Shown: piece after piece, positions 1-64,000 of the stretch
Numbering within the stretch: position 1 is the stretch's first letter
Layout: each line of letters starts with the position of its first letter
Source of the DNA: a virus
DNA: 64,000 nucleotides
IMG/VR virus record: IMGVR_UViG_2667527373_000007
Span: 2,547 to 66,546 of that record
Direction: 5' to 3' (one strand)
The notes under the pieces: model-generated
Database searches by the model: none
What the model was told of the DNA's origin: nothing
The model's input: the letters and a program-made list of their open reading frames with translations, nothing else
Position numbers and translations under genes: made by a program

Positions 1-314
1 TCATAATCAACGGTGAATGCTGTAGGGTTATTTGCGTTTGAATGATTAGCAGATTGTCGCTTATCATTAAAATGTAATAGTAAGATACCATAATGAATTA
101 TCTTTATGATATCCTTACGTGCTGATCCTTTACGATCATATCGTGATGCATATTTTAACACATTGCTTCTGCAAAATGCTTCTGCATCCCCTACTGAATC
201 AATGAGGTCAAGAGTCTGAACGTTGCCGACAGAATAATGACCTCTATAAGTTTGTCCAATATAATCTTGGATCTCCTTTAGGAGTTCATCTTCATTATAC
301 TTCACGGATTCCAT
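1..314 (-). CDS. DUF3310-like hypothetical protein (3' end runs off window)
   Basis: Manual translation from ATG at 314: MESVKYNEDELLKEIQDYIGQTYRGHYSVGNVQTLDLIDSVGDAEAFCRSNVLKYASRYDRKGSARKDIIKIIHYGILLLHF...; the HY...D.I...AFC..N.LKY..R..RKG...D..K..HY pattern is typical of DUF3310-like phage proteins; no stop before the window edge, so absent from the ORF track. Confidence 0.7.
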   Translation of the reverse strand, partial: MESVKYNEDELLKEIQDYIGQTYRGHYSVGNVQTLDLIDSVGDAEAFCRSNVLKYASRYDRKGSARKDIIKIIHYGILLLHFNDKRQSANHSNANNPTAFTVDY

Positions 315-481
315 ACGTATTGTATCTTATCATGATAACACTCTATTGGATTTCCGTCAAGGTCCAATAAACGAATTTTATGTAAAGGACTAGAGGGAGT
401 TCCTACTCCCTCTAAAATTCTACCAGACCTACCATCAGTAAGAGTAGCGTAATGTCCTAGATAACCATTCTTACTCGTCAT
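302..481 (-). CDS. small hypothetical protein (59 aa)
   Basis: Manual translation MTSKNGYLGHYATLTDGRSGRILEGVGTPSSPLHKIRLLDLDGNPIECYHDKIQYVWNP; fills the gap exactly and overlaps both neighbours by a few codons. Confidence 0.6.
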   Translation of the reverse strand: MTSKNGYLGHYATLTDGRSGRILEGVGTPSSPLHKIRLLDLDGNPIECYHDKIQYVWNP

Positions 482-725
482 TGTTTCTCCTTTCTATTCT
501 TAATTGTGCTGCTCTTGCTTCATCATTAAATTCAATATTTAGAGCAAAGGATTCATCCTGCCTTACAGATGCAAGTGCTATTTTTCTCACTTTACTATTC
601 TTTTCAAGTTGAGATTTATTTAAAGTGGTACGTCCAAGTTCATGCCACTCTCTAATAGTATCTGACTGAGAAACAATAAATTTTAACTCTTCCTTAGTGA
701 AATTAACGATAGCGGATTTTGCCAT
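471..725 (-). CDS. hypothetical protein (84 aa)
   Basis: ORF track; co-oriented and directly downstream of the AAA ATPase; N-terminus loosely resembles HNH endonuclease leaders but there is no catalytic motif. Confidence 0.5.
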   Translation of the reverse strand: MAKSAIVNFTKEELKFIVSQSDTIREWHELGRTTLNKSQLEKNSKVRKIALASVRQDESFALNIEFNDEARAAQLRIERRNNDE

Positions 726-763
726 AATAAAAATTGCGGTGGGATATGTGGAGAAAGAAGAGA

Positions 764-1876
764 TTAATCCTCCTCTTCCTCAGTGTTTACTTCTGCATCT
801 ATCTTATCATATAATTCGATGAATGACTGTTTAGTTTCATCATCAAATCTATTTACACAAACTTTGATTGCTTTAAGACGATCTTGCCAGATAGCAAAGG
901 CACGAATGATGTGTACAAGACGACGAGTTGAAATAACTTCATCTATACCACCATCCTTAAATGTTCTGCGAATGATGTCAGACCAGTTAGCAAGATTAGC
1001 ACAGAACTTCTCATCAAGTACACCTAAATTAGCAGCAATCTTCTCAAGGATTCTCTGCTCAGTCTTAGGAGTAGGATATTCTTGCTCAAAGGTTAAAGCG
1101 AATCTCTCAAGGAATGCTTCGTTAAGAACATTGGTTCCTATGAATCTTCCATCGTCTGAACCCTTACCTTTTGTGTTTGCTGTTGCAATAACATTAAAGC
1201 CTGGTGCTTTCTTAACATACTTACCAATCTTCTTCAAGAACACACCTTTGCCTTCAAGAATGGATTGTAAGCATAGTATCTTGTTACTCGCCAAGTCAAC
1301 TTCATCGAGTAGCAAGACAGCTCCTCTTTCGAGTGCTTCCACGACAGGTCCGTTATGCCAAACAGTTGACCCATCAACAAGACGGAACCCACCAATAAGA
1401 TCATCTTCATCAGTTTCAATAGTAATGTTTACACGAATCAATTCTCTACCAAGAGCAGCACATGCTTGTTCTACTGATAATGTTTTACCGTTACCTGATA
1501 ATCCTGTAATAAATGTAGGATAAAAAATCTTAGAACTAATAATTCTCTTAAGATCAGAGAAGTTACCAAACGGTACATAGTTTGGATCTTTTTGTGGAAC
1601 CAGATTTCTATCTTGTACAGCAGGTTCTACAGTAGGTTGCTCAATTGCTTTCTCTAATATCTCACGACCTTCTTCTACGGTTAACTTCCACTTCCCACTA
1701 TTGATACCACCTATTCTTGATGCAGTTGGAATCTTCTTTAAGCGAGAAGTAATACTTTGTTTTTGTACTCCAAACTTATCACTAGCAAGAGAAACTTCTT
1801 TACTAGAAATCTCAGGACCAAATTCTGAAAAGAAATCTAATAGGTCTTCATTGGAGAATGTTGATGTGAAAGGCAT
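764..1876 (-). CDS. cobS: MoxR/CobS-family AAA+ ATPase
   Basis: Walker A GLSGNGKT, Walker B VLLLDE, TETDEDDLIGG, ATANTKGKG and NEAFLERF motifs; cyanophage core 'CobS'. Confidence 0.9.
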   Translation of the reverse strand: MPFTSTFSNEDLLDFFSEFGPEISSKEVSLASDKFGVQKQSITSRLKKIPTASRIGGINSGKWKLTVEEGREILEKAIEQPTVEPAVQDRNLVPQKDPNYVPFGNFSDLKRIISSKIFYPTFITGLSGNGKTLSVEQACAALGRELIRVNITIETDEDDLIGGFRLVDGSTVWHNGPVVEALERGAVLLLDEVDLASNKILCLQSILEGKGVFLKKIGKYVKKAPGFNVIATANTKGKGSDDGRFIGTNVLNEAFLERFALTFEQEYPTPKTEQRILEKIAANLGVLDEKFCANLANWSDIIRRTFKDGGIDEVISTRRLVHIIRAFAIWQDRLKAIKVCVNRFDDETKQSFIELYDKIDAEVNTEEEED

Positions 1877-1902
1877 TAATAAAATTTTGTTTGTATGAAT
1901 AT

Positions 1903-1957
1903 AGTATAATGTATCTTAGAGAGAATGGGGAAGGTTGTAGACACTTCCCCAACTGTC
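1903..1957 (-). promoter_or_regulatory. putative promoter: GACAGTT-N3-GAAGTGTC box plus TATACT -10 element
   Basis: Minus strand GACAGTTGGGGAAGTGTC (1957-1940), 31-nt spacer, TATACT (1908-1903), upstream of cobS; the same layout occurs at 4235-4290. Confidence 0.5.
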
Positions 1958-4211
1958 ATGATACGTGTCCAATAAAGGATGATAATAACTTCTTATTAGA
2001 AGACTTACTCTTAAGCATTTTCTTAAATGCTCTGGTTATCTGTCCTTTAGTTGCATCTTCTGCAACTTCAAATTCAGCATCATCATCTAATGCATTATTA
2101 GCAATAGCATAAAGAGCAGTGAATGACATTGGATTAGGAATGATCGCTGACTTCTCTTTTTTCCATTGCTTTTGTACTTCATCATAAGATGTTTCTCTAG
2201 TACCATATCTACCAACAAAACTTGATAGATCTCTTGCTGCTAGAATACGAAATCCTAAGATAGAAACTTCTGGAAAACGATCTCTGACTTGCTGTATAAA
2301 AGTAGAAGTAACTTGAGACCAACAACCATCAAATGGCTTGTATACTCTACCAGTTTGACGATCACGTAAGCAAGTATTGTAATCAACTCTACCAGGTCTA
2401 ACGTTATAATCTTCAGAATACTCTTTGTTAATCTTTCTACCATAACTTGCATGATGTGATTCACCATCAGTTAATACACAAACATTAACTTTCTGTAGAT
2501 CATTCTTCCTCTTGAAATCTGGAATCAAATAGTTTAGCATTACCAATGCTTCATTTAATGGTGTTCCAGATAAACCAAAACCAGGAGTAGGTTGATAAGA
2601 AACTCTATGACGATAACAATATGCTTCTCTGAAAAGATTAAGACACATACGATCATAATTCTTAGAATTAGATCTTGATGAAATTACATTTACTAAATCA
2701 AACTGTCTATCATCTAGATACACTTCATTTACTTTAAGAGATTTAAAATCACGACTACCGTAAGTATCATACCATCCACTATACGGTTGATCTTCTGCTG
2801 GTTCACCATTAACAATTGAATTCTTTGCTATGAACCAATCATTAGTAAAAGCATATACTTCAAATGGGATTTGAACTTTCTTACAGAATGAAGTTAAATT
2901 AATTAACTGCTTAACTGTAGCAAGTATCTCCTGTGACATTGAACCAGACCAATCTAAAAGAAAGATCATTCCATGATTCTTTCCATCAGGAAGAACAGTT
3001 ATCTTCCGAAAAATATCTTCACTGAATTTATATTCATGAAGCTTCGTTGTAGAGAGAACCCCAGTACGAGCTGTACTAGCACGAGCATAACTATCAGCTG
3101 ATTTCCTACACTCAAACTCCTTAACGAGATAATTGACTTCTTTAGTTGATCCCTTTTTGAATGCTCTGTATTCTTCATCTGGATGTTTATATGGAAAATA
3201 ATCTGAATCTGGGAAACGTTCACCAACTGATTTAATATATGCTTCACGTTGGAAATCTATCCAATCATGTACATCAGACCAGTCAGTTACATATGTATCT
3301 AAGTTTACTTTATTTGGAATCTCAATGTAATTAAGATCAGATAGATGTGAATTAGGACGAGAAAGTTCTTTTGTTAATTGATCAAATGCTCTTTGAGTTT
3401 CTGACTCACCACGCTCACCACCTGCTTTACCAGAACCATCTTTGGTTGGTTCATCGGATGCTGGTTCTGCATTAGGTGAACTAGAACTTCCTCCTTCATA
3501 ACTAGGTGTATCTAAATCAGCAGGATCATCTTTTCCATTTCCTTCTTTAGTTAATTCTTCTACTAATTCTTCATCACTCATATCTTCAGGATCCTTCTTA
3601 CCAGAACCTTGTTGAGCTGCTGCCATCTCAGCATTTAAATCTTCTGCATCTTCCATTGCTTCCTTATCTTTCTGATTCTGCCAATCATATATTCTCTTTG
3701 CAACTTCTAGAACCTCATCAAAAGTCTCAGTAGATTCAACAGCATCTACAAATTGCTTCTCATCATCCTCAAAAGGAATAAGAGAATGAGCACCAACCTT
3801 AAAGTGAAGATTGATACGATCAATAAGATTGTAATTCTCTAGATCTTTACCTTCTGTACCAAAGAAATCTTGATCATTTAATTCTGTATATCCTCTTGCA
3901 AAACTTTTCTTAAGACCAGGATACTTACGCTTCATCAATTTCTCGATACGAGCATCCTCACATATGTTAACGTAATCCATAGAGCAATCTACATCTGCTC
4001 TCCAGTCTCTATTTGGAGTGAACAAAGCATGTCCTACTTCATGTCCAACCAACATGTCATAAACATCATTGGTTGCTAGATCCCAAAGTGGCAATGTAAG
4101 TACGCGACGATCTACGTCAAACTGTGCGGTCTCACACTGTCTGTGCTCTACTACAAGATTTTCTGTTGCTAGTAGTTTAGCAAGGTTTCCTTTAACTTCG
4201 TTGCGTTGCAT
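1956..4211 (-). CDS. metallopeptidase-like (HExxH) / VWA (CobT-like) protein
   Basis: N-terminal HEVGH...EDARIE; acidic low-complexity linker; C-terminal MIDAS elements DWSGSM, GTPLNEAL, LTDGE. Confidence 0.85.
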   Translation of the reverse strand: MQRNEVKGNLAKLLATENLVVEHRQCETAQFDVDRRVLTLPLWDLATNDVYDMLVGHEVGHALFTPNRDWRADVDCSMDYVNICEDARIEKLMKRKYPGLKKSFARGYTELNDQDFFGTEGKDLENYNLIDRINLHFKVGAHSLIPFEDDEKQFVDAVESTETFDEVLEVAKRIYDWQNQKDKEAMEDAEDLNAEMAAAQQGSGKKDPEDMSDEELVEELTKEGNGKDDPADLDTPSYEGGSSSSPNAEPASDEPTKDGSGKAGGERGESETQRAFDQLTKELSRPNSHLSDLNYIEIPNKVNLDTYVTDWSDVHDWIDFQREAYIKSVGERFPDSDYFPYKHPDEEYRAFKKGSTKEVNYLVKEFECRKSADSYARASTARTGVLSTTKLHEYKFSEDIFRKITVLPDGKNHGMIFLLDWSGSMSQEILATVKQLINLTSFCKKVQIPFEVYAFTNDWFIAKNSIVNGEPAEDQPYSGWYDTYGSRDFKSLKVNEVYLDDRQFDLVNVISSRSNSKNYDRMCLNLFREAYCYRHRVSYQPTPGFGLSGTPLNEALVMLNYLIPDFKRKNDLQKVNVCVLTDGESHHASYGRKINKEYSEDYNVRPGRVDYNTCLRDRQTGRVYKPFDGCWSQVTSTFIQQVRDRFPEVSILGFRILAARDLSSFVGRYGTRETSYDEVQKQWKKEKSAIIPNPMSFTALYAIANNALDDDAEFEVAEDATKGQITRAFKKMLKSKSSNKKLLSSFIGHVS

Positions 4212-4234
4212 TCGATCTCTTTGTTGATGTACAC

Positions 4235-4290
4235 ATCATAGCAAAAAAATATGCTAGCCAACCAGTCCATGTGTCACTTCGTTAACTGTC
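4235..4290 (-). promoter_or_regulatory. putative promoter: GACAGTT-N3-GAAGTGAC box plus TATGAT -10 element
   Basis: Minus strand GACAGTTAACGAAGTGAC (4290-4273), 32-nt spacer, TATGAT (4240-4235), upstream of the peptidase-VWA gene. Confidence 0.5.
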
Positions 4291-5999
4291 TCCTTAAGGA
4301 TAGAAAAATTCTTATCCTTCTCAGCAGTGATAGTCCTATCAAATTTATCGTTCATAGCTTCCTTGTGACTGATCACAAATACATTAGTGCTATCATCGAA
4401 ATTACGTAAGACCCAACCAAGATCAGAAGAACCAGATTGGTCAAGCGAGCCGTCAAATATTTCATCTAGAATAAGTAAATTAGTGTCAACACTATTCTTA
4501 AGCTTAGCAATACTACGCCAAGTAAGCAACAGAGCAATATCAATACGAGCTTTTTCTCCCTCGCTAAAGCTGTCATATGTAAATACGTCCCTGTACCTAC
4601 TCTTAATTATTTCTTCAAAGTTCTCAGTAAGTGTAAAATTAACATAAAAGTCCATACTTTGTAAGAAATTGTTAATTAACTTATTCATTGTAGGAAGATA
4701 TGTTTTGATAATTCTAGTCTTGATACCATTGTCCTTTAGCAGTTGTCCTGCTGCTAGAATAACATCACGATCCTTTTTAACATTAGAATGATCTTTTAAT
4801 AATCCTTTTTTATCTTTTACCAAACCCTCTAACTTAACAAACTCTGCCTTTTTATCTGGATTAGATCCTTCTAGTTCTTTAATTTCTTTATCTAGATCAC
4901 TGATTCCTTTTCGTATTGTAGTAATCTGATAGTTCGCTTGAGTAATAGAAGAGTTGCGGCTAAGTACATCTTGCGATAGTTTTGTGAACTCATCTTCTCT
5001 CTCCTCTTCTTTTTTAATTGCAACTGCAAGATCATCTAACCCTGTATTCAAACTATTTAACTCATCCTCACCTTCCTTTATCTTACTTTCTCTAAACTCC
5101 TCAGTTAACACCTGTGTACATGTAGGACATACATGATTGTCCTTAAAGAAACCATGCTCTTTCTTGGCAGCAGATAACTTACCCTGAATTTTAGTAAGGA
5201 AAGTATTTAATTTCTTAAGTTTTACTTTAGAATCGGACAACTCCTCCATCTCTTTGGATAGTTTTTCCACAGCTTCTGTGAGTTTGTGAATTTCTTCTGT
5301 ACTTTTTACCTCATCTTTCTGTAATTCCTTAATCTTTTCTTTCTTTTTATCTATCTCTTCTTGATTTCTCTTCTCAAGAGTAAGCATATGTTGCTTCTGA
5401 AGGTCTATCTTCTCCTCTAAAAGATGTATTTGATAATCAAATTCCTTAATCTCTTCATTATTCTCTCTAGTTTTATCTCTAAGAAGTAGATTCATTGTGG
5501 AAAACACTTGAATATCAAGTATATCTTCTATGATATCTCTACGTTGTGTAGTAGGAAGACGCATAAAAGGAACAAATGTACTTGACCCTAACACTACAAT
5601 CTGTGTAAAGGATTTATAATTTAATTTTAATATATTTTTTTCTAAATTCTTTTGCTGTTCTACTACTGTTGACTCTTGATTAAAAATATTACCATTACAA
5701 TAGATCTCAAACTTATTAGGTTTGATACCACGAATTACTTTATAGTCTAACTTGCCAATAGAAAACTCAATCTCTGTCATACAGTCTTTCTCATTGACAC
5801 TGTTGACAAGCATACCTTTAGTAATCTTTCTAAAAGGCTTTCCAAAGAGAGAAAAGGTCAACGCATCTAAGATGGTTGACTTGCCAGCACCGTTAGTACC
5901 TACTATCAAATTTGTTCGCGCCCCTTGGAGATCCACTTCACTAAACACATTACCTGTACTTAGAAAATTTTTCCAACGAACCTTTTTAAAAATAATCAT
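4254..5999 (-). CDS. gp46: recombination endonuclease ATPase subunit (Rad50/SbcC-like)
   Basis: Walker A GTNGAGKST, coiled coil with CPTC zinc hook, signature FSEGEK, LLILDEIFD, ISH. Confidence 0.95.
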   Translation of the reverse strand: MIIFKKVRWKNFLSTGNVFSEVDLQGARTNLIVGTNGAGKSTILDALTFSLFGKPFRKITKGMLVNSVNEKDCMTEIEFSIGKLDYKVIRGIKPNKFEIYCNGNIFNQESTVVEQQKNLEKNILKLNYKSFTQIVVLGSSTFVPFMRLPTTQRRDIIEDILDIQVFSTMNLLLRDKTRENNEEIKEFDYQIHLLEEKIDLQKQHMLTLEKRNQEEIDKKKEKIKELQKDEVKSTEEIHKLTEAVEKLSKEMEELSDSKVKLKKLNTFLTKIQGKLSAAKKEHGFFKDNHVCPTCTQVLTEEFRESKIKEGEDELNSLNTGLDDLAVAIKKEEEREDEFTKLSQDVLSRNSSITQANYQITTIRKGISDLDKEIKELEGSNPDKKAEFVKLEGLVKDKKGLLKDHSNVKKDRDVILAAGQLLKDNGIKTRIIKTYLPTMNKLINNFLQSMDFYVNFTLTENFEEIIKSRYRDVFTYDSFSEGEKARIDIALLLTWRSIAKLKNSVDTNLLILDEIFDGSLDQSGSSDLGWVLRNFDDSTNVFVISHKEAMNDKFDRTITAEKDKNFSILKETVNEVTHGLVG

Positions 6000-6265
6000 T
6001 CTCTATCATCAGGTGGTATCAAAAAATCATCTGGTGTAACAATTAAAAATCTTTGTCCTCGTTGCTGACAAGCATTAATCATTTCCTGTCCTTCTATTTC
6101 TAGAATTTCCATGCTTGGTAAATCAGTACCCTCTTTGAAATCTAACATTTCAAGATATCTATCGGCATCATCCTCTTGTTCAAATATTGGAACAACCCGA
6201 TTATTGTTGTCATCATAAACAGAATAAACACCTTCTGGTTTATCTTGTAACGTAACAATAAACAT
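5996..6265 (-). CDS. hypothetical protein between gp47 and gp46
   Basis: 89-aa ORF translationally coupled to both neighbours. Confidence 0.75.
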   Translation of the reverse strand: MFIVTLQDKPEGVYSVYDDNNNRVVPIFEQEDDADRYLEMLDFKEGTDLPSMEILEIEGQEMINACQQRGQRFLIVTPDDFLIPPDDRE

Positions 6266-7311
6266 TAGATTACCTCACAACTCTCAGTATATAGTGAATG
6301 CATGAGGTTTTTCAAGTCTGATTTATCTACGGACATCTCGACTTCATCAATGTATTCATTAAGTAGTGTCAAGGTATCTTTAGTCTCTAGATCAGTATCA
6401 TCAATGTCATCATCATGTACCAAAGTCTCTACGACTTTAACATCATGAACTCCTACATTGTATAAACGATCAACCAGTGTCTCGAACATCTGGTAATCCC
6501 GCTTTTCTTCGACCACAAGTTTGATGAACTTGTCTTTATAATACTGCACATCGTGTTTGTTGTAGTCGTTTTCTGTGTCCCTGTAATAAATTTTTTCAAA
6601 AATTTGATGGGGGTTCTCCACAAACTTGAGTCTATTACTTTCAGTGTCGTATATATGAAACCCACGACTATCCTTGTAATCATTCCAAAACATCTGATAA
6701 GGGTTGCCTAAGTAATGAACGTTTCCTCTCTTAGACCTATGGTGAAAATGTCCAGACCATACACGTTCAAACTTTTTAAATGCACTCAGTCCTAATGCCT
6801 GTGAGTTCTCATAGAACATACCAGGTGTGACTTCAAATCCATTGATCTCAAGATGTCCACATACAATAGTAGCATCTGTATCTTCTAAGGATTGCATTGC
6901 TTTATCTTTATTACCAGCATTGATCCAAGGAAGCATCATAAACTTCTTGCTATCAATCTGTAATTCTTTTGGTTCAGTATAGAGAGTTATGTTCTTATAC
7001 TGTTCCAGTAATAACTCTGGTGAATTAATCTTATTTGTATTTTTATAATACGTGGTATGATTACCAAGTATCATGTGTACATCATACTTTGCAAGTCGGT
7101 CAAAATAATTTTCCTTAATCCGAGCAAGAGTATTATAGTCCATAGACTTTCGGTTATCAAATGTATCGCCCAAATCAAAGACGCAAGTGATATTCTCTCG
7201 TTCGAGAGTAGGAAAAAATATTTCATCATAAAATTTTTGAAAGTAGTTCCAGAATGCTAGTGAACCTTTACGACCATCTAAATGTTGATCGGTTATAATT
7301 GCAATCTTCAT
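6265..7311 (-). CDS. gp47: recombination endonuclease nuclease subunit (Mre11/SbcD-like)
   Basis: Phosphoesterase motifs ITDQHLD, LGDTFD, LGNH, GHLE, SGHFH. Confidence 0.95.
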   Translation of the reverse strand: MKIAIITDQHLDGRKGSLAFWNYFQKFYDEIFFPTLERENITCVFDLGDTFDNRKSMDYNTLARIKENYFDRLAKYDVHMILGNHTTYYKNTNKINSPELLLEQYKNITLYTEPKELQIDSKKFMMLPWINAGNKDKAMQSLEDTDATIVCGHLEINGFEVTPGMFYENSQALGLSAFKKFERVWSGHFHHRSKRGNVHYLGNPYQMFWNDYKDSRGFHIYDTESNRLKFVENPHQIFEKIYYRDTENDYNKHDVQYYKDKFIKLVVEEKRDYQMFETLVDRLYNVGVHDVKVVETLVHDDDIDDTDLETKDTLTLLNEYIDEVEMSVDKSDLKNLMHSLYTESCEVI

Positions 7312-7814
7312 ATTAGTTGATCTAAGGTATACAAACTAATCAATTCTAGTTCTTTGTCTAAAAAAGTAAAAGGATCATACTCCTTTCTATCTATGATAGA
7401 AACTACTTCCTTGACATAATAACCAGCATCTCTCAATTTTTCTACTGCAAATATAGCAGAGCCTCCTGTAGTAATCACATCCTCTAGGACAGTTATTTCA
7501 GTGTCCACTGGATGATCTGGTCCTTCTATCCAAGCAGAAGTACCATGTCCTTTAGGTTCTTTGCGAACAATCTTCTGATCGAGTCCACCAAGAACACCAA
7601 CTCCACACACCAAAGGATCAGCACCGAGAGTCAAACCTCCTACTACCTTAGTCTTGATAACTTTAAGAAGTGCTTCTGAAGTTAACTTCAAACCTTCACC
7701 AGATAAAATGACAGGTTTGCAATTAACATAGTGTTCACTGGTTTTACCAGATGATAATTTAAACTCTCCTTTTCGATATGCTTTTTCTTTTAATAGATTT
7801 AAAAGTGGATCCAT
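7308..7814 (-). CDS. pyrE: orotate phosphoribosyltransferase
   Basis: GEFKLSSGKTSEHYVNCK, GGLTLGADP, VRKEPKGHGT and PRPP-binding VLEDVITTGGS motifs. Confidence 0.92.
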   Translation of the reverse strand: MDPLLNLLKEKAYRKGEFKLSSGKTSEHYVNCKPVILSGEGLKLTSEALLKVIKTKVVGGLTLGADPLVCGVGVLGGLDQKIVRKEPKGHGTSAWIEGPDHPVDTEITVLEDVITTGGSAIFAVEKLRDAGYYVKEVVSIIDRKEYDPFTFLDKELELISLYTLDQLI

Positions 7815-7900
7815 TTAGTGTCAATAGTATATACTGCTTTAGATTGTGGGTATAGTTCCCTTAGTTTTTTAATTATCTTTAACTGTATCTCTAGCATCAT
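7799..7900 (-). CDS. small hypothetical protein (33 aa)
   Basis: Manual translation MMLEIQLKIIKKLRELYPQSKAVYTIDTKWIHF; ATGA overlap with the gp55 stop; fills the gap to pyrE. Confidence 0.45.
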   Translation of the reverse strand: MMLEIQLKIIKKLRELYPQSKAVYTIDTKWIHF

Positions 7901-8400
7901 CGGTTAATTTTCGTTTGAATATTTTCTTTTATACTTCCCATATCAGAATGAGATGCATTCATACCAGTCATACTACCATCATATGAATCAGTATGCATAA
8001 CTTCATCATAACCAGAACGTTCTAATATCTTACCTTTAATTTCTAATTGCTTCTTTTCTTTCTGGATACGTCTTAAGAATGCATAGTATATAATCTGAGT
8101 GAAGTAAGCAAAAGGGTTCGTGGATTTCTCAGGATCAAAATTATCTATGTACTGCAAACAATTCTCAATGCCATCACAAATCATATCCTCCCGAAACATA
8201 TAGTTGACAAAGTTTGGTTTGTATGATAGATGTGTAGCAATCTTTAAAAAACACTCGCCAATATAATTTGTCACACGAGGTCGGGGATCCCCCACTTCCT
8301 TTGCTTTAAGAACTTTTGAGCGATACTCGCTTATAGCATAAAGAAACTCTTTATTATTAACATAGTATTCTGTCTTTTTTCTTGCCATTACTTTTGCCAC
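7897..8400 (-). CDS. gp55: late transcription sigma factor
   Basis: YYVNNKEF, YIGECFLKIATHLSYKPNFVNY..REDMICDGIENCLQYIDNFDPEKSTNPFAYFTQIIYYAFLRRI. Confidence 0.95.
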   Translation of the reverse strand: MAKVMARKKTEYYVNNKEFLYAISEYRSKVLKAKEVGDPRPRVTNYIGECFLKIATHLSYKPNFVNYMFREDMICDGIENCLQYIDNFDPEKSTNPFAYFTQIIYYAFLRRIQKEKKQLEIKGKILERSGYDEVMHTDSYDGSMTGMNASHSDMGSIKENIQTKINR

Positions 8401-8423
8401 GAATTGTTCGTATCACTGAATAT

Positions 8424-8452
8424 AGTGTAGCACGACGAATTGGATTTGTAAA
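8424..8452 (-). promoter_or_regulatory. sigma70-type promoter for gp55
   Basis: Minus strand TTTACA (8452-8447), 17 nt, TACACT (8429-8424). Confidence 0.6.
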
Positions 8453-8459
8453 GGGGGGC

Positions 8460-8488
8460 TTGACAAGGAACCATAAACGCAGTAGACT
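8460..8488 (+). promoter_or_regulatory. sigma70-type promoter on the plus strand (antisense orientation)
   Basis: TTGACA (8460-8465), 17 nt, TAGACT (8483-8488); back-to-back with the gp55 promoter. Confidence 0.55.
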
Positions 8489-8515
8489 AACCATGTTAAG
8501 GGTTCAAGGATGACT

Positions 8516-8938
8516 CTAGCTTTTTTTAAATATATCTTCTAAGGATCTTTTTTTATCCTGAATAGAACCTAAGTAACCTGACTTACGTGGGAGTTTGTTC
8601 CCTAGTTTAGTCAGGTTTTTTGCGTTCTCTATCCTACTTAAAGTCTGTTCATAAAATGTTTTAATAGTAGGATCCAATTCAGTCATTGTTAAAATATGAG
8701 TTTTATTAACAATGAACATTTCATCAAAGGTTGCCATTACCCATTCTCTAAGAGCGAACCCCGCGATCTCAACATTACCTTTCTTCTGTCTAGCCATCTC
8801 AACTTGCAGAGGTCTATTCATCACAACCTTATCATCATCAGGAAGATAGCATACTTGTGCAAGTACTTCTTCTCCTGATATTAATTTGACTGAAGCGTAG
8901 AATTCTTCTTCCGCTTTTTTTAGATCTGCCTCTGTCAT
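8516..8938 (-). CDS. hypothetical protein (Sm-like pattern) downstream of uvsW
   Basis: 140 aa; VKLISGEEVLAQV...P...W N-terminal pattern typical of T4-like Sm-fold hypotheticals. Confidence 0.75.
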   Translation of the reverse strand: MTEADLKKAEEEFYASVKLISGEEVLAQVCYLPDDDKVVMNRPLQVEMARQKKGNVEIAGFALREWVMATFDEMFIVNKTHILTMTELDPTIKTFYEQTLSRIENAKNLTKLGNKLPRKSGYLGSIQDKKRSLEDIFKKS

Positions 8939-8939
8939 T

Positions 8940-10406
8940 TTAATTTGCTCTAAGGTTTACTTTAATAACTTCATAGTTGAAATTTTCATCGTTATATATG
9001 TTGACTCTTTCATTAAGGTGTTTAAGAGTATAGTTCTGACCACCGATATCATCAGCGATATCATAGAGTGTTGCCATATCTTTTCCTTCACCTCTCCTCA
9101 GTACTCTACCTATTGACTGAAGATTTCGTATTCTAGACTTGGACGGCGACGCGAAGACGATGTTATGTAATCGCTTAATATTAATACCAGTACTAAAAGT
9201 CCCATACGACGCAATAATAACTGCATTATCTTGTTCCTCCGTAATCAATCGTACTTCTTCACGGTCTGCTACTTCCGTACCACCATGAACAAAAAAGATC
9301 TTGCGATCTTTATCTACAGAATTATTTATGATTTCAAACAATGGTTCTCCGTGCTTTTCGATATAATTAAAGAGTACGAGAGTGTTACCATCTAGATCTC
9401 TAACAAGATTTTTTATGAGATTATTTCTACCTTTGTGTTCGCATAGATAATCTATTTCATCATGGTATGTCTCGAAATGCTGAGGAGCATGTTGACATAA
9501 CAGGATTTTGATTCTAAACTTACTAAGATAGCCTGATTTGATAAGATCATCTGTCTTAGTTACTTGGTCACATGATCCAAAGAGACCTTCAAGTACCCAC
9601 TTATGAGTCTTAGATCCATCTAACGTACCAGTAAAACCAAATCTATACTTAGCATTATGCAACTTAGTCATGATGCCAGTCAATGATTTACTCTTGAATA
9701 GATGTGCTTCATCACCAATGACACAATCTATATCATCAAAATATCTCTTGGGAAACTTGTAGATTGATTGCCAAGTTGATATAATAATATTTTTATTTGT
9801 ATTCTTATCCTTACCACCGTATATCTTATGAACGTACTCCTCCGCATTCCAACCATAGTCACAAAAGTCGTTAACCATTTGCTCGACCAAACTAGTAGTA
9901 GGGACTATGATGAGAATTTTCTTGTTGGTAGCAGTATAGTATCTCACGAGGGAATAGATCATAAGAGATTTCCCAGAACCAGTAGGAGATAAAAGTAACT
10001 TACGATTATTTTTTATAGCCTCGTAGACTGCCTTGTATTGGTAAGTACGAGGTTTTATATTGCAAATTTTATCCATGAAGTGTTTAACACCTGGTGGAGA
10101 TACAAAATTATTATCTTCAACTACATCACCATACCATTCATCAGGTGCAAGATAGATTTTATATTCCCTTTCATCAGCCCATGTCTGAAGATGATCTATC
10201 AATCCACAATATAATGAACCAGAACCAGGAGAGTACAAACGTATAGTACCATCCCAATATTTGTATCTAGGATTCTTTTTTAAATACTTTGCTTCAGGTA
10301 CTTCAAATGTGAAGTAGTCTGCTAATTCTTTATGGACATGTTCTTCATCAGAATGAATTGTAACGTATACTTCATTCTTCTTCTTTACAAAGAGGTTGGT
10401 CATCAC
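8940..10406 (-). CDS. uvsW: SF2 DNA helicase
   Basis: SPTGSGKS, GDEAH, GFTGT, STGINI, LQSIGRVLR. Confidence 0.95.
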   Translation of the reverse strand: MMTNLFVKKKNEVYVTIHSDEEHVHKELADYFTFEVPEAKYLKKNPRYKYWDGTIRLYSPGSGSLYCGLIDHLQTWADEREYKIYLAPDEWYGDVVEDNNFVSPPGVKHFMDKICNIKPRTYQYKAVYEAIKNNRKLLLSPTGSGKSLMIYSLVRYYTATNKKILIIVPTTSLVEQMVNDFCDYGWNAEEYVHKIYGGKDKNTNKNIIISTWQSIYKFPKRYFDDIDCVIGDEAHLFKSKSLTGIMTKLHNAKYRFGFTGTLDGSKTHKWVLEGLFGSCDQVTKTDDLIKSGYLSKFRIKILLCQHAPQHFETYHDEIDYLCEHKGRNNLIKNLVRDLDGNTLVLFNYIEKHGEPLFEIINNSVDKDRKIFFVHGGTEVADREEVRLITEEQDNAVIIASYGTFSTGINIKRLHNIVFASPSKSRIRNLQSIGRVLRRGEGKDMATLYDIADDIGGQNYTLKHLNERVNIYNDENFNYEVIKVNLRAN

Positions 10407-10876
10407 TGCCCATTAATAAACTTCTCCCACTCAATAGCACTCTTGACTTGGAAACCTCTATTTGAAATTTGTTTCATTACTTGATCTAGCCAGTAAAGCA
10501 TTTGATCGAGAAACTTAATCTTCGCTTCTAGGTTAATGACTTCATCATCAGACTCTAGATATACTTTCATCTTTTCAGATGTCTTGATACTATTGCCGAA
10601 AGGTTTCTCGGCATATATCTTTGCGTCAGCTTCTCCTCCATAATACTCACGTTTCTCTTTTACAAGTTTACGAATTTCAAATTCAAGTGAGGTTTTAATC
10701 TGAGATATATCGGTATAGTGGTTTAAGTATTTATTATGGATAAAAGGAATGTCAAGTGCTACCTGAGCTAGATCAGCACTGTACTGTTTATTCTTAAATT
10801 GAAAATCTATATGACTATCTTCTTTCCATTCTTCTCTTAATTTCTCAAATTTATTACGAAGAGTTTCAAAGTTCAT
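10403..10876 (-). CDS. uvsY: recombination mediator protein
   Basis: HNKYL...YYGG...YLESD...ISNRGFQVKSAIEWEKFING; adjacent to uvsW. Confidence 0.9.
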   Translation of the reverse strand: MNFETLRNKFEKLREEWKEDSHIDFQFKNKQYSADLAQVALDIPFIHNKYLNHYTDISQIKTSLEFEIRKLVKEKREYYGGEADAKIYAEKPFGNSIKTSEKMKVYLESDDEVINLEAKIKFLDQMLYWLDQVMKQISNRGFQVKSAIEWEKFINGQ

Positions 10877-11400
10877 AAAGCTTGCATTGATTTATCACGT
10901 ATAAAGAATTGTTGATGTTTGAATGTTACTTCAGCAGTCATGTATTCTATATCAGTCATTCTAGCATCAAACTGCATATTGGTCAAAGCAATTGGAAAGA
11001 CGTTTCTAAATTCTACAACAAATGCTGGTTGATATTGTGAAGTCACTACTTGTAGTTGAGCGTTACTATACTCTTCTTGCTCTGGAGTATCTGCATCATC
11101 ATCTGCTCTACCATTCTGTCTCATCCATTTATGAATTGAATAGTAATTCTTCATGTCCTCATCAATAATAAAGGTAACATTGAAGTCACCAAAAGATACA
11201 CCGCCACCAGGTATGATTGGCAGGTTGCGGAATCTCGTTGCATATTCAGTTGTTGGCATTGTAATATCAGGAATATTTGCTGCCTGACAGAAGAAATCTG
11301 TTCCAGCAAATTTTTCCAATTTTAAAAGAAAACCAATAGGATTCAAGAAGTTCCTATTCTTTGGTTGTTCTTTATACCATTCTGCTCCACCTACAGGCAT
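10873..11400 (-). CDS. gp3: tail tube terminator / head-proximal tail completion protein
   Basis: NFLNPIGF..F...FFCQAANIP, FIIDEDMKNYYSIHKW, F.NVFP..L, AEVTF. Confidence 0.88.
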   Translation of the reverse strand: MPVGGAEWYKEQPKNRNFLNPIGFLLKLEKFAGTDFFCQAANIPDITMPTTEYATRFRNLPIIPGGGVSFGDFNVTFIIDEDMKNYYSIHKWMRQNGRADDDADTPEQEEYSNAQLQVVTSQYQPAFVVEFRNVFPIALTNMQFDARMTDIEYMTAEVTFKHQQFFIRDKSMQAL

Positions 11401-11414
11401 GTCAACTTCCCAAG

Positions 11415-11615
11415 CTACTTACTATTTATTGTTACTACTGGTTTTTCTAGTTCCACTCTTAACTTATCAATTCTTCTTTGTAACTTTTCATATTGTTTTA
11501 CACTACATGCAGCTGCTTTTTCTGAATTATTTTGCAGGACAAAATAAGTTCCAACAGATACTCCTATAGCAACTGCTGTTGATATTCCAATTGTGATTAT
11601 TAAATTCGTGTCCAT
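11415..11615 (-). CDS. small membrane-anchored hypothetical protein
   Basis: 66 aa, N-terminal hydrophobic helix followed by a coiled segment. Confidence 0.65.
   Translation of the reverse strand: MDTNLIITIGISTAVAIGVSVGTYFVLQNNSEKAAACSVKQYEKLQRRIDKLRVELEKPVVTINSK
11423..11430 (-). promoter_or_regulatory. T4-type late promoter (AATAAATA)
   Basis: Plus-strand tatttatt about 20 nt upstream of the gp3 start. Confidence 0.55.
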
Positions 11616-11616
11616 T

Positions 11617-11982
11617 TTATGCTAATACTGGTGCTCCCCCATCATCATCGTCTTCGTCTTCTTCCTCATCTTTCAATGATTCGATACGATCTCTTAATGA
11701 ATTATGTAAAGGATCTCCAAGGTTATGTAACTCAGGTGAATCCAATTTGAATCTTGGATCTACTGAATTTTGTCTTCTTGGATCTGGTATTTGATTAAAA
11801 TTCACAACTAGCAATTCGTCACCATCTTTCAAACCTTCAAGTTCTGGATGAATATTCTTAAATCTTTCTTCTTCAGGATTCTTTTCCATAACTCTCCAAC
11901 CATTAGACATTAACATGATCGCAAACGTGATCAGACCAAACCAAGTGATAAGAAATATTATATTCTCTATACTATGTATCAT
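11617..11982 (-). CDS. membrane-anchored hypothetical protein (DUF2973-like)
   Basis: N-terminal TM helix, HPEL......ELLVVNF motif, acidic tail. Confidence 0.7.
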   Translation of the reverse strand: MIHSIENIIFLITWFGLITFAIMLMSNGWRVMEKNPEEERFKNIHPELEGLKDGDELLVVNFNQIPDPRRQNSVDPRFKLDSPELHNLGDPLHNSLRDRIESLKDEEEDEDDDDGGAPVLA

Positions 11983-12110
11983 CTTTTAACATCGTGAGCA
12001 CATCCATCACCAGTATAGTTATCACTATCATAGTACCCTCCTTTGCTTCCAAAGAAAAGTGACAGTGCTACAAATGGTAGTGCTGTTATTATTAATACTG
12101 TTTCTAACAT
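11979..12110 (-). CDS. small membrane peptide (43 aa)
   Basis: Manual translation MLETVLIITALPFVALSLFFGSKGGYYDSDNYTGDGCAHDVKR; TGATG overlap with the upstream ORF and ATGA overlap with the downstream ORF. Confidence 0.65.
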   Translation of the reverse strand: MLETVLIITALPFVALSLFFGSKGGYYDSDNYTGDGCAHDVKR

Positions 12111-12436
12111 CATCTTCTTGGTATATATCTCTGTGCTTTCTGCGTCGCGTCTTGTACCATTGGCATAATATCACTCTCAACCTTATCTATAACGTCATCT
12201 ATTACATTCACATCTAAATCCATAAACGGTGGAATGATTCCTAAAATTCTTAATAAACCATCAACAAACAATGCTAGGCAAATAAATCCTAGAATCATAC
12301 TAATGATAGTGGCATCTCTATTATGTTTACGCATTGATGCTTCGTCGATTGCTCTTGCTTCTGCTACTGCTTCAGCAATCATAGTATCAACTTCTTCCTT
12401 AGTATAACAAAGGTTAGTAATTGTTTCTTCAGTCAT
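12110..12436 (-). CDS. membrane hypothetical protein
   Basis: 108 aa, GGAGG Shine-Dalgarno, central TM segment ATIISMILGFICLALFVDGLLRILG. Confidence 0.75.
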   Translation of the reverse strand: MTEETITNLCYTKEEVDTMIAEAVAEARAIDEASMRKHNRDATIISMILGFICLALFVDGLLRILGIIPPFMDLDVNVIDDVIDKVESDIMPMVQDATQKAQRYIPRR

Positions 12437-12443
12437 TCGCCTC

Positions 12444-12608
12444 CTAAGAATGGTATTCGTCGAGCACCTCCAATACGTTTATTAGGACTCGCTTGGCCGC
12501 ATTGCGTTGTTCCCAATTCCACTCTGGATACCATTGTTTATCATGGATCCCAGTGATCATCTTGTTAACTCTAGCAGTCATTGCTACTTTGTCTAATCGA
12601 CCATTCAT
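12444..12608 (-). CDS. small hypothetical protein (54 aa)
   Basis: Manual translation MNGRLDKVAMTARVNKMITGIHDKQWYPEWNWEQRNAAKRVLINVLEVLDEYHS; fills the gap after the gp23 terminator. Confidence 0.65.
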   Translation of the reverse strand: MNGRLDKVAMTARVNKMITGIHDKQWYPEWNWEQRNAAKRVLINVLEVLDEYHS

Positions 12609-12645
12609 AATGTACTATAGCATATAGTTCTATTTAATGCAAATA

Positions 12646-12674
12646 ATAAAAAAGGAGACCCGAAGGTCTCCTTT
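12646..12674 (-). terminator. rho-independent terminator after gp23
   Basis: Minus strand AAAGGAGACC-TTCG-GGTCTCCTTT followed by a T run; UUCG tetraloop. Confidence 0.9.
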
Positions 12675-12702
12675 GGTGTTTAAACAGTAACCTTCTTGTA
12701 GA

Positions 12703-14157
12703 TCACATTAGGTTTGCAACGCGAACCCTTCTGTAATACTGGTTCTTGTTGTGGGTCAATGCTTCTGCATCTGGTGTTCCTGTTCCTGTTCCGTCCTGAG
12801 TAACGAATGGGTTTGCGACCATGCCGTAGCGAGTCTTAAATCCAATCTTAGGTTGGAATGTGGATGGATCCACAGATCTGAGCATTTGTAGGGGAACATA
12901 TGGGCAGTAGAATAATCCTGCGTCATATGGTGAAGATCCCTTGTAACCTGCAACGTAGTAGTGGGTGTTAGAAACGTTTGCTGAATAAGGATCAACGTAA
13001 ACCTTAATGCGTCCGTTCATTGTACCTACTAAAAGGTTTCCAGTGTCATCAACTTCACCGATGGAAGGTCCACCAGATCCTTGAAGACCTGAAGAGTAGT
13101 CAAGAGTACCAGACATGGCAAGAGCAGAAGCAACATCAGCAGATGTGATGATGAAGTTACCCTTTCCACGACGAGTTTGCTGTGCAATAGCGTTAGCATC
13201 TCTCTCGATCTGGAACATAAGTCCCTTGAACTTTTCAACTGACCATCTTCCGTTTGAGTCAACGTCTAGGTCAAATACACCTGCGTTGGCAACGTTGTTC
13301 TGAGCACCCTGCTTTGCAACAGTGTAAACTGTACGAACAACCTCACGGTTGATTTCTGCAAGGATCTCACTAGACAATAGGTTAGCGAGTTCTTGCTCTG
13401 CATCAAGACCATGAATAGCTTTTAAGTCTTGAGCAAGTTCTAGTGTGTACTCTGCTTTTAGAGCACGAGTCTTAGCAGTTACCGAGGTTTTCTCGATACT
13501 GAATGACATTTCGTTGAACAGGGTTGAACCTGAACCTAATGTCTCAGCATCTTCTCTGGCAATACCTGTTTCACCACGTTCGTAGTTACCAGTTGTTGTA
13601 CCACCACCAGAAGCGTCGTTAAGAAGACCTGGGTTAGCGTCTGTTGCGCCGTTGTCTCCACGAGGATGTGTGTCGTCACCACCAGCAGCGTTAGTCTGGT
13701 TGTAAGCAGCAGGACCAGCAGATGAAGCTGAGAAGCTTGAATCTGCTTCGTGGAATAGAGCTTCTGGACCTGCACGTAGTGCTGAACCTTGCTCTTGGTA
13801 ATGAGCCTTCATTGCGAAGATTAGTCCTGTTGGACCACTCATTGGTTGAACACCGCAGATATCGTATGCTACCAAGTTTGGCATAGCACGACGAATCAAG
13901 CTGATCATTACTGGGTCGAAACCAGCAAGTCCACCAGTCTTAGTAGTAAGACCAGAACCTGATAGTCCGTCTCCACCGATAGCACCTACAGTGTTAGAAG
14001 CCTCATTGATCATACCACGCTCTTCGCGTAGTTGTTTTTCTGTATTTTCTAACAGTACAGCAGTAACAGCCTTTCTATAATTGTCTTTGATGGCTCCCGC
14101 GCCTTCATGACTTAGAACAGGGTTCCACTTTTCTGTTAGAGCTTGTGCATTAAACAT
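12703..14157 (-). CDS. gp23: major capsid protein
   Basis: FDPVMISLIRRAMPNLVAYDICGVQPMSGPTGLIFAM, AKTRALKAEYTLELAQDLKAIHGLDAE, FYCPYVPLQM, PKIGFKTRYG. Confidence 0.98.
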   Translation of the reverse strand: MFNAQALTEKWNPVLSHEGAGAIKDNYRKAVTAVLLENTEKQLREERGMINEASNTVGAIGGDGLSGSGLTTKTGGLAGFDPVMISLIRRAMPNLVAYDICGVQPMSGPTGLIFAMKAHYQEQGSALRAGPEALFHEADSSFSASSAGPAAYNQTNAAGGDDTHPRGDNGATDANPGLLNDASGGGTTTGNYERGETGIAREDAETLGSGSTLFNEMSFSIEKTSVTAKTRALKAEYTLELAQDLKAIHGLDAEQELANLLSSEILAEINREVVRTVYTVAKQGAQNNVANAGVFDLDVDSNGRWSVEKFKGLMFQIERDANAIAQQTRRGKGNFIITSADVASALAMSGTLDYSSGLQGSGGPSIGEVDDTGNLLVGTMNGRIKVYVDPYSANVSNTHYYVAGYKGSSPYDAGLFYCPYVPLQMLRSVDPSTFQPKIGFKTRYGMVANPFVTQDGTGTGTPDAEALTHNKNQYYRRVRVANLM

Positions 14158-14194
14158 TGTTCTAACTTTAGAAAAAATTGGGTTTGTAATATAA

Positions 14195-15364
14195 TTATGT
14201 CCAGCGATTTAGTGCTTGGAGATATGTATCCATTGCTGGAGTAACATCTTTGTCTGCACCTTCAACTGGTGTCTCATCTGCAACCTCAGATTGGGTTACG
14301 GTTGACTCCTTGAAATAGCTCTCCTTGATAGTTGTTACTTTCTTGGTGAACTCTTCCTCAGTTGTAAACTCGATTCCCTCTGCGAGAGCAGCGAGCTTGT
14401 CTTTCTGAGTATCTGCTAGTCCTTCTGAAACATTCTTCAGAACAACAACTCTTGCAGATTCATCTAGACGGTTTTGTAACTTCACATTAGCTTTGACCTG
14501 TTCGTCAAGGCGTGTTTCCATCTCACGAATTTGATCAGCCATACCTTCTACCACATCAACTTTATCATCTGGGATAGAAATGTAGTGCTCCTCAAAGAGA
14601 TTCTTCAGACCTGCAATGAAGTCTTCGGTGATCTCAGTCTTTATACCTTGGTCAACGGCAAGTATATTCTCTTCCTTCCATTGTCCAACGGCGTAATTCA
14701 CTGTGCCTGAGACTTCTTCAGAAAGTTCTTTCTTAATCTCTTCAACTTTCTTCTCTGTCTCTTCAGCAAAGTGTTTTACAAGCTTGTCGTACTCTTCCTT
14801 GAGTTTTGCTTTTACTGCTGCCTCGAAAATTGTTTTTGCTTTCTCGGCAAACTCTTCGGTGAGTTCTGTTCCCTCTAGTAGGGCTTTGATGTCATCGGAA
14901 ACGTCGAGTTCAAAACCAGCATGAATTGGATATGTGACCTTGCCACCATCTCCAGTTCCGTATGCTACCTGAGTACCTACAGTTGGTGTTGTACCTTGAT
15001 CACCAGCATCATTGATGTTACTTGTCTGAGCAGTACCATCACTTTGTGCTGCCTTAGCTCCTACAGGAGCGGCTGCCTTAGCACCAGGATTTTCTTCACC
15101 GTCTTCGTCATGCTCGTTTGGAGTCGTGGAACTTCCACCTAAGTCCGTCACTGACTGTGCGCCAGGAACAGCATCGGTTCCAACTTTAGGTTGGGGATCT
15201 TTACCACTAGCACTTGATGTTTGAACATCAGAGGTTTGTGATGGATCAGAACCAGTTCCAGGAATTACTTCAGCAGAAACTGATGGCATAGGATCTCCTT
15301 CTTTAAGAGTAACCTTTTGCTCAGTCGCCAACTCCTCAAACTTTTCGTTTAATGTATCAGACAT
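14195..15364 (-). CDS. gp22: prohead core scaffold protein
   Basis: FAEKAKTIFEAAV, LKNLFEEHYI, KVTTIKESYF; located between gp21 and gp23. Confidence 0.92.
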   Translation of the reverse strand: MSDTLNEKFEELATEQKVTLKEGDPMPSVSAEVIPGTGSDPSQTSDVQTSSASGKDPQPKVGTDAVPGAQSVTDLGGSSTTPNEHDEDGEENPGAKAAAPVGAKAAQSDGTAQTSNINDAGDQGTTPTVGTQVAYGTGDGGKVTYPIHAGFELDVSDDIKALLEGTELTEEFAEKAKTIFEAAVKAKLKEEYDKLVKHFAEETEKKVEEIKKELSEEVSGTVNYAVGQWKEENILAVDQGIKTEITEDFIAGLKNLFEEHYISIPDDKVDVVEGMADQIREMETRLDEQVKANVKLQNRLDESARVVVLKNVSEGLADTQKDKLAALAEGIEFTTEEEFTKKVTTIKESYFKESTVTQSEVADETPVEGADKDVTPAMDTYLQALNRWT

Positions 15365-15402
15365 TTGTTAAATTCCTCGAATTTCCGTATATAATCTAAG
15401 TT

Positions 15403-15410
15403 TATTTATT
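15403..15410 (-). promoter_or_regulatory. T4-type late promoter (AATAAATA)
   Basis: Upstream of the gp22 start. Confidence 0.55.
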
Positions 15411-15413
15411 AAA

Positions 15414-16058
15414 TCAGAGTTTTGAAAGGAAGTCATTGAAGACTTGCAATGTTTTTTCCTCTAATTCTTGACGCGATGACGCATCCATTACACCTTTATA
15501 TTTAGCAACTTCTGTTTCCTTTAGGATACCATTACTCCAAACCCACTCTTTACCTTCCATTATTCCATTAACGAAAGCATCAGGTGCGGATGGATCTGCA
15601 ACAATATCAGCAGCAGTTGTTAACATAAAATCATCTTGAACTATAGAGCAGTCCTCTCTCTTATCAATACTTCCCATTCCTCTAGAAGAGACACCTAGCT
15701 GTACACCTTCTTTCAAAAGTGACTTAGCAATCTGTCCCATTGGAGTGTCAAGTATCTGTGCCTTCCCCATGAAATTGGTTCCTTCAGCGCGGAGTTCTGT
15801 TATCCTGTGAGAGACTCTATCAAGATTAACAGTAGGTCCATCGGGATGTCCCAACTCACCTAATGCTCTCTTACTTTTAACGTATTCCTCGTTGTATCTT
15901 TGTACTTCTCTGTTAAGAGTTTCAAAAGGATACATACGACCATTACGATTCTTTAATTCAGACTGCAAAAATACTCCTTCAATATAAAGAAGTTTCTTTC
16001 CATTCTTTTCTTCTTCAAGAACTTGGATGTTCTCTATCGCTTCCGTTATCAGTTTCAT
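15414..16058 (-). CDS. gp21: prohead core protease
   Basis: YIEGVFLQSELKNRNGRMY, ALGELGHP, GVSSRGMGS, ADIVADPSAPDAFV. Confidence 0.95.
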   Translation of the reverse strand: MKLITEAIENIQVLEEEKNGKKLLYIEGVFLQSELKNRNGRMYPFETLNREVQRYNEEYVKSKRALGELGHPDGPTVNLDRVSHRITELRAEGTNFMGKAQILDTPMGQIAKSLLKEGVQLGVSSRGMGSIDKREDCSIVQDDFMLTTAADIVADPSAPDAFVNGIMEGKEWVWSNGILKETEVAKYKGVMDASSRQELEEKTLQVFNDFLSKL

Positions 16059-16266
16059 TTGATTCTGGCTCTACTACAGGTGGTTCATTGAATAATGATT
16101 GTGACACTTCTTTCTTATGTGCTCCAAGAACATCAGCTGCCTTGGCATATAAAAGATCATTAATATCATCAATAGCAGAAGCTCTGTCGTTATCCTTAAT
16201 TTTAGTAACGATATCAACGGCTCCTGGTATCTTCAAATCATTATCTACATCAGTTTCTTGTGTCAT
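16015..16266 (-). CDS. small acidic protein between gp20 and gp21 (prohead-core position)
   Basis: 83 aa, syntenic position; CTAAATA element at 16287-16293 upstream. Confidence 0.7.
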   Translation of the reverse strand: MTQETDVDNDLKIPGAVDIVTKIKDNDRASAIDDINDLLYAKAADVLGAHKKEVSQSLFNEPPVVEPESNETDNGSDREHPSS

Positions 16267-16285
16267 AATAATATAATCTTATTTT

Positions 16286-17971
16286 TTATTTAGTATTATT
16301 GGAAGGTTTGGACGCGGGAAGTTTAGGTTTTGCCTTCTCTGCTTCTATTGCCCTTTGGTTATCATCCTCTGCTTGTTGCGCTTCAATCTCTGGAGCAAAC
16401 GCTGAATTTTGACGATCCATCATATCAAGTTCAGTGACATTGATAGGATCCATTACTAGACCAGCTTCAATCTCAGCCTTGATTTGTTTGTCCATTTCCT
16501 TGTAGTCTTTGTCAGTCTGACCAAGGATATTACGACGTACATGCTCTATAGAATAATACTTGCCTACAAATGGATCCATCTGAGTAACAGTTTGCATCCT
16601 CATGTTTGACATTTCTAATTCTTTTAACTCATTGAAATGATTGTCAAAGAGATAATCATATTGAATATGCTCTTTCATATCATCCCAATCTTCAGGAGCA
16701 ATTACTCCTTTAAGGATGAGTTGCGTTTTGAGAATGTCTTGAAAGAGTTCACTAAATCTTTTACGTAACCTTCCAATGAACTTGGTAAACTTAATCTCGT
16801 CACGGAGGACTTCTGTGGTTTTACCAAGGTTGAATCCTTTATTATCGTCTGTGAGGCGGGAAGGAGGAAGATTAAGGCTATTATATAACTTCTTCCTAAA
16901 GTACTCAACATCTTTTAACTCTCCTAGATTCTGTCCACCAGGTAGTGTGGTAATCTCAGTTCCACGACCACCCTCTCTACGAGGCAACCAGAAATCCTCA
17001 AGCATACTCATGTGCTTTTTATCATCACGCATCTCACCAGTTTGTGAGTCGTAAACTAACTTGTTACGATAACGTGCCATGACATCACGTAGGTATTGTT
17101 CCGCTTTAATCTTTGGAAGATTTCCTACATCAATATAAAATATTCTTCTTTCAGGTGCTCTTGATAATCTGTAGATAACAAGTGCATCTTCGATCATACG
17201 CAATTGATTAAGAGACTTAATTGCTTTATGCAAGAAGCTCATAGTCATTCGCTTATTAAGATCCTGAAGACCTGAAGGAATAAAGGTGATTGAATCAACT
17301 GCGATCTTGACACCTTGAGACAATGACATGTCTCCTACTGGTCCAAGAACACCACCTTTATAAAAACCTTTTGGATTGTAGAGATAGTAATCTACAAATG
17401 TTCCATACTCATACTCTAATGCTGTACCTTTAATTGCTGCTTTTGCAAGAGAGTCTTTTGGAGTATTATCAATTTTTTGTCTGACCTTCTTGATCTTCAT
17501 AGGATCAATATAACGAAGTTCAGTAATACCCTTCTTTGGATTTTCTAAATCTATTACCTTATGATAAAAAATTCGTCCGTCAATATACCATGAACGAACG
17601 ATTTCATGAGCACGGTTATCAAAATTCAAAAGTCTTTTGATATACTCAAACTCATTTCTAATTTTTGTTTTTACACCAGCACCTACACTTAGATTATCTA
17701 AATTGATTTCTACTGGAGTATCATTATTATCACTGACAACAAATTCGTTGACTACCTCGTCTACCGCACTATCCACTTCTGGATGTATCGACATGTCTCG
17801 GTATCTACGAATAAGTTCAAACTCATTACGAGCTTGATTATCTGTATCAACATAGGTTCCATAGTAACCTCCTGCTGCTACTGCAATAGGCTCATCAGCA
17901 GCAGGTGGGACAGGGGATTGACCCCTTTTTCCCACCTTTTTATTAATCTGGAAGCCAAATAGTTGACTCAT
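16286..17971 (-). CDS. gp20: portal vertex protein
   Basis: WYIDGRIFYHK, QLRMIEDALVIYRLSRAPERRIFYIDVGNLPK, EDFWLPRREGGRGTEITTLPG. Confidence 0.97.
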   Translation of the reverse strand: MSQLFGFQINKKVGKRGQSPVPPAADEPIAVAAGGYYGTYVDTDNQARNEFELIRRYRDMSIHPEVDSAVDEVVNEFVVSDNNDTPVEINLDNLSVGAGVKTKIRNEFEYIKRLLNFDNRAHEIVRSWYIDGRIFYHKVIDLENPKKGITELRYIDPMKIKKVRQKIDNTPKDSLAKAAIKGTALEYEYGTFVDYYLYNPKGFYKGGVLGPVGDMSLSQGVKIAVDSITFIPSGLQDLNKRMTMSFLHKAIKSLNQLRMIEDALVIYRLSRAPERRIFYIDVGNLPKIKAEQYLRDVMARYRNKLVYDSQTGEMRDDKKHMSMLEDFWLPRREGGRGTEITTLPGGQNLGELKDVEYFRKKLYNSLNLPPSRLTDDNKGFNLGKTTEVLRDEIKFTKFIGRLRKRFSELFQDILKTQLILKGVIAPEDWDDMKEHIQYDYLFDNHFNELKELEMSNMRMQTVTQMDPFVGKYYSIEHVRRNILGQTDKDYKEMDKQIKAEIEAGLVMDPINVTELDMMDRQNSAFAPEIEAQQAEDDNQRAIEAEKAKPKLPASKPSNNTK

Positions 17972-17999
17972 AATTATTTCCCATACTCAATACCAATAG

Positions 18000-18007
18000 T
18001 ATTTATT
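18000..18007 (-). promoter_or_regulatory. T4-type late promoter (AATAAATA)
   Basis: Overlaps the gp19 stop, upstream of gp20. Confidence 0.55.
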
Positions 18008-18596
18008 ATACTACGGAAAGTTGAGAAACGCCAGCTCTTGCTCCATTGGAGTTTGCAGTGAAGTATGAATACTGGAATTCAACTGAGAATTCTTCAATTT
18101 GATCATTGCTGTCATAAGCAATATCAATTTGAGAAACGTTAGTTGGGAATGCATACTTTAGACTGTAAGTTCTAAGTACAGAACCTTCTGCACTAGAATC
18201 TTTTTCCAATTGCTTGACTCCAAGATCTGCTGTATAACCAGTAGAATTATTAGGAGTAAAGAGTGGAGATGTATTTCCTTCGTGAGTGTTAATGCTATTA
18301 GCCCACTGCTCGAAGAATGTACGGAGTTTGAAATCCTTATCGTTGAAGAATGTTGCACTCCAAGTATCGAATGTTCTGTCTCCAGCAATCTTAACTGTTC
18401 TTCCTCTGAAAGGAACTTCAATTACACCCAAGTTAGAACCAGGGAGAGCTGCTGATTTACAGAGCAGGTTGGAGAGATTTTGATCCTCTCCTTCCTTACT
18501 TAGAGCAGCTGGATATTGCATGTCGATCAGGAACATATTGGGCTTCACGCCCTGTCCAATAGTTTGTAAAAACTCTGATACGTTTGACCTTGCCAT
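18006..18596 (-). CDS. gp19: tail tube protein
   Basis: LCKSAALPGSNLGVIEVPFRGRTVKIAGDRTFDTW, FPTNVSQIDIAYD, EEFSVEFQY. Confidence 0.95.
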   Translation of the reverse strand: MARSNVSEFLQTIGQGVKPNMFLIDMQYPAALSKEGEDQNLSNLLCKSAALPGSNLGVIEVPFRGRTVKIAGDRTFDTWSATFFNDKDFKLRTFFEQWANSINTHEGNTSPLFTPNNSTGYTADLGVKQLEKDSSAEGSVLRTYSLKYAFPTNVSQIDIAYDSNDQIEEFSVEFQYSYFTANSNGARAGVSQLSVV

Positions 18597-18629
18597 TAGT
18601 TTACCTCTTTAATGTTTGTGCTCTATGAA

Positions 18630-20543
18630 TTATCGACCAACAACTTCACTGAAGGAAACTCCAGTTCTTGTTGCAGTGACAGTAACTGTTACATAATTAA
18701 TCGAACGTGTTGGCTTGAGGAACAATTCCGCAACGAACTCGTTTCTGTCAATTACTTCAGGTGTGTTATTCGACTCATCGCAAACAACTAAGAAGTCAGT
18801 TAAACCTCTACGTGCTTGTACCTCTGAAAGGTATGACGCAATAGCAGCATTGAAGTTACTACGTGTAGTAGTATCGTTTTGCTCGAATAGTACTCCTTCA
18901 GCAAGACCTCTTGCTCTCTTCTCAATATTGAGGAACAAACGACGAACGTTAATTCTGTCGAATGCAGATGGAGAAGCAAGTGCTGTCTTATCACCAAATA
19001 GAACAGGACCAGCACCAGGGAATGATACTATTGGGTTAATTCTATTTGAATAAAGTTCGTCACGAGCTGCCTTATTTGGATTAAGGGCAAGTTTCACAAC
19101 GTTTTGAACTCCTCCACGATTTAATCCAGCAGGAGAAATCCAGTCATCGAGAATGCTGGAAGTAGATACACAAAGACCAGCAACGTCACCGTTACATGGA
19201 ATCCAACGATACTTATCATTGAATCTGTCATATGTATACTTAACACCACTGTCTAGAACAACATATGAACTAGAAGAAATACCAGCCAAGTAATCAACTG
19301 TATTGCTCAACTGATCAGCAGGAGATAATGCAGCACCACCAGATGTTGCAACCTGAGTTCCAGTCCAAGGTGAAATAAATGCTACACAATCCTTTCTGCT
19401 ATTAGCAACAGCAGCGCAGTTAGCAGCTTTTGACTTAGTATCTGTTTCATCAGCAGCATCACCACCACTAATGATAAAGTCAACAGTAGTATCTTCTGTA
19501 TCTAAGAATAGATCATATGCAGCATTGATCTCTCCAGCAGTATATGCATAATCATCTGTACCACCAGAAAGTGTTCCACCAGCATCTCCACGAATAGCAG
19601 AGAATGTCTTAGGTGCTCCAGATGTTGCACCATAAGATGCAGCAGCAGAACCAGGATCCTCTCCTAATGTTGTTGTCTGGTTAGCAGCAAGTCCAGCAGC
19701 ATATATGTAAGAAGATGATAGATTAACAGCATCTTGCCAGAAAGATGATCCACCTTCAGGTGTCTTACCATCTGAAATCTTGGAAAGATATGTTAGTCTC
19801 TCAACGATTGTATTTGTGCTCTCATCAACAACTGCAACGTGAACTTCATCTTTAGAAAGCCAACGCTCTGATGCAAATGCAGATGTTCCTGGACGAGGAG
19901 CAATTGCTTTATATGTTAAACCTGTTGATCCGATTGGAAGTGCGTTCCAGTCAGATGCAGTAAAATCAGAAATTACATAACTGTTACCAGATGCAGCAGT
20001 TGCACTACCTGAACGTATACCAACTGTATTAGCATCTATAACATGAGTTACTTGGTGATCATTTGTAGTTCCGTCATCAAGTGCGTCCCCTACTGATAAT
20101 CCATGACCTGCTTTAACTGCCTTCTTGTCAGGACCGTTATCTACAATAACAACTCTAAGATTGTTACCGTCAGCACCTGCATCTCTTGCAGCGAACTGTT
20201 CTCCTGATCCAACACCAGCATCATATGCATCTTTGTCTGAAATGAGAACTGCTGTTCCATCCAGCGTTGCGTTGAGAACTCCTGTTGCAGCACGTACTAC
20301 TGCTAGTCTTCCACCATATCTTAAGAATTCTGATGCGACTAACCAGTCAGCAGCATTAGCCTCAGCTGGTGCTCCAAACGTATCAATTAGTTCTCTCTCG
20401 GAACCAATTGGTGTAATTTTGCCTACGGGTCCGCTACGGAATGAAGAAGCAAATGCACCAGTTATTGATGATGCTCCTTGAACAACCGCGTTGGATAAAT
20501 CACGTTCTTTAATAACAATACCAGGCGAGACTTGACTTGCCAT
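18630..20543 (-). CDS. gp18: tail sheath protein
   Basis: MASQVSPGIVIKERD, WISPAGLNRG, GDKT, RINVRRLF, LKPTRSINYV. Confidence 0.96.
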   Translation of the reverse strand: MASQVSPGIVIKERDLSNAVVQGASSITGAFASSFRSGPVGKITPIGSERELIDTFGAPAEANAADWLVASEFLRYGGRLAVVRAATGVLNATLDGTAVLISDKDAYDAGVGSGEQFAARDAGADGNNLRVVIVDNGPDKKAVKAGHGLSVGDALDDGTTNDHQVTHVIDANTVGIRSGSATAASGNSYVISDFTASDWNALPIGSTGLTYKAIAPRPGTSAFASERWLSKDEVHVAVVDESTNTIVERLTYLSKISDGKTPEGGSSFWQDAVNLSSSYIYAAGLAANQTTTLGEDPGSAAASYGATSGAPKTFSAIRGDAGGTLSGGTDDYAYTAGEINAAYDLFLDTEDTTVDFIISGGDAADETDTKSKAANCAAVANSRKDCVAFISPWTGTQVATSGGAALSPADQLSNTVDYLAGISSSSYVVLDSGVKYTYDRFNDKYRWIPCNGDVAGLCVSTSSILDDWISPAGLNRGGVQNVVKLALNPNKAARDELYSNRINPIVSFPGAGPVLFGDKTALASPSAFDRINVRRLFLNIEKRARGLAEGVLFEQNDTTTRSNFNAAIASYLSEVQARRGLTDFLVVCDESNNTPEVIDRNEFVAELFLKPTRSINYVTVTVTATRTGVSFSEVVGR

Positions 20544-20603
20544 GTTTTTACCTCTGATAATACCGAATTTACCTTTAAGTATTTAGAATTTAAAAAAGTT
20601 CAT

Positions 20604-22256
20604 TCAGAAATTCCACATGTAAGACACTTCCTCTTGCTTGTCTCCATATGCCCAGAGATCCCCCTCTGCATCTAGATATGTGTCATCTCCCATCCCATCA
20701 TCAATGAATCCAAATGGAGCCATGTCCTGTTCTATCTGGTTTCTTTGTTCTTCATAGATTCTTCTTCTTACATCAAGATCTGTCATCTCCTTGAAATAAT
20801 CTTGCATACACAACCATGCAAATATAACTAAACACATTACCAAGTCATCATGGTATCCATCATCTGCTTCCCAACATTGTTTTCTCTGAATGAATGTTGT
20901 TAGTTCTCTTAATATATCAAAATCACTGAAAGTTAATTTATCATCTTCTATAATTGCTTTAAGATTTGCACACCCTTGTTTCTTAACAGTGATACTCATC
21001 TTAACTCCTAATTGAGTCTTGTTACCAGAGAACCCTTGACCTACTACTTGACCTGCTCTACCTCTCATAGAACACATGAGTACATTAGGATATTCAAGAT
21101 CGTAGTTTAATGTTGCTGCTATACTATCTCCTATGTCATTTACCTCAACCAAGACATAAGGATTATTATATTCTTTACATACCTGTAATATCACGGAGGG
21201 AAACATGACAGGTTTAATCTCATTATTACGGTACTTGGCAACGATTTGATACGGGAGAGTGGTGATATCAAACACGACAAAAGCACTGTAGTCGCCACCG
21301 ATTCCTCTGGCAACATCGACAGTAATAATATATTCGTGATCCTTTTCTGCTCTCTTATATACGTCAAGTCCAGCATTGCTTAATATGGGGTCAGTGAATG
21401 GTATTGCTTGCAGTTTAGATGGAGATATTAATGTATCAGCAGATCCAAGAAAGTCACATTCAAACTCCTGTGCAAACTGTCTCTTAGAAGTATTCTTTAA
21501 TGTCTCTTCTTTCCACTTAGCATCTCTACCTGGTACTTGAGACCAGTGTACTTCATTAGTAGTATAACCATTCTTACCATTCCTAGCATCTTCCCACATC
21601 TTATAGAAGTGGTTCATACCATTTGGTGTAGATATGATTATTACTTTCGTTGACTTACCAGAAGTAATAGTAGGATAAACAGAGGCAAAGAATTGCTCCG
21701 CAACATGGTTTGGAACGAAGGCGAACTCGTCGAGGAAGAGGATATTGAACGACATGCCTCGGACAGCACTTGCAGACGTAGAAGCAGCCAGTATCTTTGA
21801 CCCGTTTTCAAGTTCGACATTACCTTTGTTCCATACTAATATTCCGTGTTGCATCCATTTTGGTAGATTCTCATATGCTAATTGTAATCTACCTAATAGT
21901 TCCCTTGCAGTAGATGCTTTGTTAGCCAGAATACCAATGTTAACACTGTCATTAAAGATAGCGTAATGTAAGAGGTAAGCAACAACCGTGGTTGACTTGC
22001 CAGTTTGTCTAGGAAGTTTTGCAATGTTAAATCTGTTATTATGAAAATCCATCATGATATCCTTCTGGAAATCATACATGGTGAAAGGAACTAATCCTTC
22101 ATCAAGGTTGATGATTTGAATATAGTTTAATGCAAAATACAATGGATCTTCTTTACACTTTATCCATTCTTGTACTTGCTTCTTAGTAAATTGTATCTCA
22201 GTACCCGCCTTCTTCAGGTTGGGGTTACCTAAGTATACATCAGTTGCAGCAGCCAT
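20604..22256 (-). CDS. gp17: terminase large subunit
   Basis: YLGNPNLKK, PRQTGKST, LFLDEFAFV, TVDVARGIGGDYS, HDDLVM. Confidence 0.97.
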   Translation of the reverse strand: MAAATDVYLGNPNLKKAGTEIQFTKKQVQEWIKCKEDPLYFALNYIQIINLDEGLVPFTMYDFQKDIMMDFHNNRFNIAKLPRQTGKSTTVVAYLLHYAIFNDSVNIGILANKASTARELLGRLQLAYENLPKWMQHGILVWNKGNVELENGSKILAASTSASAVRGMSFNILFLDEFAFVPNHVAEQFFASVYPTITSGKSTKVIIISTPNGMNHFYKMWEDARNGKNGYTTNEVHWSQVPGRDAKWKEETLKNTSKRQFAQEFECDFLGSADTLISPSKLQAIPFTDPILSNAGLDVYKRAEKDHEYIITVDVARGIGGDYSAFVVFDITTLPYQIVAKYRNNEIKPVMFPSVILQVCKEYNNPYVLVEVNDIGDSIAATLNYDLEYPNVLMCSMRGRAGQVVGQGFSGNKTQLGVKMSITVKKQGCANLKAIIEDDKLTFSDFDILRELTTFIQRKQCWEADDGYHDDLVMCLVIFAWLCMQDYFKEMTDLDVRRRIYEEQRNQIEQDMAPFGFIDDGMGDDTYLDAEGDLWAYGDKQEEVSYMWNF

Positions 22257-22277
22257 ACATAAGACTCTTTACATATA

Positions 22278-22285
22278 TATTTATT
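22278..22285 (-). promoter_or_regulatory. T4-type late promoter (AATAAATA) for gp17
   Basis: Between the tRNA 3' end and the gp17 start. Confidence 0.55.
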
Positions 22286-22292
22286 CATGGAA

Positions 22293-22378
22293 CTGTGAGG
22301 GGTGGAGTCGAACCACCAAGTCCCGCCAGAGACATCAGGGAAACAACCTGACACGTTTACCAGTTTCGTCACCTCACA
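22293..22378 (-). tRNA. tRNA-Asn(GUU) with long variable arm and U37 (atypical)
   Basis: TGTGAGG/CCTCACA acceptor stem (U1-A72), G73, D arm ACG-AAACTGGTAAA-CGT, anticodon arm TCAGG-TTGTTTC-CCTGA, variable arm GTCTC-TGGC-GGGAC, T arm GGTGG-TTCGACT-CCACC; followed by TTCCA. Confidence 0.85.
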
Positions 22379-22382
22379 AAGA

Positions 22383-22400
22383 AGCCCTTATTTAAGGGCT
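22383..22400 (-). other. hairpin spanning the synthetase-paralogue stop codon, 4 nt before the tRNA
   Basis: Minus strand AGCCCTT-AAAT-AAGGGCT then TCTT; contains a TAAATA late-promoter-like core. Confidence 0.45.
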
Positions 22401-23188
22401 GAGATTAGACGAGTGACTCCTATACCACCTCCAGAACGAGGGAAGAAATCAAAGGAGAGGAACTTCTCAAGTTCATCTTCTACTCTTTCCTTACCAAACT
22501 TATCAATAATAAGTTGAGCATATCCACCATTTGATATGGTGTAGAATGTATCACGCATCTGTTTCTTATCGGTACTTCTTTCAGCACTACCGATAGTTTC
22601 CATGCCACCTAATATAACATCAATCTTTCTACTAGTACCATCATCATTCCTAGACATATTCCAAAATGGTGATGTCCATTCTGGAAACTCTGTAATCATT
22701 CCTCGACCAATCATTTTCTCATGGTCATGATTAAGTTCTTTAGTATTAAATTTATTAGCCCAATCATCATAAGTCTTGATCTTATTCTGTTCGTCTAATG
22801 GTATACCTAACCATCTACACAATTCAATCTCCATCTCTTCTAATTCTTTAACACCTCCCTTCATCTCAAACTCAAACATAGGGAAGATTGTTTCATGTCT
22901 TCCTGGTACAGGATTAGGTTCTGCTCTATATGAAGTAGAGACACAGAAAAACCCTTCAGCTGAAGGGTTGGAAAGTAATTCGTGCTCTAACCACATCTGA
23001 CCTGTTTGAGGTAGTGGCCAAATATTACCACCGTAATTATATGATGCTACTGTTTCAGGGTCTTCACATGCAGCAAGGATACTCAATCTATTCTGAGTAT
23101 GTACTTCATAGAAATTCTTAGACAAAAAAAATGACCGTAATTCGGTCACCGCATCCGTGAATTCTTTTGGATCAATCAGACTTGTCAT
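22388..23188 (-). CDS. class IIb (Asp/Asn/Lys) aminoacyl-tRNA synthetase catalytic-core paralogue (AsnRS-like / AS-AR-like), no anticodon-binding domain
   Basis: Motif 1-like ELRSFFLSKNFYEVHT, LPQTGQMWLE, motif 2 YRAEP...RHETIFPMFEFE, DVILGGMETIGSAERS, motif 3 PRSGGGIGVTRL; only 266 aa. Confidence 0.85.
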   Translation of the reverse strand: MTSLIDPKEFTDAVTELRSFFLSKNFYEVHTQNRLSILAACEDPETVASYNYGGNIWPLPQTGQMWLEHELLSNPSAEGFFCVSTSYRAEPNPVPGRHETIFPMFEFEMKGGVKELEEMEIELCRWLGIPLDEQNKIKTYDDWANKFNTKELNHDHEKMIGRGMITEFPEWTSPFWNMSRNDDGTSRKIDVILGGMETIGSAERSTDKKQMRDTFYTISNGGYAQLIIDKFGKERVEDELEKFLSFDFFPRSGGGIGVTRLISALK

Positions 23189-23207
23189 TATTTTTAGTCA
23201 AACTAGT

Positions 23208-23303
23208 TTATTTAGCAGATGGAGTATTCAAAATGAATATCCAAATGAAAAATAATATTATAATTGTGAGTATCCTAATATTCTCTGCGTTAACTACTAT
23301 CAC
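23208..23303 (-). CDS. small hydrophobic peptide (31 aa)
   Basis: Manual translation from GTG: MIVVNAENIRILTIIILFFIWIFILNTPSAK; GTGA overlap with the NifU stop. Confidence 0.45.
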   Translation of the reverse strand: MIVVNAENIRILTIIILFFIWIFILNTPSAK

Positions 23304-23602
23304 AATACTTGAATTACACCTTTAACATCTGGTATTTCTTGCATCAACTTAGCTTCTATACCTTGCTTTAATGTTATGGAACTCATTGCACAACTAGAAC
23401 AAGCACCGCCAAGTCTTACCTTAACGAATGCTCCTTCTGCTTGATAGTCTGTCTCAACATATTCTAACCATCCACCATCTGCTTCAATATATGGTAACAG
23501 TTCTTCTAGAACTGCTATTACATTTTCATCTGTTAATTCCATATGTGTTGCCAGATAATGCTGTCTTTTAAGATACTCGTACTGATCGTCACTATGACTC
23601 AT
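23300..23602 (-). CDS. NifU C-terminal / NfuA-like Fe-S carrier domain protein
   Basis: LPYIEADGG.LEYV....VKVRLGGACSSC..S.ITLKQGIE; the likely start is ATG 23602, which overlaps the SNase stop, rather than 23695. Confidence 0.85.
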   Translation of the reverse strand: MSHSDDQYEYLKRQHYLATHMELTDENVIAVLEELLPYIEADGGWLEYVETDYQAEGAFVKVRLGGACSSCAMSSITLKQGIEAKLMQEIPDVKGVIQVL

Positions 23603-24059
23603 CGAGAGTCCCATGAGCTCTACGAATTTCTCGTAACTCTTCAAAATCTTTCTTCTTAGTTCCACCATCATATTCCCAAGCATATCCTTCAGCAATCATC
23701 TGCTCGTTCAATGAAATATCAGAATCGCCAACATAGAGCCAACCAAGAAGCCTACCATACTTCCCAACGCCACCAACAAGTTCTGTTCTAATAGTGAGTT
23801 CATTTGGTGAGTTCTCCACAGTATCAGTTAGTGTTCCCTTCATCCAATTCGTAGCGTCGATCCCCAGTGCTTTCTCCTCTAGGTCCCTCGTGCGTTTCTC
23901 TGGTGTGTCCACACCCGCTATCCTTACCCTCTCCTTTTTGTAAAGGTCGAAACCAAGATCTATCGTGACATCTATCGTGTCTCCATCCAGTACTTTGTCT
24001 ATCGAAACTACTCGAAAGTTGTAACAACTCTTCCGACTCGGTGGTATCATTGCTCCCAT
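23592..24059 (-). CDS. staphylococcal nuclease (thermonuclease) family protein
   Basis: VLDGDTIDVTID, RVRIAGVDTPE, GKYGRLLG, MIAEGYAWEY; likely start MGAM at 24059. Confidence 0.9.
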   Translation of the reverse strand: MGAMIPPSRKSCYNFRVVSIDKVLDGDTIDVTIDLGFDLYKKERVRIAGVDTPEKRTRDLEEKALGIDATNWMKGTLTDTVENSPNELTIRTELVGGVGKYGRLLGWLYVGDSDISLNEQMIAEGYAWEYDGGTKKKDFEELREIRRAHGTLDES

Positions 24060-24432
24060 CTTTATATTCTGCAAGTGAGCTATTTATCATATCTTCAACA
24101 GGAGTACGTTCCTTCTCCATTTTCCATTTACGAATAGAATCCACCATATGATTATATGTTTCTTGAATTACCAAAGGATTCTTTTCTCTACTATCAACAT
24201 AAACAATCTTTCCATTTTCAAAGTCATCAATGTACCTTGGTGCAGCATCTGCATCTGGTGCAAACGCAGTAGATCCTATAATACCACCAGCACCAATGCC
24301 AACAGCACTGACAATAGCAACTACTTTTTCATTGGCACGAACTCTAAGAGTGAGTTCCTTCACATGACCCATCATGTGTTCCACCTTCGCTTCCAAGATT
24401 GCTATCTTCGTTTCTTGACTGTGTTCCGTCAT
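23824..24432 (-). CDS. membrane-anchored coiled-coil hypothetical protein with overprinted C-terminus
   Basis: ETKIAILEAKVEHM coiled coil, hydrophobic VVAIVSAVGIGAGGIIG segment; the last ~78 codons overlap the SNase gene. Confidence 0.65.
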   Translation of the reverse strand: MTEHSQETKIAILEAKVEHMMGHVKELTLRVRANEKVVAIVSAVGIGAGGIIGSTAFAPDADAAPRYIDDFENGKIVYVDSREKNPLVIQETYNHMVDSIRKWKMEKERTPVEDMINSSLAEYKDGSNDTTESEELLQLSSSFDRQSTGWRHDRCHDRSWFRPLQKGEGKDSGCGHTRETHEGPRGESTGDRRYELDEGNTN

Positions 24433-24535
24433 TTGGCCAAAAATCATCATACTTAAATATGTAGTAGATAACTACACCTACTGCTACTAACAGTATAGCA
24501 CACATTATATTAATAGACCAAACTACGTCTACCAT
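24344..24535 (-). CDS. small membrane protein
   Basis: 63 aa; TM segment VVWSINIMCAILLVAVGVVIYYIF; coupled to the purM stop. Confidence 0.65.
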   Translation of the reverse strand: MVDVVWSINIMCAILLVAVGVVIYYIFKYDDFWPNDGTQSRNEDSNLGSEGGTHDGSCEGTHS

Positions 24536-25425
24536 ACTTCTCCTATCTGAAGACCATAATCAATTTCAGGTGGAACTATCAGTACATAACCAATACCCAT
24601 ATTAAAAACTCTCTTCATTTCTTCTTCTGGTATCTCACCAGCAAGCATAACCTTACTGAAGATCTCTGGAAGATTCCAAGAATTATAATCAATACGTGCT
24701 GTCAATCCTTCAGGTATAATCCTATTAATATTCTCTTCTATTCCACCACCTGTTATATGTGCCATACCTACAATAGGTATCTCATCTAATAACTCATCTA
24801 TTTGTTTTGCATAGATTGTAGTAGGAGTAATTAACTCAGGTGTATCCTTATAGTATATCTTATGCCTCCATAACATATCATTAATCAGACTATATCCATT
24901 ACTATGGAGTCCACTACTAGGAAGACCAATTATCTTATCACCTTTTTTGATAAGACTACCATCTAATATCTCATTCTTCTCTACAACACCCGTACAAAAT
25001 CCTGCAAGATCAATATCTTTTGCAAACCTACCATGTTCAGCAGTCTCTCCACCTATAAGTTCGCAACCTGCAATCTCACATCCCTTGAGTATGCCAACCA
25101 TAAGGTCAGCAACTCTATCATCTAATTTTACACAAGAAACATAATCTAAAAAGTATAATGGTTTAGCACCACATGTAATTACATCATTGACACACATGGC
25201 AACGAGGTCTATACCAATAGTAGTATAGTCACCAAATACTTGTGCCATATTAATTTTAGTACCTACACCATCAGTACCAGATACTAAAACAGGCTCCTCG
25301 TAACCACGAGGAACCTCAAACATACCACCAAATCCACCTATAGAAGGTGCTTTTGTTTTTAAGTTTTTGACAAATTCATTTCCAGCATCTATGTCAACAC
25401 CAGAGTCTTTATAATTCATAATCAA
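24529..25425 (-). CDS. purM: phosphoribosylaminoimidazole (AIR) synthetase
   Basis: YKDSGVDIDAG, SGTDGVGTK, DLVAMCVND, GGETAE, SSGLHSNGYSL, AHITGGG, FNMGIG. Confidence 0.96.
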   Translation of the reverse strand: MIMNYKDSGVDIDAGNEFVKNLKTKAPSIGGFGGMFEVPRGYEEPVLVSGTDGVGTKINMAQVFGDYTTIGIDLVAMCVNDVITCGAKPLYFLDYVSCVKLDDRVADLMVGILKGCEIAGCELIGGETAEHGRFAKDIDLAGFCTGVVEKNEILDGSLIKKGDKIIGLPSSGLHSNGYSLINDMLWRHKIYYKDTPELITPTTIYAKQIDELLDEIPIVGMAHITGGGIEENINRIIPEGLTARIDYNSWNLPEIFSKVMLAGEIPEEEMKRVFNMGIGYVLIVPPEIDYGLQIGEVW

Positions 25426-25622
25426 TCAGTTATTCCATATTGTGTTAGATCGTACTTGGGCAACCTTAATGGTTCATGTTTAACTACAGGTGGTTTACCT
25501 ATTATATCCTCAACTTCACCTACTATCTTTTTCTTAGAAATATGATATGGTGTTGGTGCATTTTGTAAACACACTTGTAAGCATAGTAGTTGTTCGTCAG
25601 TAAAAGTAAACGTATTACTCAA
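25422..25622 (-). CDS. hypothetical protein
   Basis: 66-aa ORF coupled to petE and purM. Confidence 0.7.
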   Translation of the reverse strand: MSNTFTFTDEQLLCLQVCLQNAPTPYHISKKKIVGEVEDIIGKPPVVKHEPLRLPKYDLTQYGITD

Positions 25623-25995
25623 CGTGGATAACTCCTTTCATACCTGCACCAGCATGAGGTTCACATTGAAACTCATAATTACCTGCTTCATTAAAGGTAA
25701 CTGGAAATTGTTCTCCACTCATAAATGCTAAGTCAGAATGACTTAACTCATCGTGCTCAAGGAAAACTACATTGTGTGGTGGCAAATCACCATTCACGAA
25801 TGTAACTGTATCACCTACTTTAACTGTAAGTTCATTAGGTTCAAAGACTAGATTGCCTCCTGAACCCATTTGTATAGTATCAGCAGCATATGCTGATGCT
25901 GCTAATGAAAATGATAAAAATAATGCACTTAGCATTATTGTAAGTCTACTCATCCACCACATAATTTCGTGTTTGTGTTTTGTAATAGTTGTCAT
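25615..25995 (-). CDS. petE: plastocyanin
   Basis: Signal peptide ending AYA, LVFEP, PPHNVVF, copper ligands CEPHAGAGM. Confidence 0.95.
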   Translation of the reverse strand: MTTITKHKHEIMWWMSRLTIMLSALFLSFSLAASAYAADTIQMGSGGNLVFEPNELTVKVGDTVTFVNGDLPPHNVVFLEHDELSHSDLAFMSGEQFPVTFNEAGNYEFQCEPHAGAGMKGVIHVE

Positions 25996-25998
25996 TAT

Positions 25999-26223
25999 TT
26001 AGTGTCCCATTGGAATGCCAGCTTCCATAAGACGAGAGATGTTATCAATCTCTTCGTTATTGCAGTAATCAACAAAATGAGGATGTGCTTGTAGAAAAGG
26101 CACATCCTCTTTTGAGTGTTCTATTGCATCGTATGCACTCATGGCATACTCGCATATTTCATAATGCTTAAGTTCTAAGTCGTGATAACCGACTGTGTAA
26201 TGTCGCTGTTGAGTCAGGGGCAT
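25999..26223 (-). CDS. hypothetical protein
   Basis: 74 aa, directly downstream of a perfect late promoter. Confidence 0.7.
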   Translation of the reverse strand: MPLTQQRHYTVGYHDLELKHYEICEYAMSAYDAIEHSKEDVPFLQAHPHFVDYCNNEEIDNISRLMEAGIPMGH

Positions 26224-26249
26224 GATCTTTCAATCCCGTACTATGCATA

Positions 26250-26257
26250 TATTTATA
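26250..26257 (-). promoter_or_regulatory. T4 late promoter TATAAATA
   Basis: Exact consensus (plus-strand tatttata) 27 nt upstream of the ORF at 26223. Confidence 0.7.
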
Positions 26258-26282
26258 GATTTTCAGTAGTAACAAATACTTA

Positions 26283-26663
26283 TTAATGTCTCCATCTGCT
26301 AACAAGTAATTCCACAGATCCATTGACATCTCTAGCTTCGCTCTCTATGACATAACCTTCTTCATTAGTCTGTCTTTTTATTTTTTCAATAGCATACTGT
26401 TGTGTCAGCTTATCAATAAATCTACTGACAGGTACATCAAGATCCCAAGCATCCAACTCAGCAACTAATTCATACTGTTCACCAGTCCACTTGAATCCTA
26501 CCTCATTATTCAGTGCAACCTCAACCTGCCATTGCTTATGATCATGTCCTTCTGGATTGATCAATAAAGCATCTTCTTTTGTTTCATGTCCTAAAGTATT
26601 CAACGCACTTAATAAGGACTCTTTACACTTTAACTTTGTTTTGATTGTACTGAAGTGAGACAT
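26283..26663 (-). CDS. DUF1257 / Ycf35-like protein
   Basis: MSHFSTIKTKL...L..AL..LG, GFKWTGEQYELVAELDAW, LTQQYA, GYVIESE..DVNGSVELLVSRW. Confidence 0.8.
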   Translation of the reverse strand: MSHFSTIKTKLKCKESLLSALNTLGHETKEDALLINPEGHDHKQWQVEVALNNEVGFKWTGEQYELVAELDAWDLDVPVSRFIDKLTQQYAIEKIKRQTNEEGYVIESEARDVNGSVELLVSRWRH

Positions 26664-26826
26664 TTCTCTGACTATAGAATTCTGGTTTAAATTGTCTTGT
26701 TTGTAGAGTCCCTAATTGTTCCTCTATTTCCTTTGTCATATTTAGACATTCTCCTGCTGTGACTCCCTGAACTTCCTGAGTTACAGTACCATCTTGTGCG
26801 ATGGTAAATTTAATCGTTTCTTTCAT
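26623..26826 (-). CDS. DUF2997 family protein
   Basis: IKFTIAQDGTVTQEVQGVTAGECLNMTKEIEEQLG...KPEFY. Confidence 0.8.
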   Translation of the reverse strand: MKETIKFTIAQDGTVTQEVQGVTAGECLNMTKEIEEQLGTLQTRQFKPEFYSQRNVSLQYNQNKVKV

Positions 26827-26992
26827 GACTGGTTGAACAATATCCTTGATCGCATAACTTATGTAGTTTATCTACTAAATTTTGATACTGATCCCAGATA
26901 TATTCTGATCCAGTATTCTCTTGATATAACTTGCAAGCAGTTACCAAACGTGCAACATCATCCTCGTTAAGTCTCATGATAGTATTAAACAA
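26810..26992 (-). CDS. hypothetical protein
   Basis: 60-aa helical ORF in tandem arrangement. Confidence 0.6.
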   Translation of the reverse strand: MFNTIMRLNEDDVARLVTACKLYQENTGSEYIWDQYQNLVDKLHKLCDQGYCSTSHERND

Positions 26993-27011
26993 CTATCAAT
27001 AATTATAACAG

Positions 27012-27269
27012 TTATGCTGAGACTGCGCTATTGTTTATGTCGTGTCTCTGATATGCAGCAGGTGTACGTGTAGTATTGTCGTGATTCCTTGCTTGAAATG
27101 TGCCAGGTGTTCTAGTGTTATTACTATAATCCTTAGCAACATAATCACCATTCCAGTTCTTATATGTTACTGTAGTCCAACCCTCATTACCTGAGAACTG
27201 ATTAACTGTACTACTTCCAGGTTGAGGATTAGCAGCACTATTACTATAAGTATGTCTTTGATATGCCAT
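27012..27269 (-). CDS. hypothetical protein with internal repeats
   Basis: 85 aa; AYQRH at both ends and (N/T)TRTP twice; coupled to gp16. Confidence 0.7.
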   Translation of the reverse strand: MAYQRHTYSNSAANPQPGSSTVNQFSGNEGWTTVTYKNWNGDYVAKDYSNNTRTPGTFQARNHDNTTRTPAAYQRHDINNSAVSA

Positions 27270-27691
27270 TAGCGTTTACCTCCTCCCATTTGTTTTAACA
27301 TTTTTTGTAACTCTGATGTGCTACCAACAAACATAGCATTGTTAGTCACTTTAGTTGGACCTTTCTTTTCTTCATCTAGATCTTTCATCTTTTTATGTAG
27401 GTCAGCAAGTTTGTCAGTCATGTCTGCAACTTGCTTCATTGCATTAGTAGCAACTTCAAATGCTCTAGGATGTCCACTCTCTTGAGCAACCTCTAATGCA
27501 CCTCTAACTGCTTCACCACCCTGATCAATCAAAGTATATAATTGACCACGAGTATACTCATAATCCTTTTCACGATCCTCTGTGGCATCTTTCAGTTGAT
27601 CCTTTCTAGTAGTACAACCACCTTCAGGAGTATCTGAAACTTCAATGTCCAGAATGCTCTCCATATTTTCTTCTAGAGTATTATCTGCCAT
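27269..27691 (-). CDS. gp16: terminase small subunit
   Basis: DREKDYEYTRGQLY, ALEVAQESGHPRAFEV, NNAMFVGSTSELQKML. Confidence 0.92.
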   Translation of the reverse strand: MADNTLEENMESILDIEVSDTPEGGCTTRKDQLKDATEDREKDYEYTRGQLYTLIDQGGEAVRGALEVAQESGHPRAFEVATNAMKQVADMTDKLADLHKKMKDLDEEKKGPTKVTNNAMFVGSTSELQKMLKQMGGGKR

Positions 27692-27693
27692 GA

Positions 27694-28500
27694 TTATAAG
27701 TACGTAATTCCTTCATTAAATCCAAAGTCATCACCTGGATCCACTAATGCATCATCCAATCCATCAATATTTCCATCTTGGTTAATATCAGTCTTAGCCT
27801 TAGGAGTATATGTTCTCTCTATTGCTCTTCTATTAACAGAAAGATCACCAAGTGTTTCATAAACAATAGCTTTCTTGATAACATCAGATGTGCTGTAAGG
27901 ACCGTAGAAGTAAGTCTTACAAGTAAATTGCATCGTGTAAGTTATATATCTTCTTTCAAGATAACTTCCATCCCATGAGTCATCATAGTTTATACCATCT
28001 AATACTATTGCTATATCACGTTTCTCATCCATATCAGGAATCATGTTCAACGTAATAGAGAACGATGGCTGAAAGTACGGCAATATTTGCTCAGTAATCT
28101 GTAATGCATCATCCTGTGACTTAGCAATAACACCAAGTTCAAAACCTAAGTTATAAGGTACAGGAACATACTGAGTCTTTACTTCACTACCATTATCTGC
28201 AATGATAGTTTTATATTTTTGAATAGGAGAAGTCTTACGTGTTGAATCATATGAAATACTATTCATCTCAAAGTAGAGACGAGGAAGAGTAATTGACATC
28301 TTCCTTGTAATGTCTGGGTTATCTTCCAGACGAGCTAAGAACTTCTCTCTAGGTCCGTATGCTAAAGGTACTTTACTCTCTTCAAGAACATCACCTGTAC
28401 TAGGATCTTTCTTCTTCAACGTAATATTGTTGAAGAGAGTACCAAAAGAAATAATATTTTTACGAGTTATCTCGTTATAAAAGTGTGATCCTAACATCAA
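27694..28500 (-). CDS. gp15: tail sheath stabilizer / completion protein
   Basis: FGTLFNNI, KVPLAYGP, LPRLYFEM..ISYD..RK, VPYNLGFEL, EQILPYFQP. Confidence 0.94.
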   Translation of the reverse strand: MMLGSHFYNEITRKNIISFGTLFNNITLKKKDPSTGDVLEESKVPLAYGPREKFLARLEDNPDITRKMSITLPRLYFEMNSISYDSTRKTSPIQKYKTIIADNGSEVKTQYVPVPYNLGFELGVIAKSQDDALQITEQILPYFQPSFSITLNMIPDMDEKRDIAIVLDGINYDDSWDGSYLERRYITYTMQFTCKTYFYGPYSTSDVIKKAIVYETLGDLSVNRRAIERTYTPKAKTDINQDGNIDGLDDALVDPGDDFGFNEGITYL

Positions 28501-29381
28501 ATACTCCCTGTAAAGTTACCAAATTCACCGAAGGGATTCCCTTCACTCCAATCAATTATATTATCAGCAGCATCTTCGATTACTCTGTTATCATCGTACT
28601 CAGCATTTGTATCTTCTAAAGTATCGAAGGTTGAAACAACCCAGACTGCACTACTACTGTCTCCAGTAAGTGACTCTCCAGTAGCAAATGTACCTGTACG
28701 ATTTATAACCTGAATAATTCTAGTAGAATTATCCCAAGACTTAACCTCTGCCTCAGATCCAGATGTAGCACCTGTGACCTTCTCACCTACTGTAAAGTCT
28801 CCTGTACCACCTACTCCCATTGTAAGAGCAATAGCACTGGAGAATATAGTTTCTAGTTGATCTATCTCAGCAACACCAGTAGATATGTCGTCACTGCCAT
28901 ACTGATAAAGTTCAGCAGTCATAGTATAAAATTGGAGTTTACCAAACTGATAGAATGGTATCTCCTGTTGTACGAATTTTATTTCATACAAATCTTTTGT
29001 TAATGGGAAGTATAGAAGATCTCCTTCATTAGGTCTACCATCAGTTGTAAGTGCTGGATTATTAGCAGCAACTGCTTCATCCCACCTACGACTAGAGACT
29101 CTGAATACTACCTCATCTGTTATTCTTACACCAAATTGACTGACGAATTCTGCACCATCTCCAAATCCCTCTACATTCTGTAGAAGCATCTCTACTTGAA
29201 ACTCATCCTGATATTTGTTATAGACAATATCATCTAATGTATTATCTTTCAAGATAGTTCTTGGTAGATAATAGATATCAGTACCAAACATCTTGATCTG
29301 TTCATCGACAAGATCTTGGTACAGAGTCTGCTCACCAGCATCTCCTGCGTAATAAGTTGGAAAGTAGGGACTAGTAGGCAT
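28497..29381 (-). CDS. gp14: neck protein
   Basis: EQIKMFGTDIYYLPR, SQFGVRITDE, RPNEGDLLYFP, FYQFGK, NPFGE. Confidence 0.94.
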   Translation of the reverse strand: MPTSPYFPTYYAGDAGEQTLYQDLVDEQIKMFGTDIYYLPRTILKDNTLDDIVYNKYQDEFQVEMLLQNVEGFGDGAEFVSQFGVRITDEVVFRVSSRRWDEAVAANNPALTTDGRPNEGDLLYFPLTKDLYEIKFVQQEIPFYQFGKLQFYTMTAELYQYGSDDISTGVAEIDQLETIFSSAIALTMGVGGTGDFTVGEKVTGATSGSEAEVKSWDNSTRIIQVINRTGTFATGESLTGDSSSAVWVVSTFDTLEDTNAEYDDNRVIEDAADNIIDWSEGNPFGEFGNFTGSI

Positions 29382-29382
29382 T

Positions 29383-30195
29383 TTATCCGATCATATCCAT
29401 TGGTGGAACAGCATACTTACTGAGAACTTCACCTTCTATCATCCTTAAATCAGATTGACCATCTTCAAATATCTGTCTACCATTTAGTGTTACACCACCT
29501 GGTAATTTGACATCATTATATTTAATCAGATTCTGACCCCACTGCTTCTTCATAAGAGCAGTAGCATATCTTTTTACAAAGATATCATTATACATCTCAG
29601 TAGCATCAGTTGGATCTAACAAACGATGGCATTCAATTAATAAGTGCTGTCCTTCTTGAAGAAAGTCCTTATCAATATCTAAGTATAAACGATCACGACG
29701 TTGTGTAAATCTAAACTGTTGGAAGGAACCATTATTTAAAACCATATCTAATGTTTCAAGATATTGCTTTGTCATATAATAGTTAAGAATGTCAAGTGAT
29801 CCGAATGCATATAAGTCATTCAAGAACATTCGATATTCAATACCAAAAAGATTGGAACGGATGGAGTTACCAACCATTCCAAATACCTTACTAATACCTG
29901 TTACATGAGCTGGTATTGGAATATAATTTGTTGCTTCCTGCCAAGTGGTTGTAACAGCACCTTCTACTTTCGTAGTATCTACAGTAGCTGCAAGACGAGT
30001 TTTATCATCCGCAGTTATTTCATGCTTCAGATAAGTACGTTCCATGCCATTATAACAATTCTCCTGGAAGAATTGAAATGTGTCATCAATTACGTTATTT
30101 ACCTGCTCATCATCAATGTTTACCTGTAGCACAGGTTCACCTAATTGCCGTTTGCAGTACGTTACAAGTTCTGCTTTAGTGGTAGGTGTTGCCAT
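29383..30195 (-). CDS. gp13: neck protein
   Basis: YCKRQLGEPVLQVN, WGQNLIKY..VKLPGGVTLNG. Confidence 0.94.
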   Translation of the reverse strand: MATPTTKAELVTYCKRQLGEPVLQVNIDDEQVNNVIDDTFQFFQENCYNGMERTYLKHEITADDKTRLAATVDTTKVEGAVTTTWQEATNYIPIPAHVTGISKVFGMVGNSIRSNLFGIEYRMFLNDLYAFGSLDILNYYMTKQYLETLDMVLNNGSFQQFRFTQRRDRLYLDIDKDFLQEGQHLLIECHRLLDPTDATEMYNDIFVKRYATALMKKQWGQNLIKYNDVKLPGGVTLNGRQIFEDGQSDLRMIEGEVLSKYAVPPMDMIG

Positions 30196-30222
30196 TCTTA
30201 ACCATAGTACCTTCCTTTGTAT

Positions 30223-30435
30223 TTAGTCAGGTGCTACTTCTGGTGTTACTGGAGGTGCTTCTGCTGGTGCTCCACCTTCTCCTTCACCTTCTAAAAGTCC
30301 TAGTGTTTCTAGTCCACCAGTCAATTTTAATCTATACTCTTTTGCCTTCGCAAGATTCTCTTCGAGTTCTCTGATCTGAGTATCAGTCTTCTCAATCTGC
30401 TCTGTGAAGTTCTTTTTCAATTGTGCTGGATCCAT
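30223..30435 (-). CDS. small coiled-coil hypothetical protein
   Basis: 70 aa, last gene of the oxygenase cassette. Confidence 0.7.
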   Translation of the reverse strand: MDPAQLKKNFTEQIEKTDTQIRELEENLAKAKEYRLKLTGGLETLGLLEGEGEGGAPAEAPPVTPEVAPD

Positions 30436-30441
30436 ATCTAA

Positions 30442-30981
30442 TCACGGTATAAAGTTATAGTTTATCACAAATCTGGAATTTTGTGTAGGCTTGCTGCTTG
30501 CGTGAAAACGTAAACCATCAAAGAATACACAACGTCCTTTCTTTGGTGAGACAGTAGTATTTATACCATATTCTCCAACGGGATCTCCATACATCTTCTC
30601 ACTAAAGTACGTATCTCCGTCACTGTCATTCACATAATATAGACATACATTATGAAAATCTGGTATGTCAACATGCATCTGATCATACTCATGCTCTCTA
30701 ACTCCAGGTGTTTGTAGGAAACATCTCGCACGCAACACCTTTGAGATATTTAATTTTGCATTATCACATGCTTCATATACAAGTGGCATTAATAATCCAC
30801 TGAAATCACTACATGATTCTCCATTAAGAATAAACATATGAGAGAATCCTATCAGTTGATGATCACCATCCTCTACAAGGTTATCATGATAGACCCATCT
30901 GAAGTCAGTATTAAACCTAAGAGTATCCTCTACTGTATTTTGATATGACTTATCAATACAATCATCAATAATGCTCTTCAT
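30442..30981 (-). CDS. 2OG-Fe(II) oxygenase
   Basis: HVD...LYYVNDSDGDT...FFDGLRFHAS...RFVINYN. Confidence 0.8.
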   Translation of the reverse strand: MKSIIDDCIDKSYQNTVEDTLRFNTDFRWVYHDNLVEDGDHQLIGFSHMFILNGESCSDFSGLLMPLVYEACDNAKLNISKVLRARCFLQTPGVREHEYDQMHVDIPDFHNVCLYYVNDSDGDTYFSEKMYGDPVGEYGINTTVSPKKGRCVFFDGLRFHASSKPTQNSRFVINYNFIP

Positions 30982-31591
30982 CTGGTCCCTCCACTGCCCA
31001 TGTAATATTACCTGCGACAGTTACTCTTTCATGATCACTAGTATAATAAGGATAAACAGCATGATTAGTAGTAGCAGGAAATAAAAGCATACTACCATTC
31101 CATGAATTATCTACTGGCAATACTTCTCCTTCTAATTGAAATGCACCATTACTTTTATGTGCATCCCTCTCATTAGGACCATAAGGTATATCAATGAATA
31201 TAGCAAAACTAGCAATACCAGCATGATTATGCATAGGATTATATTCTCCTTTCTTTTGATAATTAACCCATAGATTATGAAGTTTCATAAATCTTGTTGG
31301 ATCCTTACAAGTATTAAACTCCCAAGGACATGTCAAATATATTTCATTCCATAACTTTGCAGCATTATTTAAAAGGTATTGTTCTAATCCTGGACATTCG
31401 TATTTGTGTTCACCTAGACTAGATTGTTGATTTAATGCTCCAGCAAGTCTCCAATTAAAATTCCATATCTTATCATGTCTTCTTCTTTCACAATAAGAAC
31501 GAAGATCATTATAGATATTCTCTGGTAATTTCTCTGCTACAAATGTTAAATTTGATTGAGTATGTATATTATCCATAATATAAATCTGCAC
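30965..31591 (-). CDS. putative 2OG-Fe(II) oxygenase (HxH type)
   Basis: WVNYQKKGEYNPMHNH...LFPATTNHAVYP...RVTVAGN. Confidence 0.8.
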   Translation of the reverse strand: MQIYIMDNIHTQSNLTFVAEKLPENIYNDLRSYCERRRHDKIWNFNWRLAGALNQQSSLGEHKYECPGLEQYLLNNAAKLWNEIYLTCPWEFNTCKDPTRFMKLHNLWVNYQKKGEYNPMHNHAGIASFAIFIDIPYGPNERDAHKSNGAFQLEGEVLPVDNSWNGSMLLFPATTNHAVYPYYTSDHERVTVAGNITWAVEGPDEEHY

Positions 31592-32066
31592 TTAATGAGT
31601 AACGTTTTTCATCATCCATTCCTCTACCTGGTATATGCGGAAGATTGGAAGGGAATATAAACCAAGTTAACATTTTCTTTGGTAAGAAATATCTACCACC
31701 TGGCATTGGAAACATTGTAGTTCCAGATTGTTTAGTAAATCGTAAGAACATTATACCAGATAAAGTATATGGATTCTCACTGTTATGAGCGTGCATATAA
31801 GGTTCTTTTGGATTTCCTTTCCAATCAACATATACCCAAGAATTTATTTTGTAATTAGATACATCCATATCCCAATATCTAGAACATGAATCATAATATG
31901 AATATTTTAATTTTTCTAGAACTGGAATTTGATATTCTAAAAAGTAATCCTCAGTCTTTGAAACAGTAGGATTATCTTGATATGTTATATTATCAATAAA
32001 ATCTATCAGAGTATCTAACTCATCATTATTTAACTGACATGGATATTCTTTAATTCCTAGTACCAT
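31569..32066 (-). CDS. putative 2OG-Fe(II) oxygenase (HxH type)
   Basis: HAH...LSGIMFL...FIFPSNLPH...RYSLSAD. Confidence 0.7.
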   Translation of the reverse strand: MVLGIKEYPCQLNNDELDTLIDFIDNITYQDNPTVSKTEDYFLEYQIPVLEKLKYSYYDSCSRYWDMDVSNYKINSWVYVDWKGNPKEPYMHAHNSENPYTLSGIMFLRFTKQSGTTMFPMPGGRYFLPKKMLTWFIFPSNLPHIPGRGMDDEKRYSLSADLYYG

Positions 32067-32656
32067 TTTCTAGTTGTCTGACTTATGATTTGAGCATGTA
32101 TTTTAGGATCACAAAAAGAAAACGCAATGGTTGTTCTTATATCATTTCCAATTAAATCATTAGGAGGATGTCCTTTGTGTTCCCAATTAGAAGGAATAAA
32201 TGCACCTGAGTTTGGCATATATGGTACATAATGGTAGACACCATCAGGACTTTGGGCAACAAACTCTCCACCCCATTCTATATTCCAATAATGTTGATTG
32301 AAATAAATGAATGTCCATACATCATCTTCCTGAAAGTCTTTATGAAAAACTGTGTTCTGTCCAGCAGTCTGACCATTAACATGTATCTTACACAACTTCA
32401 ATGGTCTCCTAAGATATTTCATCATCTTAAGTTTAACTGTAGTAGCACACTTCTCAAATATTAAATCTGTTCTTAATGGATGTTGCCATGATATAGGATC
32501 ACCCTTTCCATAAGATGCATTATTATATGTCCATGTTGCAAGACTATTAATAGCAGGTGACTTACGATCAAAATATTGATATAAAATATCTATTTCATTT
32601 CTTGGAAGGACATCATAGATTACTATTGGTTGATTCATGCAGCCCACCATAACCAT
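32057..32656 (-). CDS. 2OG-Fe(II) oxygenase
   Basis: HKD...WGGEF...FIPSNWEHKG...RTTIAF. Confidence 0.82.
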   Translation of the reverse strand: MVMVGCMNQPIVIYDVLPRNEIDILYQYFDRKSPAINSLATWTYNNASYGKGDPISWQHPLRTDLIFEKCATTVKLKMMKYLRRPLKLCKIHVNGQTAGQNTVFHKDFQEDDVWTFIYFNQHYWNIEWGGEFVAQSPDGVYHYVPYMPNSGAFIPSNWEHKGHPPNDLIGNDIRTTIAFSFCDPKIHAQIISQTTRKWY

Positions 32657-33225
32657 CCTGTAATAATATATTTCTCATGTTCCTCAGAGATTTGTCCTCT
32701 GTGCTTATGAGTTAATCCAGCAGGAAATATAACTGTATTACCTTTTAAAGCTCTAGTAGTATAGTCTTGATAATAAAACTCAGTACCACCATTAGGAACA
32801 TCATTTAGATATGTGATAAACACAAATGCTCTATCACATCCATCCAAACCAGAAGCATCTACATGCCATGTATAAAAACCATCTCCAGGTTTGTAGTATT
32901 GAATCTGTGGTAGATGTTTCATTACAAACTCTAGGTTCTCAATTTTTAAATCATCAAGATAAGAAGCAATAAAACCATCTAATTCATTTGAATACTTATC
33001 GTATTTAAAATCATCAGGTTTACCAAGACTACCTCCTTCACCCAACATAAAATCTTTACTCTTTTTGATATCAGGTATTATACTTCCACCACCTACTCTA
33101 CCAGCATAAGTGAGATCATTCTTATCAGCTTTCCAAAATAGATCTATGAGACTATCACAGATACTAAGATCCTTCAGTTGATATTCTTTAATAAAATTCA
33201 TTTGTATGCTGGTCCTTGTGTCCAC
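32635..33225 (-). CDS. 2OG-Fe(II) oxygenase (prolyl-4-hydroxylase-like)
   Basis: QIQYYKPGDGFYTWHVD...YLNDVPNGGTEF...IFPAGLTHKHRG...KYIITGW; the start is probably MNFIKEY. Confidence 0.88.
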   Translation of the reverse strand: MDTRTSIQMNFIKEYQLKDLSICDSLIDLFWKADKNDLTYAGRVGGGSIIPDIKKSKDFMLGEGGSLGKPDDFKYDKYSNELDGFIASYLDDLKIENLEFVMKHLPQIQYYKPGDGFYTWHVDASGLDGCDRAFVFITYLNDVPNGGTEFYYQDYTTRALKGNTVIFPAGLTHKHRGQISEEHEKYIITGWLWWAA

Positions 33226-33764
33226 CCTACTAATGATTTCCTAACACCAGAAGTAACTTCTCTCACTCTGTGTGGTGTATCAGCATGAAATAGTATGATG
33301 TCTTTCTTTTTCAATTCTACTACATGTTTCTCATTTGTAAAAATCTCAAACTCTCCTCCTTCAAATTCATCATTCAATAATATAGTAAAACTAATCTTCC
33401 TTACTCTACCATTCTGTCTTTTACCAGGAGACCAATTTGATTCATCAATATGCCAATCATAGAAATCTCCTTTCTCATACAATGTATTCTGGAGTGGTTC
33501 TATAAAATCAATATCAAAATTCCATTCTGCTTTTGAATTTGCAAATCTAACTAATCCATCTACCAATGGATATACAGCATTATCATCTATCCAACAAGCT
33601 TTAGATTCTCTGTCTGGATGATCTTCACTATTATATTCTTTTCCATCCCATTGCTCAGTCTTACATCTTGTATAATCATCATACTTTTCAATTACTTTTT
33701 CAAGCTGCGGAAAAAAGTCGTCATCTAAATGAACAATTAGATAACTATGTCTGAAACAATTCAT
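33198..33764 (-). CDS. 2OG-Fe(II) oxygenase (PKHD-type)
   Basis: YDWHID...RKISFTILLNDEFEGGEF...PHRVREVTSGVRKSLVGW. Confidence 0.9.
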   Translation of the reverse strand: MNCFRHSYLIVHLDDDFFPQLEKVIEKYDDYTRCKTEQWDGKEYNSEDHPDRESKACWIDDNAVYPLVDGLVRFANSKAEWNFDIDFIEPLQNTLYEKGDFYDWHIDESNWSPGKRQNGRVRKISFTILLNDEFEGGEFEIFTNEKHVVELKKKDIILFHADTPHRVREVTSGVRKSLVGWTQGPAYK

Positions 33765-35482
33765 TTTTTACAAACCATAATATGAACACCGTTCCACCAA
33801 CCATTAGGATCTTCTGGAACAGGAGAAAGAATCTTTCTATCAAATAAAACTTTTATTTCATTTTCTTTAACCCAAATATTTGCTGACTCTACAACACCCA
33901 TAAAATTAGCATCATCTATTACTATTATAAACTGATCGTCCATAATTGTATAGAGGTATGTTAGATTATCATATTGTTGTTGTGGATCATGACTAGCATC
34001 ATAAAATATAACATTACATTTCTTACCATTAAAATGACTTTCAGATAATTTCTGAATAGTTAATGGTAAAAATATTTGATTTGGTTTTAATGATCTAAGT
34101 AAAGTATTCTTTGGATTTTCTACTTTGTATCCTTCATGTCCTATAACTTTATTACCTGCATCCCATGCATCCTTTTCACGGAAAGGTGCAATATTAGATT
34201 CTGAATAATCATCAACACAGAATGATGTAAGATCATTATTCATAGTAGCAGCAACAAAAGTACTACCAGCATGTACACCTAATTCCAAGTACACTGCATC
34301 TTCTTTAGAACATAAGTTATTTAAAAAATGTCTAACAATATTAGATGACAGTCCTGGTATATCATATCCTTCTTCTACAAAATTACTTTCTCTTCTTCCT
34401 GCCTTTTCAATAGAATCCAACACCAATTTAATATCAGGATCCATTGTTCTTTCACCCTTTTTCATTCTAGAGTGAACAACAGAATCACAGTAATTACATT
34501 CCCAACAATCAAACTTACAAGTCTTAATCTTGTTTCTCCATATATCAATTGGTTTCTCTTCTAGTGTAGTATCTTCAATATACTGATCAAATTGAGGATA
34601 TAATAATTCCTCATCACTAGACCATCTCTTGATGATATCCATAGATTCCATTAAACGCATAGCATTTTCTCTACCATGCATCTTAAATACATCTATGCCA
34701 AGATCAAGAAACTCTTGCCAATCTTCTTTCCAAGGTGGAATTGTTGCTTGCTTTAAAGCATTTGCTGGATCTCTTTCATCCCAACCAGAACAAGAAACCC
34801 TACTAATTGAATCATTAAAATATTGTGGATCTTTTTCCTCCCTCACCATATTGTAATGATAATGTTCTGGCATGATAGGGCAACCACCCCAACACCACTC
34901 ATTAGCAAGAAGTGATATCTTAACTGGTTTACCTATTTCAGCACAATATGCTTTTGCCTTCATGATGCGATCTAACTGATCACGATCACGCATTAAATCT
35001 CTATCAAGATTCACATAATGAAATCCTGCCTTTGCTAGATTAACTATCTCGTTTGCTCTGGTTACTTCTCTGAGGATAGTATTTTTAATAAAAATATCTG
35101 GAAATGCTTTCTGTATCTGTCCAGTTAACGCCCATGTTGTATGAGGAATGGTGATAATTTTAACACCTGCTTCATACAAAGGAGCAAAGTTCTGAATAAA
35201 AATATCCAGATTTCTCTGATTAGGAGTTACCTGGATATTATTAAATGTTGCTGACAGAGGGATACCAGTTTGTTCAGAAACATACAATGCATTGAATGTA
35301 GTTTCTCTTTCATCACCATCTATTACGTCACCCATTGCATCCTGCTGAAAAGGAGGCATACGACACGTAAAATATATGTCGTAAATATAATCCTTATATT
35401 CTTTCAGGAATGGAATAAATGATTGTGTTACAAATTCTTCAGGAAGTTTTGTATTCAGTGGGATTGAGAAATGTTTCGCCAT
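33761..35482 (-). CDS. peptidase-U32-like Fe-S protein fused to a class I SAM-dependent methyltransferase
   Basis: GFHYVNLDRDL, NEWCWGGCP, RVSC, LGIDVFKMHGRE, CKFDCWECNYC; C-terminal YLELGVHAGSTF, VIFYDASH, IVIDD. Confidence 0.75.
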   Translation of the reverse strand: MAKHFSIPLNTKLPEEFVTQSFIPFLKEYKDYIYDIYFTCRMPPFQQDAMGDVIDGDERETTFNALYVSEQTGIPLSATFNNIQVTPNQRNLDIFIQNFAPLYEAGVKIITIPHTTWALTGQIQKAFPDIFIKNTILREVTRANEIVNLAKAGFHYVNLDRDLMRDRDQLDRIMKAKAYCAEIGKPVKISLLANEWCWGGCPIMPEHYHYNMVREEKDPQYFNDSISRVSCSGWDERDPANALKQATIPPWKEDWQEFLDLGIDVFKMHGRENAMRLMESMDIIKRWSSDEELLYPQFDQYIEDTTLEEKPIDIWRNKIKTCKFDCWECNYCDSVVHSRMKKGERTMDPDIKLVLDSIEKAGRRESNFVEEGYDIPGLSSNIVRHFLNNLCSKEDAVYLELGVHAGSTFVAATMNNDLTSFCVDDYSESNIAPFREKDAWDAGNKVIGHEGYKVENPKNTLLRSLKPNQIFLPLTIQKLSESHFNGKKCNVIFYDASHDPQQQYDNLTYLYTIMDDQFIIVIDDANFMGVVESANIWVKENEIKVLFDRKILSPVPEDPNGWWNGVHIMVCKK

Positions 35483-35699
35483 AATCTTTAATCACTTTTT
35501 CCACAAATATATGTTCATTAGCAGTATCTGATAACAAAGCTTTGTTATCAATTGCAAGTTGTCTCAATACAGGTCTGTTAAGATCCTTGTCTTTATTTTC
35601 GAGCGCGTACCGATCATATACTAACATGTGTATGACAGGTAACAGCTCTTCCCATCTCTCAGCACTTGCTGACCATGTTGCTCCAGGACTATTCGGCAT
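35439..35699 (-). CDS. hypothetical protein
   Basis: 86-aa ORF coupled within the cassette. Confidence 0.7.
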   Translation of the reverse strand: MPNSPGATWSASAERWEELLPVIHMLVYDRYALENKDKDLNRPVLRQLAIDNKALLSDTANEHIFVEKVIKDYGETFLNPTEYKTS

Positions 35700-36579
35700 C
35701 TTTTGTTCCCTCTTTCAAATGTAGCTGTCCTGAATATTTATGGCTTAAAAACTTTGGCATTGTAATACCTTCACCTTTTAACTGCTCTTGAATAGCAGGA
35801 GCAAAAGTTTTTTGTATTTTATCAACACCACCACCTATCATTCCAGAGAATTGAACTGCTACTTCTAGACATGCAACCTGATCTTCTTCAGGCATATCTA
35901 AAATAGAAGTCATATTACCAGCACCAATTCTACCATAGGAAATAATATCCATAGCAGCTTGCTTGCCCATTCTCGCGATCCAATAAGTCTTCTCCTCAGC
36001 CTCATGTTCTGTTAAGAAATACTCTAAAGGATGATCATCATCAACATATTTTTTAACAATATCCAAGAAGTACTTTAACTCCAATTCTGACTGACGGAGT
36101 TTTCTTCTCCAGATACCAATGTCATAATCATTTTTCTCTAAATCAATCTGAATAAATCCAGCATCAATATCATCTCCACCTTCTGCTTCTACATTCTCAA
36201 TAGAACGAAGGAATTTCTTTCTAAGTAATTCTGCTTTTCTAAGACTATGCCTATTTTCCATATAAGCATGATATCTAGTTTCTAGTTCCATCAATGCTTG
36301 ACGGACTTTTCTCCAAGGAGTAATTTGTGAGTCTGCCACAAAATGCTCACATTGAAATCTAGTCATACCGCTATTAAAGCGCATTGAACCTACTAGAATA
36401 TCAAAGTCATTATCATCAAAATCGAATTCATTAACGAATGATTTTGCTAGGTTAATTTCACCTGTTTCACTACTAACGATGTTATTTACGTCAGCAATAA
36501 TATCCGATAACTCTGCGTTATAATCTAATCGCGTTTTGTTAGGATCACTACTAGTTGTCAGACTAGAATTTAAAGACAT
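35689..36579 (-). CDS. hypothetical helical protein of the fibre-associated cassette
   Basis: 296 aa; MTRFQCEHFV...TPWRKVRQALMEL; coupled to its neighbours. Confidence 0.75.
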   Translation of the reverse strand: MSLNSSLTTSSDPNKTRLDYNAELSDIIADVNNIVSSETGEINLAKSFVNEFDFDDNDFDILVGSMRFNSGMTRFQCEHFVADSQITPWRKVRQALMELETRYHAYMENRHSLRKAELLRKKFLRSIENVEAEGGDDIDAGFIQIDLEKNDYDIGIWRRKLRQSELELKYFLDIVKKYVDDDHPLEYFLTEHEAEEKTYWIARMGKQAAMDIISYGRIGAGNMTSILDMPEEDQVACLEVAVQFSGMIGGGVDKIQKTFAPAIQEQLKGEGITMPKFLSHKYSGQLHLKEGTKDAE

Positions 36580-37378
36580 ATGCTTCTACCTCATACTCTG
36601 GTTTACGATCCCAGTCAGTATCAGATTTGGTGCGACCCATTTCAATTGCCTGTGATTGTGGCAACATAATACCGATGTGATCTTCATACAATATATTTAT
36701 GTCCCATATTGTATCACATTCTTCAAACTTTTTCAATAGTTTTTGATAAGAAACAAGCATTGTAGATAGTTGATCTTGATATGCTTCTGCCTTTTCTAAA
36801 ATCTTATTTGCTAATACATTCTTTTCTATAGCTCTTTCTGTAGCAAGGTAGTCAAGGAAAGGTGTTTTATGTCCATCTGCACCTTTGAATGCTAACCATT
36901 CTCTTGCTTCATGCTTTTGTATTTCCCAAGAAGCAACTTCCAAATCAGATGTATCTCTTAGATTCTTAATTCTTACGTTGAACTCGTCTTCAATAATTTC
37001 TTTTGCAAAGACATACATGAATTCAATGACTTCTTTCTTAATTTCATCTGTCATTTCTACAGGAACTTTAAGAATACCACCAGCAGGAGTCCATGCTTGA
37101 GCAACACCCTGTTCATTGACTGTTGCCATTACCTTACCAAAAGGTCTAGTCTCACCGAAAAAGTTAGATCCGTTAATAGCTTGTTTTTTAGTAATCTCTT
37201 TAAACTTGTGTTCCCACTCTTTAGAGATTACTTGGAACACTTCTTCAGTTACTTCTATACATGAAAAATGCATTAACTGAAAGATCGCATGGTAATGCAT
37301 CCTTTCGTCTAATGTCTCTGAAACATTGACAAACTGAGCTTGGTCGATCTCTTTTTCGTTTACGATTATGTATCTCAT
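36563..37378 (-). CDS. possible tail-fibre assembly chaperone-like protein
   Basis: Likely start MRYII (ATGA overlap with the upstream stop); SWEIQKHEAREW...PFLDYLA..R.I....LANKI..KA..Y pattern as in DUF4376-like chaperones. Confidence 0.55.
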   Translation of the reverse strand: MRYIIVNEKEIDQAQFVNVSETLDERMHYHAIFQLMHFSCIEVTEEVFQVISKEWEHKFKEITKKQAINGSNFFGETRPFGKVMATVNEQGVAQAWTPAGGILKVPVEMTDEIKKEVIEFMYVFAKEIIEDEFNVRIKNLRDTSDLEVASWEIQKHEAREWLAFKGADGHKTPFLDYLATERAIEKNVLANKILEKAEAYQDQLSTMLVSYQKLLKKFEECDTIWDINILYEDHIGIMLPQSQAIEMGRTKSDTDWDRKPEYEVEAYVFKF

Positions 37379-38661
37379 TATTGTGCCTGTAATGCGGTTA
37401 ACGCGGTGGCAGCTGAAGCACATCCACCAGATGATTGACCATAATGACCTTTAGGTCTTGTTGCTGGTCCCATGTTTGTCTCAACGTCAGTTGAATAATC
37501 CCACTTCGTAGTGTGGTTGTTCTGCTGACCGTCGTATTGTCCCATCATATATCCTTTGTCTTGTCCCATCATCATGTTCTCTTCACCATAAGCACGAACC
37601 TTAGTTCCGTTCTTAATACCATTTCCACTTGAACCATTATACTTAGTCCAAGGAGAAGTAACGTTGTTACCAGTTCCACAGTAGAAATGTCCATACTTGG
37701 AAGGAAGTGGTTTACAAACTCCGTCAGGTGCAGCGTTAGAAGACCAACCACCCCAACTATCGTTAGAATGATTACAGTAGTATCTACTTCCTCTGAATGA
37801 TGCCCATGTTCTATCTTCATCACCACATGATGCAGTGTGGTCAGAACCAGAAGGTGAGTTACCTGCCTGATACATGATTTCAGTTGGGAAGTGTAACTTA
37901 CCTACAGCAGAGTTTCCTCCACCTAAGTTATATCCATGCTGTTGTACTTGTGCAGTAGCACATGAGTTTCTATCCCTAGAAACAGGCATGTTCCAACCAC
38001 CAACAGTACCATATCCCATAACACCTCGTGGATCATCTCCTTCCCAACCATAGTTAGAAGGTGAATAAGTACCACCGCCAGGGTTTGATCCTGTAGTACC
38101 AAACATTCGTCTCATTCCAGTATGGAGGTTGATCGAACATGTGTGGTTAGAGTTTCCAGTGAATGAGTTAACACATCCATGACCATAACCGAAGTAATCA
38201 CTCCAAGTACAGTCAGCGTATGTTAATGCGCGGTCAAGTTGTTCTCCACAATAGAACGTAATGTCATTAGCGTGCCAAGTCTTATTAACAGTTCTCCAAG
38301 GATTAGATCCTTTGTAACCAGCAATCAGATAACCATGTGTAATCAAACTTCTGTATCTAAATCCTGTTAAAGGAGCAGATGCAACTGTCTGTCCTGGGTA
38401 TGCCCAGAATACACCGTTACTACCATCAGATACGAGGTAAGATCCTCTTGTGATATCAGTTGGAGCAGGAATACCACCACCAACGTCATCCCAATCACTA
38501 CCACCCCAAATTTGGGCTTTGCCTTCATCAGAGTTCCAGATCAGTTGTCCTGTATTAGGAGAACCAGGTCTATTGGAATTTGTGTATGACGGCAACCGAA
38601 GTCCTGTTCCGCTTAAACTAGCGGCCCCAGTGACGACAGTACCAACTGTTAATTGTGACAT
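37378..38661 (-). CDS. putative fibre-tip / Kelch-like propeller protein
   Basis: N-terminal MSQLTVGTV and LRLP...RP..P..GQLIWN......W fibre-type motif; repeated G(Y/F)xx(A/G)G blades. Confidence 0.55.
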   Translation of the reverse strand: MSQLTVGTVVTGAASLSGTGLRLPSYTNSNRPGSPNTGQLIWNSDEGKAQIWGGSDWDDVGGGIPAPTDITRGSYLVSDGSNGVFWAYPGQTVASAPLTGFRYRSLITHGYLIAGYKGSNPWRTVNKTWHANDITFYCGEQLDRALTYADCTWSDYFGYGHGCVNSFTGNSNHTCSINLHTGMRRMFGTTGSNPGGGTYSPSNYGWEGDDPRGVMGYGTVGGWNMPVSRDRNSCATAQVQQHGYNLGGGNSAVGKLHFPTEIMYQAGNSPSGSDHTASCGDEDRTWASFRGSRYYCNHSNDSWGGWSSNAAPDGVCKPLPSKYGHFYCGTGNNVTSPWTKYNGSSGNGIKNGTKVRAYGEENMMMGQDKGYMMGQYDGQQNNHTTKWDYSTDVETNMGPATRPKGHYGQSSGGCASAATALTALQAQ

Positions 38662-38705
38662 AATTACCCTATGACTTGTTTCCGCGTACTTTTATTTATC
38701 AAATC

Positions 38706-38713
38706 TATTTATA
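38706..38713 (-). promoter_or_regulatory. T4 late promoter TATAAATA heading the oxygenase cassette
   Basis: Exact consensus overlapping the fibre stop; a second GATAAATA at 38693-38700. Confidence 0.7.
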
Positions 38714-41700
38714 ATATAGTCCAGTTACCACCGTTATCTACAGTGACAGTAACGCCACTTGTGATTTCGATAGGTCCAAATGAGAATGCGTTGGTGTTAT
38801 TTGGAACCGTTGCATTAGCACTGATTGAATCTCTATTAGATTTGATAACACCATAGTCATCCAACCATTGCTTATCCCCATTTGCTTCTAGTTGACCAGT
38901 AACATGAATGTTACCTTCAACTTCCAATGCTTCTACTGGATCTCTATCTGTTGAGAAGTTAATACCAACAAGAGATTGTCTGTAGATGTCATTATCATTA
39001 GGAGATTTAGTCCATCTTGATGTGACGAATTCAGCATTATTCTGGAAGAGTTGACCATTTAAGTTAACATCACCCTGAATATTTAACTGATAATCTCTGT
39101 TTACATTTGGTGATACAGTTGTATCTGTTCCAGAGAATACATTTGTGTTAATAGCAACTCTTCTGTTAGTACCTTGAACAGCAACAGCAGGAGTATTCTG
39201 CCATGTAACATTACCATTAGCAGTAGATGGAGTGATTTCAAATACATCGTTCCATCCAATCTGGTTACCAATTCTGAAGTTCCTTGCAGAAGAAGCACCC
39301 TTGAAGTAGATAGGAGCACCAGAGTTATCATTAGCAGAGTCAATACTCCAACTACCCTGAACCATACCAGAACCATTAACGTCTAGTTTATAACCAGAAG
39401 TTGCTGCTCTACCTATTCCAACATTACCACTAGAATTGACATGTAAAGAAGCAGAAGGAGCTTCTCCACTAAAGGAGTACATAACCTTAGACCAAGCACG
39501 GTCTACGATTTCAAACTTAGTATTGGATGCAGAATCACCACCAAGTTGTATAGTTAATGTACCATCTTCTCTATCTGCTGCACGACCAATCCATGCTTCA
39601 CCAGCGTTTGTCTGACTCTGTGAGAATGTACCAATTCTTATTGAACCACGTACATCCAACTTAACATTAGATGCTGGTGATGAAGTACCAATACCAACAT
39701 TGTTCTGTGAAACATCAACGAATAATGTACCAGAATCTACATTAACATCATCAGTTAATGTTGTTGTACCAGTAACAGAAAGGTTATTAGAAACTGATAA
39801 GTTAGAACCAGCACCAGTAATGTTTAGCGAACCAGTCATGGTATCGCCAGTCTTCAATACGTTGAGTGAAGATGCACCAATAATAGATGCTGTAATAGTA
39901 CCAGCAGAGAAGTTACCAGAAGCATCTCTCTTAACAGCAGTACTTGCAATGTTTGCTGACTGGAAGGTAATATTACCTGCGTTCCATGCTGTGTTACCAT
40001 TGATTGATAAACCATCAGCATTAACAACCTGAATATCTAATGTACCAGATCCATCAGTTGCGTTACCACCTTGTGCTATAAGAGCAACGTTATAGTTAGA
40101 TGCTGCACTAGCAGAAGACTTGAAGTAAATGGATGGAGAAGTTGCCTGACCATCTGATCTACCTAAGTTTAGTAAAGCTTGTCCACCATTATGATAAAGT
40201 TTTGCTACCTCATAAGTATTAGCATCTTGGATAGTAAAGTCATGGAATGTAACTCTCTGACTTGCAGTACCAATTGTTTCAGCACCAATAAAGTTACCAG
40301 AAGTTAATCTACCAATAAGTATTGTGTAATCATTAAAGTTATCACTAACATCATCATTGATTGAGATGTTATCAATCGTGAAACTACCAACTGCCTGTGC
40401 GTTAGCATTGTAAAGGTTAACTGGGTTACCTGGAATCCAAGGAGATGTATTTAATATTAATCCAGAAACATAGATCTCATACTTAGGATCTCCTAAGAAT
40501 GACTTAACTGTAGTTGAATTATTGAATACTGTTGGACTTAAGAATCTAGGTAATCTATTATCAGAAATAGTACCAAAGTTGATGTTAAGAGCATTCTGAT
40601 ACCAAGTACCTTGCTTGTTATCAAATCTATCAGCATCAAGTCCTGAATCTACACCATCGTTAAGTGATGTCCAGACCTTACCCCATGATCCCCAAGTTGT
40701 AACACCTGTTCCAGAACCACGCAACCACATGTTGTCGTTGTCTGTGAATGCAAGTTGTCTTACACCACCAAATGTAGCATCAAAACCAGAACCACCATTT
40801 CTTAAAGTTAGAACTAGGTTTCTAGTACCACCATCAGTAAGACTGTTAGCACTATTGAATATAGTGTTAGCGATAGCACCTTCAACGAAGTTGTTTGGAG
40901 CAGGGTTTGATGTAGGGTTGTTAGTACCAGTTAGTAGTCTGATAGTGTTCTGAGACTGACCAGAAATACTAATGTTATATGTACCAGATAATCTATCAGT
41001 AGGTAATGTACCAGCATTCTGGTTACCAGAGTTTAGATAGAATGAACCTTGAGCACCGTCTAAAAGGTCAGCGTCAAGTCCGCTATCAGGTCCAGTCTTC
41101 AGTTCGACAGAACCATTTCCTGCTATACCAATATTAAATTGTGCCTTCTTATATCTCGAAACACCAATGGTTCCATAGAGGTCAGAAGAAATTGTCTGAT
41201 CTGTTACACGCTTAACGTCCATAGCAACGTTAGCATACTGTCTAATAACAGTACTTACTTTCGCTTCTAGGACTAAGTTAGATCCAGTTCCAATTTCAGA
41301 TGGAGCAACTGTAATAGAGAAGTCAGCGTTATATCCACTACCAGCATCAACAACAGTTACTTCTGTTACTGCGTTACCAGATACAACTATATTGACCTTA
41401 AGATCAGTTCCTGTACCACCTGATAATGCAACACCAAAGTATTGACCATTGGTATATCCAGAACCACCATTAGATATGATAACGTCATCAATGAAGTTAC
41501 CTTGCGTGTAAGTTGACTCAAAGGTCATTGGAGACTCACCACGCTCAAACTCCAGAATAGTTCCAGCAACTATATTCTGAGTAACTGGATTATTAATAGA
41601 GACTGTAGTTAATCCACCAGCAGTGACAACACCTGTAATATTTGTGTTTGGATCAATTCCAGTATTGGTCTCATTAACTGTATGACCAACCAAAGCATTC

Positions 41701-44700
41701 TGGTTTGTCTGGAATATTAACTGGTTAGTACCTGTACTTGCCTGTGAATATAACTGAGCAAAGTATCTGTTCTCAGCACCTTTGAGTGATTGAACTGCAA
41801 GTGAGAAGTTCTGGTCACCACGTAAGAAGGTGAAGGAGTTAGCAGCACCACCTGATGCCAATCTATCTGTTTCAATAACACCAGATGTGATGTCAGAAGC
41901 AGCAATTTGGTTGGTAGATAGTGATACCCAGTTGTTAGCAACAGTAGCAGATGTGTTTACAACACGATTGATATTAACTGTTGTAGCAGTTGGTGTTGTA
42001 CTATCATCAAATGTATCAGTATCTTCAATCTTAAGTTTGTTAACAATGTCACCGTACAATCTACTTTCAATTAAACCAACACCCTGTGCTTGTGTTCCAG
42101 CTCCTGGAGGTGCAGCGAATGTGATTGTTGGAGCAGTGGTGTAAAGTTTACCACCTTTAAATCCGTTAAATTCTTCAATAGTAACAGTAACAACCTGTCC
42201 ATTAGCAACAGTACATGTTGCAGCAGCTTGAACTGCACCAGCTTCAGGGTTACCACCAGTAATTGTTACTGTTGGTGCAACTGTGTATCCAGAACCAGAG
42301 TTAGTAATATTAATCTGATAGAGAACACCTTTTCTATATTCAGTAGACTGAATCTGACCATTAGATATGCTACCAGTAAAGATATCACCGATAGTAAATG
42401 CTAATGAAGCATTAGGTGTAAATCCTAAGTATAGACTTGTTAAGTCATTGTTCAAGATGAAGGACTGTGAACTATCCTGCTGAATCGCAATGTCACCAGC
42501 AAGTGCTCCTTCTAGATCTAATCTTGATGCTTGATCAGGAACAGTGTAAACACTGAATGGTCTCAAAGCAGGAATCTGGTCAACAGATATCTTACCTGAG
42601 TCTGTCAATTCAACCAGTGCTCTTGGAACAGCGTTAGTTGAATAAGGCTTGTTTATGTATGGACCTAAGTTGTTTGTAATGTAGTCTCTAACTGCCTTCT
42701 GAGTTGGTAGTTTGGAGTCAGATGCATTAGATCCACCTAATGTATTAGAGTCGTCGAATCCAGTAACAACAACGTCACCACCTTTCAGTTTCAAGAATTC
42801 AACTTCAGAAATTGTAACAGTACCAGTGAAAGTAATGTTACCAGTTCTGTTCTCAATTCTAGCGAATGTACCAACCTTGAAGTCTCCTAGTTCGTCAGTA
42901 CCAGAAACGTAAACTCGTCCATAGTTCTCAGAGACCTGTTCATTTGCTTCAATCTTAGTACCACCGTTCTCAGGTAGAGCAAGGTAGTTAGTACCAGATC
43001 CAGCATATTCCCACGTATGAGATGAGGAGTTAACAATAGATGGTCTATGTAATCTTAATGTTTGACTTAATAATGCACTTGTTGCAACTGCATTACCAGT
43101 AGCATCATCAATCATGCTCATTCCACCACCAGTACCATCATCAATGGTTAACTGAGCAGAGAAAGGAGGACCAACGGTGACTGCTGCAACAGAATCAACG
43201 AAGTATTCTATACCATCTACAGCATTACTATATCCATCAATCTTCAAGACATAGTGCTCTAGTGGTTCTCTTCCTAATCCACTGACTGTAAGTATTGTTC
43301 TACCAGTAGGTGTGGAAGATACGTTAGTAATAGTACAAACATCAAATGTGTATGGTACTGCACTATATCCAACACCTCTAAGAGCGAACTGACCAAAGTT
43401 AGTAGCAGAGTTGGTAATAGAGATATATCCACCAGATGATGCTAAACAACCGTCTCCAGCAAAGATACAGAACACAGACACCAACTGTGCATATCCATCA
43501 TTGATTACGTTATATCCAGTACCACCAAATGTAACCATCGTGAATGCGTTTGCAACCATCGACTTACCTTGGTTCGGGAAGGATGCAGAACCATCAAGTT
43601 CTAATCCTGGGAATGGACAGTTAGGTTGCTTAACTTTTGCACCATCAACCAGAGCACCACTACCACCTAAGAATGAGATAACAGAAGAGTTCTGAGTATA
43701 TGGAGATGCCTCAATGATTGGATAGTCATCAAAGTCACCACGAATTGCAACTCTCTGATTATTAGCATCATAGATGTAACTATCAGGATATGTTGCTATT
43801 GTTGAAGTATCAAATAGAGTTCCATAAGTTTGTGTAGTATCACCAGAAGCTATTGTTTCGTCAAGGATATCCTCGAACAATGCCATCTCTGTAGTAATTG
43901 TAGATGCAACGTTAGCACAACGTGGAGTGGATCCAGTGTAAAGAGTAATGTTCCAATCTTCAAACTTAGGAATTGGTGAATCAGTTGTTACCTGATCGTA
44001 GATAACATAGCATCCATTTGCTTTAGCAGAATCAAATGCGTGTGTAGAAGCACTAGCACTACCAGCAGCACCTACATTAACTGTAACAATTGTATTACCA
44101 CCAGAAGTTGATACATTAGTGATTTCTAGTGATCTACCATATGCCTTCTTATCAGCAGGAACTCTTCTAGGATATGCGTGAGTAGAAGCACCACTATCAA
44201 CATCACATGTAAATGTTAATGCTTCTTCAGTAAATGCAAATCTATGAGATGTTGTAACTGCTGTAGTAGGAGTTGGGAATGTTACTGTAAGATCACCAGT
44301 GTTAGCAGTATATGTTGCAGTAGATGGTGTAACTACAGCAGGAAGTGTAGTACCTGCACTCCAGTTAGAAAGTGCATCTATAGAATAATCTCTAACCTTC
44401 TGATATGCATAGATGGTCTGAGCAAGCATTTTTGTTTCAATACCTGTCAACTGAGTTCCAGTGAAGTATTCTTCAGCAGCAGTTACAATACCTGTGTTAC
44501 CACCAAGTACAAGGTCACGAATAAGACCTGATAAAACAATATTAATATCTCTACGACACTTCCTTTCATCTACATCAGAAAGATTTGCTTCTGGGAATTG
44601 TACAAGAGTATCTCTTAATGCTTGGTCAGCAATAAGATGTCTGTTACGTGCGATTAGATATGCAGCATCAAGATAAGTATCAGCAGCATTATTTGAGATA

Positions 44701-47700
44701 ACATCTACGTATAATAATGAAAGAGTATCAATAGCAGCTCTTACATCATCACAAGCAGGAGTACCAGCAGTTGCAGTTCTTGTGGTTGGGTCAAAGTATC
44801 TTGCAACAGAAGAATGCTCTGGAACATACTGAAGATCTGTTGGTAATCTATTACCAGTTCTCCAGTTACACATAGCATATGTTGCTAATTCCTTCGCATA
44901 GAAGATACTACGAACTACCTGTGTTATTTCATAATCAATATATGTAATCTTGCCATCAACGATGAGTTTCTTACCTGCCTCAACGATGTTATGATTTGTT
45001 CCAAATTCTAAGTCTCTTACTAGAGCATTCAAGAAGTGTACAGTATCCTCACGGCATTGCTCATCACCATTTGCTCCACTAGCATCTGGAGAACTATATG
45101 CAGGATATGTCTTCTGACCTGATGCACAAGACATCAGAATATTTGCTAACTTGACAGTATCATCTTCAGCAATATTTGGAATAGCAGCTGAAACTGTTAT
45201 GGTTGCATCACCAGTTACAGCATTATCATATACAAAATCAGTAATGTTATATGAACTACCACCAAATTCTACTGTACCACCACTAACATACGTATGTACT
45301 TCAGGTGTTACACCAATATTTGCTTTGAATATACTACCACCAACAGATATAGCATTTGTTCCTGCTCTTACAAAAGTATGTGCAGATTGTGGAAGGTTCT
45401 TAACACAATTTGTAGCAGCAGATATGAATGAGTGTACAGATTGTGGTAAACACTTAACTGCCTCTGAAGTAGCACTTACAAATTCGTGTGTGTACTGACC
45501 ACCAATTACACATGCACCAGCAGTTGCAGATACAAATGTATGAGGATAGTCACCACCCACTATAATCGCTCCAGAAGACGCTGAAACGAAGTTATGAGGA
45601 TAATTACCTCCGCTAACTACAGCACCAGTTGCAGTGCCACCAGCCCATGTATGAGCATAGTTACCACCAGTTATCAATGCATCAACAGCAGCATTAATAA
45701 ATGTATGACCAGAAATATCAGATGAAGTACCAACATTCATCTTAATTGTGGTAGCAGTTACACCTGTAATTGTGACTGCTGTATTGTATGCAGGGTCAGG
45801 AGTACCAGCGTTAGCACCCTCACCAGATGAACGTGGATATGTCTTCTGAACAATATTACCATCAAGTCCACAAGTAAATGTTAATGAATTGTCAGCAAGT
45901 TTTACACTCTCTCCTGTTGTAAGACTGTGTTGACCAATTGTTAATTCTAATTCTCCATTAACAGGATTATAAGAAGCATTGGTTGGTGTGTACTTAAGTA
46001 AAGGAGTTGTTCCTACATTTACTGAGATTGTTGTTCCAGTTACTGCTGTAATAGGAATAGAAGTATCAGATACTGGGTCAGTTGATCTAGGATAAGTATG
46101 GTTTGAACCATTTCCATCCATAGCACAAGTAAATGTCAGTGCATTATCTGGAATCTTAATACTTTCACCTACTGTTAATGTATGAGATCCAATTGTCATC
46201 TCCATGACACCTGTTGCTGGATCGTATGTTGCGTTAGTAACGTTATGATTTACAAGAGGAGATGCACCTACATTAACTGTAATAACACCAGACTGATGCT
46301 TAAGACCACCTGTAGTCGCAGACTGGAATGAGTGTGTGTCTAGATTACTAGAAACACCAACGTTAACACTAAAACTATTAGCAGTTACGTTTGTAATTTC
46401 TAACCATTCAGCACTAGCAGGATCAGTAGGTCTTGGATATGTGTGATCACTACCATTAGCATCCTTAGCACAACGGAAAGTTAATGAATTATCATCAAAC
46501 TTAATTCTATTTGTATTCTGGAAACCGTGGTTTGTAATTGTAATAGCAAGGTTACCAGTTGAAGGAGTATATACTGCGTTCTCAACAGTGTGTGATGTAG
46601 ATCCTACATCAGTTACAGCAACAGAAGTACCGTATACTGGGTCAGTAGAACGTGGATATGTGTGGTTACTTTGGTTACCATTCATTCCACAAGTAAATGT
46701 TAGAGAATCATCAGCAATTCTAATAGATTCTCCTGTTACTATATTGTGATTACCAATGGTTAAAGTTAAATCTCCACTAGATGCAGTATATGTTGCATCA
46801 GTTGGTGTGTATTCTGAAAGTGGAGTAGCTCCAACATTAACTTGAATTGTTCCATCCTGTCTACTTATTCCATTAGCATTAGCAGATACAAATGTATGTG
46901 GAGAAGTATTAGAAGATGTACCAACGTTAACTTTGAAACTGTTTGTTGTTACATTAGAAATTGTTAACCACTCATCACCAGCAGGATCATTTAATCTTGG
47001 ATATGAGTGAGTAGATTGATCATTGTCTAGATCACAAGTAAATTGTAATGATTTCTCAGCAATTTTAATCTTGTCACCATTACTAAATCCGTGATTAGTA
47101 ACAGTTAAAATTAATTCACCATTATTAGGATTGTAATATGTACCACCTACTTGTATTGCACCTGTGGCAACACCACCGCCCCATGTATGAGCATAGTTAC
47201 CACCGCTAGTAATAGCATTAGTTGCAGTAAATCCAGGCTTCCATCTATGAGTTGAAGTATCTGGAGAAACACCAACATCCAAAGTAATTGATGTTGAGGT
47301 TACATTAGTAATAGTAACTGCTGTTTGATATGCAGGGTCAGATGAACGTGGATATGAGTGATCAGTTGCATACTGGTCTTTCTGACATTGGAATGTCAAT
47401 GATGCATCAGCAATTCTTACACTAGTACCAACAGCAAGACTGTGAGCACCAATGGTTAATGTCATAAGACCTGTTAGAGGGTCATATGCACCGTTTGTAG
47501 CAGTGTGTTGAGTATTTGATGTAGTTCCAACATCGAGAGTAATTGTAGTTGCTGTAGTCGCAGAAACTGTTAATTCCTGATCATATGCTGGATCTGTTGT
47601 TCTAGGATAAGTCTTAGTAGCAGTTTGACCATCCATTGCACATTTGAAGCCCAATGAATTCTGCTTTATTCTAACTTTACTAGCAGTTGTAAGACTATGA

Positions 47701-50700
47701 GTACCAATGGTAAGTTCCATAAGACCCGTTGCTGGATCGTATGTTGCATTACTTACGTCAAATGCTTGTTCTGGACCTGATGCAGTGTGCTGTGTTAATC
47801 CAATACCTACAATTGGAAGTGAAGTATCGTATGCTGGATCTGTTGGTCTTGGATAAGTATGTTGAGTAGCATTAGCATCTTGTTCGCAAGTAAATGTTAA
47901 TGCATTATTTGCTATCTTAATAGAATCACCAACTGATAAATTATGATCACCAATTGTTAGTGCTAATACACCAGATGAAGGAGTATATACTGCATTAGTA
48001 ATATCTTTGTTTACAATAGCAGTAGATCCTACATTAACTGTAATTGTACCAGTAGTTCTTATTATTCCATTTGCACTTGCAGAAACAAAATAATGTGTTG
48101 ATGTATTAGAAGAAATACCAACATTTAAAGTAAAATTGTTTGTTGTTACACCAGAAATCTCAATGAATCTGTCACTGATAGGATCATCCTCACGAGGATA
48201 TGTGTGTTGAGTAGCACGACTATCTAAATCACATTCAAATGTTAAACTTCCATCTACAATTTGAACAAAATCTCCATTGGAGAATCCATGATTATTACTG
48301 GTTATAACCAAAGTACCAGCAGCAGGATCATATGTAGCACCAGTTGCTGTCTTTGTTTCTGTTGTAATTGCTGTTACAGGAATTGATGTACCAGCAGAAG
48401 GGTCAGTTCCTGGTCTTGGATATGTATGTACAGAAGCATAATCATCCTGTTCGCAACGGAATGATAATGCATTATCAGACATTATAATATCTTGTCCAAC
48501 ACGAAGACCATGTTGTCCGATAACAAGATCTAAATTACCATTTACAGGATTATAAGTTGCATCAGATGGTGTCCATGTCTTATCTGGACCAGCAGCACCT
48601 ACGTTAACTGTAATAGAGTTAGCATCAGCACCAGTAATTGCAATTGACTTACCAGCAGCCATGTCTTGGAAATCAGTTCCACCGCCAGGACGAGGATAGA
48701 ATTTAGTCTCTTGATTACCATCCATTGTGCAACTAAAGCCCAATGAATTGTCGTCTATAACAACATTATCACCAACTTTAAGTGTATGAGATGGAATTGT
48801 TAAAATTAAGTTACCAGTTGCAGGATCATAACTTGCATTTGTTGGAGTCCACTGACTATCTGCTCCAGCAGCACCTACATTAACTGTAAATGTATCTGTT
48901 GTTGTGCTTGTAATAGGAATTGCTTTACCAGCAGCAGGATCAGATGCTTTTGGATAGTAATGCTCTGTAGCATTAGAATCCATAGCACAAGTAAATGTTA
49001 GAGATCCAGTTCCAATTCTTACACCAGCACCTGTTGATAATCCATGAGCTGCTTTTGTAATAACTAAATCACCAGTGGCAGGATCATATGTAGCACCAGT
49101 TGGTGTTATTGCTGACGCTGCTGATCCAGCAATATTAAAGATTGAATAGTAATCTTTAGCAAATTGTGCTCCAATCTTACCTAAAACTTCATCTGCAATG
49201 AAATCTCTGTTATTCTTAATGTAATTTGCAGCATCTTGGAAACGTCTGCTAACAGATGTTGTTAATGGGAAACTGTTAGGAGAGTTAAGTAATGATAGAT
49301 ATACAACTCTTGAAGCATTTTTAACTACAGCAAACTGACCTGGATCGAAGTTTGCATCTGTAAGAGCAGGATCTTTCTTAGGAATAACAAATCGTCTGCA
49401 ACGACCATCTGCATCCTCTATAACTTTATAAATTCTTTGCTTACCATTCAAGAATGATAAGTCTGGTGTACTAGTTGGAAGACCTGATATTTCTACTTCT
49501 TGACCTTCTTTAAACTCATGAGTATTAGTTCTACCAACAAGAGCACTTGTGTAGAATACAATACCTCCTACATCTTCAGCATTACCATACTGAGGACTCT
49601 GATAACCACCAGTTGCTATGGAAGGATCTCCCTGTAGAGAGAAGTCAATTCTAGAAATAGGTAGAGTAGAAATGAAATCTTCGTCTACCTCAGTAACTTC
49701 ACCCTCTGCTCTAATTGACTTAATCTTAGTTGTGTCAATGGTTTCAATGTTTGGTGTGGCAGCAAACATTTGAATAGTAGCAGCATTGTTACTATTCCAA
49801 GTTGGAGCATTAAGTGATTTTAATGGTTGGAATGTTACATCCCAATAAGTAGGAGCATTATCTGTATCAATTCCAACTACCTGATAGAAACCTTCTGTAA
49901 ATTCTTGATCATTTGTATCATCAAGTTTTACATATGTACCAGCAGGAATTACAGAAGAAGGATCAGCAGTAAATTTTAATATATTTTGACCATTAGTTCC
50001 TTCAATGGTTGCAGAAATTTGAGAACCTGCACCAGCAGATGTGATATATTCAAATCGTTCACCCTCAACAAAAGAACCACTAGTTAGATTAACATCAATC
50101 GTACCATTAATATATGCGTTAGCACCAGTAGTAGTATCAAATACAACATCAAATATATCTGCTCTAGCACCAGTGTTTAGACCAACAACTTCTAACGATG
50201 AAACAAGATTAGATAAACCAGTGTTTTGTTGGAAATTAACACGGAATTGATCTGGACCAAAGACCTGTGTACCAACTTTAAAGTCAACACCAGCATCTCC
50301 ATTGACATCAGGATCGAGGATAATACGTTGCTTATCGTCAAAGACCATCGCGTAATCCCAAGTAGCAACAGCGTCACCATTGGAGTCAATTTGGTCTCTG
50401 AATGTTACACCTAAGACGTAGTTCTTATCACCGAACTTGAATATATGTTTACCTGGGTTTGCAGGACGTACAATAACCAAACGTAAGTTGTCACCAACAA
50501 CTGATGCATCAGGTGGAATGGATATTGGGTTGTCTTCTACATAATCTCCACCAGAAACAACAATAGTTTCTTTAACACCAGGAGTTTTCCATGCCTCTTG
50601 ACATGCTTTTTTAATAGTTCTTACAGGGTTTACCGCAGATCGACCATCGTTAAGGTCAGAACCAATCTGTTGTGAAACGTAAATACGACCACCAACGTCA

Positions 50701-51569
50701 TTCGTTGCTAGGTTAAGGACGTATTCTGTAGTAGCAATCTTGTCTGATCTGTCACCTAGTAGAGGTGTAATGGATCTTGGATATATTCCAGCATCTCCAG
50801 TAACATTATATCCAAATCTTTCACTATCAACTGCATGGAAACCAATATGCTTAAACTGAACTTCACCATTCAGTACAATACCATCAACGTGTGTTGGAGC
50901 TTCAGATCCAGTTTGACCTGAATTTAATGACTGGTATAAATTAGCACCAAAATATCTGTATGCATCCTTCTGAAGGATGACATTAGGAGCCCAAGGAGTA
51001 CCAGTATTATTCTGATATGTCTTTAAATTTGGTGCTCTGAAGTTAGCATCAGGAGTAACAAAGTTATCAATATCAAGGTTAAGGATTCTTGCAGTATCAG
51101 AGATGATAGAAGTTGATGTTCTAATAGCACCAGAAACGTCAAGTTCGTAATCAACGGTGTCAAGAACAGCTTCGGCAGTTGCACCAGATCCACCACCACC
51201 TTCAATTGTAACTAGAGGAGCAGTTGAATATCCTAAGCCTGGGTTGTTAACGGCGATAGTAACAACTTGACCATTGAATATAAAGGCAGATGCTTGAGCT
51301 TGTACACCACCAGCAGGAGGAGCTTCTATAGTAACAGTAGGCTGAACAGTAAACCCTGAACCACCATTGGTGATATCAATATTGTTTATTCTCTGTCCAG
51401 TTCTGTTAATACCAACACGAGGTAATCCTGTGTTAGTATCTAATTCTGTACGTATTATCTCTCTTTCTAGAGCACCCGTACCAACTCTTATGGTTGCTTC
51501 TGTATCACCGATAAGAGAGGGTTTAGAACCTCTAATCCTTTCCTTATCAGAATTGATGTTAAAACTCAT
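38709..51569 (-). CDS. giant tail fibre / adhesin (4286 aa)
   Basis: NSGxGY beta modules, pectin-lyase-like beta-helix motifs, helical DLxxGxN repeats, about 14 YDPxTG...HxYPR repeats, fibre-type NADLLDG-like and VGIGT repeats near the C-terminus. Confidence 0.85.
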   Translation of the reverse strand: MSFNINSDKERIRGSKPSLIGDTEATIRVGTGALEREIIRTELDTNTGLPRVGINRTGQRINNIDITNGGSGFTVQPTVTIEAPPAGGVQAQASAFIFNGQVVTIAVNNPGLGYSTAPLVTIEGGGGSGATAEAVLDTVDYELDVSGAIRTSTSIISDTARILNLDIDNFVTPDANFRAPNLKTYQNNTGTPWAPNVILQKDAYRYFGANLYQSLNSGQTGSEAPTHVDGIVLNGEVQFKHIGFHAVDSERFGYNVTGDAGIYPRSITPLLGDRSDKIATTEYVLNLATNDVGGRIYVSQQIGSDLNDGRSAVNPVRTIKKACQEAWKTPGVKETIVVSGGDYVEDNPISIPPDASVVGDNLRLVIVRPANPGKHIFKFGDKNYVLGVTFRDQIDSNGDAVATWDYAMVFDDKQRIILDPDVNGDAGVDFKVGTQVFGPDQFRVNFQQNTGLSNLVSSLEVVGLNTGARADIFDVVFDTTTGANAYINGTIDVNLTSGSFVEGERFEYITSAGAGSQISATIEGTNGQNILKFTADPSSVIPAGTYVKLDDTNDQEFTEGFYQVVGIDTDNAPTYWDVTFQPLKSLNAPTWNSNNAATIQMFAATPNIETIDTTKIKSIRAEGEVTEVDEDFISTLPISRIDFSLQGDPSIATGGYQSPQYGNAEDVGGIVFYTSALVGRTNTHEFKEGQEVEISGLPTSTPDLSFLNGKQRIYKVIEDADGRCRRFVIPKKDPALTDANFDPGQFAVVKNASRVVYLSLLNSPNSFPLTTSVSRRFQDAANYIKNNRDFIADEVLGKIGAQFAKDYYSIFNIAGSAASAITPTGATYDPATGDLVITKAAHGLSTGAGVRIGTGSLTFTCAMDSNATEHYYPKASDPAAGKAIPITSTTTDTFTVNVGAAGADSQWTPTNASYDPATGNLILTIPSHTLKVGDNVVIDDNSLGFSCTMDGNQETKFYPRPGGGTDFQDMAAGKSIAITGADANSITVNVGAAGPDKTWTPSDATYNPVNGNLDLVIGQHGLRVGQDIIMSDNALSFRCEQDDYASVHTYPRPGTDPSAGTSIPVTAITTETKTATGATYDPAAGTLVITSNNHGFSNGDFVQIVDGSLTFECDLDSRATQHTYPREDDPISDRFIEISGVTTNNFTLNVGISSNTSTHYFVSASANGIIRTTGTITVNVGSTAIVNKDITNAVYTPSSGVLALTIGDHNLSVGDSIKIANNALTFTCEQDANATQHTYPRPTDPAYDTSLPIVGIGLTQHTASGPEQAFDVSNATYDPATGLMELTIGTHSLTTASKVRIKQNSLGFKCAMDGQTATKTYPRTTDPAYDQELTVSATTATTITLDVGTTSNTQHTATNGAYDPLTGLMTLTIGAHSLAVGTSVRIADASLTFQCQKDQYATDHSYPRSSDPAYQTAVTITNVTSTSITLDVGVSPDTSTHRWKPGFTATNAITSGGNYAHTWGGGVATGAIQVGGTYYNPNNGELILTVTNHGFSNGDKIKIAEKSLQFTCDLDNDQSTHSYPRLNDPAGDEWLTISNVTTNSFKVNVGTSSNTSPHTFVSANANGISRQDGTIQVNVGATPLSEYTPTDATYTASSGDLTLTIGNHNIVTGESIRIADDSLTFTCGMNGNQSNHTYPRSTDPVYGTSVAVTDVGSTSHTVENAVYTPSTGNLAITITNHGFQNTNRIKFDDNSLTFRCAKDANGSDHTYPRPTDPASAEWLEITNVTANSFSVNVGVSSNLDTHSFQSATTGGLKHQSGVITVNVGASPLVNHNVTNATYDPATGVMEMTIGSHTLTVGESIKIPDNALTFTCAMDGNGSNHTYPRSTDPVSDTSIPITAVTGTTISVNVGTTPLLKYTPTNASYNPVNGELELTIGQHSLTTGESVKLADNSLTFTCGLDGNIVQKTYPRSSGEGANAGTPDPAYNTAVTITGVTATTIKMNVGTSSDISGHTFINAAVDALITGGNYAHTWAGGTATGAVVSGGNYPHNFVSASSGAIIVGGDYPHTFVSATAGACVIGGQYTHEFVSATSEAVKCLPQSVHSFISAATNCVKNLPQSAHTFVRAGTNAISVGGSIFKANIGVTPEVHTYVSGGTVEFGGSSYNITDFVYDNAVTGDATITVSAAIPNIAEDDTVKLANILMSCASGQKTYPAYSSPDASGANGDEQCREDTVHFLNALVRDLEFGTNHNIVEAGKKLIVDGKITYIDYEITQVVRSIFYAKELATYAMCNWRTGNRLPTDLQYVPEHSSVARYFDPTTRTATAGTPACDDVRAAIDTLSLLYVDVISNNAADTYLDAAYLIARNRHLIADQALRDTLVQFPEANLSDVDERKCRRDINIVLSGLIRDLVLGGNTGIVTAAEEYFTGTQLTGIETKMLAQTIYAYQKVRDYSIDALSNWSAGTTLPAVVTPSTATYTANTGDLTVTFPTPTTAVTTSHRFAFTEEALTFTCDVDSGASTHAYPRRVPADKKAYGRSLEITNVSTSGGNTIVTVNVGAAGSASASTHAFDSAKANGCYVIYDQVTTDSPIPKFEDWNITLYTGSTPRCANVASTITTEMALFEDILDETIASGDTTQTYGTLFDTSTIATYPDSYIYDANNQRVAIRGDFDDYPIIEASPYTQNSSVISFLGGSGALVDGAKVKQPNCPFPGLELDGSASFPNQGKSMVANAFTMVTFGGTGYNVINDGYAQLVSVFCIFAGDGCLASSGGYISITNSATNFGQFALRGVGYSAVPYTFDVCTITNVSSTPTGRTILTVSGLGREPLEHYVLKIDGYSNAVDGIEYFVDSVAAVTVGPPFSAQLTIDDGTGGGMSMIDDATGNAVATSALLSQTLRLHRPSIVNSSSHTWEYAGSGTNYLALPENGGTKIEANEQVSENYGRVYVSGTDELGDFKVGTFARIENRTGNITFTGTVTISEVEFLKLKGGDVVVTGFDDSNTLGGSNASDSKLPTQKAVRDYITNNLGPYINKPYSTNAVPRALVELTDSGKISVDQIPALRPFSVYTVPDQASRLDLEGALAGDIAIQQDSSQSFILNNDLTSLYLGFTPNASLAFTIGDIFTGSISNGQIQSTEYRKGVLYQINITNSGSGYTVAPTVTITGGNPEAGAVQAAATCTVANGQVVTVTIEEFNGFKGGKLYTTAPTITFAAPPGAGTQAQGVGLIESRLYGDIVNKLKIEDTDTFDDSTTPTATTVNINRVVNTSATVANNWVSLSTNQIAASDITSGVIETDRLASGGAANSFTFLRGDQNFSLAVQSLKGAENRYFAQLYSQASTGTNQLIFQTNQNALVGHTVNETNTGIDPNTNITGVVTAGGLTTVSINNPVTQNIVAGTILEFERGESPMTFESTYTQGNFIDDVIISNGGSGYTNGQYFGVALSGGTGTDLKVNIVVSGNAVTEVTVVDAGSGYNADFSITVAPSEIGTGSNLVLEAKVSTVIRQYANVAMDVKRVTDQTISSDLYGTIGVSRYKKAQFNIGIAGNGSVELKTGPDSGLDADLLDGAQGSFYLNSGNQNAGTLPTDRLSGTYNISISGQSQNTIRLLTGTNNPTSNPAPNNFVEGAIANTIFNSANSLTDGGTRNLVLTLRNGGSGFDATFGGVRQLAFTDNDNMWLRGSGTGVTTWGSWGKVWTSLNDGVDSGLDADRFDNKQGTWYQNALNINFGTISDNRLPRFLSPTVFNNSTTVKSFLGDPKYEIYVSGLILNTSPWIPGNPVNLYNANAQAVGSFTIDNISINDDVSDNFNDYTILIGRLTSGNFIGAETIGTASQRVTFHDFTIQDANTYEVAKLYHNGGQALLNLGRSDGQATSPSIYFKSSASAASNYNVALIAQGGNATDGSGTLDIQVVNADGLSINGNTAWNAGNITFQSANIASTAVKRDASGNFSAGTITASIIGASSLNVLKTGDTMTGSLNITGAGSNLSVSNNLSVTGTTTLTDDVNVDSGTLFVDVSQNNVGIGTSSPASNVKLDVRGSIRIGTFSQSQTNAGEAWIGRAADREDGTLTIQLGGDSASNTKFEIVDRAWSKVMYSFSGEAPSASLHVNSSGNVGIGRAATSGYKLDVNGSGMVQGSWSIDSANDNSGAPIYFKGASSARNFRIGNQIGWNDVFEITPSTANGNVTWQNTPAVAVQGTNRRVAINTNVFSGTDTTVSPNVNRDYQLNIQGDVNLNGQLFQNNAEFVTSRWTKSPNDNDIYRQSLVGINFSTDRDPVEALEVEGNIHVTGQLEANGDKQWLDDYGVIKSNRDSISANATVPNNTNAFSFGPIEITSGVTVTVDNGGNWTIL
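45100..49150 (-). repeat. nested array of 13 approx. 90-aa repeat modules inside the giant fibre
   Basis: Consensus TPTxATYDPxTGxLxLTIxxHxL..G..V.I...SLTFxC..D....HxYPR..DP...I...TITVNVG...HxFxSA; the closing strands are displaced. Confidence 0.8.
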
Positions 51570-51616
51570 GGTGTCGCCTTACTCCAAGCCTTTAAAATCC
51601 TATTTTATATTTAGCA

Positions 51617-52117
51617 TCAAGTCCACGCAATACTGATAACTTCTGTCACGGCAACCCATTTAATTGTAGCAGTTGTACCTGCTCTAGTTGTAGTATAGCT
51701 AAATCTATTAGTTGATCCTAAAGGTTGAATATCCCAAGTCTGACCAGTAGGAATATCATCCTTAATAACTGTTGTCATTGTAGAAAGTACACTAGTATTA
51801 CCAACAGCATCACAAAATAATGTTGTCTCCATCTTCGCACTCCAGACAGTTCCTGTGGGATTAACTCCAAGGATATATCCAGTGATAAAATTAACTGTAT
51901 TCTGTTTAATTACTATCTGACCAGCAGTAGTATCCAAAGAAAGTACAGATGTATTTAATCCGCGTAAAATATACCGAGTAGAATCACTATCTGTAAAATG
52001 TGAGTTTGCAATATGTAAAGTGTTAAAATCCTTTGCATTTCTCTCTGAATCAAATATTGTAGTTTGTCCTATAGAAAAACCACCATTAGAATCTAATTGT
52101 TCTTTTGTTACTGCCAT
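51617..52117 (-). CDS. putative virion structural protein
   Basis: 166-aa beta-rich ORF between two fibre genes; a CTAAATA element at 51608-51614 precedes the next gene. Confidence 0.7.
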   Translation of the reverse strand: MAVTKEQLDSNGGFSIGQTTIFDSERNAKDFNTLHIANSHFTDSDSTRYILRGLNTSVLSLDTTAGQIVIKQNTVNFITGYILGVNPTGTVWSAKMETTLFCDAVGNTSVLSTMTTVIKDDIPTGQTWDIQPLGSTNRFSYTTTRAGTTATIKWVAVTEVISIAWT

Positions 52118-52120
52118 TGT

Positions 52121-55100
52121 TTATTTCTTAGTAATATTTGATACGATAGTCACCTTAACGGTATGAGTCGCTAGGACATTAGCTCCTAATGTCATATTTA
52201 GTCTAACCTCATTGTTAGATGTCATTTCAAATTCTGGTACAATCAATTCAATTCCAGTTCTTAGATTTCCATATTCGTTGTATACAACATTCACTCCATC
52301 ATCTATAACACCAAACTCATACATTTCTTTATGTGCATTTGATACGTTCTCTGCTACGACAACAACCTTAGCACCTTTCTCAGTTGAAGTTGGATAAATG
52401 ACTGAGTTACCACTGTTAGATGAACCCTTAACCATAGTAACAACATCAGTTAATATCCTAAGATCAGCAAGTTCAAACTCTTTAAGATCGCTATCAAAGA
52501 CCTTAACTCCACTATATGTTCCTGTACCAAATCCTGTGTTTAGATATACATCACCTTGATCATCTAATCTTAAAATAGGATCTGTATAAACACCAGATGA
52601 TACACCTAGATCAAAGTATTGCTTAGAACTATGAAGGAATGTCTTAGTAGCAGATGTGTTGTCAAGAGTTGTTGCAGCACCATCAAATGTGAATAGAGAT
52701 GCAGTGATCTCAAATTCATCAGTAGTACTAGAAACAATAGTATCAACTGAATAAAACTCAAATGCTGACTGAGTTAATCTCAATGCATTATTACCAGCAG
52801 TATAGAAGTATAAAGTATCTTCATCACCACCAGCAGTTAATTCAGGAACAATATAAGTATCTTGGTCAACGTCTTTAACACCACCCAATGATCCCCAGTT
52901 CAATCCATCAAATCCTTCATATTGAAGTGTGGATGAGTTATATCTGATAGAACCTCTTTCAGCAACACCTCTTTGAGCAGTGTTACCAGATGGAACTACT
53001 AATGATGTAGCAGCATCAATCTTAACTTTTTTACCAGAGTTAGGTCTAATATTTAAGTCACTAACATCAGTTGAAATCTCATTACCAAGGAATCTTAGAT
53101 CTCCACTAATAACAAGTGGACATGTCTTATTAGGACCAACTCTAAGTTCTTGAATATCATCAAATGTTAATGGAGCAACACCCAATCCCCAGAATGTTAA
53201 TTCCGCAGTACCATTAGCAAGAGCACCAGATGTGTGTATTGGTTCATTACCAGTAGTAGCAGTAGTACCAGGAATAGTTACTTCATATAAATTGTTTAAC
53301 CACTTAACATATTGTCCTGCTGTTACAGGTGCGTTAGCATTCCACTCTGTATACGCAGGTGCAAGTACGTTTACAGAACGTACCTTCTTCATGTTTACAA
53401 ACTCAAGGAAGTTAGGACTTACCTTAAGTGTATTAACGTTATCGTTAAAGAACCAGATAGTGTTATCGTTAGCACCAACTGTCTCTTCTGCCAACATGTA
53501 GGTGTTTCCATCTAAGTCTCTTACACCACCTAGAGATGACCATGATGTTGTACTAGAATGATAACCTTCGTACTGATTAGATGTAGTATTAAATCTAATC
53601 ACACCATCCTTCGTAACAGCAGGGCCAGGTCTGGATGCTGTATCACCAGCAGGAACTGCGAAACCAGATAATGCATCTACACCAGCAATTCTTCCTTGCT
53701 CTGGTTTAAGAGTAATATCCTTAGCATTGAAAGAAGTTATTGTAGCATCATCACCAGTAATCTTAAGATTATCGCCAGCTCTAATATCATCAGATTTTAA
53801 ATAACCACCAGTAGCAACTGTTAAGTTACCAGTAGCACCCTCAATCTGTATTGTTGGTACAAATGGAGTACCAGATCCAACTTTAAAGAATTGAGTTGTT
53901 ACTTCAACGTCCTTATCTGCATCAGTCTGAATACCTAATTTTGTACCAGTAATAGCACCAGCAGTAGCAGGAGCTTTTAATAATGGAGTTTCTAATGATG
54001 CACTAGCAATAGCAACAGTAGAAGTTAGATTAGGAATAGTAGCATTACCAATTTCACCATCAGTTGAAACAAGATTTCTAACAGTGAATGATCCATCAAG
54101 AACTTCACCCTTAATAATTTCTTCTATAACAACATCATTAACAAGTAACTGGAATCCAGTACCAAATGTCTTAGGGTTATTTTGATCAATGGTAATTGCT
54201 GATTCTTGACCATCTTCACCACCTTCATTAGTATGGTCAATACTATCAGTAGCACAATAGTAATAAAGTGTTGGAGTATCTTCAGTTACTTTAATACTTA
54301 AAGCTTCAGATCCAGCAGCACTAACTCTCGTTACACCATCAGTATACTCAGCACCAAAAACATTAAATTCAACTGCACCACCAACTGTAGGCAATTTGTC
54401 AATAGTAAACTGAGTTGCACTATCAACACTTACAATCTTTGTATCAGCAGCAAATGTACCTGCTCCTTGGTCAGCAAGATCTTTCTCTACAACAAACCCT
54501 ACTTTATATCCAGTTGTAGAACCAACTGTAATTTGAGTTGCTGTTGATGCTAATGTTGCTGTCTGACCTTCTACTCTATCCCATCTTCCATCTGGAAATG
54601 AACTTAGAGAGAATATATGACCACCAAGTGTAGCACTATTTAAATCAAATTTATATTCATTACCAACAAACAATGTTAATGCTGGAACAAATTGATCAAC
54701 ACCATTTCCAGTATCAATAGTAAATCTAAAGTCATCAGCAGAACTTTGTACCTCATATGCCGTAGTACCAGCAGCATCATTAACAAAGAATCCACCAGCA
54801 TTAAGACCAAAGTAGTCGATGACCATATATGTGATCCATCCACCAGCTGCTACAATCTTACGCACAGCAGTACCAGTACCAGCAGAACTTACACTACCAA
54901 CTGCTAATACAATATTATCAGCAGGAGAAGCACCACCAACTAAAGTTCCATCAATAGTTACTACTTCTGTATCTACATAAAATCTTCCTTCATCTCCAGT
55001 AGTTATAGTTACTGATAAAACAGCACCTGTATTATCACGAGTAACATCAAATTTTGCACCAACACCAGATCCAGCAGATGTTGAAGCAACTCCACTGTAT

Positions 55101-57640
55101 GTCGCATCTGCTGCTGAACCTACAGTAGTAGATGTAGTAATACCAACAGCAATAATTCCACCACCAGGATCTCTTACCAAATCTCCAACTGCAAATGCGG
55201 TATCAGGAACTGTATTGGATACTGGTGTTACCTGTTCAACTTGTATATTCTTAACAGTGTATACAATTGGTTGAACAAGATCACGAGGGTTAACTGTTAG
55301 AATATCATTTTTAGTATATCCATTACCACCATCAGCAACAGCAACTTCAGTAACAACACCTAGTTGATCAATAGTAAAGTTAAAATTCTGTCCGTTACCA
55401 TAAGAAGGAACAAAGTTTGCAACAAGAGGACCAGCAGTATCAGGTTGTACAGATATTTCTACCGTAGTAGCATCAATAATAGCAGTAACAGTAGTACCAG
55501 CAGCAAATGCACCAGTACCACTTACCTTAGTAACTTCCATTCCGTCTCCAATGAGACTAGAATCTGGAACAGTTAAGTAAGTTGGATTCTGGTTAGTAAT
55601 ACTAATATCAGCATCACCTGGAGTTGGTGGTGCTGCTGATAATGTTATCTGAGTAGCATTGTCAACAGATTGTACAGTTGTATTAGCAGCTAACTGACCA
55701 GTATTATTAATATTGGCAAGAATGTCAACAGTATCACCAACTAGAATACCTGTTGTATCACTAAGTGTGATTTGTGGATTAGAAGGAGCAACACTCTGTA
55801 CGGCAATAGTTAAATCATTATTTGGAGTAGCACCACCAAGTAAATCACCAGTAATTACAAGTTGATCTGAAGGAAGATATCCTGTACCAGCATTGTTGAC
55901 AGTAATAGTATCGTATGATGCGTTACCACCAGCAAATATGACATTAACATCAACATTAAATCCAGCACCAGCACCTCCAGTAGGAGTTATGTTACTAAAT
56001 GTTGCGTTCGCACTACCAGCAGCAATACCAGTTAAGTTATAAGTGACAATTGCACCAGTAGAAACAAATGTAGTACCTGGTCCAGTGAATTCTAATACAC
56101 CTCGTGCAATTGTGCTAACGTTTGTCGTACCACCAGGTAGTGTTAATACATCATTAACAGAATATCCTGTACCATATCCAGAATAATCATCAATAGCAAG
56201 AATAGCACCAAAATTACCACCAAGAGTATATTGGAATCCAGAACCTGTTACACCAGCACCAACATCACCAGCAGATTGTAAATCTGTTGGATCAACACTA
56301 CATACGTCACCAGATGTATATGCTCCATCACCAGAACTAGTAACAGAAACAGTAGTAATAGTTCCACCAACTGCTGTTATCTCTGTACTAAATCCACTAC
56401 CAGTTGTATGGTCAGTTAATGTAACTTGACCTCCCATTCCTGCATGTTGACCACAGTTAAGGTATAAGTTATTATTTGCAGGAGCAGCAGGAACTACAAA
56501 TGTTACTTGTCTTGTTGTATAAGTTGTATAATTAGCAAGCCAATCTGTTGGTGTAACTGAAGCACCATCTCCAGTATATGTTACACCTTCAGCATTACCT
56601 ATAATACTTGCATTGTCATCCTGTGCTGTACCAAAGAATAATGGATGTGTGGCAGCAGTTGTATCATTTAAATCAAATATGTATGTTTTTCCTTTGAAGA
56701 GTGAAAAACTACCAGCAGATTTACCATCAAAGAAATATAAACCATTAGCAGCTTTAACTACAAATGTCTGTGTACCAGCAAGAGGAAGAGTTCCAGTAAG
56801 TACGTCACCTACTTGATAACCAGCACCTGCTGATATAACTTCACTACCTCCAGCAGCACCAAATTCTTGAACGTTACCACCCTGAACAGAAATATTTGCA
56901 AGGAAGTTTGATCCATTTCCTCCTGTTAATGGAATACTCTTATAAGTTCCATCGGGATAACTTTGTCCACCTGTAGTTGTAAAAGTCCATGCATCAACTG
57001 TGATATCTGCTTGAAGTCCAGTACCAGTACCACCAGTTAAATCAACACCTGAATAAGCACCTGGTGTATAGTTAATACCACCATTAGTTAAAACACCACC
57101 AATCTCATCAACTGTAAAGTCAATAGTTGCACCAGAACCAGTTCCACCAGTTACAGGAATAGTCTGATATGTACCTGGAGTATATCCAGTACCATTATTT
57201 GTAATAGTTCCAGTAAATCCCGCAACTGTCATGGACAGAGTAGCACCATCACCAGTACCACCCAATGTTGCTACTTCAGGATATTGTCCACCATCATAAT
57301 TCTGACCAGCAGTTTGGATAGAAATAAGTAATGAATCCAGACTGTTTTTCTCAACAACGAAGTCCCTATAATATTTCGTTGATAATTCAGATAATGTTGC
57401 TAATTTCTTACTGTTACTAACAAATCCAAACAAACCATTGGCTTGCTTGTACATTCCCAAATCTGGATCGTTTGTAAAAGCTAGACTGGGTTCTGAAACA
57501 GTACCATCACCTAGTTTTATATTACCTGCTTGTAGATCACTTCCTCCAGAAGTAACATTAAACAGTTGACTTGCTATATCGTTAACCTTCGTCCTCTGTT
57601 GTTCGAGGGTATCGGTTCTTGCTACACTAATTGCTGGCAT
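52121..57640 (-). CDS. large fibre-like virion structural protein (1839 aa)
   Basis: MPAISVARTDTLEQQRTKVN fibre-type N-terminus, Gly/Thr-rich GxGY repeats, two cupredoxin-like inserts, twice-repeated GxIRxN...YEG...WxSLGGVxDxD module. Confidence 0.8.
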   Translation of the reverse strand: MPAISVARTDTLEQQRTKVNDIASQLFNVTSGGSDLQAGNIKLGDGTVSEPSLAFTNDPDLGMYKQANGLFGFVSNSKKLATLSELSTKYYRDFVVEKNSLDSLLISIQTAGQNYDGGQYPEVATLGGTGDGATLSMTVAGFTGTITNNGTGYTPGTYQTIPVTGGTGSGATIDFTVDEIGGVLTNGGINYTPGAYSGVDLTGGTGTGLQADITVDAWTFTTTGGQSYPDGTYKSIPLTGGNGSNFLANISVQGGNVQEFGAAGGSEVISAGAGYQVGDVLTGTLPLAGTQTFVVKAANGLYFFDGKSAGSFSLFKGKTYIFDLNDTTAATHPLFFGTAQDDNASIIGNAEGVTYTGDGASVTPTDWLANYTTYTTRQVTFVVPAAPANNNLYLNCGQHAGMGGQVTLTDHTTGSGFSTEITAVGGTITTVSVTSSGDGAYTSGDVCSVDPTDLQSAGDVGAGVTGSGFQYTLGGNFGAILAIDDYSGYGTGYSVNDVLTLPGGTTNVSTIARGVLEFTGPGTTFVSTGAIVTYNLTGIAAGSANATFSNITPTGGAGAGFNVDVNVIFAGGNASYDTITVNNAGTGYLPSDQLVITGDLLGGATPNNDLTIAVQSVAPSNPQITLSDTTGILVGDTVDILANINNTGQLAANTTVQSVDNATQITLSAAPPTPGDADISITNQNPTYLTVPDSSLIGDGMEVTKVSGTGAFAAGTTVTAIIDATTVEISVQPDTAGPLVANFVPSYGNGQNFNFTIDQLGVVTEVAVADGGNGYTKNDILTVNPRDLVQPIVYTVKNIQVEQVTPVSNTVPDTAFAVGDLVRDPGGGIIAVGITTSTTVGSAADATYSGVASTSAGSGVGAKFDVTRDNTGAVLSVTITTGDEGRFYVDTEVVTIDGTLVGGASPADNIVLAVGSVSSAGTGTAVRKIVAAGGWITYMVIDYFGLNAGGFFVNDAAGTTAYEVQSSADDFRFTIDTGNGVDQFVPALTLFVGNEYKFDLNSATLGGHIFSLSSFPDGRWDRVEGQTATLASTATQITVGSTTGYKVGFVVEKDLADQGAGTFAADTKIVSVDSATQFTIDKLPTVGGAVEFNVFGAEYTDGVTRVSAAGSEALSIKVTEDTPTLYYYCATDSIDHTNEGGEDGQESAITIDQNNPKTFGTGFQLLVNDVVIEEIIKGEVLDGSFTVRNLVSTDGEIGNATIPNLTSTVAIASASLETPLLKAPATAGAITGTKLGIQTDADKDVEVTTQFFKVGSGTPFVPTIQIEGATGNLTVATGGYLKSDDIRAGDNLKITGDDATITSFNAKDITLKPEQGRIAGVDALSGFAVPAGDTASRPGPAVTKDGVIRFNTTSNQYEGYHSSTTSWSSLGGVRDLDGNTYMLAEETVGANDNTIWFFNDNVNTLKVSPNFLEFVNMKKVRSVNVLAPAYTEWNANAPVTAGQYVKWLNNLYEVTIPGTTATTGNEPIHTSGALANGTAELTFWGLGVAPLTFDDIQELRVGPNKTCPLVISGDLRFLGNEISTDVSDLNIRPNSGKKVKIDAATSLVVPSGNTAQRGVAERGSIRYNSSTLQYEGFDGLNWGSLGGVKDVDQDTYIVPELTAGGDEDTLYFYTAGNNALRLTQSAFEFYSVDTIVSSTTDEFEITASLFTFDGAATTLDNTSATKTFLHSSKQYFDLGVSSGVYTDPILRLDDQGDVYLNTGFGTGTYSGVKVFDSDLKEFELADLRILTDVVTMVKGSSNSGNSVIYPTSTEKGAKVVVVAENVSNAHKEMYEFGVIDDGVNVVYNEYGNLRTGIELIVPEFEMTSNNEVRLNMTLGANVLATHTVKVTIVSNITKK

Positions 57641-57830
57641 TTCTTATTTCTTTCAGTAGGGACTTAATCTCAAAGAGTTCATTCTTCAACATATTTATGT
57701 CCTCTAATGCGGAACTAAGATGTTTTGATTTCCTTCGTGCCTCTATTGCAGAATCATCGTTATTGATGATAGCACCTGTGTTTACGTCTCTTACAAGACC
57801 ATCATGACCTTCAACCTTCAAATAGTCCAT
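57627..57830 (-). CDS. small hypothetical protein
   Basis: 67 aa, LKVEGHDGLVRD..TGAIIN plus a coiled coil; coupled to its neighbours. Confidence 0.75.
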   Translation of the reverse strand: MDYLKVEGHDGLVRDVNTGAIINNDDSAIEARRKSKHLSSALEDINMLKNELFEIKSLLKEIRNASN

Positions 57831-57839
57831 ACGCGGAGA

Positions 57840-60800
57840 TTAGAAAGATGCTACTGCTCTGATGTCTTGAATCTTAGGAACATATGATGGATCTACTGAT
57901 TTCATGACAACTTTAACAGCAAATGATGAGAATTCTGGAAGATCAGATGCACTATATTTCAATTCTTGATATGAAGATTGCTTCTCAACAGTACTTGAAA
58001 TACTGTTCTCACTGGTAGCAATTTCTAACGTATCTGGTTCACCAGAAATATTGAAGTATGTCCAATCAATATCCTCAAAATTCTCTTGACTAGATGCTTT
58101 CTTAAATCTATATAAAACTTCTAAGTTTGCAATATCCTTAACATTAGCTGTTAGACGAACATCAACAGCAGTTGCTGGATTATTGATAGCAACTTCCTTA
58201 GTTACATACTTAGCAATAGATGAACTATTCTTAGATGTATTCTCTGATACAAATTCTACACCATTAGAATAAGATACTTTACCAACCTCCAAGAAATATG
58301 CTTCATCATCTGGTTGATTTGGATATGTTAGAATATCACCAACGCGGAAAATGTCAGAAACTTGATCATTTGTTACTGCATTTCTATTGAATAGTACATT
58401 TGTACTAACACCACCAGTGAAATCATCATTGATTGGTTGTACATCATTTCTTGCAGTTAACTCTTGTGTTTCTTTATTCCATATAATTGATTTACCTTCA
58501 ATCGTATTAGTATAAGTTTCTAATATTACCGATGGATTTCTTGCAGTTATGGTAGATGCATCAGCAATATCTCTTAATATCTGAGATGGATTAGAATCAA
58601 TAGTGACTGATGTTAATGAAGGTTGATTAACCAAAGTAACTGTCTCTCCTTTTTTGAAGAATTGACTTGTTTTTACTTTAACCCAAACACTTGATCCATC
58701 TACTTTAGCAATAGTACCAGTTGCTTTTGTAGTTTGACCTTGAATTGTCTGTCCAGATTCAATTGCTGTTCCACCATTTCCACCAAGTGCAAATGTATAG
58801 ATTGGATAAAATTCAACAATTTGATTTCTTCTTCCAAATCTGTCTTCCTGACCATGACTATTCTCAATTCTATTAGTTGTTGCAATAACAGAAGCACTAG
58901 AAAGATCAACAACTGGACTCAAATGAGACACAGTAGATGAGAGAACCATTTTATAAGTCAGAGATCTAGAAAGATTATTCATAGTCTCATTAATTTCTGA
59001 AGCAACTATCTTCTGATTAGTGAAATAATGTGCTTCATTTAAGAATGTTCTTTCAAAATCACTCTGTGAATAAGAAGTGTAATTTGTTGTAGATGAATCA
59101 ACAGGTACAACATTAGTTGTCTTAACAGAAGCTTCTAATTTAGTTCCTGTAATAGTTAAATAATCAATTCTTGGATATAGAGTTTCAAACTTTCTATTGT
59201 GAGTAGCATAAACACTATCACCACCACCAATAGCATTACCTGTTGCTTGTGATAATGGTCTTATAGTATAAGTATCAACTCCACCATTATCAACTTCAAA
59301 TAAAGTAGAATTTAAAGTATTTGCTGTAATACCAGATGTTTCTTTAGCACTTCTATAGAAAACATATGATTTACCTGCATCTTCAAATCCATTATCTCTA
59401 TGATTAACTCTAATAACACTATTATTATTACCAAATAACTTCGCAGAAGCATTTGTACTTGAACTAGCATTAGTTTCAAATGGATTACTTTCTAAAAGTT
59501 CATATCCTAAACTATCATTCTTAAGCAATAGTTCAGCAGTACGTTGAATATTAAATTCTGCACGATGAAGTGTAAACTTAAGATCCTCAAATATATCTTC
59601 TGTCCAGTTATCTACGTTCTGTGATCGGTATACCGAACCTAATGAAGGTTGGGTTGTGATAATTGTACTTGTTGATATGTCGGTTTCCCCTAAACGAGAT
59701 GCCCACATTTCATAATCTACTGAATCAGTCTCTACTTGAAGAGCATACTCAGTATCATTTTGTAGATAAACAGGATAATCAAATCCAAATTTAGTTGCAG
59801 TAGTAGATTGTGTAACACCTGTTATATCAGTTGATACACCCATTCTTACTGCTGGAGAATCAATTTCTATAGATGTTTCTATTTCACATCCACCTGCACC
59901 ATTACCAACACCTTTAACAACTACTGAAGGTGGTTCTGTATATCCAAAACCATTCAATGATACCTCAGTGTTATAAACTTTACCATTAGAAACTTCTACA
60001 CTAGCAGTTGCAACTGAACCACCTGGAAGTTGAGGACTTTCAATAGTAAGAATAGCACTATCATAATTAAGTCCTGGATTAGTTACTCTAAGACCAGAAA
60101 CTTTACCACTATCTTTAGCAATAGTAAGTTTCAAAGTACTTCCTTCAGTAGCATTTGCCAATGTAACAGAAGGAATAGTTAAATCTTCATTTTGATAGAA
60201 AGAACGTCCATTATGATTGCTAAGAACAATGGTATAAACTTGCTCATTTGTTAATGCAAATGTGCCAGAAGCAGAAGCAATTAAATCAACACCATTCTTA
60301 TCAATAACCTTAAGTATAGGACCACTAGCAGCAGAACTTACACCAGTTACATTTTCACCTTTAGTTACATTAACGTTACCATTAGCATAACACTTAAGGA
60401 ATGTATTTGGTGTTAAAGTTTTTTCTGATCCAGGAATAACATTCTTACCTGGTTTATCACTATCAACATTAGTTAGATAAACTTTAACAGGAATGTTATC
60501 ACTCTTCTTATTGAAATATAGATCAAGTCCAGTTACAAATACACCACCCTCATAATTCTCTACTTTAAATGTCTGAGCAAGAGGATTAGGTCTAATTGGA
60601 TTATCTGTATTACTATCAACTAATTGAACACCTTCATTTGCTTTAAAGTAAGCAGGTCTTGTAGAAACAATACCTGAAGGATTCTCTGGAAGAGCACCAG
60701 CAGCATAGTACTTAACCTCTGCATATGTATCAACAGTTGACTTATCAGCATCAGTAGAACTAGATGTGAATCTAATAGTCTTAGTTCCAGTAGTAATCCT

Positions 60801-63800
60801 TACTTCTTCTGCTGTTGTATCATAATCAACTGTATCAATATCTCCACTCCATATTGCATTTTCTCTTGGTGGAGCACCAGCAGGAAGTAATATCATTCCA
60901 CTAGCATTACCATACTCGTCAGTAGTTACTGTTCCATTAAATGCAGATGGTGAGTTACCAGCAATACCAGTAAATCTAAGATCAGGGTTGACCCAACGAT
61001 TAATATTTCTACCTTCCATGAAAATAGAAATGTTAGTATTTGGTTTTAACCTTCTAACAATAAATTTAATAACTCTACTTCTAGCAAATAGTTGAAGTGC
61101 AGTAGATATATTCTTCTCTCCAACTTTGGTTGTTTGTAATCCTTTACCAACTTCATTATTTTGAGGACTTACATTAGAAGAACTTGAAACAGATGCTAAT
61201 TCAACAGCAGATTTTGCTTCCTGTGAATTAACATTTCCTAATGAATTAATAGAAGTGAATGATGGTGAAGCACCTACCCAATTCACAATAAATGAGTTAT
61301 GTAAACTAGAGAAACTCTCACTTACACTTTCTTTAGCAATGAAAATAGTAAACAGATTAGTATTTGTATCTACTATTAGAGGTTCTACACTTTGATCATA
61401 CCAACTATCAACACTAGGTGATATATCTCCATCTCCAACATATTGAAGAACAACAAATGGATTTGGATTTAATGTCTTAGATGCAAAGTCATTACCAAGT
61501 AATTCTAATTCTGAATATGGAAGAGTTATAATATCACCAGACTTCTTATATCCTGCAACTGATCTTTGATCTTCTCTTGTATTAAGTTCTTTAAGAGAAA
61601 TAGAATCTTCTTTAGATTGTGGACGTAATACTGATTGTTGACTATTAACAGCACATGTATAATCCAATGAAGTTAGATTACCTACACTATGTGCCTCAAA
61701 GTTATCAACAAAGAATCCACTCTTAAAGCGATCCATTCCAATTTCATCCTTGACCTGCATATTCAATGCCTGTTGCTCAAGAATGCTTAACGTTGTGTAA
61801 TATTCTAGTCTCTCAATACGTTTCTCCAACTTACCAATGTCACGCATTGTGTAACGACGGTTATCAACTGGAGTAATTCTTACATCCTTACTAGAAGTAG
61901 TGTATGCAGGAATATAAACATAGAATAATGGTACAGCATCATCTACTGGATCTGGTTTTGAAGGATTAAGAGAGGAATTACCTTCTTTAATGAGAAACTC
62001 ACCCTTCTTATTGAGAAAGACTCCATCAATACGATCTAAGTATTGAACCTGACTGAATGAGAATGTATATTCTAAGTTAGTATCAGGAGCAGGAGTAGAT
62101 GCAATAACAGATCCTGCACCAGCAAATGAACCTGCTGTATTCTCTAATGAAGAAACATCTTGGAAACCAGGAACAATAGCAGCAGTATCAACCTTTGGTC
62201 TAAAGTCAATAACATTCTTAAGTTCTACAATACCATGAACTGAAGAGTTGAAACTTGGAATCTCATCTTCTGGTAAACCTGCTTCATGTAAGTAACTATC
62301 AATAGTACAGAAATCACCTTGTGATTGCTCGAAGTAATCGAAAGCAATTACTAATTGTCCTGTTGTTTGTTCGTATCCTGGCTTGAGGACGACTCTAGAA
62401 ACATCATAAACTGTGTCTCTCTGTCCATCATCAAAAGTGAATCTGTTAGTAACATCAGTACCACTAACAAGATTACCCGCAGTATCAACTTCTGGTGGTT
62501 GTGTTGATGTTCCTTCATAAACATATCTTAGTTTATATGCATCAGAGTAAGATAGTATTTCTACAACCTCACTATCATAATCAGTTCCTCTAAATGGAAT
62601 TACACGATCTCCAGAAGAAGTAACAGTAATTCTCTTATTCTTAATTGCTGTCTTAAGTCTTGGTTTAGCATTAGTAACTTCAAGAGTAGCAGTCAATTTA
62701 AGTGTTGGATATGTTCCATTTCCAGGAATAGTTCCAAAATAATTATTTGGAAGATCAAGACTTAAACTTCCACTAGTAAGGCCACTAGCAGTATCAGTAG
62801 CAGAAGAAATTTCCACTGCATCAGCAGGAATATAAACGATATCACCTTTAACAATATCTGGAGCATCACCTGCATCAAGAACAGTAACAAGGAAATTACT
62901 TTCACTATATCCAGCAAAACGTTGAGTACCAAATGGAAGTTGTGCAGCATAAGTTATAGTTGAACCACCAGATGCTGTACTTACAAAATCTCTACGGAAA
63001 TAGTATTTAATCTTACTATCTTCATTACCAGCAGAAATTTGTTCTACTTGCTTACTTCCTGTTGGAAATATTAATGTTCCTTGGTTAGCATTACTTACTT
63101 TTGGACGTAATCTAACAATACTAGTATTAGTAACATCGCTAGGTAGTGCAGTATCAAGATATACGCGAGTCTTAGCAGATCCTATTTGCTGAGTTGCATA
63201 TTCAACCACAGAACGTACAACTTTATTATTAGCATCAGAGAATTGAACTACATCTCCTTGTTGTAATAATGGTCCAGCATCAGCACTAAAACTAGTAGAT
63301 TCAATATAACTTAAACCTTGAGTTCCAAAGAAAGTAAAGTCTGTTACAGATTTAATCTCAGAATATTTTTGACTATCAACTACACAATCTGCATAGAATG
63401 TATTAGCATTACCAGATCCATATCTACATCCTAATGATTTAACATTTTGTGGAGTATATGTTGTTACTGTATTTCTATACAATACAGCAAGAATAGATGC
63501 ACCAGAACTACCAGTTCCATTTATTGATACTACTGGTGGTTGAGCATATTCAGTAGTAACAGCATTTCTATTAACAATTTCTACAGAATAGATTGATCCA
63601 TCATTGAGTCTGTTAGGTATAATCTTAGCAGAATCAAAATCAACACCATTTACAAGAACAGTTGATGTATCAGGATAACCAAGACCACGATTAAGAACTT
63701 TGAAATGAGAAATAGTATTCTCTCTAGCAATTCTTACTGTTGCACCACCTTCATCTCTAAGTGTTTCACCTGGAAGAAATCTACCAGATAGTGTATTAAC

Positions 63801-64000
63801 AAAGAGTAGTACACCTGTACTATAAACACCTGAAGGTTCTCCTTCTACAACACCATAAGCACCACTAGTTAAACCAGTAACATACTTACCTCTAGTAAAT
63901 GAATTTAATACTGTTGGAGATGATTCTAATACAATCTTAGTATAGAACTCAGGATCAAAATATGACAAACCAAAGGTTGCATTATATGCAGCAGTACCTT
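57840..64000 (-). CDS. VrlC / DUF4815-type large virion (baseplate-associated) protein, 5' end outside window
   Basis: Frame open to the window edge; LDFRP-like VIDFRP, RYTMRDIGKLEKRIERLEYYTTLSILE, RFKSGFFVDNF, NPLAQTF, C-terminal VPKIQDIRAVAS. Confidence 0.85.
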   Translation of the reverse strand, partial: GTAAYNATFGLSYFDPEFYTKIVLESSPTVLNSFTRGKYVTGLTSGAYGVVEGEPSGVYSTGVLLFVNTLSGRFLPGETLRDEGGATVRIARENTISHFKVLNRGLGYPDTSTVLVNGVDFDSAKIIPNRLNDGSIYSVEIVNRNAVTTEYAQPPVVSINGTGSSGASILAVLYRNTVTTYTPQNVKSLGCRYGSGNANTFYADCVVDSQKYSEIKSVTDFTFFGTQGLSYIESTSFSADAGPLLQQGDVVQFSDANNKVVRSVVEYATQQIGSAKTRVYLDTALPSDVTNTSIVRLRPKVSNANQGTLIFPTGSKQVEQISAGNEDSKIKYYFRRDFVSTASGGSTITYAAQLPFGTQRFAGYSESNFLVTVLDAGDAPDIVKGDIVYIPADAVEISSATDTASGLTSGSLSLDLPNNYFGTIPGNGTYPTLKLTATLEVTNAKPRLKTAIKNKRITVTSSGDRVIPFRGTDYDSEVVEILSYSDAYKLRYVYEGTSTQPPEVDTAGNLVSGTDVTNRFTFDDGQRDTVYDVSRVVLKPGYEQTTGQLVIAFDYFEQSQGDFCTIDSYLHEAGLPEDEIPSFNSSVHGIVELKNVIDFRPKVDTAAIVPGFQDVSSLENTAGSFAGAGSVIASTPAPDTNLEYTFSFSQVQYLDRIDGVFLNKKGEFLIKEGNSSLNPSKPDPVDDAVPLFYVYIPAYTTSSKDVRITPVDNRRYTMRDIGKLEKRIERLEYYTTLSILEQQALNMQVKDEIGMDRFKSGFFVDNFEAHSVGNLTSLDYTCAVNSQQSVLRPQSKEDSISLKELNTREDQRSVAGYKKSGDIITLPYSELELLGNDFASKTLNPNPFVVLQYVGDGDISPSVDSWYDQSVEPLIVDTNTNLFTIFIAKESVSESFSSLHNSFIVNWVGASPSFTSINSLGNVNSQEAKSAVELASVSSSSNVSPQNNEVGKGLQTTKVGEKNISTALQLFARSRVIKFIVRRLKPNTNISIFMEGRNINRWVNPDLRFTGIAGNSPSAFNGTVTTDEYGNASGMILLPAGAPPRENAIWSGDIDTVDYDTTAEEVRITTGTKTIRFTSSSTDADKSTVDTYAEVKYYAAGALPENPSGIVSTRPAYFKANEGVQLVDSNTDNPIRPNPLAQTFKVENYEGGVFVTGLDLYFNKKSDNIPVKVYLTNVDSDKPGKNVIPGSEKTLTPNTFLKCYANGNVNVTKGENVTGVSSAASGPILKVIDKNGVDLIASASGTFALTNEQVYTIVLSNHNGRSFYQNEDLTIPSVTLANATEGSTLKLTIAKDSGKVSGLRVTNPGLNYDSAILTIESPQLPGGSVATASVEVSNGKVYNTEVSLNGFGYTEPPSVVVKGVGNGAGGCEIETSIEIDSPAVRMGVSTDITGVTQSTTATKFGFDYPVYLQNDTEYALQVETDSVDYEMWASRLGETDISTSTIITTQPSLGSVYRSQNVDNWTEDIFEDLKFTLHRAEFNIQRTAELLLKNDSLGYELLESNPFETNASSSTNASAKLFGNNNSVIRVNHRDNGFEDAGKSYVFYRSAKETSGITANTLNSTLFEVDNGGVDTYTIRPLSQATGNAIGGGDSVYATHNRKFETLYPRIDYLTITGTKLEASVKTTNVVPVDSSTTNYTSYSQSDFERTFLNEAHYFTNQKIVASEINETMNNLSRSLTYKMVLSSTVSHLSPVVDLSSASVIATTNRIENSHGQEDRFGRRNQIVEFYPIYTFALGGNGGTAIESGQTIQGQTTKATGTIAKVDGSSVWVKVKTSQFFKKGETVTLVNQPSLTSVTIDSNPSQILRDIADASTITARNPSVILETYTNTIEGKSIIWNKETQELTARNDVQPINDDFTGGVSTNVLFNRNAVTNDQVSDIFRVGDILTYPNQPDDEAYFLEVGKVSYSNGVEFVSENTSKNSSSIAKYVTKEVAINNPATAVDVRLTANVKDIANLEVLYRFKKASSQENFEDIDWTYFNISGEPDTLEIATSENSISSTVEKQSSYQELKYSASDLPEFSSFAVKVVMKSVDPSYVPKIQDIRAVASF

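What the first reader, a model, noticed from the sequence alone, without database searches (positions are those of the whole stretch)
22288..23188. Candidate private synthetase-tRNA pair: anticodon-blind AsnRS-like core immediately followed by a long-variable-arm tRNA-Asn
Seen in sequence: the 266-aa protein has class II motifs 1-3 but no N-terminal OB-fold anticodon-binding domain. Its stop lies 9 nt from the 5' end of a tRNA with a GUU anticodon and Asn-type U1-A72 and G73. That tRNA has a class-II body: a 5-bp variable stem and a Leu-like 3-bp D stem. Established: long variable arms normally occur in bacterial tRNA-Leu, -Ser, -Tyr and -Sec, and serve as identity elements for enzymes such as SerRS that ignore the anticodon. 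Stand-alone class IIb cores elsewhere are repurposed, e.g. archaeal AS-AR makes free Asn and EpmA/GenX lysylates EF-P. Inference: the enzyme may recognise this tRNA through the variable arm and acceptor stem, forming an orthogonal charging system. Alternatively it makes Asn from Asp, with the tRNA co-carried. Either way it is a translation/nitrogen module inside the late morphogenesis region.
Basis: partly seen in the sequence, partly recalled or inferred. Interest (0 to 1): 0.8.

Follow-up and report, generated by a model that had tools for sequence, protein, structure and literature searches.

The report
Phage mini-synthetase with its own tRNA
A marine cyanobacterial virus carries a stripped-down asparagine-type tRNA-charging enzyme followed at once by an oddly built asparagine tRNA, and the two are inherited together in hundreds of ocean viruses, which suggests an uncharacterised enzyme–tRNA pair.

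Summary
ORF 22388-23188 (-) encodes a 266-aa stand-alone class IIb synthetase catalytic core. It is closest to AsnRS and has no anticodon-binding domain. Nine nt after its stop lies a real 86-nt tRNA (22293-22378, -). This tRNA has a GUU anticodon, U37, U1-A72, G73, a tRNA-Leu-like D arm and a 5-bp variable stem.

The cloverleaf is backed by covariation: 19 of 25 pairs show compensatory change across 54 copies. Linkage is very strong. Every cyanophage relative with readable downstream DNA has the tRNA 8-15 nt after the stop, as do 52 of 62 more distant marine phage relatives. A search for the tRNA alone almost always found the enzyme gene just upstream.

The variable arm ranges from 5 to 41 nt and is absent in some relatives, so it cannot be the shared identity element. 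The invariant features are GUU, G73 and a weak 1-72 pair. U37 occurs in 105 of 120 distinct tRNAs.

Function is unproven. My best reading (0.45) is a dedicated charging pair. The main rival (0.3) is an AS-AR-like asparagine synthetase co-expressed with a tRNA-Asn. Both genes have long been annotated in P-SSM2 and P-SSM7 ("tRNA ligase", "tRNA-Asn"), but I found no characterisation. Unchecked first-reader notes of this scan flagged similar enzyme-tRNA modules on other DNA.

The parts
22388..23188 (-). 266-aa stand-alone class IIb aminoacyl-tRNA-synthetase-like catalytic core (stop codon included). Motif 2 is R88-x-E90...G96-R97-H98...E106-x-E108. Also D190, E197 and R204. Motif 3 is R251...GGGIG...R260. 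Pocket motif QTGQMWLE is at residues 61-68.
   Evidence: ORF list; Pfam PF00152; AF2 model pLDDT 95.7; structural matches AsnRS Z 26, AspRS 23.3, AS-AR 23.1, GenX 22.9, AsnA 19.8; conserved residues
22383..22400 (-). Hairpin AGCCCTT-AAAT-AAGGGCT holding the stop codon of the ORF, a few nt before the tRNA 5' end. Likely a 3'-end or processing element of the mRNA (inference).
   Evidence: Terminator-like scan. The same hairpin occurs in about 100 distinct relatives with different stem sequences, such as GGCAC/GTGCC, GCTCT/AGAGC and ATCCCT/AGGGAT.
22293..22378 (-). 86-nt tRNA (U1 to G73) with GUU anticodon and no encoded CCA.
   Evidence: ARAGORN; Rfam 47.7 bits; covariation over 54 copies; own covariance model 107 bits
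22340..22346 (-). Anticodon loop UUGUUUC: U33 at 22345, G34-U35-U36 at 22344-22342, U37 at 22341.
   Evidence: Sequence. GUU in 119/120 and U37 in 105/120 distinct linked tRNAs.
22320..22333 (-). Variable arm GUCUC-UGGC-GGGAC (5-bp stem). Lineage-specific, not conserved across the family.
   Evidence: Variable region is 5-41 nt among relatives.

Best explanation
The two genes form one co-transcribed cassette, a dedicated enzyme-tRNA pair. The 266-aa protein is an active class IIb adenylate-forming enzyme with an AsnRS-type amino-acid pocket. It has no anticodon reader. It is proposed to aminoacylate the tRNA encoded just downstream, most likely with Asn and less likely with Asp. Recognition would rest on the acceptor end (G73 and a weak U1-A72 pair) and the unusual tRNA-Leu-type core, not on the anticodon or the variable arm. 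The charged tRNA would then read AAC/AAU codons for the phage.

Shown:
- The fold, the intact catalytic residues and the AsnRS-like pocket residues.
- A structured, selected tRNA.
- Near-obligate linkage in both directions across deep divergence.
- A 3' end that follows host style (CCA encoded or not).

Inferred:
- That the enzyme binds and charges this tRNA.
- Which amino acid it attaches.
- That the tRNA is used on the ribosome.
For: 1. Linkage, starting from the enzyme.
- P-SSM7, P-SSM2 and P-SSM5 carry the pair in three different genome contexts.
- Of 80 IMG/VR cyanophage loci, every one with readable downstream DNA has the tRNA 8-15 nt after the stop.
- 52 of 62 more distant loci (52-73% identity to the 61%-identical relative P0121 used as query) have it 4-236 nt downstream.
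- Two deep lineages also have it: L274/L301, and L093.

2. Linkage, starting from the tRNA.
- A pattern scan for the tRNA alone returned 80 loci.
- Among real copies with at least 800 nt upstream, all but two (L319, L342) have the enzyme gene just upstream on the same strand.
- In 50,697 phage records the tRNA occurs only in the three phages that have the enzyme.

3. The tRNA.
- It is under structural selection.
- G73 is kept in 120/120 distinct copies, U1-A72 in 117/120 and GUU in 119/120.
- CCA is encoded in non-cyanophage relatives and absent in all cyanophage copies, as expected for an RNA whose acceptor end matters.

4. The enzyme.
- Structure (Z 26) and profile (57 bits) are both closest to AsnRS cores.
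- Two positions that separate AsnRS from AspRS in my recollection of those families match AsnRS. L67-E68 lie in QTGQMWLE, which aligns with QSSQLYLE of Brugia AsnRS, and E106 is the other.
- 109 of 266 positions are at least 95% conserved among tRNA-linked members.

5. Precedent, from established knowledge. Core-only class II enzymes can serve a dedicated odd tRNA without reading the anticodon, as bacterial PylSc does with tRNA-Pyl. ProRSx with tRNA-ProX (PMC10404621) is another natural private pair.
Against: - Enzymes with every catalytic residue intact exist without this tRNA. One is a 222-kb phage record with terminal repeats. Others are two huge phages, and a freshwater phage where the gene sits beside purA and a pyrimidine-synthesis fusion.
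- The protein has no RNA-binding appendage and is strongly acidic. The window protein has pI 4.9 and net charge -14. tRNA-linked members have median pI 4.74 and net charge -18.
- The variable residues of the motif-2 loop (positions 89 and 91 were measured) are only 50-70% conserved, although G73 and U1-A72 are invariant.
- The tRNA carries the complete transplantable AsnRS identity set, anticodon plus G73 (PMC9976931). A full-length host AsnRS or ND-AspRS could therefore charge it without help.
- Tight linkage could partly reflect cis dependence, if the tRNA has no promoter of its own.
Confidence: 0.45

Rival explanations
1. Asparagine-supply cassette. The enzyme is a tRNA-independent, ammonia-dependent asparagine synthetase working like archaeal AS-AR or bacterial AsnA: it forms beta-aspartyl-AMP and then amidates it. 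The downstream tRNA-Asn is simply co-expressed and is charged by the host's AsnRS, or by ND-AspRS plus GatCAB.
For: - It has the same architecture as AS-AR and AsnA, a stand-alone class IIb core of under 300 aa. Structural Z is 23.1 to AS-AR (3p8t) and 19.8 to AsnA.
- 11 of 55 family members give weak AS-AR HMM hits.
- Homologues with intact active sites occur without the tRNA, one of them in a nucleotide-metabolism context.
- The protein is acidic.
- The tRNA keeps the anticodon + G73 identity set that host enzymes read.
Against: - No member reaches the AS-AR cut-off (24 bits against 389). AsnRS and ND-AspRS models are hit more often and more strongly.
- It does not explain why this odd tRNA lineage (U37, variable N33, tRNA-Leu-type body) is used instead of an ordinary tRNA-Asn.
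- It does not explain why that tRNA is almost never found away from the enzyme.
- If Prochlorococcus lacks AsnRS, free Asn would not feed translation. This is my recollection only and was not testable here.
Confidence: 0.3
2. The enzyme acts on the tRNA in some way other than standard charging. One option: the host ND-AspRS puts Asp on the tRNA and the phage enzyme amidates it on the tRNA using AsnA-type chemistry with NH3, bypassing GatCAB. Another option: it adds an amino acid to a nucleotide of the tRNA, as GluQ-RS does to Q34 of tRNA-Asp.
For: - Near-obligate linkage.
- An invariant U1-A72/G73 and GUU, which is the identity set of the transamidation route (PMC9976931).
- Precedent, from established knowledge, of a core-only synthetase paralogue that modifies a tRNA anticodon (GluQ-RS).
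Against: - There is no precedent for an adenylating tRNA-dependent amidase.
- N33 is not conserved (U 99, C 12, A 7, G 2). From my knowledge of TGT, which needs U33-G34-U35, this would break queuosine insertion in part of the family.
- There is no direct evidence of any kind.
Confidence: 0.1
3. The tRNA is mainly a counter-defence or recoding device. It could be a tRNA-Asn with an altered anticodon loop that resists host anticodon nucleases, or one prone to frame slippage at A-AAY sites. In long-arm lineages it might instead be charged with Ser by the host SerRS (G73 plus a long arm). The neighbouring enzyme would play a secondary role.
For: - U37 in 105/120 copies and non-U33 in 21/120 are strong departures from normal anticodon loops.
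- A tRNA-Leu body with G73 is the kind of change that moves Leu identity towards Ser (PMC9976931).
- Phage tRNAs with anticodon-loop changes that evade tRNA-cleaving defences are known (my recollection).
Against: - The long arm is missing in many relatives, so Ser charging cannot be general.
- The idea does not explain the enzyme.
- No nuclease or slippery site was identified.
Confidence: 0.1

Closest known systems
Asparaginyl-tRNA synthetase (class IIb), catalytic domain
   Same: Best structural match: Z 25.9-26.3, rmsd 2.1-2.2 A over 241-242 residues. Best profile match: 57 bits. All ATP/Mg/motif 1-3 residues are present. Pocket residues L67-E68 and E106 are like AsnRS.
   Different: Only 18-22% identity. 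No N-terminal OB anticodon-binding domain. Scores 17-19 bits against AsnRS HMM cut-offs of 343-414. About 30 residues shorter than the AsnRS core.
Archaeal asparagine synthetase A (AS-AR, PDB 3p8t/1nnh) and bacterial AsnA
   Same: Stand-alone class IIb core without an anticodon-binding domain and of similar size. Z 23.1 to AS-AR and 19.8 to AsnA. Could carry out the same Asp-to-Asn chemistry.
   Different: 24 bits against a cut-off of 389. Ranked below AsnRS and AspRS by profile (30 against 57 bits). AS-AR and AsnA are not known to be tied to a tRNA gene, whereas this family almost always is.
PylRS catalytic core (PylSc) with tRNA-Pyl; ProRSx with tRNA-ProX (PMC10404621)
   Same: Natural dedicated enzyme-tRNA pairs encoded side by side. 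The tRNA is atypical and, for PylRS, the anticodon is not read.
   Different: Different synthetase families (PylRS Z 15.0). Those pairs change the code, reading a stop codon or causing deliberate mistranslation. Here the anticodon and the enzyme pocket both point to Asn, so no recoding is implied.
EpmA/GenX (PoxA), the EF-P lysyl ligase
   Same: Truncated class IIb core with no anticodon domain. Z 22.9. 12 of 55 family members give weak HMM hits.
   Different: 14-18 bits against cut-offs of 264-287. The pocket is Asn/Asp-like, not Lys-like. The neighbour is a tRNA, not efp/epmB.
Ordinary phage-encoded tRNA-Asn genes
   Same: GUU anticodon, U1-A72, G73, normal T arm and G18G19.
   Different: tRNA-Leu-type D arm: my covariance model of it scores 50-64 bits on ordinary phage tRNA-Leu genes. 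Long and variable extra arm. U37 instead of a purine. N33 not fixed. Not found in tRNA arrays, only behind the enzyme gene.

Membership tests
Class II aaRS superfamily, subclass IIb (Asp/Asn/Lys) catalytic core | Pfam PF00152 match above the gathering score | tested here: met
   51.5 bits against 25, residues 12-265
Class II aaRS superfamily, subclass IIb (Asp/Asn/Lys) catalytic core | Antiparallel-sheet class II fold with motifs 1-3 and ATP/Mg ligands | tested here: met
   AF2 pLDDT 95.7. Z 20-26 to IIb enzymes against 15 or less for other class II enzymes. R88, E90, R97, H98, E106, E108, D190, E197, R204, R251 and R260 are each conserved in 100% of the tRNA-linked representatives or are on the list of positions at least 95% conserved.
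Asparaginyl-tRNA synthetase (asnS) | N-terminal OB-fold anticodon-binding domain | tested here: not met
   The protein starts at the core. Model residues 1-266 align to AsnRS residues 119-414 only.
Asparaginyl-tRNA synthetase (asnS) | Curated HMM cut-off (TIGR00457 / NF003037) | tested here: not met
   17.1 and 19.5 bits against 342.6 and 414. None of 55 family members reaches it.
Asparaginyl-tRNA synthetase (asnS) | Asn-type pocket residues (Leu-Glu after the QS.Q motif, Glu at the end of motif 2, Arg in G.S..R) | tested here: met
   QTGQMWLE aligns with QSSQLYLE of Brugia AsnRS. L67, E68, E106 and R204 are 100% conserved. The assignment of these positions to specificity rests on my knowledge of AsnRS and AspRS structures.
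Asparaginyl-tRNA synthetase (asnS) | Aminoacylates tRNA-Asn with Asn | not testable with these tools
   Needs an enzyme assay.
Asparagine synthetase A, archaeal type (AS-AR) | Curated HMM cut-off (NF005055 and related models) | tested here: not met
   24.1 bits against 389. 11 of 55 members give weak hits only.
Asparagine synthetase A, archaeal type (AS-AR) | Stand-alone core without an anticodon domain | tested here: met
   (Z 23.1 over 240 residues to 3p8t)
Asparagine synthetase A, archaeal type (AS-AR) | Converts Asp + NH3 + ATP to Asn without tRNA | not testable with these tools
   Needs an enzyme assay.
EpmA/GenX | Curated HMM cut-off (TIGR00462 / NF006828) | tested here: not met
   14.5 and 18.4 bits against 286.9 and 264
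Canonical bacterial elongator tRNA-Asn | Cloverleaf with GUU anticodon, G73 and U1-A72 | tested here: met
Canonical bacterial elongator tRNA-Asn | Short (4-5 nt) variable loop and 4-bp D stem (class I tRNA body) | tested here: not met
   14-nt variable arm with a 5-bp stem. 3-bp D stem plus an A.A mismatch.
Canonical bacterial elongator tRNA-Asn | Purine at position 37 (A37, site of t6A) and U33 | tested here: not met
   The window has U37. Across the family U37 occurs in 105/120 copies. N33 is U in 99, C in 12, A in 7 and G in 2.
Class II (long-arm) tRNA-Leu | A73 discriminator and a Leu anticodon | tested here: not met
   G73 in 120/120 and GUU in 119/120. Only the D arm and core resemble tRNA-Leu.

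The most novel reading that the evidence does not exclude
A widespread, naturally orthogonal translation pair carried by marine phages. A 266-aa anticodon-blind class IIb core would be the obligatory charging enzyme for a chimeric tRNA with a tRNA-Leu body, Asn anticodon and U37. That would give the phage its own route to Asn-tRNA, independent of the host's AsnRS or ND-AspRS/GatCAB pathway. It would be the smallest natural synthetase of the Asp/Asn/Lys group known to charge a tRNA.
Probability: 0.4. Interest if true: 0.85.

Novelty: new variant of a known kind. Interest (0 to 1): 0.7.

Why it matters
If the enzyme charges its neighbour tRNA, abundant ocean viruses carry a private tRNA-charging system. 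That would show how small a working class IIb synthetase can be, and how tRNA identity can rest on the acceptor end and core alone. It would also be a ready-made compact orthogonal pair for genetic-code engineering.

If instead the enzyme makes free asparagine, the cassette is a new kind of auxiliary metabolic module that supplies both the amino acid and its tRNA.

In either case, a tRNA family that keeps U at position 37 and lets position 33 vary, yet stays under strong selection, challenges two near-universal rules of anticodon-loop design. The pair occurs in cultured phages (P-SSM2, P-SSM5, P-SSM7) with cultured Prochlorococcus hosts, so the question can be tested directly.

Tried and rejected
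- Variable arm as the identity element: rejected, because its length is not conserved.
Only the window and near-identical copies have TTCCA. Other cyanophage copies have TTTAAA, TTAAAT and the like.
- Special tRNA elsewhere in tRNA-less genomes: searched with my covariance model in two huge phage records and four IMG/VR records. Only ordinary tRNA-Leu, tRNA-Tyr and tRNA-Asn turned up.
- A conserved third partner between enzyme and tRNA: the small ORFs there are heterogeneous, so no common partner exists.
- Host Asn pathway (asnS, asnA/B, gatCAB in Prochlorococcus): I spent the single genome-contig scan on the phage purM to reach a host genome. It returned no cyanobacteria. Literature searches did not settle it.
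- Literature on the pair: the only mention found is 'tRNA ligase', T4-GC 194, in a gene table (PMC3037559). Nothing was found on function.
- Plain phmmer against PDB sequences: no hit. A profile was needed.
- Metatranscriptome contigs: fragments of relatives cover the gene and the tRNA in four runs. They cannot prove transcription, processing or CCA addition.
- Anticodon/pocket covariation in the one GUC-anticodon case (L093): the pocket residues are unchanged apart from E203Q, so it is uninformative.

Full report
**What is there**

The window is a fragment of a T4-like cyanomyovirus (35% complete by CheckV). Identified genes:
- gp23 capsid, UvsW, gp15 and a neck protein.
- Two ORFs I read by eye, from their translations, as tail sheath (18630-20543) and large terminase (20604-22256). 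Relatives annotate the start of this terminase gene as terminase large subunit.
- Auxiliary genes just upstream of the finding: a NifU-like gene, an SNase-like gene and purM, plus an ORF I read by eye as plastocyanin.

The finding itself consists of:
- ORF 22388-23188 (-), 266 aa.
- A hairpin that holds its stop codon (22383-22400).
- After 9 nt, an 86-nt tRNA at 22293-22378.

**The protein**

- Pfam tRNA-synt_2 covers residues 12-265 (E 1e-13).
- No curated NCBIfam model is reached. The best are ND-AspRS at 27.8 bits, AS-AR at 24.1, AsnRS at 19.5 and EpmA at 18.4, against cut-offs of 264-414.
- An AlphaFold model built on 55 diverse homologues is confident, with pLDDT 95.7.
- Exhaustive structural alignment ranks AsnRS cores first (Z 25.9-26.3). 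Next come yeast AspRS (23.3), archaeal AS-AR (23.1), GenX (22.9), LysRS (22.0) and AsnA (19.8). Other class II enzymes score 15 or less. Foldseek agrees.
- A family profile against PDB sequences gives AsnRS 57 bits, archaeal AspRS 53, AS-AR 30 and EpmA 28.
- All ATP/Mg/adenylate ligands are conserved. Two positions that I recall as separating AsnRS from AspRS are AsnRS-like and invariant: L67-E68 in QTGQMWLE, and E106.
- The protein is an intact, distinct class IIb core. It is nearest to AsnRS but is not a member of AsnRS, AS-AR or EpmA by their models.

**The tRNA**

- Fifty-four distinct copies align into a cloverleaf. 99.3% of cells pair, 19 of 25 pairs carry compensatory changes, and no shuffle or slid register comes close.
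- Over 120 distinct copies linked to enzyme genes:

| Feature | Count |
|---|---|
| Anticodon | GUU 119, GUC 1 |
| Discriminator G73 | 120 |
| Pair 1-72 | U-A 117, A-U 2, U.G 1 |
| Position 37 | U 105, A 11, G 3, C 1 |
| Position 33 | U 99, C 12, A 7, G 2 |
| Variable region | 5-41 nt |
| CCA encoded | 60 of 120 |

- None of the cyanophage copies encodes CCA. There G73 is followed by TT....
- The D arm is tRNA-Leu-like. My covariance model scores 50-64 bits on ordinary phage tRNA-Leu genes.
- The tRNA therefore looks like a chimera: a Leu-type body carrying the bacterial Asn identity set. That set, anticodon plus G73, can be transplanted into another tRNA. U1-A72 is the amidotransferase determinant (PMC9976931).

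**Linkage**

- Cultured phages P-SSM7, P-SSM2 and P-SSM5 carry the pair, annotated 'tRNA ligase' and 'tRNA-Asn'. The contexts differ: after gp23 in P-SSM7, near the primase in P-SSM2/5, and before the terminase here.
- IMG/VR holds more than 597 close relatives. In the 80 fetched, every locus with readable downstream DNA has the tRNA.
- A second set seeded with a 61%-identical relative has the tRNA in 52 of 62 loci, mostly with CCA encoded. Some have a small, non-conserved ORF in between.
- Deep lineages also have it: L274/L301 with an A1-U72 pair, and L093 with a 105-nt tRNA whose loop is CGGUCAC, a GUC anticodon.
- In reverse, scanning IMG/VR for the tRNA motif alone gave 80 loci. Among true copies with enough upstream DNA, all but two have the enzyme gene directly upstream.
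- On an enzyme tree, tRNA-less members are mostly long, deep branches plus a few scattered losses. The cyanophage clade (support 100) nests inside CCA-encoding marine phages (quick tree with midpoint root, so direction is tentative).

**What argues against a simple charging pair**

- tRNA-less enzymes keep every catalytic residue. One lies in a 222-kb record with terminal repeats. One lies beside purA and a pyrimidine-synthesis fusion.
- The protein is very acidic and has no RNA-binding appendage.
- The variable motif-2 loop residues (positions 89 and 91 measured) are only moderately conserved.
- The tRNA could in principle be charged by host enzymes that read GUU and G73.

**Verdict**

The variable-arm mechanism is not supported. 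Function remains open between:
- a dedicated charging pair (0.45);
- an asparagine synthetase co-expressed with a tRNA-Asn (0.3);
- less likely, an on-tRNA reaction or a counter-defence / recoding role.

The genes have been annotated since the P-SSM2 and P-SSM7 genome papers (PMC3037559). I found no study of the pair. Other first readers of this scan flagged similar modules on other DNA. Those notes are unchecked, but they agree with what I found in IMG/VR.

Noticed in passing
window 22383-22400 (-) and the equivalent site in about 100 related loci: A hairpin whose loop or 3' arm holds the stop codon of the enzyme gene. It is conserved, with compensatory stem changes, although its 5' arm is coding. 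It sits 3-5 nt before the tRNA 5' end, so it may mark or protect the mRNA 3' end left after RNase P cleavage.
   Followed up: partly
L093:4021-4125: In a GC-rich 191-kb phage contig, a 52%-identical enzyme is followed by a 135-aa ORF and then a 105-nt tRNA of the same build (U1-A72, G73, Leu-type D arm). Its anticodon loop is CGGUCAC: a GUC (Asp) anticodon with G33 and A37. It is the only non-GUU case among 120.
   Followed up: partly
L216, L214, L194, L212 (motif IPVYKNG.G.HE...LQRQ); L211, L222, L204 and others (FIRNMDLLVALN...); L192 (C..C...H...H): Several unrelated small ORFs of 35-53 aa are wedged between the enzyme gene and the tRNA in non-cyanophage relatives. None is common to all lineages.
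   Followed up: partly
L319:2161-2262 (minus strand of the locus) and L342:1705-1790: The only two copies of the special tRNA found without the enzyme gene within about 2 kb upstream. L342's copy has a normal CUGUUAA loop and is followed by another tRNA.
   Followed up: partly
L090/L091/L092: In a freshwater phage, a 56%-identical enzyme without the tRNA lies between adenylosuccinate synthetase (opposite strand) and a 751-758-aa fusion of phosphoribosyltransferase, OMP decarboxylase and dihydroorotate dehydrogenase domains.
   Followed up: no
window 24529-25425 (-), purM; L099: The phage purM has no cyanobacterial sequence among its 80 best genome matches, which are about 50% identical and come from Aquificota and Proteobacteria. 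The single 71% match is a 17-kb contig binned as a gammaproteobacterial MAG (TMED78), probably a mis-binned phage contig.
   Followed up: no
window 38709-51569, 52121-57640, 57840-63968 (all -): Three giant ORFs of 4286, 1839 and 2042 aa in a row. They are presumably virion or fibre proteins and were not examined.
   Followed up: no
L227, L239: Two tRNA-less homologues lie on contigs labelled GVMAG (giant-virus MAGs) in IMG/VR. I did not check whether these are truly eukaryotic viruses.
   Followed up: no
P0170, P0172, P0175, P0190, P0212, P0224 (L089), P0229, P0254, P0269: A minority of family representatives have degenerate motif 2, motif 3 or Mg ligands. One is a bacterial copy next to lpxB and rpmB/rpmG. 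These are likely inactive or repurposed paralogues.
   Followed up: no

Follow-up and report, generated by a model that had tools for sequence, protein, structure and literature searches.

The fusion gene and its features

The DNA analysed here, referred to as the window, is a 64,000-nt stretch from a marine T4-like cyanophage. On its minus strand we found a putative late gene for a protein of 573 aa, confirming the ORF that an earlier reading of the sequence alone (the sequence-only reading) had proposed at this place. The protein matches PHROG 1458 over its full length (E 6.8e-230). A helical segment with a CX3CX2CX2C motif sits between its N-terminal barrel (residues 1-290) and its C-terminal methyltransferase domain (residues 369-573). 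The gene and the features around it are as follows:

33761..35482, minus strand: U32-like/O-methyltransferase fusion gene (ORF list and translation; 573 aa, stop codon in range)
34613..35482, minus strand: residues 1-290, (beta/alpha)8 barrel, divergent U32-superfamily domain
34862..34900, minus strand: E195-W-C197-W-G-G-C201-P-I-M-P-E-H207, two putative Fe-S cysteines and an invariant histidine
34790..34792, minus strand: C231, third putative cluster ligand, invariant in 49 homologues
34670..34684, minus strand: K267-M-H-G270-R271, counterpart of the U32 motif K-I-E-G-R, where the last barrel strand ends
34487..34519, minus strand: C322-x3-C326-x2-C329-x2-C332, four-cysteine motif after the barrel, putative second metal site
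33764..34378, minus strand: residues 369-573, SAM methyltransferase domain of class I resembling cation-dependent O-methyltransferases
35689..36579, minus strand: u296 (phrog_1409), conserved partner gene upstream of the enzyme
36563..38661, minus strand: u427 (fibre-tip-type protein rich in glycine and aromatic residues) and u286, which open the cassette (PHROGs 1417 and 1604)
38706..38713, minus strand: TATAAATA, match to the late promoter consensus of T4 type, shortly upstream of u427 (pattern search)
30442..33764, minus strand: tandem array of six 2OG-Fe(II) oxygenase-type genes that directly follows the enzyme, a variable cassette

Invariant residues were defined on 49 homologues of the fusion protein, down to 21% identity. 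Ahead of the methyltransferase domain these were D35, N81, C197, C201, H207, C231, K267, R271, C322, C326, C329 and C332. All motifs named by the sequence-only reading (a cysteine cluster, KxxGR and a further set of four cysteines) were found in the order it gave when residue positions were checked by translation, and judged by their conservation among the homologues they are not chance features of the protein.

Gene neighbourhood and distribution

The gene belongs to a cassette with the order giant fibre, u427, u286, u296 and fusion enzyme, which is kept in about 45 viral loci. In every cyanophage locus whose flank is covered, u296 lies upstream of the enzyme; an 86-aa ORF separates the two in this genome, and in Ralstonia phage RP12 a phrog_1409 gene stands directly upstream of a gene encoding the N-domain only. 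Both phrog_1409 (121 phage records) and the enzyme (126 phage records; about 27% of cyanomyovirus records) are divided in the same way among hosts. A PDB sequence search with u296 returned nothing, and HMMs of u296, u286 and u427 gave no match to the family representatives. The genes from u427 through the first 2OG oxygenase overlap or abut. The late promoter consensus has only three matches in the window and is not enriched over chance, so the match upstream of u427 is only consistent with late expression.

The six O2-dependent hydroxylases described as neighbours by the sequence-only reading are present. Five match Pfam 2OG-Fe(II) models (PF13640 or PF13759), three of them above the curated cut-off and two weakly, and the sixth (165 aa) matches a PHROG 2OG family only (PHROG 81). 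The number of 2OG oxygenases after the enzyme varies from 0 to 6 between phages. PF13759 genes occupy the same downstream place at distant loci too, and in several phages (loci L054, L073 and L075) the neck module directly follows the fusion.

At least 1936 homologues are present in the 90% clusters, and the family is common in the ocean, with metagenome proteins numbering in the thousands. Strict anaerobes carry cousins of the barrel family. The barrel of Ralstonia phages comes with no methyltransferase, which indicates that its job does not require methylation, and in the relative P0125 a glycine-rich fibre-type domain replaces the methyltransferase. PDB sequence searches with P0125 and two further relatives of odd architecture (P0133 and P0128) returned nothing, and for P0138 and P0151, which are stand-alone proteins, the search for viral relatives was negative. 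The neighbourhoods of bacterial cousins are heterogeneous. Some cousins adjoin glycosyltransferases, a carbamoyltransferase and a 2OG oxygenase, others B12-radical-SAM/PqqD proteins.

The N-terminal barrel is a remote U32 homologue

The AlphaFold2 model of the barrel domain was of high confidence (pLDDT 93.1, pTM 0.92). Its top fold match among 48,161 chains was 5d88_A (Z 16.6, rmsd 3.2 Å, 227/247 aligned), which also gave the best Foldseek TM-score, and the domain thus has a (beta/alpha)8 barrel of the Mk0906 type. The sequence-only reading had proposed a structure search as a check on its U32 assignment, and a U32 protein with a TIM barrel was what this search returned first. Mk0906 of Methanopyrus kandleri (PDB 5d88) is the only solved U32 protein and the closest structure to the barrel; identity between the two is only 8%, and Mk0906, unlike the fusion, has no methyltransferase. 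It is also atypical of the family, being missed by an E. coli U32 profile. With the whole protein as query, Foldseek results were dominated by two-domain look-alikes (pyruvate kinase, PRMT5) and were uninformative for the fusion, and the region of residues 322-332 after the barrel was barely covered in the fold search.

The curated sequence models gave no match. Pfam returned nothing for the N-domain of the fusion protein, with PF01136 absent at E values up to 1, and the barrel does not reach the gathering score for membership of that family. None of 49 relatives had an N-domain match in Pfam either (PF01136 absent at E up to 0.1), and a six-frame search of the genome record with PF01136 found none, though the same model matched in 8 control genomes. 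NCBIfam and PDB sequence searches with the N-domain also returned nothing.

We therefore compared profiles. Single-sequence UbiU or UbiV as hhalign template gave insignificant results for the barrel and a 4-sequence alignment of E. coli U32 proteins only Prob 69, for which reason we built a reference alignment of 31 U32 sequences from PF01136 matches in sampled genomes. The alignment of 49 family members against these 31 genuine U32 domains scored Prob 96.1 (E 3.5e-9, 142 columns). Control Probs for the barrel family were 0.7 with MTHFR, 0.3 with an O-methyltransferase, 0.1 with the reversed alignment and 2.1 for the best of 20 column shuffles. Two sub-alignments of the fusion family, each compared independently with U32, scored 89.8 and 87.9. 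These comparisons with their controls establish a remote homology to U32 at the profile level that is specific against other TIM barrels; past residue 180 the alignment is of low confidence for the broad family at default settings. The nearest ESM Atlas clusters scored 0.96-0.98; in two of them 20% of members carry PF01136, and the third bears the name 'Peptidase U32 (Fragment)'.

MTHFR was the next fold match after 5d88, 3.2 Z units below it (Z 13.4, rmsd 4.7 Å). We rejected an MTHFR-like or generic TIM barrel, which came second by fold but reached only Prob 0.7 by profile.

U32 proteins bind a 4Fe-4S cluster through four conserved cysteines, typically spaced CX6CX15CX3/4C (PMC6747719). In our alignments C197 falls on U32 Cys1 (29/31 sequences) and C201 on Cys2 (31/31). 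C231 pairs with Cys3 or with Cys4, depending on the alignment, which leaves one of the four U32 cysteines unmatched in the barrel, where the spacing is CX3C...X29...C. Lacking the fourth cysteine, and with X3 in place of the U32 X6 between the first two, the barrel may differ in its chemistry. The ligating set of UbiV (CXnCX12CX3C) illustrates that cluster cysteines can vary within the family. The remaining U32 signature is retained: N81, R161, C197, C201, C231, K267, G270 and R271 all fall on columns conserved in 29-31 of the 31 U32 domains. Among them are the asparagine and arginine of the barrel (29 of 31) and the KIEGR motif, whose K, G and R (29/31 each) align with K267, G270 and R271, a pairing that default hhalign stringency reproduces. 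The 49 homologues keep K267 and R271 without exception, and G270 is at least 90% conserved.

The motif after the barrel reads C-K-F-D-C-W-E-C-N-Y-C (322-332), with all four cysteines invariant in the 49 homologues, and it has no counterpart in the U32 alignment.

We conclude from profile comparison, fold, conserved residues and language-model neighbours that the barrel is a remote, very divergent homologue of the U32 family. The U32-like core claimed by the sequence-only reading thus stands as a distant relative, with the KxxGR motif and three cluster cysteines; a PF01136 match and a fourth cysteine are not part of it.

The C-terminal domain is probably an O-methyltransferase

The C-domain (369-573) combines a class I fold with a glycine-rich SAM motif I (Y-L-E-L-G-V-H-A-G-S-T, residues 398-408) and an acidic residue after strand 2. 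Invariant in the homologues are E400, G402, G406 and S407 of motif I, D424, the stretch D495-A-S-H498 and the stretch D523-D-A-N526. The fold matches ranged from Z 15.5 to 12.4, and the top ones were all O-methyltransferases: 8c9v (Z 15.5), TrmR (5zw3, Z 15.1) and 3tr6 (Z 15.0). Rossmann methyltransferases of many specificities scored only 1-3 Z units below them. The prediction of a class I SAM methyltransferase behind the U32-like core is thereby borne out, with cation-dependent O-methyltransferases, TrmR included, as the nearest folds.

By sequence, PF13578 matched residues 399-524 (E 0.0034), at 18.7 bits under the cut-off of 26.3, and many close relatives of the fusion have precomputed PF13578 matches. 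hhalign of the C-domain against PF01596 proteins reached only Prob 6.7; in this statistically weak alignment D495-x-x-H498 and D523-D524 are in register with the DADK and DN of those proteins, where the group has its metal-binding Asp/Asp/Asn triad and its catalytic base. From fold matches and invariant motifs, the C-domain is probably a SAM-dependent O-methyltransferase that requires a metal.

Comparison with known systems

It was not until 2017-2019 that U32 proteins became known as Fe-S hydroxylases working independently of O2, and prephenate was named as the oxygen donor in 2024. To our knowledge, just three of their substrates are established: tRNA U34, 23S rRNA C2501 and the ubiquinone ring. 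The characterised members, UbiU/V, TrhP and RlhA, are all hydroxylases that need their Fe-S cysteines (PMC6747719, PMC6599085, PMC10990095), and prephenate donates the oxygen (PMC10990095).

A close functional parallel is TrhP with TrmR, which converts tRNA U34 via ho5U into mo5U and, like the fusion, pairs a U32-type barrel with a catechol-type SAM O-methyltransferase. The Bacillus precedent cited by the sequence-only reading is real, the yrrM-yrrN-yrrO operon of B. subtilis encoding TrmR, TrhP2 and TrhP1 (PMC6599085). TrhP (E. coli YegQ) has in common with the phage barrel the three cluster cysteines and KxxGR. However, TrhP and TrmR are separate proteins, linked in an operon in Bacillus, whereas the phage enzyme is one acidic polypeptide that lacks the C-terminal domain of TrhP, carries the extra four-cysteine motif and is encoded in a fibre cassette.

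UbiU-UbiV and UbiG follow the logic that we propose for the fusion, Fe-S-dependent U32 hydroxylation followed by O-methylation, on the ubiquinone ring. UbiU-UbiV is a heterodimer of two U32 proteins with one cluster per subunit (PMC6747719), assisted by the lipid carrier UbiT, whereas the phage protein has a single barrel and a separate four-cysteine motif. Hydroxylase and capping O-methyltransferase also occur in one gene, as we propose for the phage, in the TrhO-TrmR fusions of Phytophthora and Phaeodactylum (PMC6599085). TrhO, however, is a rhodanese-type, O2-dependent enzyme unrelated to U32.

A proposed hydroxylating and methylating enzyme

Our best explanation as a whole, which we put forward tentatively, is an Fe-S-dependent hydroxylating barrel with a tethered O-methyltransferase that together would install a methoxy group on a virion or surface component or on a small molecule. 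The protein would be two enzymes in one chain, made late in infection. The barrel would most likely hold a [4Fe-4S] cluster on C197, C201 and C231, at its C-terminal face beside D35, N81, K267 and R271; H207 or a cysteine of the C-terminal motif could serve as fourth ligand, or the iron site could be open. A second metal centre is probably bound by the CX3CX2CX2C motif, possibly a cluster that relays electrons and takes the place of the second UbiU-UbiV subunit. In a first step the barrel would hydroxylate a substrate carbon independently of O2, and in a second step the tethered methyltransferase would methylate the new hydroxyl to a methoxy group. As targets we envisage a fibre side chain, a glycan attached to the fibre, or a small molecule made by the cassette. 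We place these before RNA because a fibre-tip gene and two helper genes, phrog_1409 being one of them, always accompany the enzyme gene, and 2OG oxygenases usually do.

The alternative that survives best, which we nevertheless regard as unlikely, is that barrel and methyltransferase do not catalyse consecutive steps. The latter would then cap hydroxyls installed by the 2OG oxygenases, and the barrel would perform another redox or non-redox step of the same pathway. The model for this is the CmcJ/CmcI type of pair in cephamycin synthesis, where a 2OG hydroxylase is followed by a class I methyltransferase, again hydroxylation and then O-methylation. In the phages, too, 2OG oxygenases adjoin a methyltransferase of the same broad fold; we take PF13578 to belong to the same broad methyltransferase group as CmcI. 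2OG oxygenases follow the gene in most loci, distant ones included, and one also follows a barrel-only cousin in marine MAG contigs; the barrel, moreover, lacks one U32 cysteine. However, the fusion stays constant while the oxygenase count varies from none to six, the phages with a neck module directly after the fusion fit poorly, and consecutive steps are usually indicated more strongly by a fusion than by adjacency.

A modification of RNA is distinctly unlikely in our view. The fusion would copy TrhP and TrmR and make 5-methoxyuridine or a similar xo5 base in tRNA of host or phage, or in rRNA, widening wobble reading for AT-rich phage genes. TrhP and RlhA do act on RNA, and TrmR, one of the three best fold matches of the C-domain, methylates ho5U (PMC6599085); the phage is AT-rich as well (33-43% GC). 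Against this, other O-methyltransferases score level with TrmR, and the protein is acidic (pI 5.05, net charge -24), both domains strongly so (-12 and -11). The U32 C-terminal domain of TrhP is missing. The gene lies in a late fibre cassette and not among early or translation genes, its partners being a fibre-tip protein, helper proteins and 2OG oxygenases, and the sole tRNA in the window is a tRNA-Asn (GTT), not a U34 family-box tRNA. Given the late fibre cassette, the acidic protein, the lack of an RNA-binding C-domain and the cousins in glycan or peptide tailoring clusters, the evidence on the target leans away from RNA.

We consider it improbable that the protein is a ThiC-like enzyme of the radical-SAM type, in which the C-terminal CX3CX2C would hold a SAM-cleaving cluster that acts together with the barrel, for radical C-H functionalisation or methylation in place of U32-type hydroxylation. 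The invariant C322-x3-C326-x2-C329 does have radical SAM spacing, the barrel offers only three cluster cysteines, and two cousins in Dehalogenimonas adjoin B12-binding radical SAM proteins. Yet a fourth cysteine (C332) is invariant, the aromatic residue is out of its usual position, and the motif follows the barrel instead of strand 1. The protein cannot be assigned to the radical SAM superfamily by PF04055, which was found neither in the fusion nor in its 49 relatives. No radical SAM chain was among the best 50 fold matches of the barrel, and it is U32 that profile and motifs match specifically.

That the protein is a true peptidase in the sense of the old 'U32 collagenase', trimming a virion protein and joined to an unrelated methyltransferase, is scarcely credible. 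The family name, early reports on PrtC and, in Ralstonia phage RP12, a collagen-like protein three genes upstream of the gene for the barrel alone speak for it, but the characterised U32 proteins are all Fe-S-cysteine hydroxylases, the invariant residues are cysteines and KxxGR and not a protease catalytic set, and the window contains no collagen-type G-X-Y runs.

Implications

The protein is set apart from known U32 enzymes in that it is unseen by curated models, has three of the four cluster cysteines and an added invariant four-cysteine motif, and is welded to an O-methyltransferase in phages. If it is the hydroxylating and methylating enzyme that we propose, knowledge of its substrate would widen the chemistry attributed to U32 proteins and would give a function to a conserved, unexplained cassette beside cyanophage tail-fibre genes.

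A more specific version is speculative and unlikely to hold in all its parts: a cassette for virion tailoring whose self-contained, O2-independent methoxylating enzyme, guided by phrog_1409, would decorate an aromatic side chain or an attached sugar of the receptor-binding fibre tip by means of a three-cysteine (plus histidine) cluster and a four-cysteine relay. If this were true, the cluster and relay would represent a new branch of U32 Fe-S chemistry, and the decoration of the fibre tip a novel type of post-translational modification on a virus particle. With the fibre as target, the phage would possess an enzymatic way of tuning host recognition.

The enzyme gene and its motifs

The window is a fragment of a T4-like cyanomyovirus in which the minus strand carries every gene; the enzyme region is bordered by neck, gp15 and terminase genes on its downstream side and by three giant fibre-type genes upstream. 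The enzyme gene, 33761-35482 (-), coincides exactly with a single ORF of 573 aa. Each motif named in the sequence-only reading was recovered by translating its coordinates:

Residues 195-201: EWCWGGC
Residue 231: lone C231
Residues 267-271: KMHGR
Residues 322-332: CKFDCWECNYC
Residues 398-408: SAM motif I

These motifs were invariant in 31 full-length homologues. The family has only ~350 representatives in a representative library of 1.84 billion proteins. In a set of 49 members drawn from these, with identity down to 21%, D35, N81, C197, C201, H207, C231, K267, R271, C322, C326, C329 and C332 were invariant; C40 and C180 are kept in the phage fusions and vary across the wider family.

Relationship of the N-domain to U32

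The sole Pfam match of the enzyme was a sub-threshold Methyltransf_24 (399-524), leaving the N-domain without a match. NCBIfam and PDB sequence searches also gave none for this domain, a PF01136 (peptidase U32) search of the genome record returned nothing, and all 49 relatives lacked a Pfam family match. Curated models were thus silent, yet three independent approaches agree on the U32 likeness proposed earlier.

By profile-profile comparison (hhalign), the 49-member family matched 31 genuine U32 domains, taken as PF01136 matches from E. coli K-12 and sampled genomes, with Prob 96.1 and E 3.5e-9 over 142 columns covering strands 1-6. Two family sub-alignments each matched U32 independently (Prob 89.8 and 87.9). 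Controls run identically gave Prob 0.3 with an O-methyltransferase family, 0.1 with the reversed U32 alignment and at most 2.1 in 20 column shuffles. An N-domain model built from the 49-sequence alignment (pLDDT 93.1, pTM 0.92) was compared with 48,161 representative PDB chains, and the top match was the U32 protein Mk0906 (5d88; Z 16.6, rmsd 3.2 A, 227 of 247 residues aligned), which also had the best Foldseek TM-scores and already ranked second with the whole-protein model. Among language-model neighbours, the nearest clusters scored 0.96-0.98; PF01136 occurs in 20% of the members of two of them, and the third is auto-named 'Peptidase U32 (Fragment)'. MTHFR was the second fold match of the N-domain model (Z 13.4, rmsd 4.7 A), but this reading of the barrel was rejected at a profile Prob of only 0.7.

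Family-invariant residues were carried through an extended U32 alignment (31 domains), giving the following correspondence:

Y37: U32 column Y, 30/31
N81: U32 column N, 29/31
R161: U32 column R, 29/31
C197: U32 column Cys1, 29/31
C201: U32 column Cys2, 31/31
C231: U32 column Cys3, 31/31
K267, G270, R271: K, G and R of U32 K-I-E-G-R, 29/31 each

When the stand-alone subfamily was used, Cys1, Cys2 and KxxGR could be aligned with U32 at default stringency, and C231 was placed on Cys4 instead of Cys3. Under either alignment one of the four U32 cysteines has no counterpart in the enzyme family, whose Cys1-Cys2 spacing is CX3C, in contrast to CX6C in U32. The cluster-ligand set varies within the U32 family, UbiV having CXnCX12CX3C (PMC6747719). 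No U32 counterpart was found for the four-Cys motif after the barrel. Although its CX3CX2C spacing is reminiscent of radical SAM enzymes, this motif includes a fourth Cys and follows the barrel, and the fold matches listed for the N-domain model contained no radical SAM chain. Because of the active-site correspondence and its departures, we place the N-domain outside PF01136, in a new and divergent branch of the U32 superfamily.

Methyltransferase domain

Residues 369-573 adopt a class I methyltransferase fold which, together with SAM motif I, bears out the SAM methyltransferase recognized earlier. The best fold matches were O-methyltransferases (8c9v, Z 15.5; 3tr6, Z 15.0; 5x7f, Z 14.9), B. 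subtilis TrmR (5zw3, Z 15.1) among them, with other methyltransferases trailing by only 1-3 Z units. Alignment with PF01596 proteins was weak (Prob 6.7) and in register, placing D495-x-x-H498 on D-A-D-K and D523-D524 on D-N; all four residues (D495, H498, D523, D524) are invariant in the 31 full-length homologues. O-methylation is therefore the favoured activity of this predicted domain, judging from fold and aligned residues.

The phage cassette

About 45 viral loci share one gene order: giant fibre, u427 (fibre-tip-type), u286, u296, (u86), enzyme, variable block, the downstream gene d70, gp13-like, neck and gp15. This module occurs in roughly 27% of cyanophage records (~463 found via gp15). 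A T4 late-promoter consensus stands immediately 5' of u427, and from u427 through the first oxygenase neighbouring genes overlap or abut. Features of the window are:

30442-33764 (-): variable block, six tandem 2OG-Fe(II) oxygenase-type genes
35439-35699 (-): 86-aa ORF overlapping the end of u296 and the enzyme gene start
35689-36579 (-): u296, phrog_1409

The variable block thus holds the six 2OG oxygenases previously noted beside the enzyme. Their number ranges from 0 to 6 across related phages: distant phages have one to three PF13759 genes, and some loci (e.g. L054, L073, L075) have none. The 86-aa ORF, without family match, is kept in closer relatives only. One distant cyanophage encodes, within its oxygenase block, a 261-aa protein (L060:8321-9106 (+)) that weakly matches a ferredoxin-type 4Fe-4S motif (Fer4, E 3e-4). 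The homologue in Prochlorococcus phage P-SSM3 (L146:7004-8688) matched as two tblastn pieces in a region without annotated CDS, where locus tag PRAG_00161 is skipped; in record HQ337021.1 this copy may carry a frameshift or be split.

The u296 product is helical, acidic and outside known families. Among 50,697 phage records, 121 have phrog_1409 and 126 have the enzyme, divided over hosts in the same way; in Ralstonia jumbo phage RP12, a phrog_1409 member lies immediately upstream of the barrel-only gene. Likely roles for u296 are partner, chaperone or substrate of the enzyme.

The stop codon of the RP12 barrel-only gene overlaps the start of the next gene, which encodes a 346-aa DUF401/citrate-transporter-like membrane protein (L145:7016-8056 (+)); a collagen-repeat protein (L145:3393-3905 (+)) is encoded three genes upstream.

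Barrel-only cousins

A subfamily of 400-450 aa without methyltransferase occurs in MAGs and in one complete Dehalogenimonas genome (CP139473.1), which has three barrel-only copies. Neighbours of the latter are reductive dehalogenases, a response regulator and DAHP synthase, and B12-binding radical SAM/PqqD fusions adjoin two of the three. These fusions (L090:4753-6900 (-) and L093:9322-11466 (+)) are 714-715 aa long with a C-terminal PqqD (peptide-recognition) domain, and the cousins at both loci also sit amid reductive dehalogenase genes. DAHP synthase, which supplies the prephenate pathway, is directly downstream at one locus. A deltaproteobacterial cousin adjoins pyruvate:ferredoxin oxidoreductase.

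A single co-directional cluster recurs in three marine MAG contigs, at L108:4462-12609 (+) and, with unchanged gene order, in L099 and L106. It comprises three GT9 glycosyltransferases, an unassigned gene, the U32-like cousin, a 2OG oxygenase and the N and C parts of a split carbamoyltransferase, with DUF6445 between these two parts. Identical synteny under three taxon labels (Chloroflexota, Pelagibacterales, Nitrososphaerales) suggests that MAG binning captured a virus or mobile element. The remaining neighbourhoods are heterogeneous, some viral-looking (Mre11/Rad50-like genes, a glycine-rich protein).

In the family representative P0125 (553 aa), a glycine-rich domain (residues ~336-553) of a type found in phage fibre or structural proteins replaces the methyltransferase after the U32-like barrel; either the two domains are genuinely fused or gene calling joined them in error. 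Borderline PF01136 matches at two loci, L131 (G018; E 2e-4) and L132 (G032; E 5e-4), are confined to positions 5-65 of the profile; the open frames that hold them (381 and 365 aa) might be further divergent U32-like families.

Proposed function

In the best-supported reading, the predicted Fe-S hydroxylase-like barrel and the tethered, putative O-methyltransferase would jointly install a methoxy group on a substrate. Hydroxylation followed by methylation has precedents in TrhP with TrmR (PMC6599085), as a gene fusion in TrhO-TrmR (PMC6599085), and in UbiU/V with UbiG (PMC6747719, PMC10990095).

Four observations lean away from RNA as the target: the enzyme is acidic (pI 5.05, net charge -24), an RNA-binding C-domain is absent, the gene sits in a late fibre cassette, and the cousins have tailoring-type neighbourhoods. 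We infer that the methoxy group would rather be placed on a virion or surface component, or on a small molecule made by the cassette.

What the first reader, a model, noticed from the sequence alone, without database searches (positions are those of the whole stretch)
45100..49150. Russian-doll tail fibre: 13 repeat domains encoded as exactly balanced nested insertions, forming a branched polypeptide tree
Seen in sequence: the ~90-aa module (opening ...ATYDPxTG...HxYPR..DP, then TITVNVG, then a closing strand HxF/WxSA..xI) is not arranged head-to-tail. New copies start inside the previous one, before its closing strand. Parsing like brackets gives D1(~49106)[D2(~48848)[D3(~48572){D4}[D5(~48000){D8{D6[D7]}}[D9(~46808){D10}[D11(~46240)[D12(~45989)]]]]]]]. 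Six domains (D1, D2, D3, D5, D9, D11) are still open when D12 closes. Exactly six orphan closing strands follow in a row at ~45336-45670: GGNYAHTWAGG.., GGNYPHNFVSA.., GGDYPHTFVSA.., GGQYTHEFVSA.., LPQSVHSFISA.., LPQSAHTFVRA... DNA identity supports the pairing independently. D6 and D11 share a 20-nt identical opener (47728-47747 = 46213-46232), and the closers assigned to them share 25 identical nt (47180-47204 = 45644-45668). The whole stack appears to sit in a circularly permuted copy (D0: YSIFNI...SIFKANIG..HTYVSGG..YNITDFVYD...KTYP). Inference: the chain runs out through each domain and returns through it. That gives a double-stranded stalk about 8 domains deep with side branches (D4, D8-D6-D7, D10), which could be mechanically very stable and able to display several receptor-binding tips. 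I know of no description of such depth-first, tree-like domain encoding in a phage fibre, but I could not search the literature.
Basis: partly seen in the sequence, partly recalled or inferred. Interest (0 to 1): 0.9.

Follow-up and report, generated by a model that had tools for sequence, protein, structure and literature searches.

The report
Self-nested barrel domains in cyanophage fibre
A 4,286-residue tail-fibre-type protein of a T4-like cyanophage most likely builds a branched side arm from 12 copies of one small beta-barrel domain, inserted one inside another up to seven deep, so that six "missing" last strands follow in reverse order at the end; domain insertion is known, but this depth of self-nesting has not been described in the literature I could search.

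Summary
The core observation is real. Residues 822-2078 of one 4,286-aa ORF (window 38709-51569, minus strand) hold 12 openers, 12 VNVG strands and 12 His-x-Phe closers. Their order fits the grammar D = O{D*}V[D*]C exactly: D1[D2[D3{D4}[D5{D6[D7] D8}[D9{D10}[D11[D12]]]]]].

Six closers trail at 45336-45671, and the cited exact DNA repeats exist. Two details fail:
- D8 is a sibling of D6, not its host.
- The permuted "D0" has only 2-5 bits of HMM support.

Nesting is supported by several lines of evidence:
- A full-domain profile stops at the predicted break points in the seven open domains.
- Orthologues with 4, 8-9 and 12-13 domains at the same site have 3, 5 and 7 closers in a row.
- One orthologue has an extra whole domain inside D9.
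- An AlphaFold2 model of a homologous 4-domain unit (pLDDT 93.6, pTM 0.84) has nested ranges 1-420, 87-398, 173-382 and 247-354 that each match a single solved barrel.
- Covariation mostly agrees.

There is one caveat. The window's own D9-D12 model, with a shallow alignment over the closers, modelled them as a beta-solenoid at low confidence (pLDDT 40-65).

The function as a receptor-binding tree is untested. I rate it a new variant of known split-domain architecture. The scan noted a similar fibre in another genome (e1-5339551, unchecked).

The parts
38709..51569 (-). Giant ORF, 4286 aa (P0001), tail-fibre-type virion protein of a T4-like cyanophage
   Evidence: PHROG 5342 'tail fiber protein'. 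The syntenic S-RIM44 gp170 'tail fiber protein' is followed by tail-fibre assembly genes.
48855..49106 (-). D1 opener + VNVG strand (res 822-905); closer displaced (site B open)
   Evidence: The leaf profile stops at position 81 of 100.
48579..48854 (-). D2 opener + VNVG strand (res 906-997); site B open
48351..48578 (-). D3 opener (res 998-1073); site A open
   Evidence: The profile stops at position 73.
48060..48350 (-). D4, complete leaf barrel (res 1074-1170) inserted in D3
   Evidence: The profile is matched over positions 1-98.
48009..48059 (-). V3, the VNVG strand of D3 resuming after D4 (res 1171-1187)
47766..48008 (-). D5 opener (res 1188-1268); site A open
   Evidence: The profile stops at position 69.
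47505..47765 (-). D6 opener + V strand (res 1269-1355); site B open
   Evidence: The profile stops at position 85.
47214..47504 (-). D7, complete leaf (res 1356-1452) inserted in D6
47154..47213 (-). C6, single displaced closer that completes D6 (res 1453-1472)
   Evidence: It is colinear with C11 in the duplicated two-domain nest.
46863..47153 (-). D8, complete leaf (res 1473-1569), second guest in D5's site A
46809..46862 (-). V5, the VNVG strand of D5 (res 1570-1587)
46590..46808 (-). D9 opener (res 1588-1660); site A open
   Evidence: The profile stops at position 76. In P0003/L001 a whole extra domain is inserted here.
46299..46589 (-). D10, complete leaf (res 1661-1757) inserted in D9
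   Evidence: AF2 of the window's own sequence gives block-mean pLDDT 83-95. Model range 70-173 (closer included) matches E1 FCCH at Z 8.2 and the phi92 endosialidase barrel at Z 8.1.
46245..46298 (-). V9, the VNVG strand of D9 (res 1758-1775)
   Evidence: The long strands at model 62-73 and 169-179 have pLDDT >90.
45990..46244 (-). D11 opener + V strand (res 1776-1860); site B open
   Evidence: The profile stops at position 82.
45672..45989 (-). D12, innermost complete leaf (res 1861-1966)
45336..45671 (-). Six displaced closers in a row with an 18-residue period, assigned C11, C9, C5, C3, C2, C1 (res 1967-2078)
   Evidence: The number of closers tracks the number of open domains across orthologues. 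The window's own model is ambiguous here.
45090..45335 (-).
   Evidence: The HMM scores are only 2-5 bits. The flank is conserved in all orthologues.
44004..44330 (-). D13, isolated complete copy of the module (res 2414-2522), outside the stack

Best explanation
Residues 822-2078 are 12 copies of one roughly 95-residue beta-barrel domain, encoded as recursive domain-in-domain insertions. A guest domain, or a whole balanced sub-nest, sits at a hairpin of its host. One site lies between the strand before VNVG and VNVG (site A, curly brackets). The other lies between VNVG and the last strand (site B, square brackets). Relatives also use a site after the first hairpin and a site just after YPR.

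The host's remaining strands follow only after the guest is complete. The last strands of the six open domains D11, D9, D5, D3, D2 and D1 therefore queue up in reverse order, 18 residues apart.

The architecture is D1[D2[D3{D4}[D5{D6[D7] D8}[D9{D10}[D11[D12]]]]]]. Its main path is seven domains deep and it has five terminal barrels.

The first and last strands of D1 belong to one barrel, so the whole 1,257-residue stack enters and leaves the fibre at one point. It is a side arm, not an in-line segment (inferred).

The family grows and shrinks by copy-paste or loss of contiguous balanced units, as shown by the orthologue indels and by the D6[D7] / D11[D12] duplication.

What the arm does is not shown. 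Display of several binding barrels on a stiff arm carried by two chain segments is the most likely role, and this is inference.
For: Sequence parse and profile:
- The token order parses perfectly, and reversed-sequence controls are clean.
- A 100-position profile of complete domains matches 13 places, all in this ORF. Six matches run to positions 97-99. D1, D2, D6 and D11 stop at 81-85. D3, D5 and D9 stop at 69-76.

Orthologues at the same site:
- P0079 has 4 domains and 3 trailing closers.
- P0041 and P0038 have 8-9 domains and 5 closers in a row.
- P0001 and P0003 have 12-13 domains and 7 in a row.
- The two outermost closers and the downstream flank are conserved in all of them.
- P0001 760-1126 aligns with P0079 760-1121, and P0001 2027-2200 with P0079 1186-1354. 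The extra ~850 residues lie in between.
- P0003 and L001 carry an extra complete domain inside D9's opener, with the flanks preserved and the same trailing count.

Wider family:
- The commonest architecture among relatives is a balanced 4-domain nest with exactly 3 trailing closers (90 units).
- Closers outnumber openers in only 2 of 206 stacks.
- A divergent relative that looked unbalanced by HMM parses as balanced by eye.

Structure and covariation:
- AF2 of a 4-domain unit, 53.6% identical to the window's D1-D4, gives pLDDT 93.6 and pTM 0.84, with closers at 89-98.
- Single solved barrels align to nested model ranges 1..418-420, 87..398, 173..382 and 247..354.
- mfDCA couples each closer block best with its assigned opener for 4 of 5 blocks, and MI links the last closer to the first opener.
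- BFVD models of cyanophage fragments share the arrangement, with TM 0.64-0.66.
Against: - AF2 of the window's own residues 1588-2085 did not dock any trailing closer. Residues 361-498 have pLDDT 40-65, and residues ~366-498 match beta-solenoids (TibA Z 10.7, pentapeptide-repeat proteins, Ag43).
- The closers have an exact 18-residue period with GG turns, which is solenoid-like.
- Opener-versus-closer similarity across the 12 domains is not significantly correlated (Mantel p 0.2; 0.09 for the displaced ones).
- No model coordinates were available. The nested topology of the good model is read from aligned ranges, not from contacts.
- All structural evidence is prediction.
- The fibre may be a trimer, and closure in trans is not excluded.
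Confidence: 0.85

Rival explanations
1. The trailing 18-residue repeats are not parts of the barrels. They form their own short beta-solenoid (six or seven coils) that caps or spaces the array, and the 'open' modules are stable six-strand barrels.
For: In the AF2 model of the window's own segment, residues ~366-498 form a solenoid (TibA Z 10.7 with 119 aligned; many beta-helix proteins at Z 7-9), while the openers keep pLDDT 80-95. The repeats have an exact 54-nt / 18-aa period with GG turns.
Against: - That part of the model has pLDDT 40-65 and rests on two near-identical alignment rows.
- D12's own contiguous closer also has pLDDT only 40-46 in that model, although the same strand is inside the barrel in D10 and in the homologous unit.
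- The coil number tracks the number of open domains in orthologues: 3, 5, 5, 7, 7.
- Single closers occur exactly where the grammar needs them, for example C6 between D7 and D8.
- The closer motif, with its invariant His, is the last strand of every complete copy.
- The deep-alignment model docks the closers at pLDDT 89-98.
Confidence: 0.07
2. The displaced strands do complete the open barrels, but in trans. In a trimeric fibre each closer inserts into the barrel of a neighbouring chain, a strand swap that ties the three chains together.
For: Phage fibres are usually trimers with intertwined chains (general knowledge). Nothing here tests oligomeric state. Sequence balance and covariation fit cis and trans closure equally well.
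Against: A monomer model closes all four barrels in cis with pTM 0.84. The short 18-residue spacing of closers matches the return path along one chain. Leaf domains close in cis by necessity.
Confidence: 0.05
3. The pattern is a by-product of repeat shuffling with no structural meaning: a mix of truncated and complete repeats plus a slippage-prone 54-nt tandem repeat.
For: There are many 18-25-nt exact repeats between modules, and the tandem 54-nt units are prone to slippage.
Against: The balance is kept in orthologues 40-80% identical with different domain numbers. It is also kept in 90 four-domain units. The key residues of every piece are invariant, and the ORF is intact over 4,286 codons.
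Confidence: 0.02

Closest known systems
Split domains that project ligand-binding domains in RTX adhesins (AhLap, MpIBP; PMC12077191, which cites Graham et al. 2024, Proteins 92:933)
   Same: Both are fibrillar surface proteins in which a small beta domain is interrupted by a whole guest domain. The guest buds sideways, and the chain then returns to finish the host. The guest's N and C termini are adjacent. Nesting up to three levels is described there (beta-roll > vWFA > insert).
   Different: There the host and guest are different folds, and nesting is shallow and occasional. Here host and guest are the same domain family. Nesting is recursive to depth 7, with 12 copies and several insertion sites, and the returning strands form a regular 18-residue run. 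This is a phage virion protein, not a secreted adhesin.
E1 FCCH domain (PF16190) of ubiquitin-activating enzymes
   Same: This is the best fold match of the module. The homologous leaf scores Z 8.0-8.5 with 76-80 residues aligned at 2.6-2.8 A, and the window's own D10 scores Z 8.2. FCCH is itself an inserted domain.
   Different: There is no significant sequence relationship: 12.9-13.5 bits against a Pfam cut-off of 29.5. FCCH occurs as a single copy, has an unrelated function, and lacks the H/C/D/H invariant set.
Beta-barrel domain of phage endosialidases (K1F, NF, phi92; PDB 1V0E, 3JU4, 4HIZ)
   Same: It is a small barrel in a phage tail protein, inserted into another domain. Scores are Z 6.5-8.1 with rmsd 1.9-2.5 A over 74-84 residues.
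   Different: It is a single insertion into a beta-propeller, not self-nested. No sequence match was found.
T4 gp37 long-tail-fibre tip (needle domain, PDB 2XGF; from my own knowledge, not tested here)
   Same: A fibre chain runs out to a tip and returns alongside itself. Histidines on the strands bind metal.
   Different: gp37 is an intertwined trimeric needle without globular nested domains. No homology was detected here.

Membership tests
Nested (discontinuous) domain insertion / split-domain architecture | The guest is a complete, contiguous copy of a domain | tested here: met
   Six copies (D4, D7, D8, D10, D12, D13) match the 100-position profile to positions 97-99. D10 folds as a full barrel including its closer.
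Nested (discontinuous) domain insertion / split-domain architecture | The host profile breaks at a defined point and its remaining pieces occur after the guest | tested here: met
   Matches stop at profile positions 69-76 or 81-85. The missing VNVG and closer pieces are found downstream in the order the grammar requires.
Nested (discontinuous) domain insertion / split-domain architecture | Relatives with and without the guest are otherwise colinear | tested here: met
   P0079 compared with P0001. P0003 and L001 have an extra domain in D9. The closer runs number 3, 5, 5, 7 and 7.
Nested (discontinuous) domain insertion / split-domain architecture | The separated host pieces form one fold in three dimensions | tested here: inconclusive
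   This is met in the model of a homologous 4-domain unit, with nested ranges 1..420, 87..398 and 173..382 each matching one solved barrel. It is not resolved for the window's own trailing closers, which have pLDDT 40-65 and a solenoid-like shape. No experimental structure exists.
E1_FCCH (PF16190) | Pfam score at or above the gathering threshold | tested here: not met
   12.9 and 13.5 bits against a cut-off of 29.5. The likeness is at fold level only.
Beta-solenoid (for the closer run) | Regular coil-length repeat | tested here: met
   The period is 18 residues with GG turns.
Beta-solenoid (for the closer run) | Confident solenoid structure independent of the barrels | tested here: inconclusive
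   The solenoid is modelled only at pLDDT 40-65. The repeat number equals the number of open domains in five orthologues, which a free-standing solenoid does not explain.
Phage tail fibre protein | Homology and synteny with annotated fibre genes | tested here: met
   PHROG 5342 with E = 0. S-RIM44 gp170 'tail fiber protein' is flanked by virion structural and tail-fibre assembly genes. These are annotation-level names only.
Phage tail fibre protein | Presence in the virion as a (trimeric) fibre | not testable with these tools
   Needs proteomics or cryo-EM of this phage.

The most novel reading that the evidence does not exclude
The module is a self-inserting building block that obeys a bracket grammar. 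Any balanced sub-nest can be copied into one of about four hairpins of any other copy. This lets cyanophages evolve rigid, branched, force-shielded antennae whose leaf barrels (five here) act as independent receptor-binding tips. Each returning strand would be locked into its barrel by a metal site made of the invariant His (first hairpin), Cys, Asp and the closer's His.
Probability: 0.2. Interest if true: 0.85.

Novelty: new variant of a known kind. Interest (0 to 1): 0.68.

Why it matters
If the nesting is real, this is by far the deepest homotypic domain-in-domain architecture I could find any trace of. It shows that a protein can be built as a tree rather than a string from one repeated module.

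That bears on three things:
- how giant phage fibres evolve: whole balanced sub-nests move as units, so the number of tips can change in one step;
- how such proteins fold: the innermost domain must finish first, and each host closes after its guest;
- how domain finders and repeat finders misread such proteins: Pfam finds nothing here, and simple repeat counts look unbalanced.

For marine ecology, these fibres are candidates for host-range determinants of abundant Synechococcus and Prochlorococcus phages.

Tried and rejected
- **Mantel test:** opener similarity against assigned-closer similarity within the 12 domains was not significant (p 0.2, or 0.09 for the displaced ones). The nested assignment ranked 126th of 720.
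- **Residue covariation:** within P0001, Met in strand 1 always pairs with Trp in the closer (3 of 3), but this does not hold generally in relatives.
- **Iterated opener HMM:** it grew to 353 positions and scrambled the token order. I went back to the original 53-position model.
- **Short V and C HMMs:** they miss divergent variants, so many distant relatives look unbalanced. Inspecting one of them by eye showed it is balanced.
- **First alignment for the window's own model (A3):** MAFFT put the c{d}-type rows on the wrong domains, so I discarded it. The replacement (A4) deliberately left the closers covered only by orthologues, and the closers then came out at low confidence.
- **More orthologues for a deeper alignment:** the viral and metagenome scans gave only about three distinct sequences.
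- **Sequence searches:** there are no Pfam hits for the whole protein, only sub-threshold hits for single modules, and no sequence relatives in the PDB.
- **D0 as a permuted module:** the HMM scores are 2-5 bits.
- **Foldseek of the 4-unit model against the PDB:** it returned only strings of FN3 domains, with TM 0.1-0.16.
- **Literature searches:** I found no description of nested cyanophage fibres.


Full report
**Setting**

The finding lies inside one intact open reading frame, window 38709-51569 on the minus strand, 4,286 codons. Residue r is encoded at window 51570-3r to 51572-3r.

The neighbours are terminase, sheath, portal and several giant virion proteins. The core genes are about 77% identical in DNA to Synechococcus phages S-RSM4 and S-CAM4, which are T4-like cyanophages. 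The record is a 66.8-kb viral fragment.

The protein matches PHROG 5342 'tail fiber protein' and has no Pfam family. Its syntenic counterpart in S-RIM44 is gp170, 'tail fiber protein', followed by tail-fibre assembly genes.

**Checking the observation**

Regular expressions, and then three small HMMs built from the protein itself, find the following in residues 822-2078:
- 12 openers (from Y.P..G to H.YPR);
- 12 VNVG strands;
- 12 closers (H.F, mostly followed by V-S-A).

One further complete copy lies at residues 2414-2522. No other ORF of the window has any. On reversed sequences of 121 homologues the same thresholds give 0, 0 and 2 hits.

The order of the 36 tokens is O V O V O O V C V O O V O V C C O V C V O O V C V O V O V C C C C C C C. 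This parses without error under D = O{D*}V[D*]C, with depth 7. It gives D1[D2[D3{D4}[D5{D6[D7] D8}[D9{D10}[D11[D12]]]]]].

By my own count, only about 5 x 10^7 of 3.4 x 10^15 orderings of such tokens are valid. A random order is a weak null, though, because plain tandem repeats are also valid.

Both exact DNA repeats are there.

- D8 follows the closed D6[D7] pair inside D5, so it is their sibling.
- The proposed permuted copy D0 scores only 2-5 bits.

**An unbiased profile test**

I aligned 21 complete copies of the module (A5) and searched the whole record with the 100-position profile. All 13 matches fall in this ORF.
- Six matches run to positions 97-99. These are the copies the parse calls leaves.
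- D1, D2, D6 and D11 stop at positions 81-85, just before the closer.
- D3, D5 and D9 stop at positions 69-76, just before VNVG.

So the seven 'open' copies are cut at two fixed points, exactly where a new copy begins.

**Comparative evidence**

This is the strongest line of evidence.

*Orthologues at the same site.* Orthologues have different numbers of domains at the same site, starting near residue 820 and followed by the same conserved flank.
- P0079 has a plain four-domain nest with three trailing closers.
- P0041 and P0038 have eight to nine domains and five closers in a row.
- P0001 and P0003 have twelve and thirteen domains and seven closers in a row, counting the innermost leaf's own.

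In all of them the last two closers and the flank are conserved, and the additional closers sit on the inner side.

*Location of the extra sequence.* P0001 760-1126 aligns with P0079 760-1121 (52% identity), and P0001 2027-2200 aligns with P0079 1186-1354 (61%). The extra ~850 residues lie between D3's VNVG strand and D3's closer.

*A whole-domain insertion.* P0003 is 56% identical overall by BLASTP and 77-79% identical over the stack. Together with locus L001, it carries one more complete copy inserted inside D9's opener, after its first hairpin. D9's flanks are preserved and the trailing count is unchanged. This is a natural insertion of a whole domain into a third site.

*The wider family.*
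- Among 121 homologues the commonest architecture is O V O V O O V C V C C C, that is a[b[c{d}]] with exactly three trailing closers. There are 90 such units.
- Closers exceed openers in only 2 of 206 stacks, and 83 stacks are exactly balanced.
- The surplus of openers in distant relatives comes from missed motif variants. P0019, counted as 27 openers and 15 closers, parses by eye as a balanced nest at least eight deep. It uses a fourth site just after YPR.

**Structure prediction for a homologous unit**

I folded a four-domain unit from locus L074, which is 53.6% identical to the window's D1-D4. The alignment held 53 natural units of the same architecture (A1).

AlphaFold2 gave mean pLDDT 93.6 and pTM 0.84. 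The three trailing closers scored 89-98, and each forms a six-residue strand plus a three-residue strand.

Each of these model ranges matches a single solved barrel of about 100 residues:

| Domain | Model range | Matching structures |
|---|---|---|
| d (leaf) | 247..354 | E1 FCCH, Z 8.0-8.5; phi92 endosialidase barrel, Z 7.9 |
| c | 173..382 | phage N4 tail protein 9lc0_I 240-334, Z 6.3, 83 aligned; SelB domain |
| b | 87..398 | flavohaemoglobin FAD barrel 4g1v 144-256, Z 4.3, 73 aligned |
| a | 1..418-420 | 6geh_A 9-121, Z 5.4, 89 aligned; 8ftm_B 1170-1269; MreC |

The ranges are nested, and each ends at the closer that the parse assigns. The Z scores for the split barrels are modest.

Two long strands (240-251 and 348-358) fit a two-stranded ribbon joining c and d.

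BFVD holds independent models of cyanophage fragments that superpose at TM 0.64-0.66. ESM Atlas models match only partly.

**Covariation**

I used 101 distinct units (effective number 36). In mean-field DCA, the strongest couplings of the d closer, c's VNVG strand, the c closer and the b closer go to their assigned openers. The outermost closer is ambiguous in DCA, but in MI it accounts for 32 of the top 60 long-range pairs, all with the first opener. By my own binomial calculation, at least four of five blocks correct has a chance probability of about 0.016. The sample is small and the units are related, so this is supporting evidence only.

**The window's own sequence**

I folded residues 1588-2085, which is the D9{D10}[D11[D12]] nest plus all seven trailing closers. 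The alignment (A4) gave 17-64 rows over the openers. Over the closers it had only two orthologue rows, so that closer placement would not be imposed.

The result was mean pLDDT 75.9 and pTM 0.41.
- The openers, D10 with its own closer, and D9's returning VNVG strand are confident (block means mostly 82-95).
- D10 (model 70-173) matches E1 FCCH at Z 8.2 and endosialidase barrels at Z 7.4-8.1, with rmsd 1.9-2.0 A.
- All of residues 361-498 have pLDDT 40-65, and residues ~366-498 are modelled as a beta-solenoid (TibA Z 10.7, pentapeptide-repeat proteins and others).

I do not take it as such, for four reasons:
- Confidence is low, and the alignment carries no information there.
- D12's own contiguous closer also has pLDDT only 40-46 instead of being placed confidently in its barrel, contrary to every complete copy.
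- A free solenoid does not explain why coil number equals the number of open domains in five orthologues.
- It also does not explain why a single closer sits between D7 and D8.

It does keep a rival alive, which I put at about 7%. Closure in trans within a trimer is a further possibility (about 5%).

**How it likely works and evolves**

Guests sit at hairpin tips, so the chain leaves and re-enters the host side by side. The guest's first and last strands are neighbours. This is the geometry that makes insertion compatible with folding, and it is described for the split domains of RTX adhesins (PMC12077191).

Folding must finish from the inside out. The stack begins and ends in the same barrel, so it is a side arm. 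My inference from general knowledge of host-guest proteins is that tension along the fibre would bypass the guests (see the GL5/I27 work, PMC5133956).

Growth is by copy-paste of balanced contiguous units. D6[D7] with its two closers (residues 1268-1476) is 52% identical and colinear over 215 residues with D11[D12] and its two closers (residues 1773-1990). Three exact DNA repeats lie at offsets 1515, 1536 and 1515.

Four residues are conserved in complete copies: a His in the first hairpin (nearly invariant), a Cys, an Asp three residues later, and the closer's His. The same residues are present in all 12 copies of the stack, except that D9 has Asn in place of Asp. A metal site that clasps the returning strand is an attractive but untested idea.

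**Comparison and novelty**

Domain insertion and split domains are well known, and three-level nesting is described in an RTX adhesin (PMC12077191). The fold resembles the E1 FCCH and endosialidase barrels, both of which are inserted domains themselves. There is no sequence membership in either family.

Three things are unusual here:
- host and guest are the same module;
- nesting recurses to depth 7 with 12 copies and several sites;
- the leftover strands form a regular last-in-first-out run.

Five full-text searches found no description of this in cyanophage fibres. That does not prove there is none. The scan's own notes record a similar reading of a 3,787-aa fibre in another genome (e1-5339551, unchecked), and self-nested arrays in other giant proteins.

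I class it as a new variant of a known kind. Confidence is 0.85 that the nesting is real. The proposed receptor-display function is unproven.

Noticed in passing
window 44004-44330 (res 2414-2522): An isolated complete 13th copy of the module lies about 340 residues downstream of the stack, beyond an alpha-helix-rich stretch. It has the same His/Cys/Asp/His residues.
   Followed up: partly
all 12 modules, e.g. D8 at window 46863-47153: The invariant or near-invariant residues are His (first hairpin), Cys (F-T-C), Asp (C+3; Asn in D9) and the closer's His. This may be a metal site that locks the returning strand. The geometry could not be checked without coordinates.
   Followed up: no
P0003 res ~1613-1722; L001 (aa ~895-1000 of frame 1): Orthologues carry an extra complete 'HGF'-type domain inserted after the first hairpin of D9. 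This is a third insertion site that the window's own protein does not use.
   Followed up: yes
P0019 res 572-1470: A divergent homologue is nested at least eight deep. It uses a fourth insertion site directly after YPR. The host's leftover strands are interleaved with the closers.
   Followed up: partly
homologues P0004, P0005, P0014, P0030, P0053 and others: Balanced four-domain nests occur as tandem arrays of 2-7 units per protein. They are separated by 43-residue linkers or by repeated helical modules of about 120 residues with a C-[RK]-R-D motif. The window's protein has similar helical sequence after residue ~2160.
   Followed up: no
homologues listed (e.g. P0009, P0028, P0029): The precomputed Pfam hits in several giant homologues include PF00502 (phycobilisome protein), PF13385 (laminin G-like) and PF14240 (YHYH). 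A phycobilisome-like domain in a cyanophage fibre would be odd.
   Followed up: no
window 55275-57330 (1839-aa ORF 52121-57640): Another first-reader note (e1-5326106) proposes a second, different nested-domain stack in the neighbouring virion protein. My module HMMs find no copy of the present module there.
   Followed up: no
window 43400-50700: Another first-reader note (e1-5326107) reads the N-terminal and later parts of this protein as one beta-helix split by a ~2,200-residue insertion. That insertion would contain the whole stack.
   Followed up: no
BFVD entries A0A0E3EYG1_2, M4SQ89_5: Public predicted structures of cyanophage protein fragments already contain this multi-domain arrangement (TM 0.64-0.66 to my model), apparently without any published description.
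   Followed up: no

Follow-up and report, generated by a model that had tools for sequence, protein, structure and literature searches.

In the RpoC2 Si3 region of the cyanobacterial RNA polymerase β′ subunit, eight domains are inserted into one another to a depth of six levels (survey, PMC13114784; structure, PMC10895346), and homotypic recursive insertion is thus already known. Nested insertion also occurs in T4 gp18 (3FO8/3FOA), where domain I is inserted in II, II in III, and III in IV, domain I being an insert with adjoining ends (PMC3004832). In the RTX adhesins AhLap and MpIBP, a split domain of the fibrillar surface protein lets ligand-binding domains project (PMC12077191). A literature search for a cupredoxin in cyanophage virions or for nested insertions in phage fibres returned no paper.

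The DNA stretch analysed here (the window, 64,000 nucleotides) contains an open reading frame on the minus strand (52121–57640) that encodes a 1,839-aa virion protein. Its source is a T4-like marine cyanophage, and a PHROG whose annotation reads baseplate wedge subunit was matched by the C-terminal part of the protein. Megablast against phage records gave no match, and the relatives found by tblastn were isolates only about 30% identical, such as S-H9-2 and ACG-2014h. Residues ~103–797 are likely four copies of one six-stranded barrel (D1 to D4, from the outside inwards), each predicted to lie in the b2–b3 hairpin of the previous one. A nested pairing of N-terminal half-domains (openers) with C-terminal ones (closers), from opener 4–closer 1 out to opener 1–closer 4, best fits all the evidence, with the b2–b3 hairpin as the point of insertion that the initial annotation had proposed. 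The half-domains, the folds, the contiguous tip barrel and the counts of halves are observed; from them we infer how the outer halves pair, the shape of the resulting arm and its role in contact with the host surface.

The four openers, about 38 aa each, occupy residues 106–252 (57325–56885), exactly where they had been described, with the layout short strand, GxxY, xxGxYxxVxxTGGxGxG, xxxxxV. The four closers that had been claimed are also present (residues 253–282, 423–448, 474–500, and 758–782), the C-terminal halves spanning residues 253–790. The complete repeat is a barrel of ~84 residues, running b0-GxGY-b1-GGxGxG loop-b2 before the split and b3-GxGY-b4-loop-b5 after it. It therefore has six strands rather than the four counted earlier: the short strand and GxxY before each opener are b0 of the same domain, and the "GSGF/GQNF" strand that trails each closer belongs to the inner domain as its final strand, b5, and lies outside the outer closer. 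When a whole-domain profile was seeded without openers 1–3 and closers 2 and 4, these halves were recovered with i-E values of 8e-6 to 1e-10, each aligning to just one half of the profile, N or C. Closer 3 was the weakest, detected by the half-domain (closer) profile alone at 13 bits. Across 54 orthologues of 30–89% identity, the anchoring G and Y never vary, and the hydrophobic strand patterns are kept in the same alignment. No tandem repeat was found in the stack at the DNA level, indicating that the half-domain copies are old. The parts of the stack are listed in Table 1.

Table 1. Parts of the nested stack and the intact fibre barrel, with positions in the window
Feature	Positions	Strand	Evidence
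N-terminal region before the stack (residues 1–105)	57326..57640	−	near-invariant columns, 54 orthologues
U1, opener of outermost barrel D1 (106–142; b0, GQNY, b1, GG-loop, b2)	57215..57325	−	profile positions 6–44 only; model strands E24–33, E40–59
U2, opener of D2 (143–180)	57101..57214	−	profile matches; b0 continuous with U1 b2 in one 20-residue model strand
U3, opener of D3 (181–215)	56996..57100	−	profile positions 5–40 only
Tip barrel D4 b0–b4, contiguous, opener 4 + closer 1 (216–286)	56783..56995	−	profile positions 2–65, i-E 5e-20; orthologous stretch 126..208 of L002 predicted as one barrel
Cupredoxin in D4 b4–b5 loop (287–412)	56405..56782	−	rusticyanin, AcoP, plastocyanin fold matches; ligand columns ≥90% conserved
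b5 of D4 (413–423)	56372..56404	−	model strand E323–329; placed by analogy with L002 b5 (E201–209)
D3 closer: b3, GDGAY, b4, loop, b5 (424–473)	56222..56371	−	profile positions 23–71 only; closer profile
D2 closer, b3 + b4 (474–502)	56135..56221	−	closer profile, 13 bits; conserved in orthologues
Side branch in D2 b4–b5 loop (503–745)	55406..56134	−	8eci, 9n71 structure matches; intact-barrel profile match
b5 of D2 (746–757)	55370..55405	−	first part of 23-residue strand E654–676
D1 closer: b3, GNGY, b4, probable b5 (758–797)	55250..55369	−	profile positions 30–72 only, i-E 8e-12
Intact barrel in 4,286-aa fibre protein (~3358–3441)	41250..41498	−	profile positions 3–86, i-E 1.5e-24; alignment to opener 4 + closer 1

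The b5 strand of D1 probably corresponds to residues 791–797, where the model ends. The uninterrupted copy reported from the giant fibre protein was confirmed, and opener 4 joined to closer 1 aligned with it. Within the 1,839-aa protein, the profile also detected intact GxGY barrels at residues 532–618 and 831–918. Neither the GxGY-barrel profile nor that of the A/B modules described below had a match in the nested part of the giant fibre (residues ~806–2156), in line with the claim that the two nested families are unrelated in sequence. The GxGY profile matched 8,065 protein clusters. The barrel has no Pfam model (P0001, P0081, and the giant fibre were searched, with no match), and no match was found in NCBIfam. 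A PDB sequence search returned only spurious antibody light chains (E ≥ 0.01), and a search of a protein atlas gave low scores only (0.85).

The explicit evidence on topology is that of a predicted orthologue structure, the window protein itself aside. The model of the orthologue fragment L002 (280 residues; pLDDT 93.1, pTM 0.81, alignment of 77 sequences) has a contiguous tip barrel composed of opener 4 and closer 1. Residues 125/126–208 form this one barrel and align to T4 gp18 domain I over its entire length (3fo8_D, 98–188; 75 residues aligned with Z 5.4 and rmsd 2.7, a range that allows no claim beyond a shared arrangement), indicating that the barrel includes b0 and b5. EF-Tu-type and sheath/baseplate barrels were matched as well. 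Of the flanking strands, one stops at 122 and the other begins at 211, within 3 residues of the tip barrel, so both flanks exit at the same end, and the end-to-end alignment with gp18 domain I, itself an insert, gives the inserted barrel adjoining N and C ends. The wider structural matches all fell within 85–254 (85–247, 87–226, 102–254, and 99–252, 66 aligned), and one match spanned 53–280 with 57 residues aligned. The matches marking D3 and D2 were weak (Z 2.3–2.9), and their ranges coincided with the predicted borders and sizes of these barrels. In this fragment, which is without D2 b5 and the D1 closer, D2 b0 was no longer a strand and U1 had pLDDT values of 63–90. Both were ordered in the 706-residue model of the window protein (pLDDT 89, alignment of 54 sequences), in which strands of 20 and 23 residues run across unit borders. 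The lengths of b0 and b5 matched within each proposed pair in both models. When this larger model was the query of a structural search, only the cupredoxin and the small barrels were listed, the GxGY barrels being absent. Speaking against nesting, the drop in confidence of the orphan opener U1 in L002 was modest.

The same units could also be read as a plain tandem array, in which eight equivalent three-stranded half-barrels pair with their sequence neighbours and only the cupredoxin and the small barrels are nested. All eight share the layout GxGY, strand, loop, strand, strand, a b2-like "GSGF" strand precedes the closers, and closers match profile positions 23–71. Moreover, 18 representative proteins contain long plain arrays of opener-like units without closers (P0138 and P0204, for example), with a period of ~46–50 aa, showing that half-barrels can exist in simple tandem. 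However, the contiguous barrel of the model consists of units 4 and 5, which would leave units 1 and 8 orphaned in proteins with four openers and four closers (4+4) though not in those with three of each (3+3). The exit of both flanks at the same end, the pTM of the 280-residue model, and the limits of the wide matches at 85 and 254, in the middle of the supposed neighbour barrels, also argue against such an array, as does the opener period of 38 aa, which is shorter than that of true tandem arrays and without a full b3 hairpin.

Counts of halves bear on the same question. Orthologues had either 4+4 (P0001, P0040) or 3+3 (P0053, P0054, P0060, P0065); nesting keeps the partners constant between these forms, whereas neighbour pairing would require changed partners or orphan halves. 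Among 145 distant representatives, 29 had equal half counts, and the bracketing was proper in every one of them, compared to 11.2 expected at random order; these 29 are unrelated proteins covering 24 distinct architectures. The automatic opener/closer strings were noisy, many being off by one: they miss an opener that the cupredoxin interrupts, and they read b0 leaders as weak closers. The half string of P0081/P0122 read DD(DD)DDDDDD. Taken with the orthologue model, we regard neighbour pairing as improbable. Eight independent ~38-aa units in plain tandem had been our first working model, which was dropped after the orthologue model and the half counts.

Considering that the region is rich in G, T, and S and has no solved relative by sequence, the barrels might be over-confident AlphaFold output for a glycine-rich, loose fibre segment. 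This is hardly credible, as both models, built on different alignments, reached the pLDDT values given above, the hydrophobic strand patterns are conserved, and an independent BFVD model of an ACG-2014e orthologue superposed on the L002 model (TM 0.63, 273 columns).

The initial annotation had also placed a cupredoxin-like domain and GxxV...TQITLS modules within the return halves. Both proved to be real folds, but the exact loops had to be corrected. With the "GSGF/GQNF" strand assigned to the inner domain as b5, the cupredoxin falls within the b4–b5 loop of the tip barrel D4. Structure matches showed the Greek-key beta-sandwich of cupredoxins: rusticyanin (2cal) with Z 8.2 over 102 aligned residues, small laccases with Z 7.5–7.9, and AcoP and plastocyanin with a Foldseek probability of 1.0. 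The candidate type-1 copper ligands H332, C396, H399, and M402 follow the canonical order and are each at least 90% conserved in the 54 orthologues. These conserved columns point to a kept, putatively copper-binding metal site. The C-x2-H-x2-M spacing is amicyanin-type, with a short ligand loop. The 1,839-aa protein gave no match to PF00127 at E ≤ 1, while a distant relative (P0079) scored 21.5 bits, above the gathering cut-off of 21.2 for this model. No significant match came from searching the PDB with the cupredoxin sequence.

The GxxV...TQITLS modules lie in the b4–b5 loop of D2 and are themselves nested. Small barrel A (503–514 + 683–745) holds small barrel B (515–539 + 618–682), which in turn holds an intact GxGY barrel (540–617) matching profile positions 4–87. 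In the predicted structure, the separated halves of A and of B clearly form one fold each. The small barrels matched 8eci (Z 8.2, 67 residues aligned over model residues 409–651) and 9n71 (Z 7.7, 69 residues over 421–588), both over discontinuous ranges.

In the nested arrangement, the chain would go out via the four N-halves, turn in D4, and come back via the four C-halves. The b2 strand of each outer barrel would continue straight into b0 of the inner one, and inner b5 into outer b3, so neighbouring barrels would be joined by a two-stranded ribbon. Taking 25–30 Å per barrel (our estimate), the outcome would be a stiff side arm of four barrels, ~10 nm long. Both chain ends would meet at its base, so that the arm could branch off the baseplate or fibre protein with the main chain unbroken. 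The barrel loops would bear cargo, with the cupredoxin at the tip and, on barrel 2, a sub-branch of three levels, which would make the tree five levels deep. Between orthologues, arm length would shift by whole barrels (3 or 4) as an intact barrel is gained or lost at the tip hairpin; nesting may lengthen the appendage, as the initial annotation proposed.

Even with a nested topology, the stack need not be a projecting receptor-binding arm: it may be a strut or spacer inside the baseplate periphery, with the cupredoxin as a metal-free structural fold. The wedge-subunit match of the C-terminal part would suit a strut, as would the silence of the Pfam copper-binding model on this protein and the role of gp18 domain I, the closest fold, whose binding partners are the baseplate and the retracted fibres, not the host (PMC3004832). 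Yet the His/Cys/His/Met columns are conserved among otherwise divergent orthologues, the cargo domains are on loops at the tip, and arm length and cargo position differ between orthologues, as would be usual for host-facing parts. We consider a strut possible but somewhat unlikely. In a bolder proposal, which we hold to be doubtful, the GxGY barrel with its 8,065 clusters would be an "extensible joint" used widely in phage fibres and so far undescribed. Recursion at its central hairpin would yield stiff rods of two strands, lengthened or shortened by whole barrels, and in this lineage the rod would hold out a cupredoxin loaded with copper, through which the virion contacts its host in a metal-dependent or redox-active way.

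If the nested reading is true, this phage would have a second, sequence-unrelated barrel family made by recursive self-insertion, and nesting would be a general cyanophage route to branched, stiff appendages that grow in whole-domain steps with the main chain unbroken. The analysis defines a large domain family without a database model and a parsing rule of brackets instead of beads; nested halves are missed by ordinary domain annotation and repeat finders. Carried on a virion arm, the conserved candidate copper ligands offer a lead, open to testing, on contact between marine cyanophages and their hosts.

Compared to known systems, the cupredoxin shares its fold and the His...Cys-x2-His-x2-Met pattern with rusticyanin, plastocyanin, and AcoP, but unlike known cupredoxins it is embedded in a virion barrel loop, falls below the Pfam model, and has a predicted copper site. 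Like the RTX adhesins, the stack uses a split domain, although the RTX splits are single-level, heterotypic, and bacterial. T4 gp18 is likewise a T4-type virion protein with nested insertion, and no structure matched the tip barrel better than its six-stranded domain I; the likeness is at the fold level only (Z 5.4), with no sequence similarity found, and each gp18 domain has a fold of its own, so that its nesting is heterotypic. As with the SBHM domains of RpoC2 Si3, copies of one small beta domain are most likely inserted into one another to give an elongated arm. The fold is another one, without sequence relation, and the host of Si3 is a cellular enzyme rather than a virion protein. Unlike Si3, the phage barrel is pseudo-symmetric and six-stranded, is split at its central b2–b3 hairpin, and would reach a depth of four homotypic levels, or five with cargo, its loops carrying heterologous domains (the cupredoxin and the small barrels).

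The 1,839-aa protein matched PHROG 6005 ("virion structural protein"), and its C-terminal part matched the PHROG "baseplate wedge subunit", while the stack region gave no Pfam or NCBIfam match. The adjoining genes encode the 4,286-aa tail-fibre protein (the giant fibre), a 166-aa virion protein and a protein of >2,052 aa. The closest named relatives are from T4-like Synechococcus phages (~30% identity), and orthologues with 50-89% identity are present in metagenomes. The C-terminal part also carries two copies of the motif G.IR(F/Y)N....QYEG(Y/F)....W.SLGG, which is near-invariant in orthologues.

Features of the 1,839-aa virion protein
Feature	Window (nt)	Residues	Strand	Remark
ORF, 1,839 aa	52121-57640		minus	carries the whole probable nested stack
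Four openers (N-halves)	57325-56885	106-252	minus	~38 aa each
Four closers (C-halves)		253-282, 423-448, 474-500, 758-782		
Cupredoxin	56405-56782	287-412	minus	in b4-b5 loop of tip barrel
Small barrel A		503-514 + 683-745		in b4-b5 loop of barrel 2; encloses B
Small barrel B		515-539 + 618-682		encloses intact GxGY barrel
Intact GxGY barrel inside B		540-617		
Further intact GxGY barrel	54887-55147	831-918	minus	profile positions 3-87
Motif copy 1	53561-53599	1348-1360	minus	
Motif copy 2	52910-52948	1565-1577	minus	within the "baseplate wedge subunit" match

The initial annotation described four openers, four complementary closers and an uninterrupted copy of the domain in the giant fibre, and this description was confirmed. 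A whole-domain barrel profile was built on 15 uninterrupted copies (alignment A3). Openers 1-3 matched over the N-half only (positions 5-44), closers 2 and 4 over the C-half only (positions 23-72), opener 4 plus closer 1 formed a nearly whole domain, and the giant-fibre copy covered positions 3-86. The anchor G and Y of the halves were invariant across 54 orthologues, and no DNA-level repeat was found. The intact barrel just past the stack belongs to a sub-type ending in GG..P..D. We regard the GxGY barrel as a so far undescribed domain family.

For the fold, we modelled residues 95-374 (openers 1-4, closers 1-3) of L002, an orthologue with the same 4+4 layout but without the cupredoxin (pLDDT 93.1, pTM 0.81), taking domain extents from the ranges given by the structural aligner. 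Residues 125..208 formed one compact domain in nearly all structural matches, of which the top one was the whole T4 gp18 domain I (3fo8_D, chain 98..188; Z 5.4, rmsd 2.7, 75 residues aligned). Next in the ranking came EF-Tu-type barrels and those of sheath or baseplate proteins. Based on these matches, the repeat unit is predicted to be a six-stranded barrel of ~84 residues, with the modelled order b0, GxGY, b1, GG-loop, b2, hairpin, b3, GxGY, b4, loop, b5. The halves stood as originally drawn, but their borders had to be moved: the short strand before each opener would be b0, and the "GSGF" strand after each closer, previously counted with the closers, would be b5 of the inner barrel. The N- and C-halves are mutually alike, which gives the stack the look of a plain tandem repeat.

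It is probable that the protein holds a nested stack of four barrels (D1 outermost, D4 at the tip) formed by recursive insertion. The proposed nesting at a hairpin turn agreed with aligner borders, the effect of partner loss, orthologue counts and bracketing; how the outer halves pair is indicated indirectly, with the explicit evidence coming from the orthologue model. In that model, one strand flanking the tip barrel ends at 122 and the other begins at 211, so both exit at the same end and appear to be in position to form the b2-b3 hairpin of an outer barrel; domain I of gp18 is likewise an inserted domain whose ends adjoin (PMC3004832). The wider matches were bounded by 85..254 (85..247, 87..226, 102..254). 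One match had 66 residues aligned over 99..252, and one had 57 over 53..280. Weak as these matches are (Z 2.3-4.2), 85..254, 99..252 and 53..280 correspond to the borders and sizes predicted for D3 and D2. The modelled fragment is missing b5 of D2 as well as the D1 closer, and in it b0 of D2 was no longer a strand and opener 1 fell to pLDDT 63-90; in the model of the full window protein (pLDDT 89.3) both were ordered, and strands of 20 and 23 residues crossed unit borders.

Openers and closers could instead be plain tandem units pairing with their neighbours. Across orthologues they occurred in equal numbers, 3+3 or 4+4, which disfavours neighbour pairing because partners would differ between the two forms. 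At E <= 0.001, the barrel profile retrieved 8,065 protein clusters. Lone N-halves equalled lone C-halves in number in 29 of 145 representatives, and all 29, comprising 24 architectures, were properly bracketed (11.2 expected by chance), including (((D)))D, ((D))((DD)) and DD(DD)DDDDDD, where D is a whole barrel and the brackets are lone halves. Half-barrels are able to stand in plain tandem, as 18 representatives are long opener-like arrays without closers (period 46-50 aa); however, the window openers are shorter (38 aa) than the array units and lack the full b3 hairpin, and we consider the tandem arrangement unlikely. The closer-free arrays (P0138, P0164, P0204 and 15 other representatives) reach ~3,000 aa with 20-40 plain repeats of the unit GGSGYTSAPTVTI-SGGSGTG-ATATATI..., and their packing bears on the tandem reading.

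The nested stack also carries other domains. Residues 287-412, annotated earlier as cupredoxin-like and lying in the return halves, indeed matched the fold of rusticyanin (Z 8.2, 102 residues aligned), and of AcoP and plastocyanin at probability 1.0. His332, Cys396, His399 and Met402 each show at least 90% conservation across orthologues, and judged by sequence the domain appears to keep the full type-1 copper ligand set (H332...C396-x2-H399-x2-M402); it is possibly a metal-binding domain of the virion protein. A second orthologue group (P0027) has its cupredoxin within the b1-b2 loop of the tip barrel; in the window's group (P0001), the homologous domain occupies the pseudo-symmetric b4-b5 loop, and the GxGY units before and after it shift from 4+4 to 5+3. 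For the A/B sub-branch, 67 residues were aligned over model 409..651 (Z 8.2) and 69 over 421..588 (Z 7.7). The proposed domain tree reads D1(D2(D3(D4(cupredoxin)), A(B(barrel)))), with five levels on either branch. A second cupredoxin-like stretch was seen by sequence at window ~54245-54730 (minus; residues 971-1135; GNEYKFDL...GGHIFSL...YYYCATD...H) and seems to host a third small A/B-type barrel (residues 1035-1089, i-E 6e-8). In other large proteins (P0079, P0082 and relatives), several hundred to ~1,000 residues apparently separate openers from closers, and the intervening stretch seems to contain a Pfam-level plastocyanin domain in P0079 and Laminin_G_3 in the P0082 group, a layout that suggests very large inserts in the GxGY barrel.

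We propose that each junction is a two-stranded ribbon, running from outer b2 to inner b0 and from inner b5 to outer b3. Such ribbons would give a stiff four-barrel arm in which the chain enters and leaves at the base, so that it could branch off a baseplate or fibre protein. At the tip hairpin the arm could lengthen in steps of one barrel, and it could display binding modules.

The module family had been called unrelated, and neither the GxGY barrel nor the A/B modules gave a sequence match to the nested region of the giant fibre. We found no paper that describes a cyanophage virion protein with such a nested stack, nor one with a cupredoxin. Heterotypic nesting has been described for T4 gp18 (PMC3004832) and single-level domain splitting for RTX adhesins (PMC12077191). 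In the 1,839-aa protein, the split of the GxGY barrel falls mid-domain. In the Si3 arm of cyanobacterial RpoC2, eight hybrid-motif domains are nested over six levels (PMC13114784; PMC10895346), and homotypic recursive insertion, as proposed here for the 1,839-aa protein, was thus already described for Si3. The principle is therefore known, and would operate here in an undescribed domain family.
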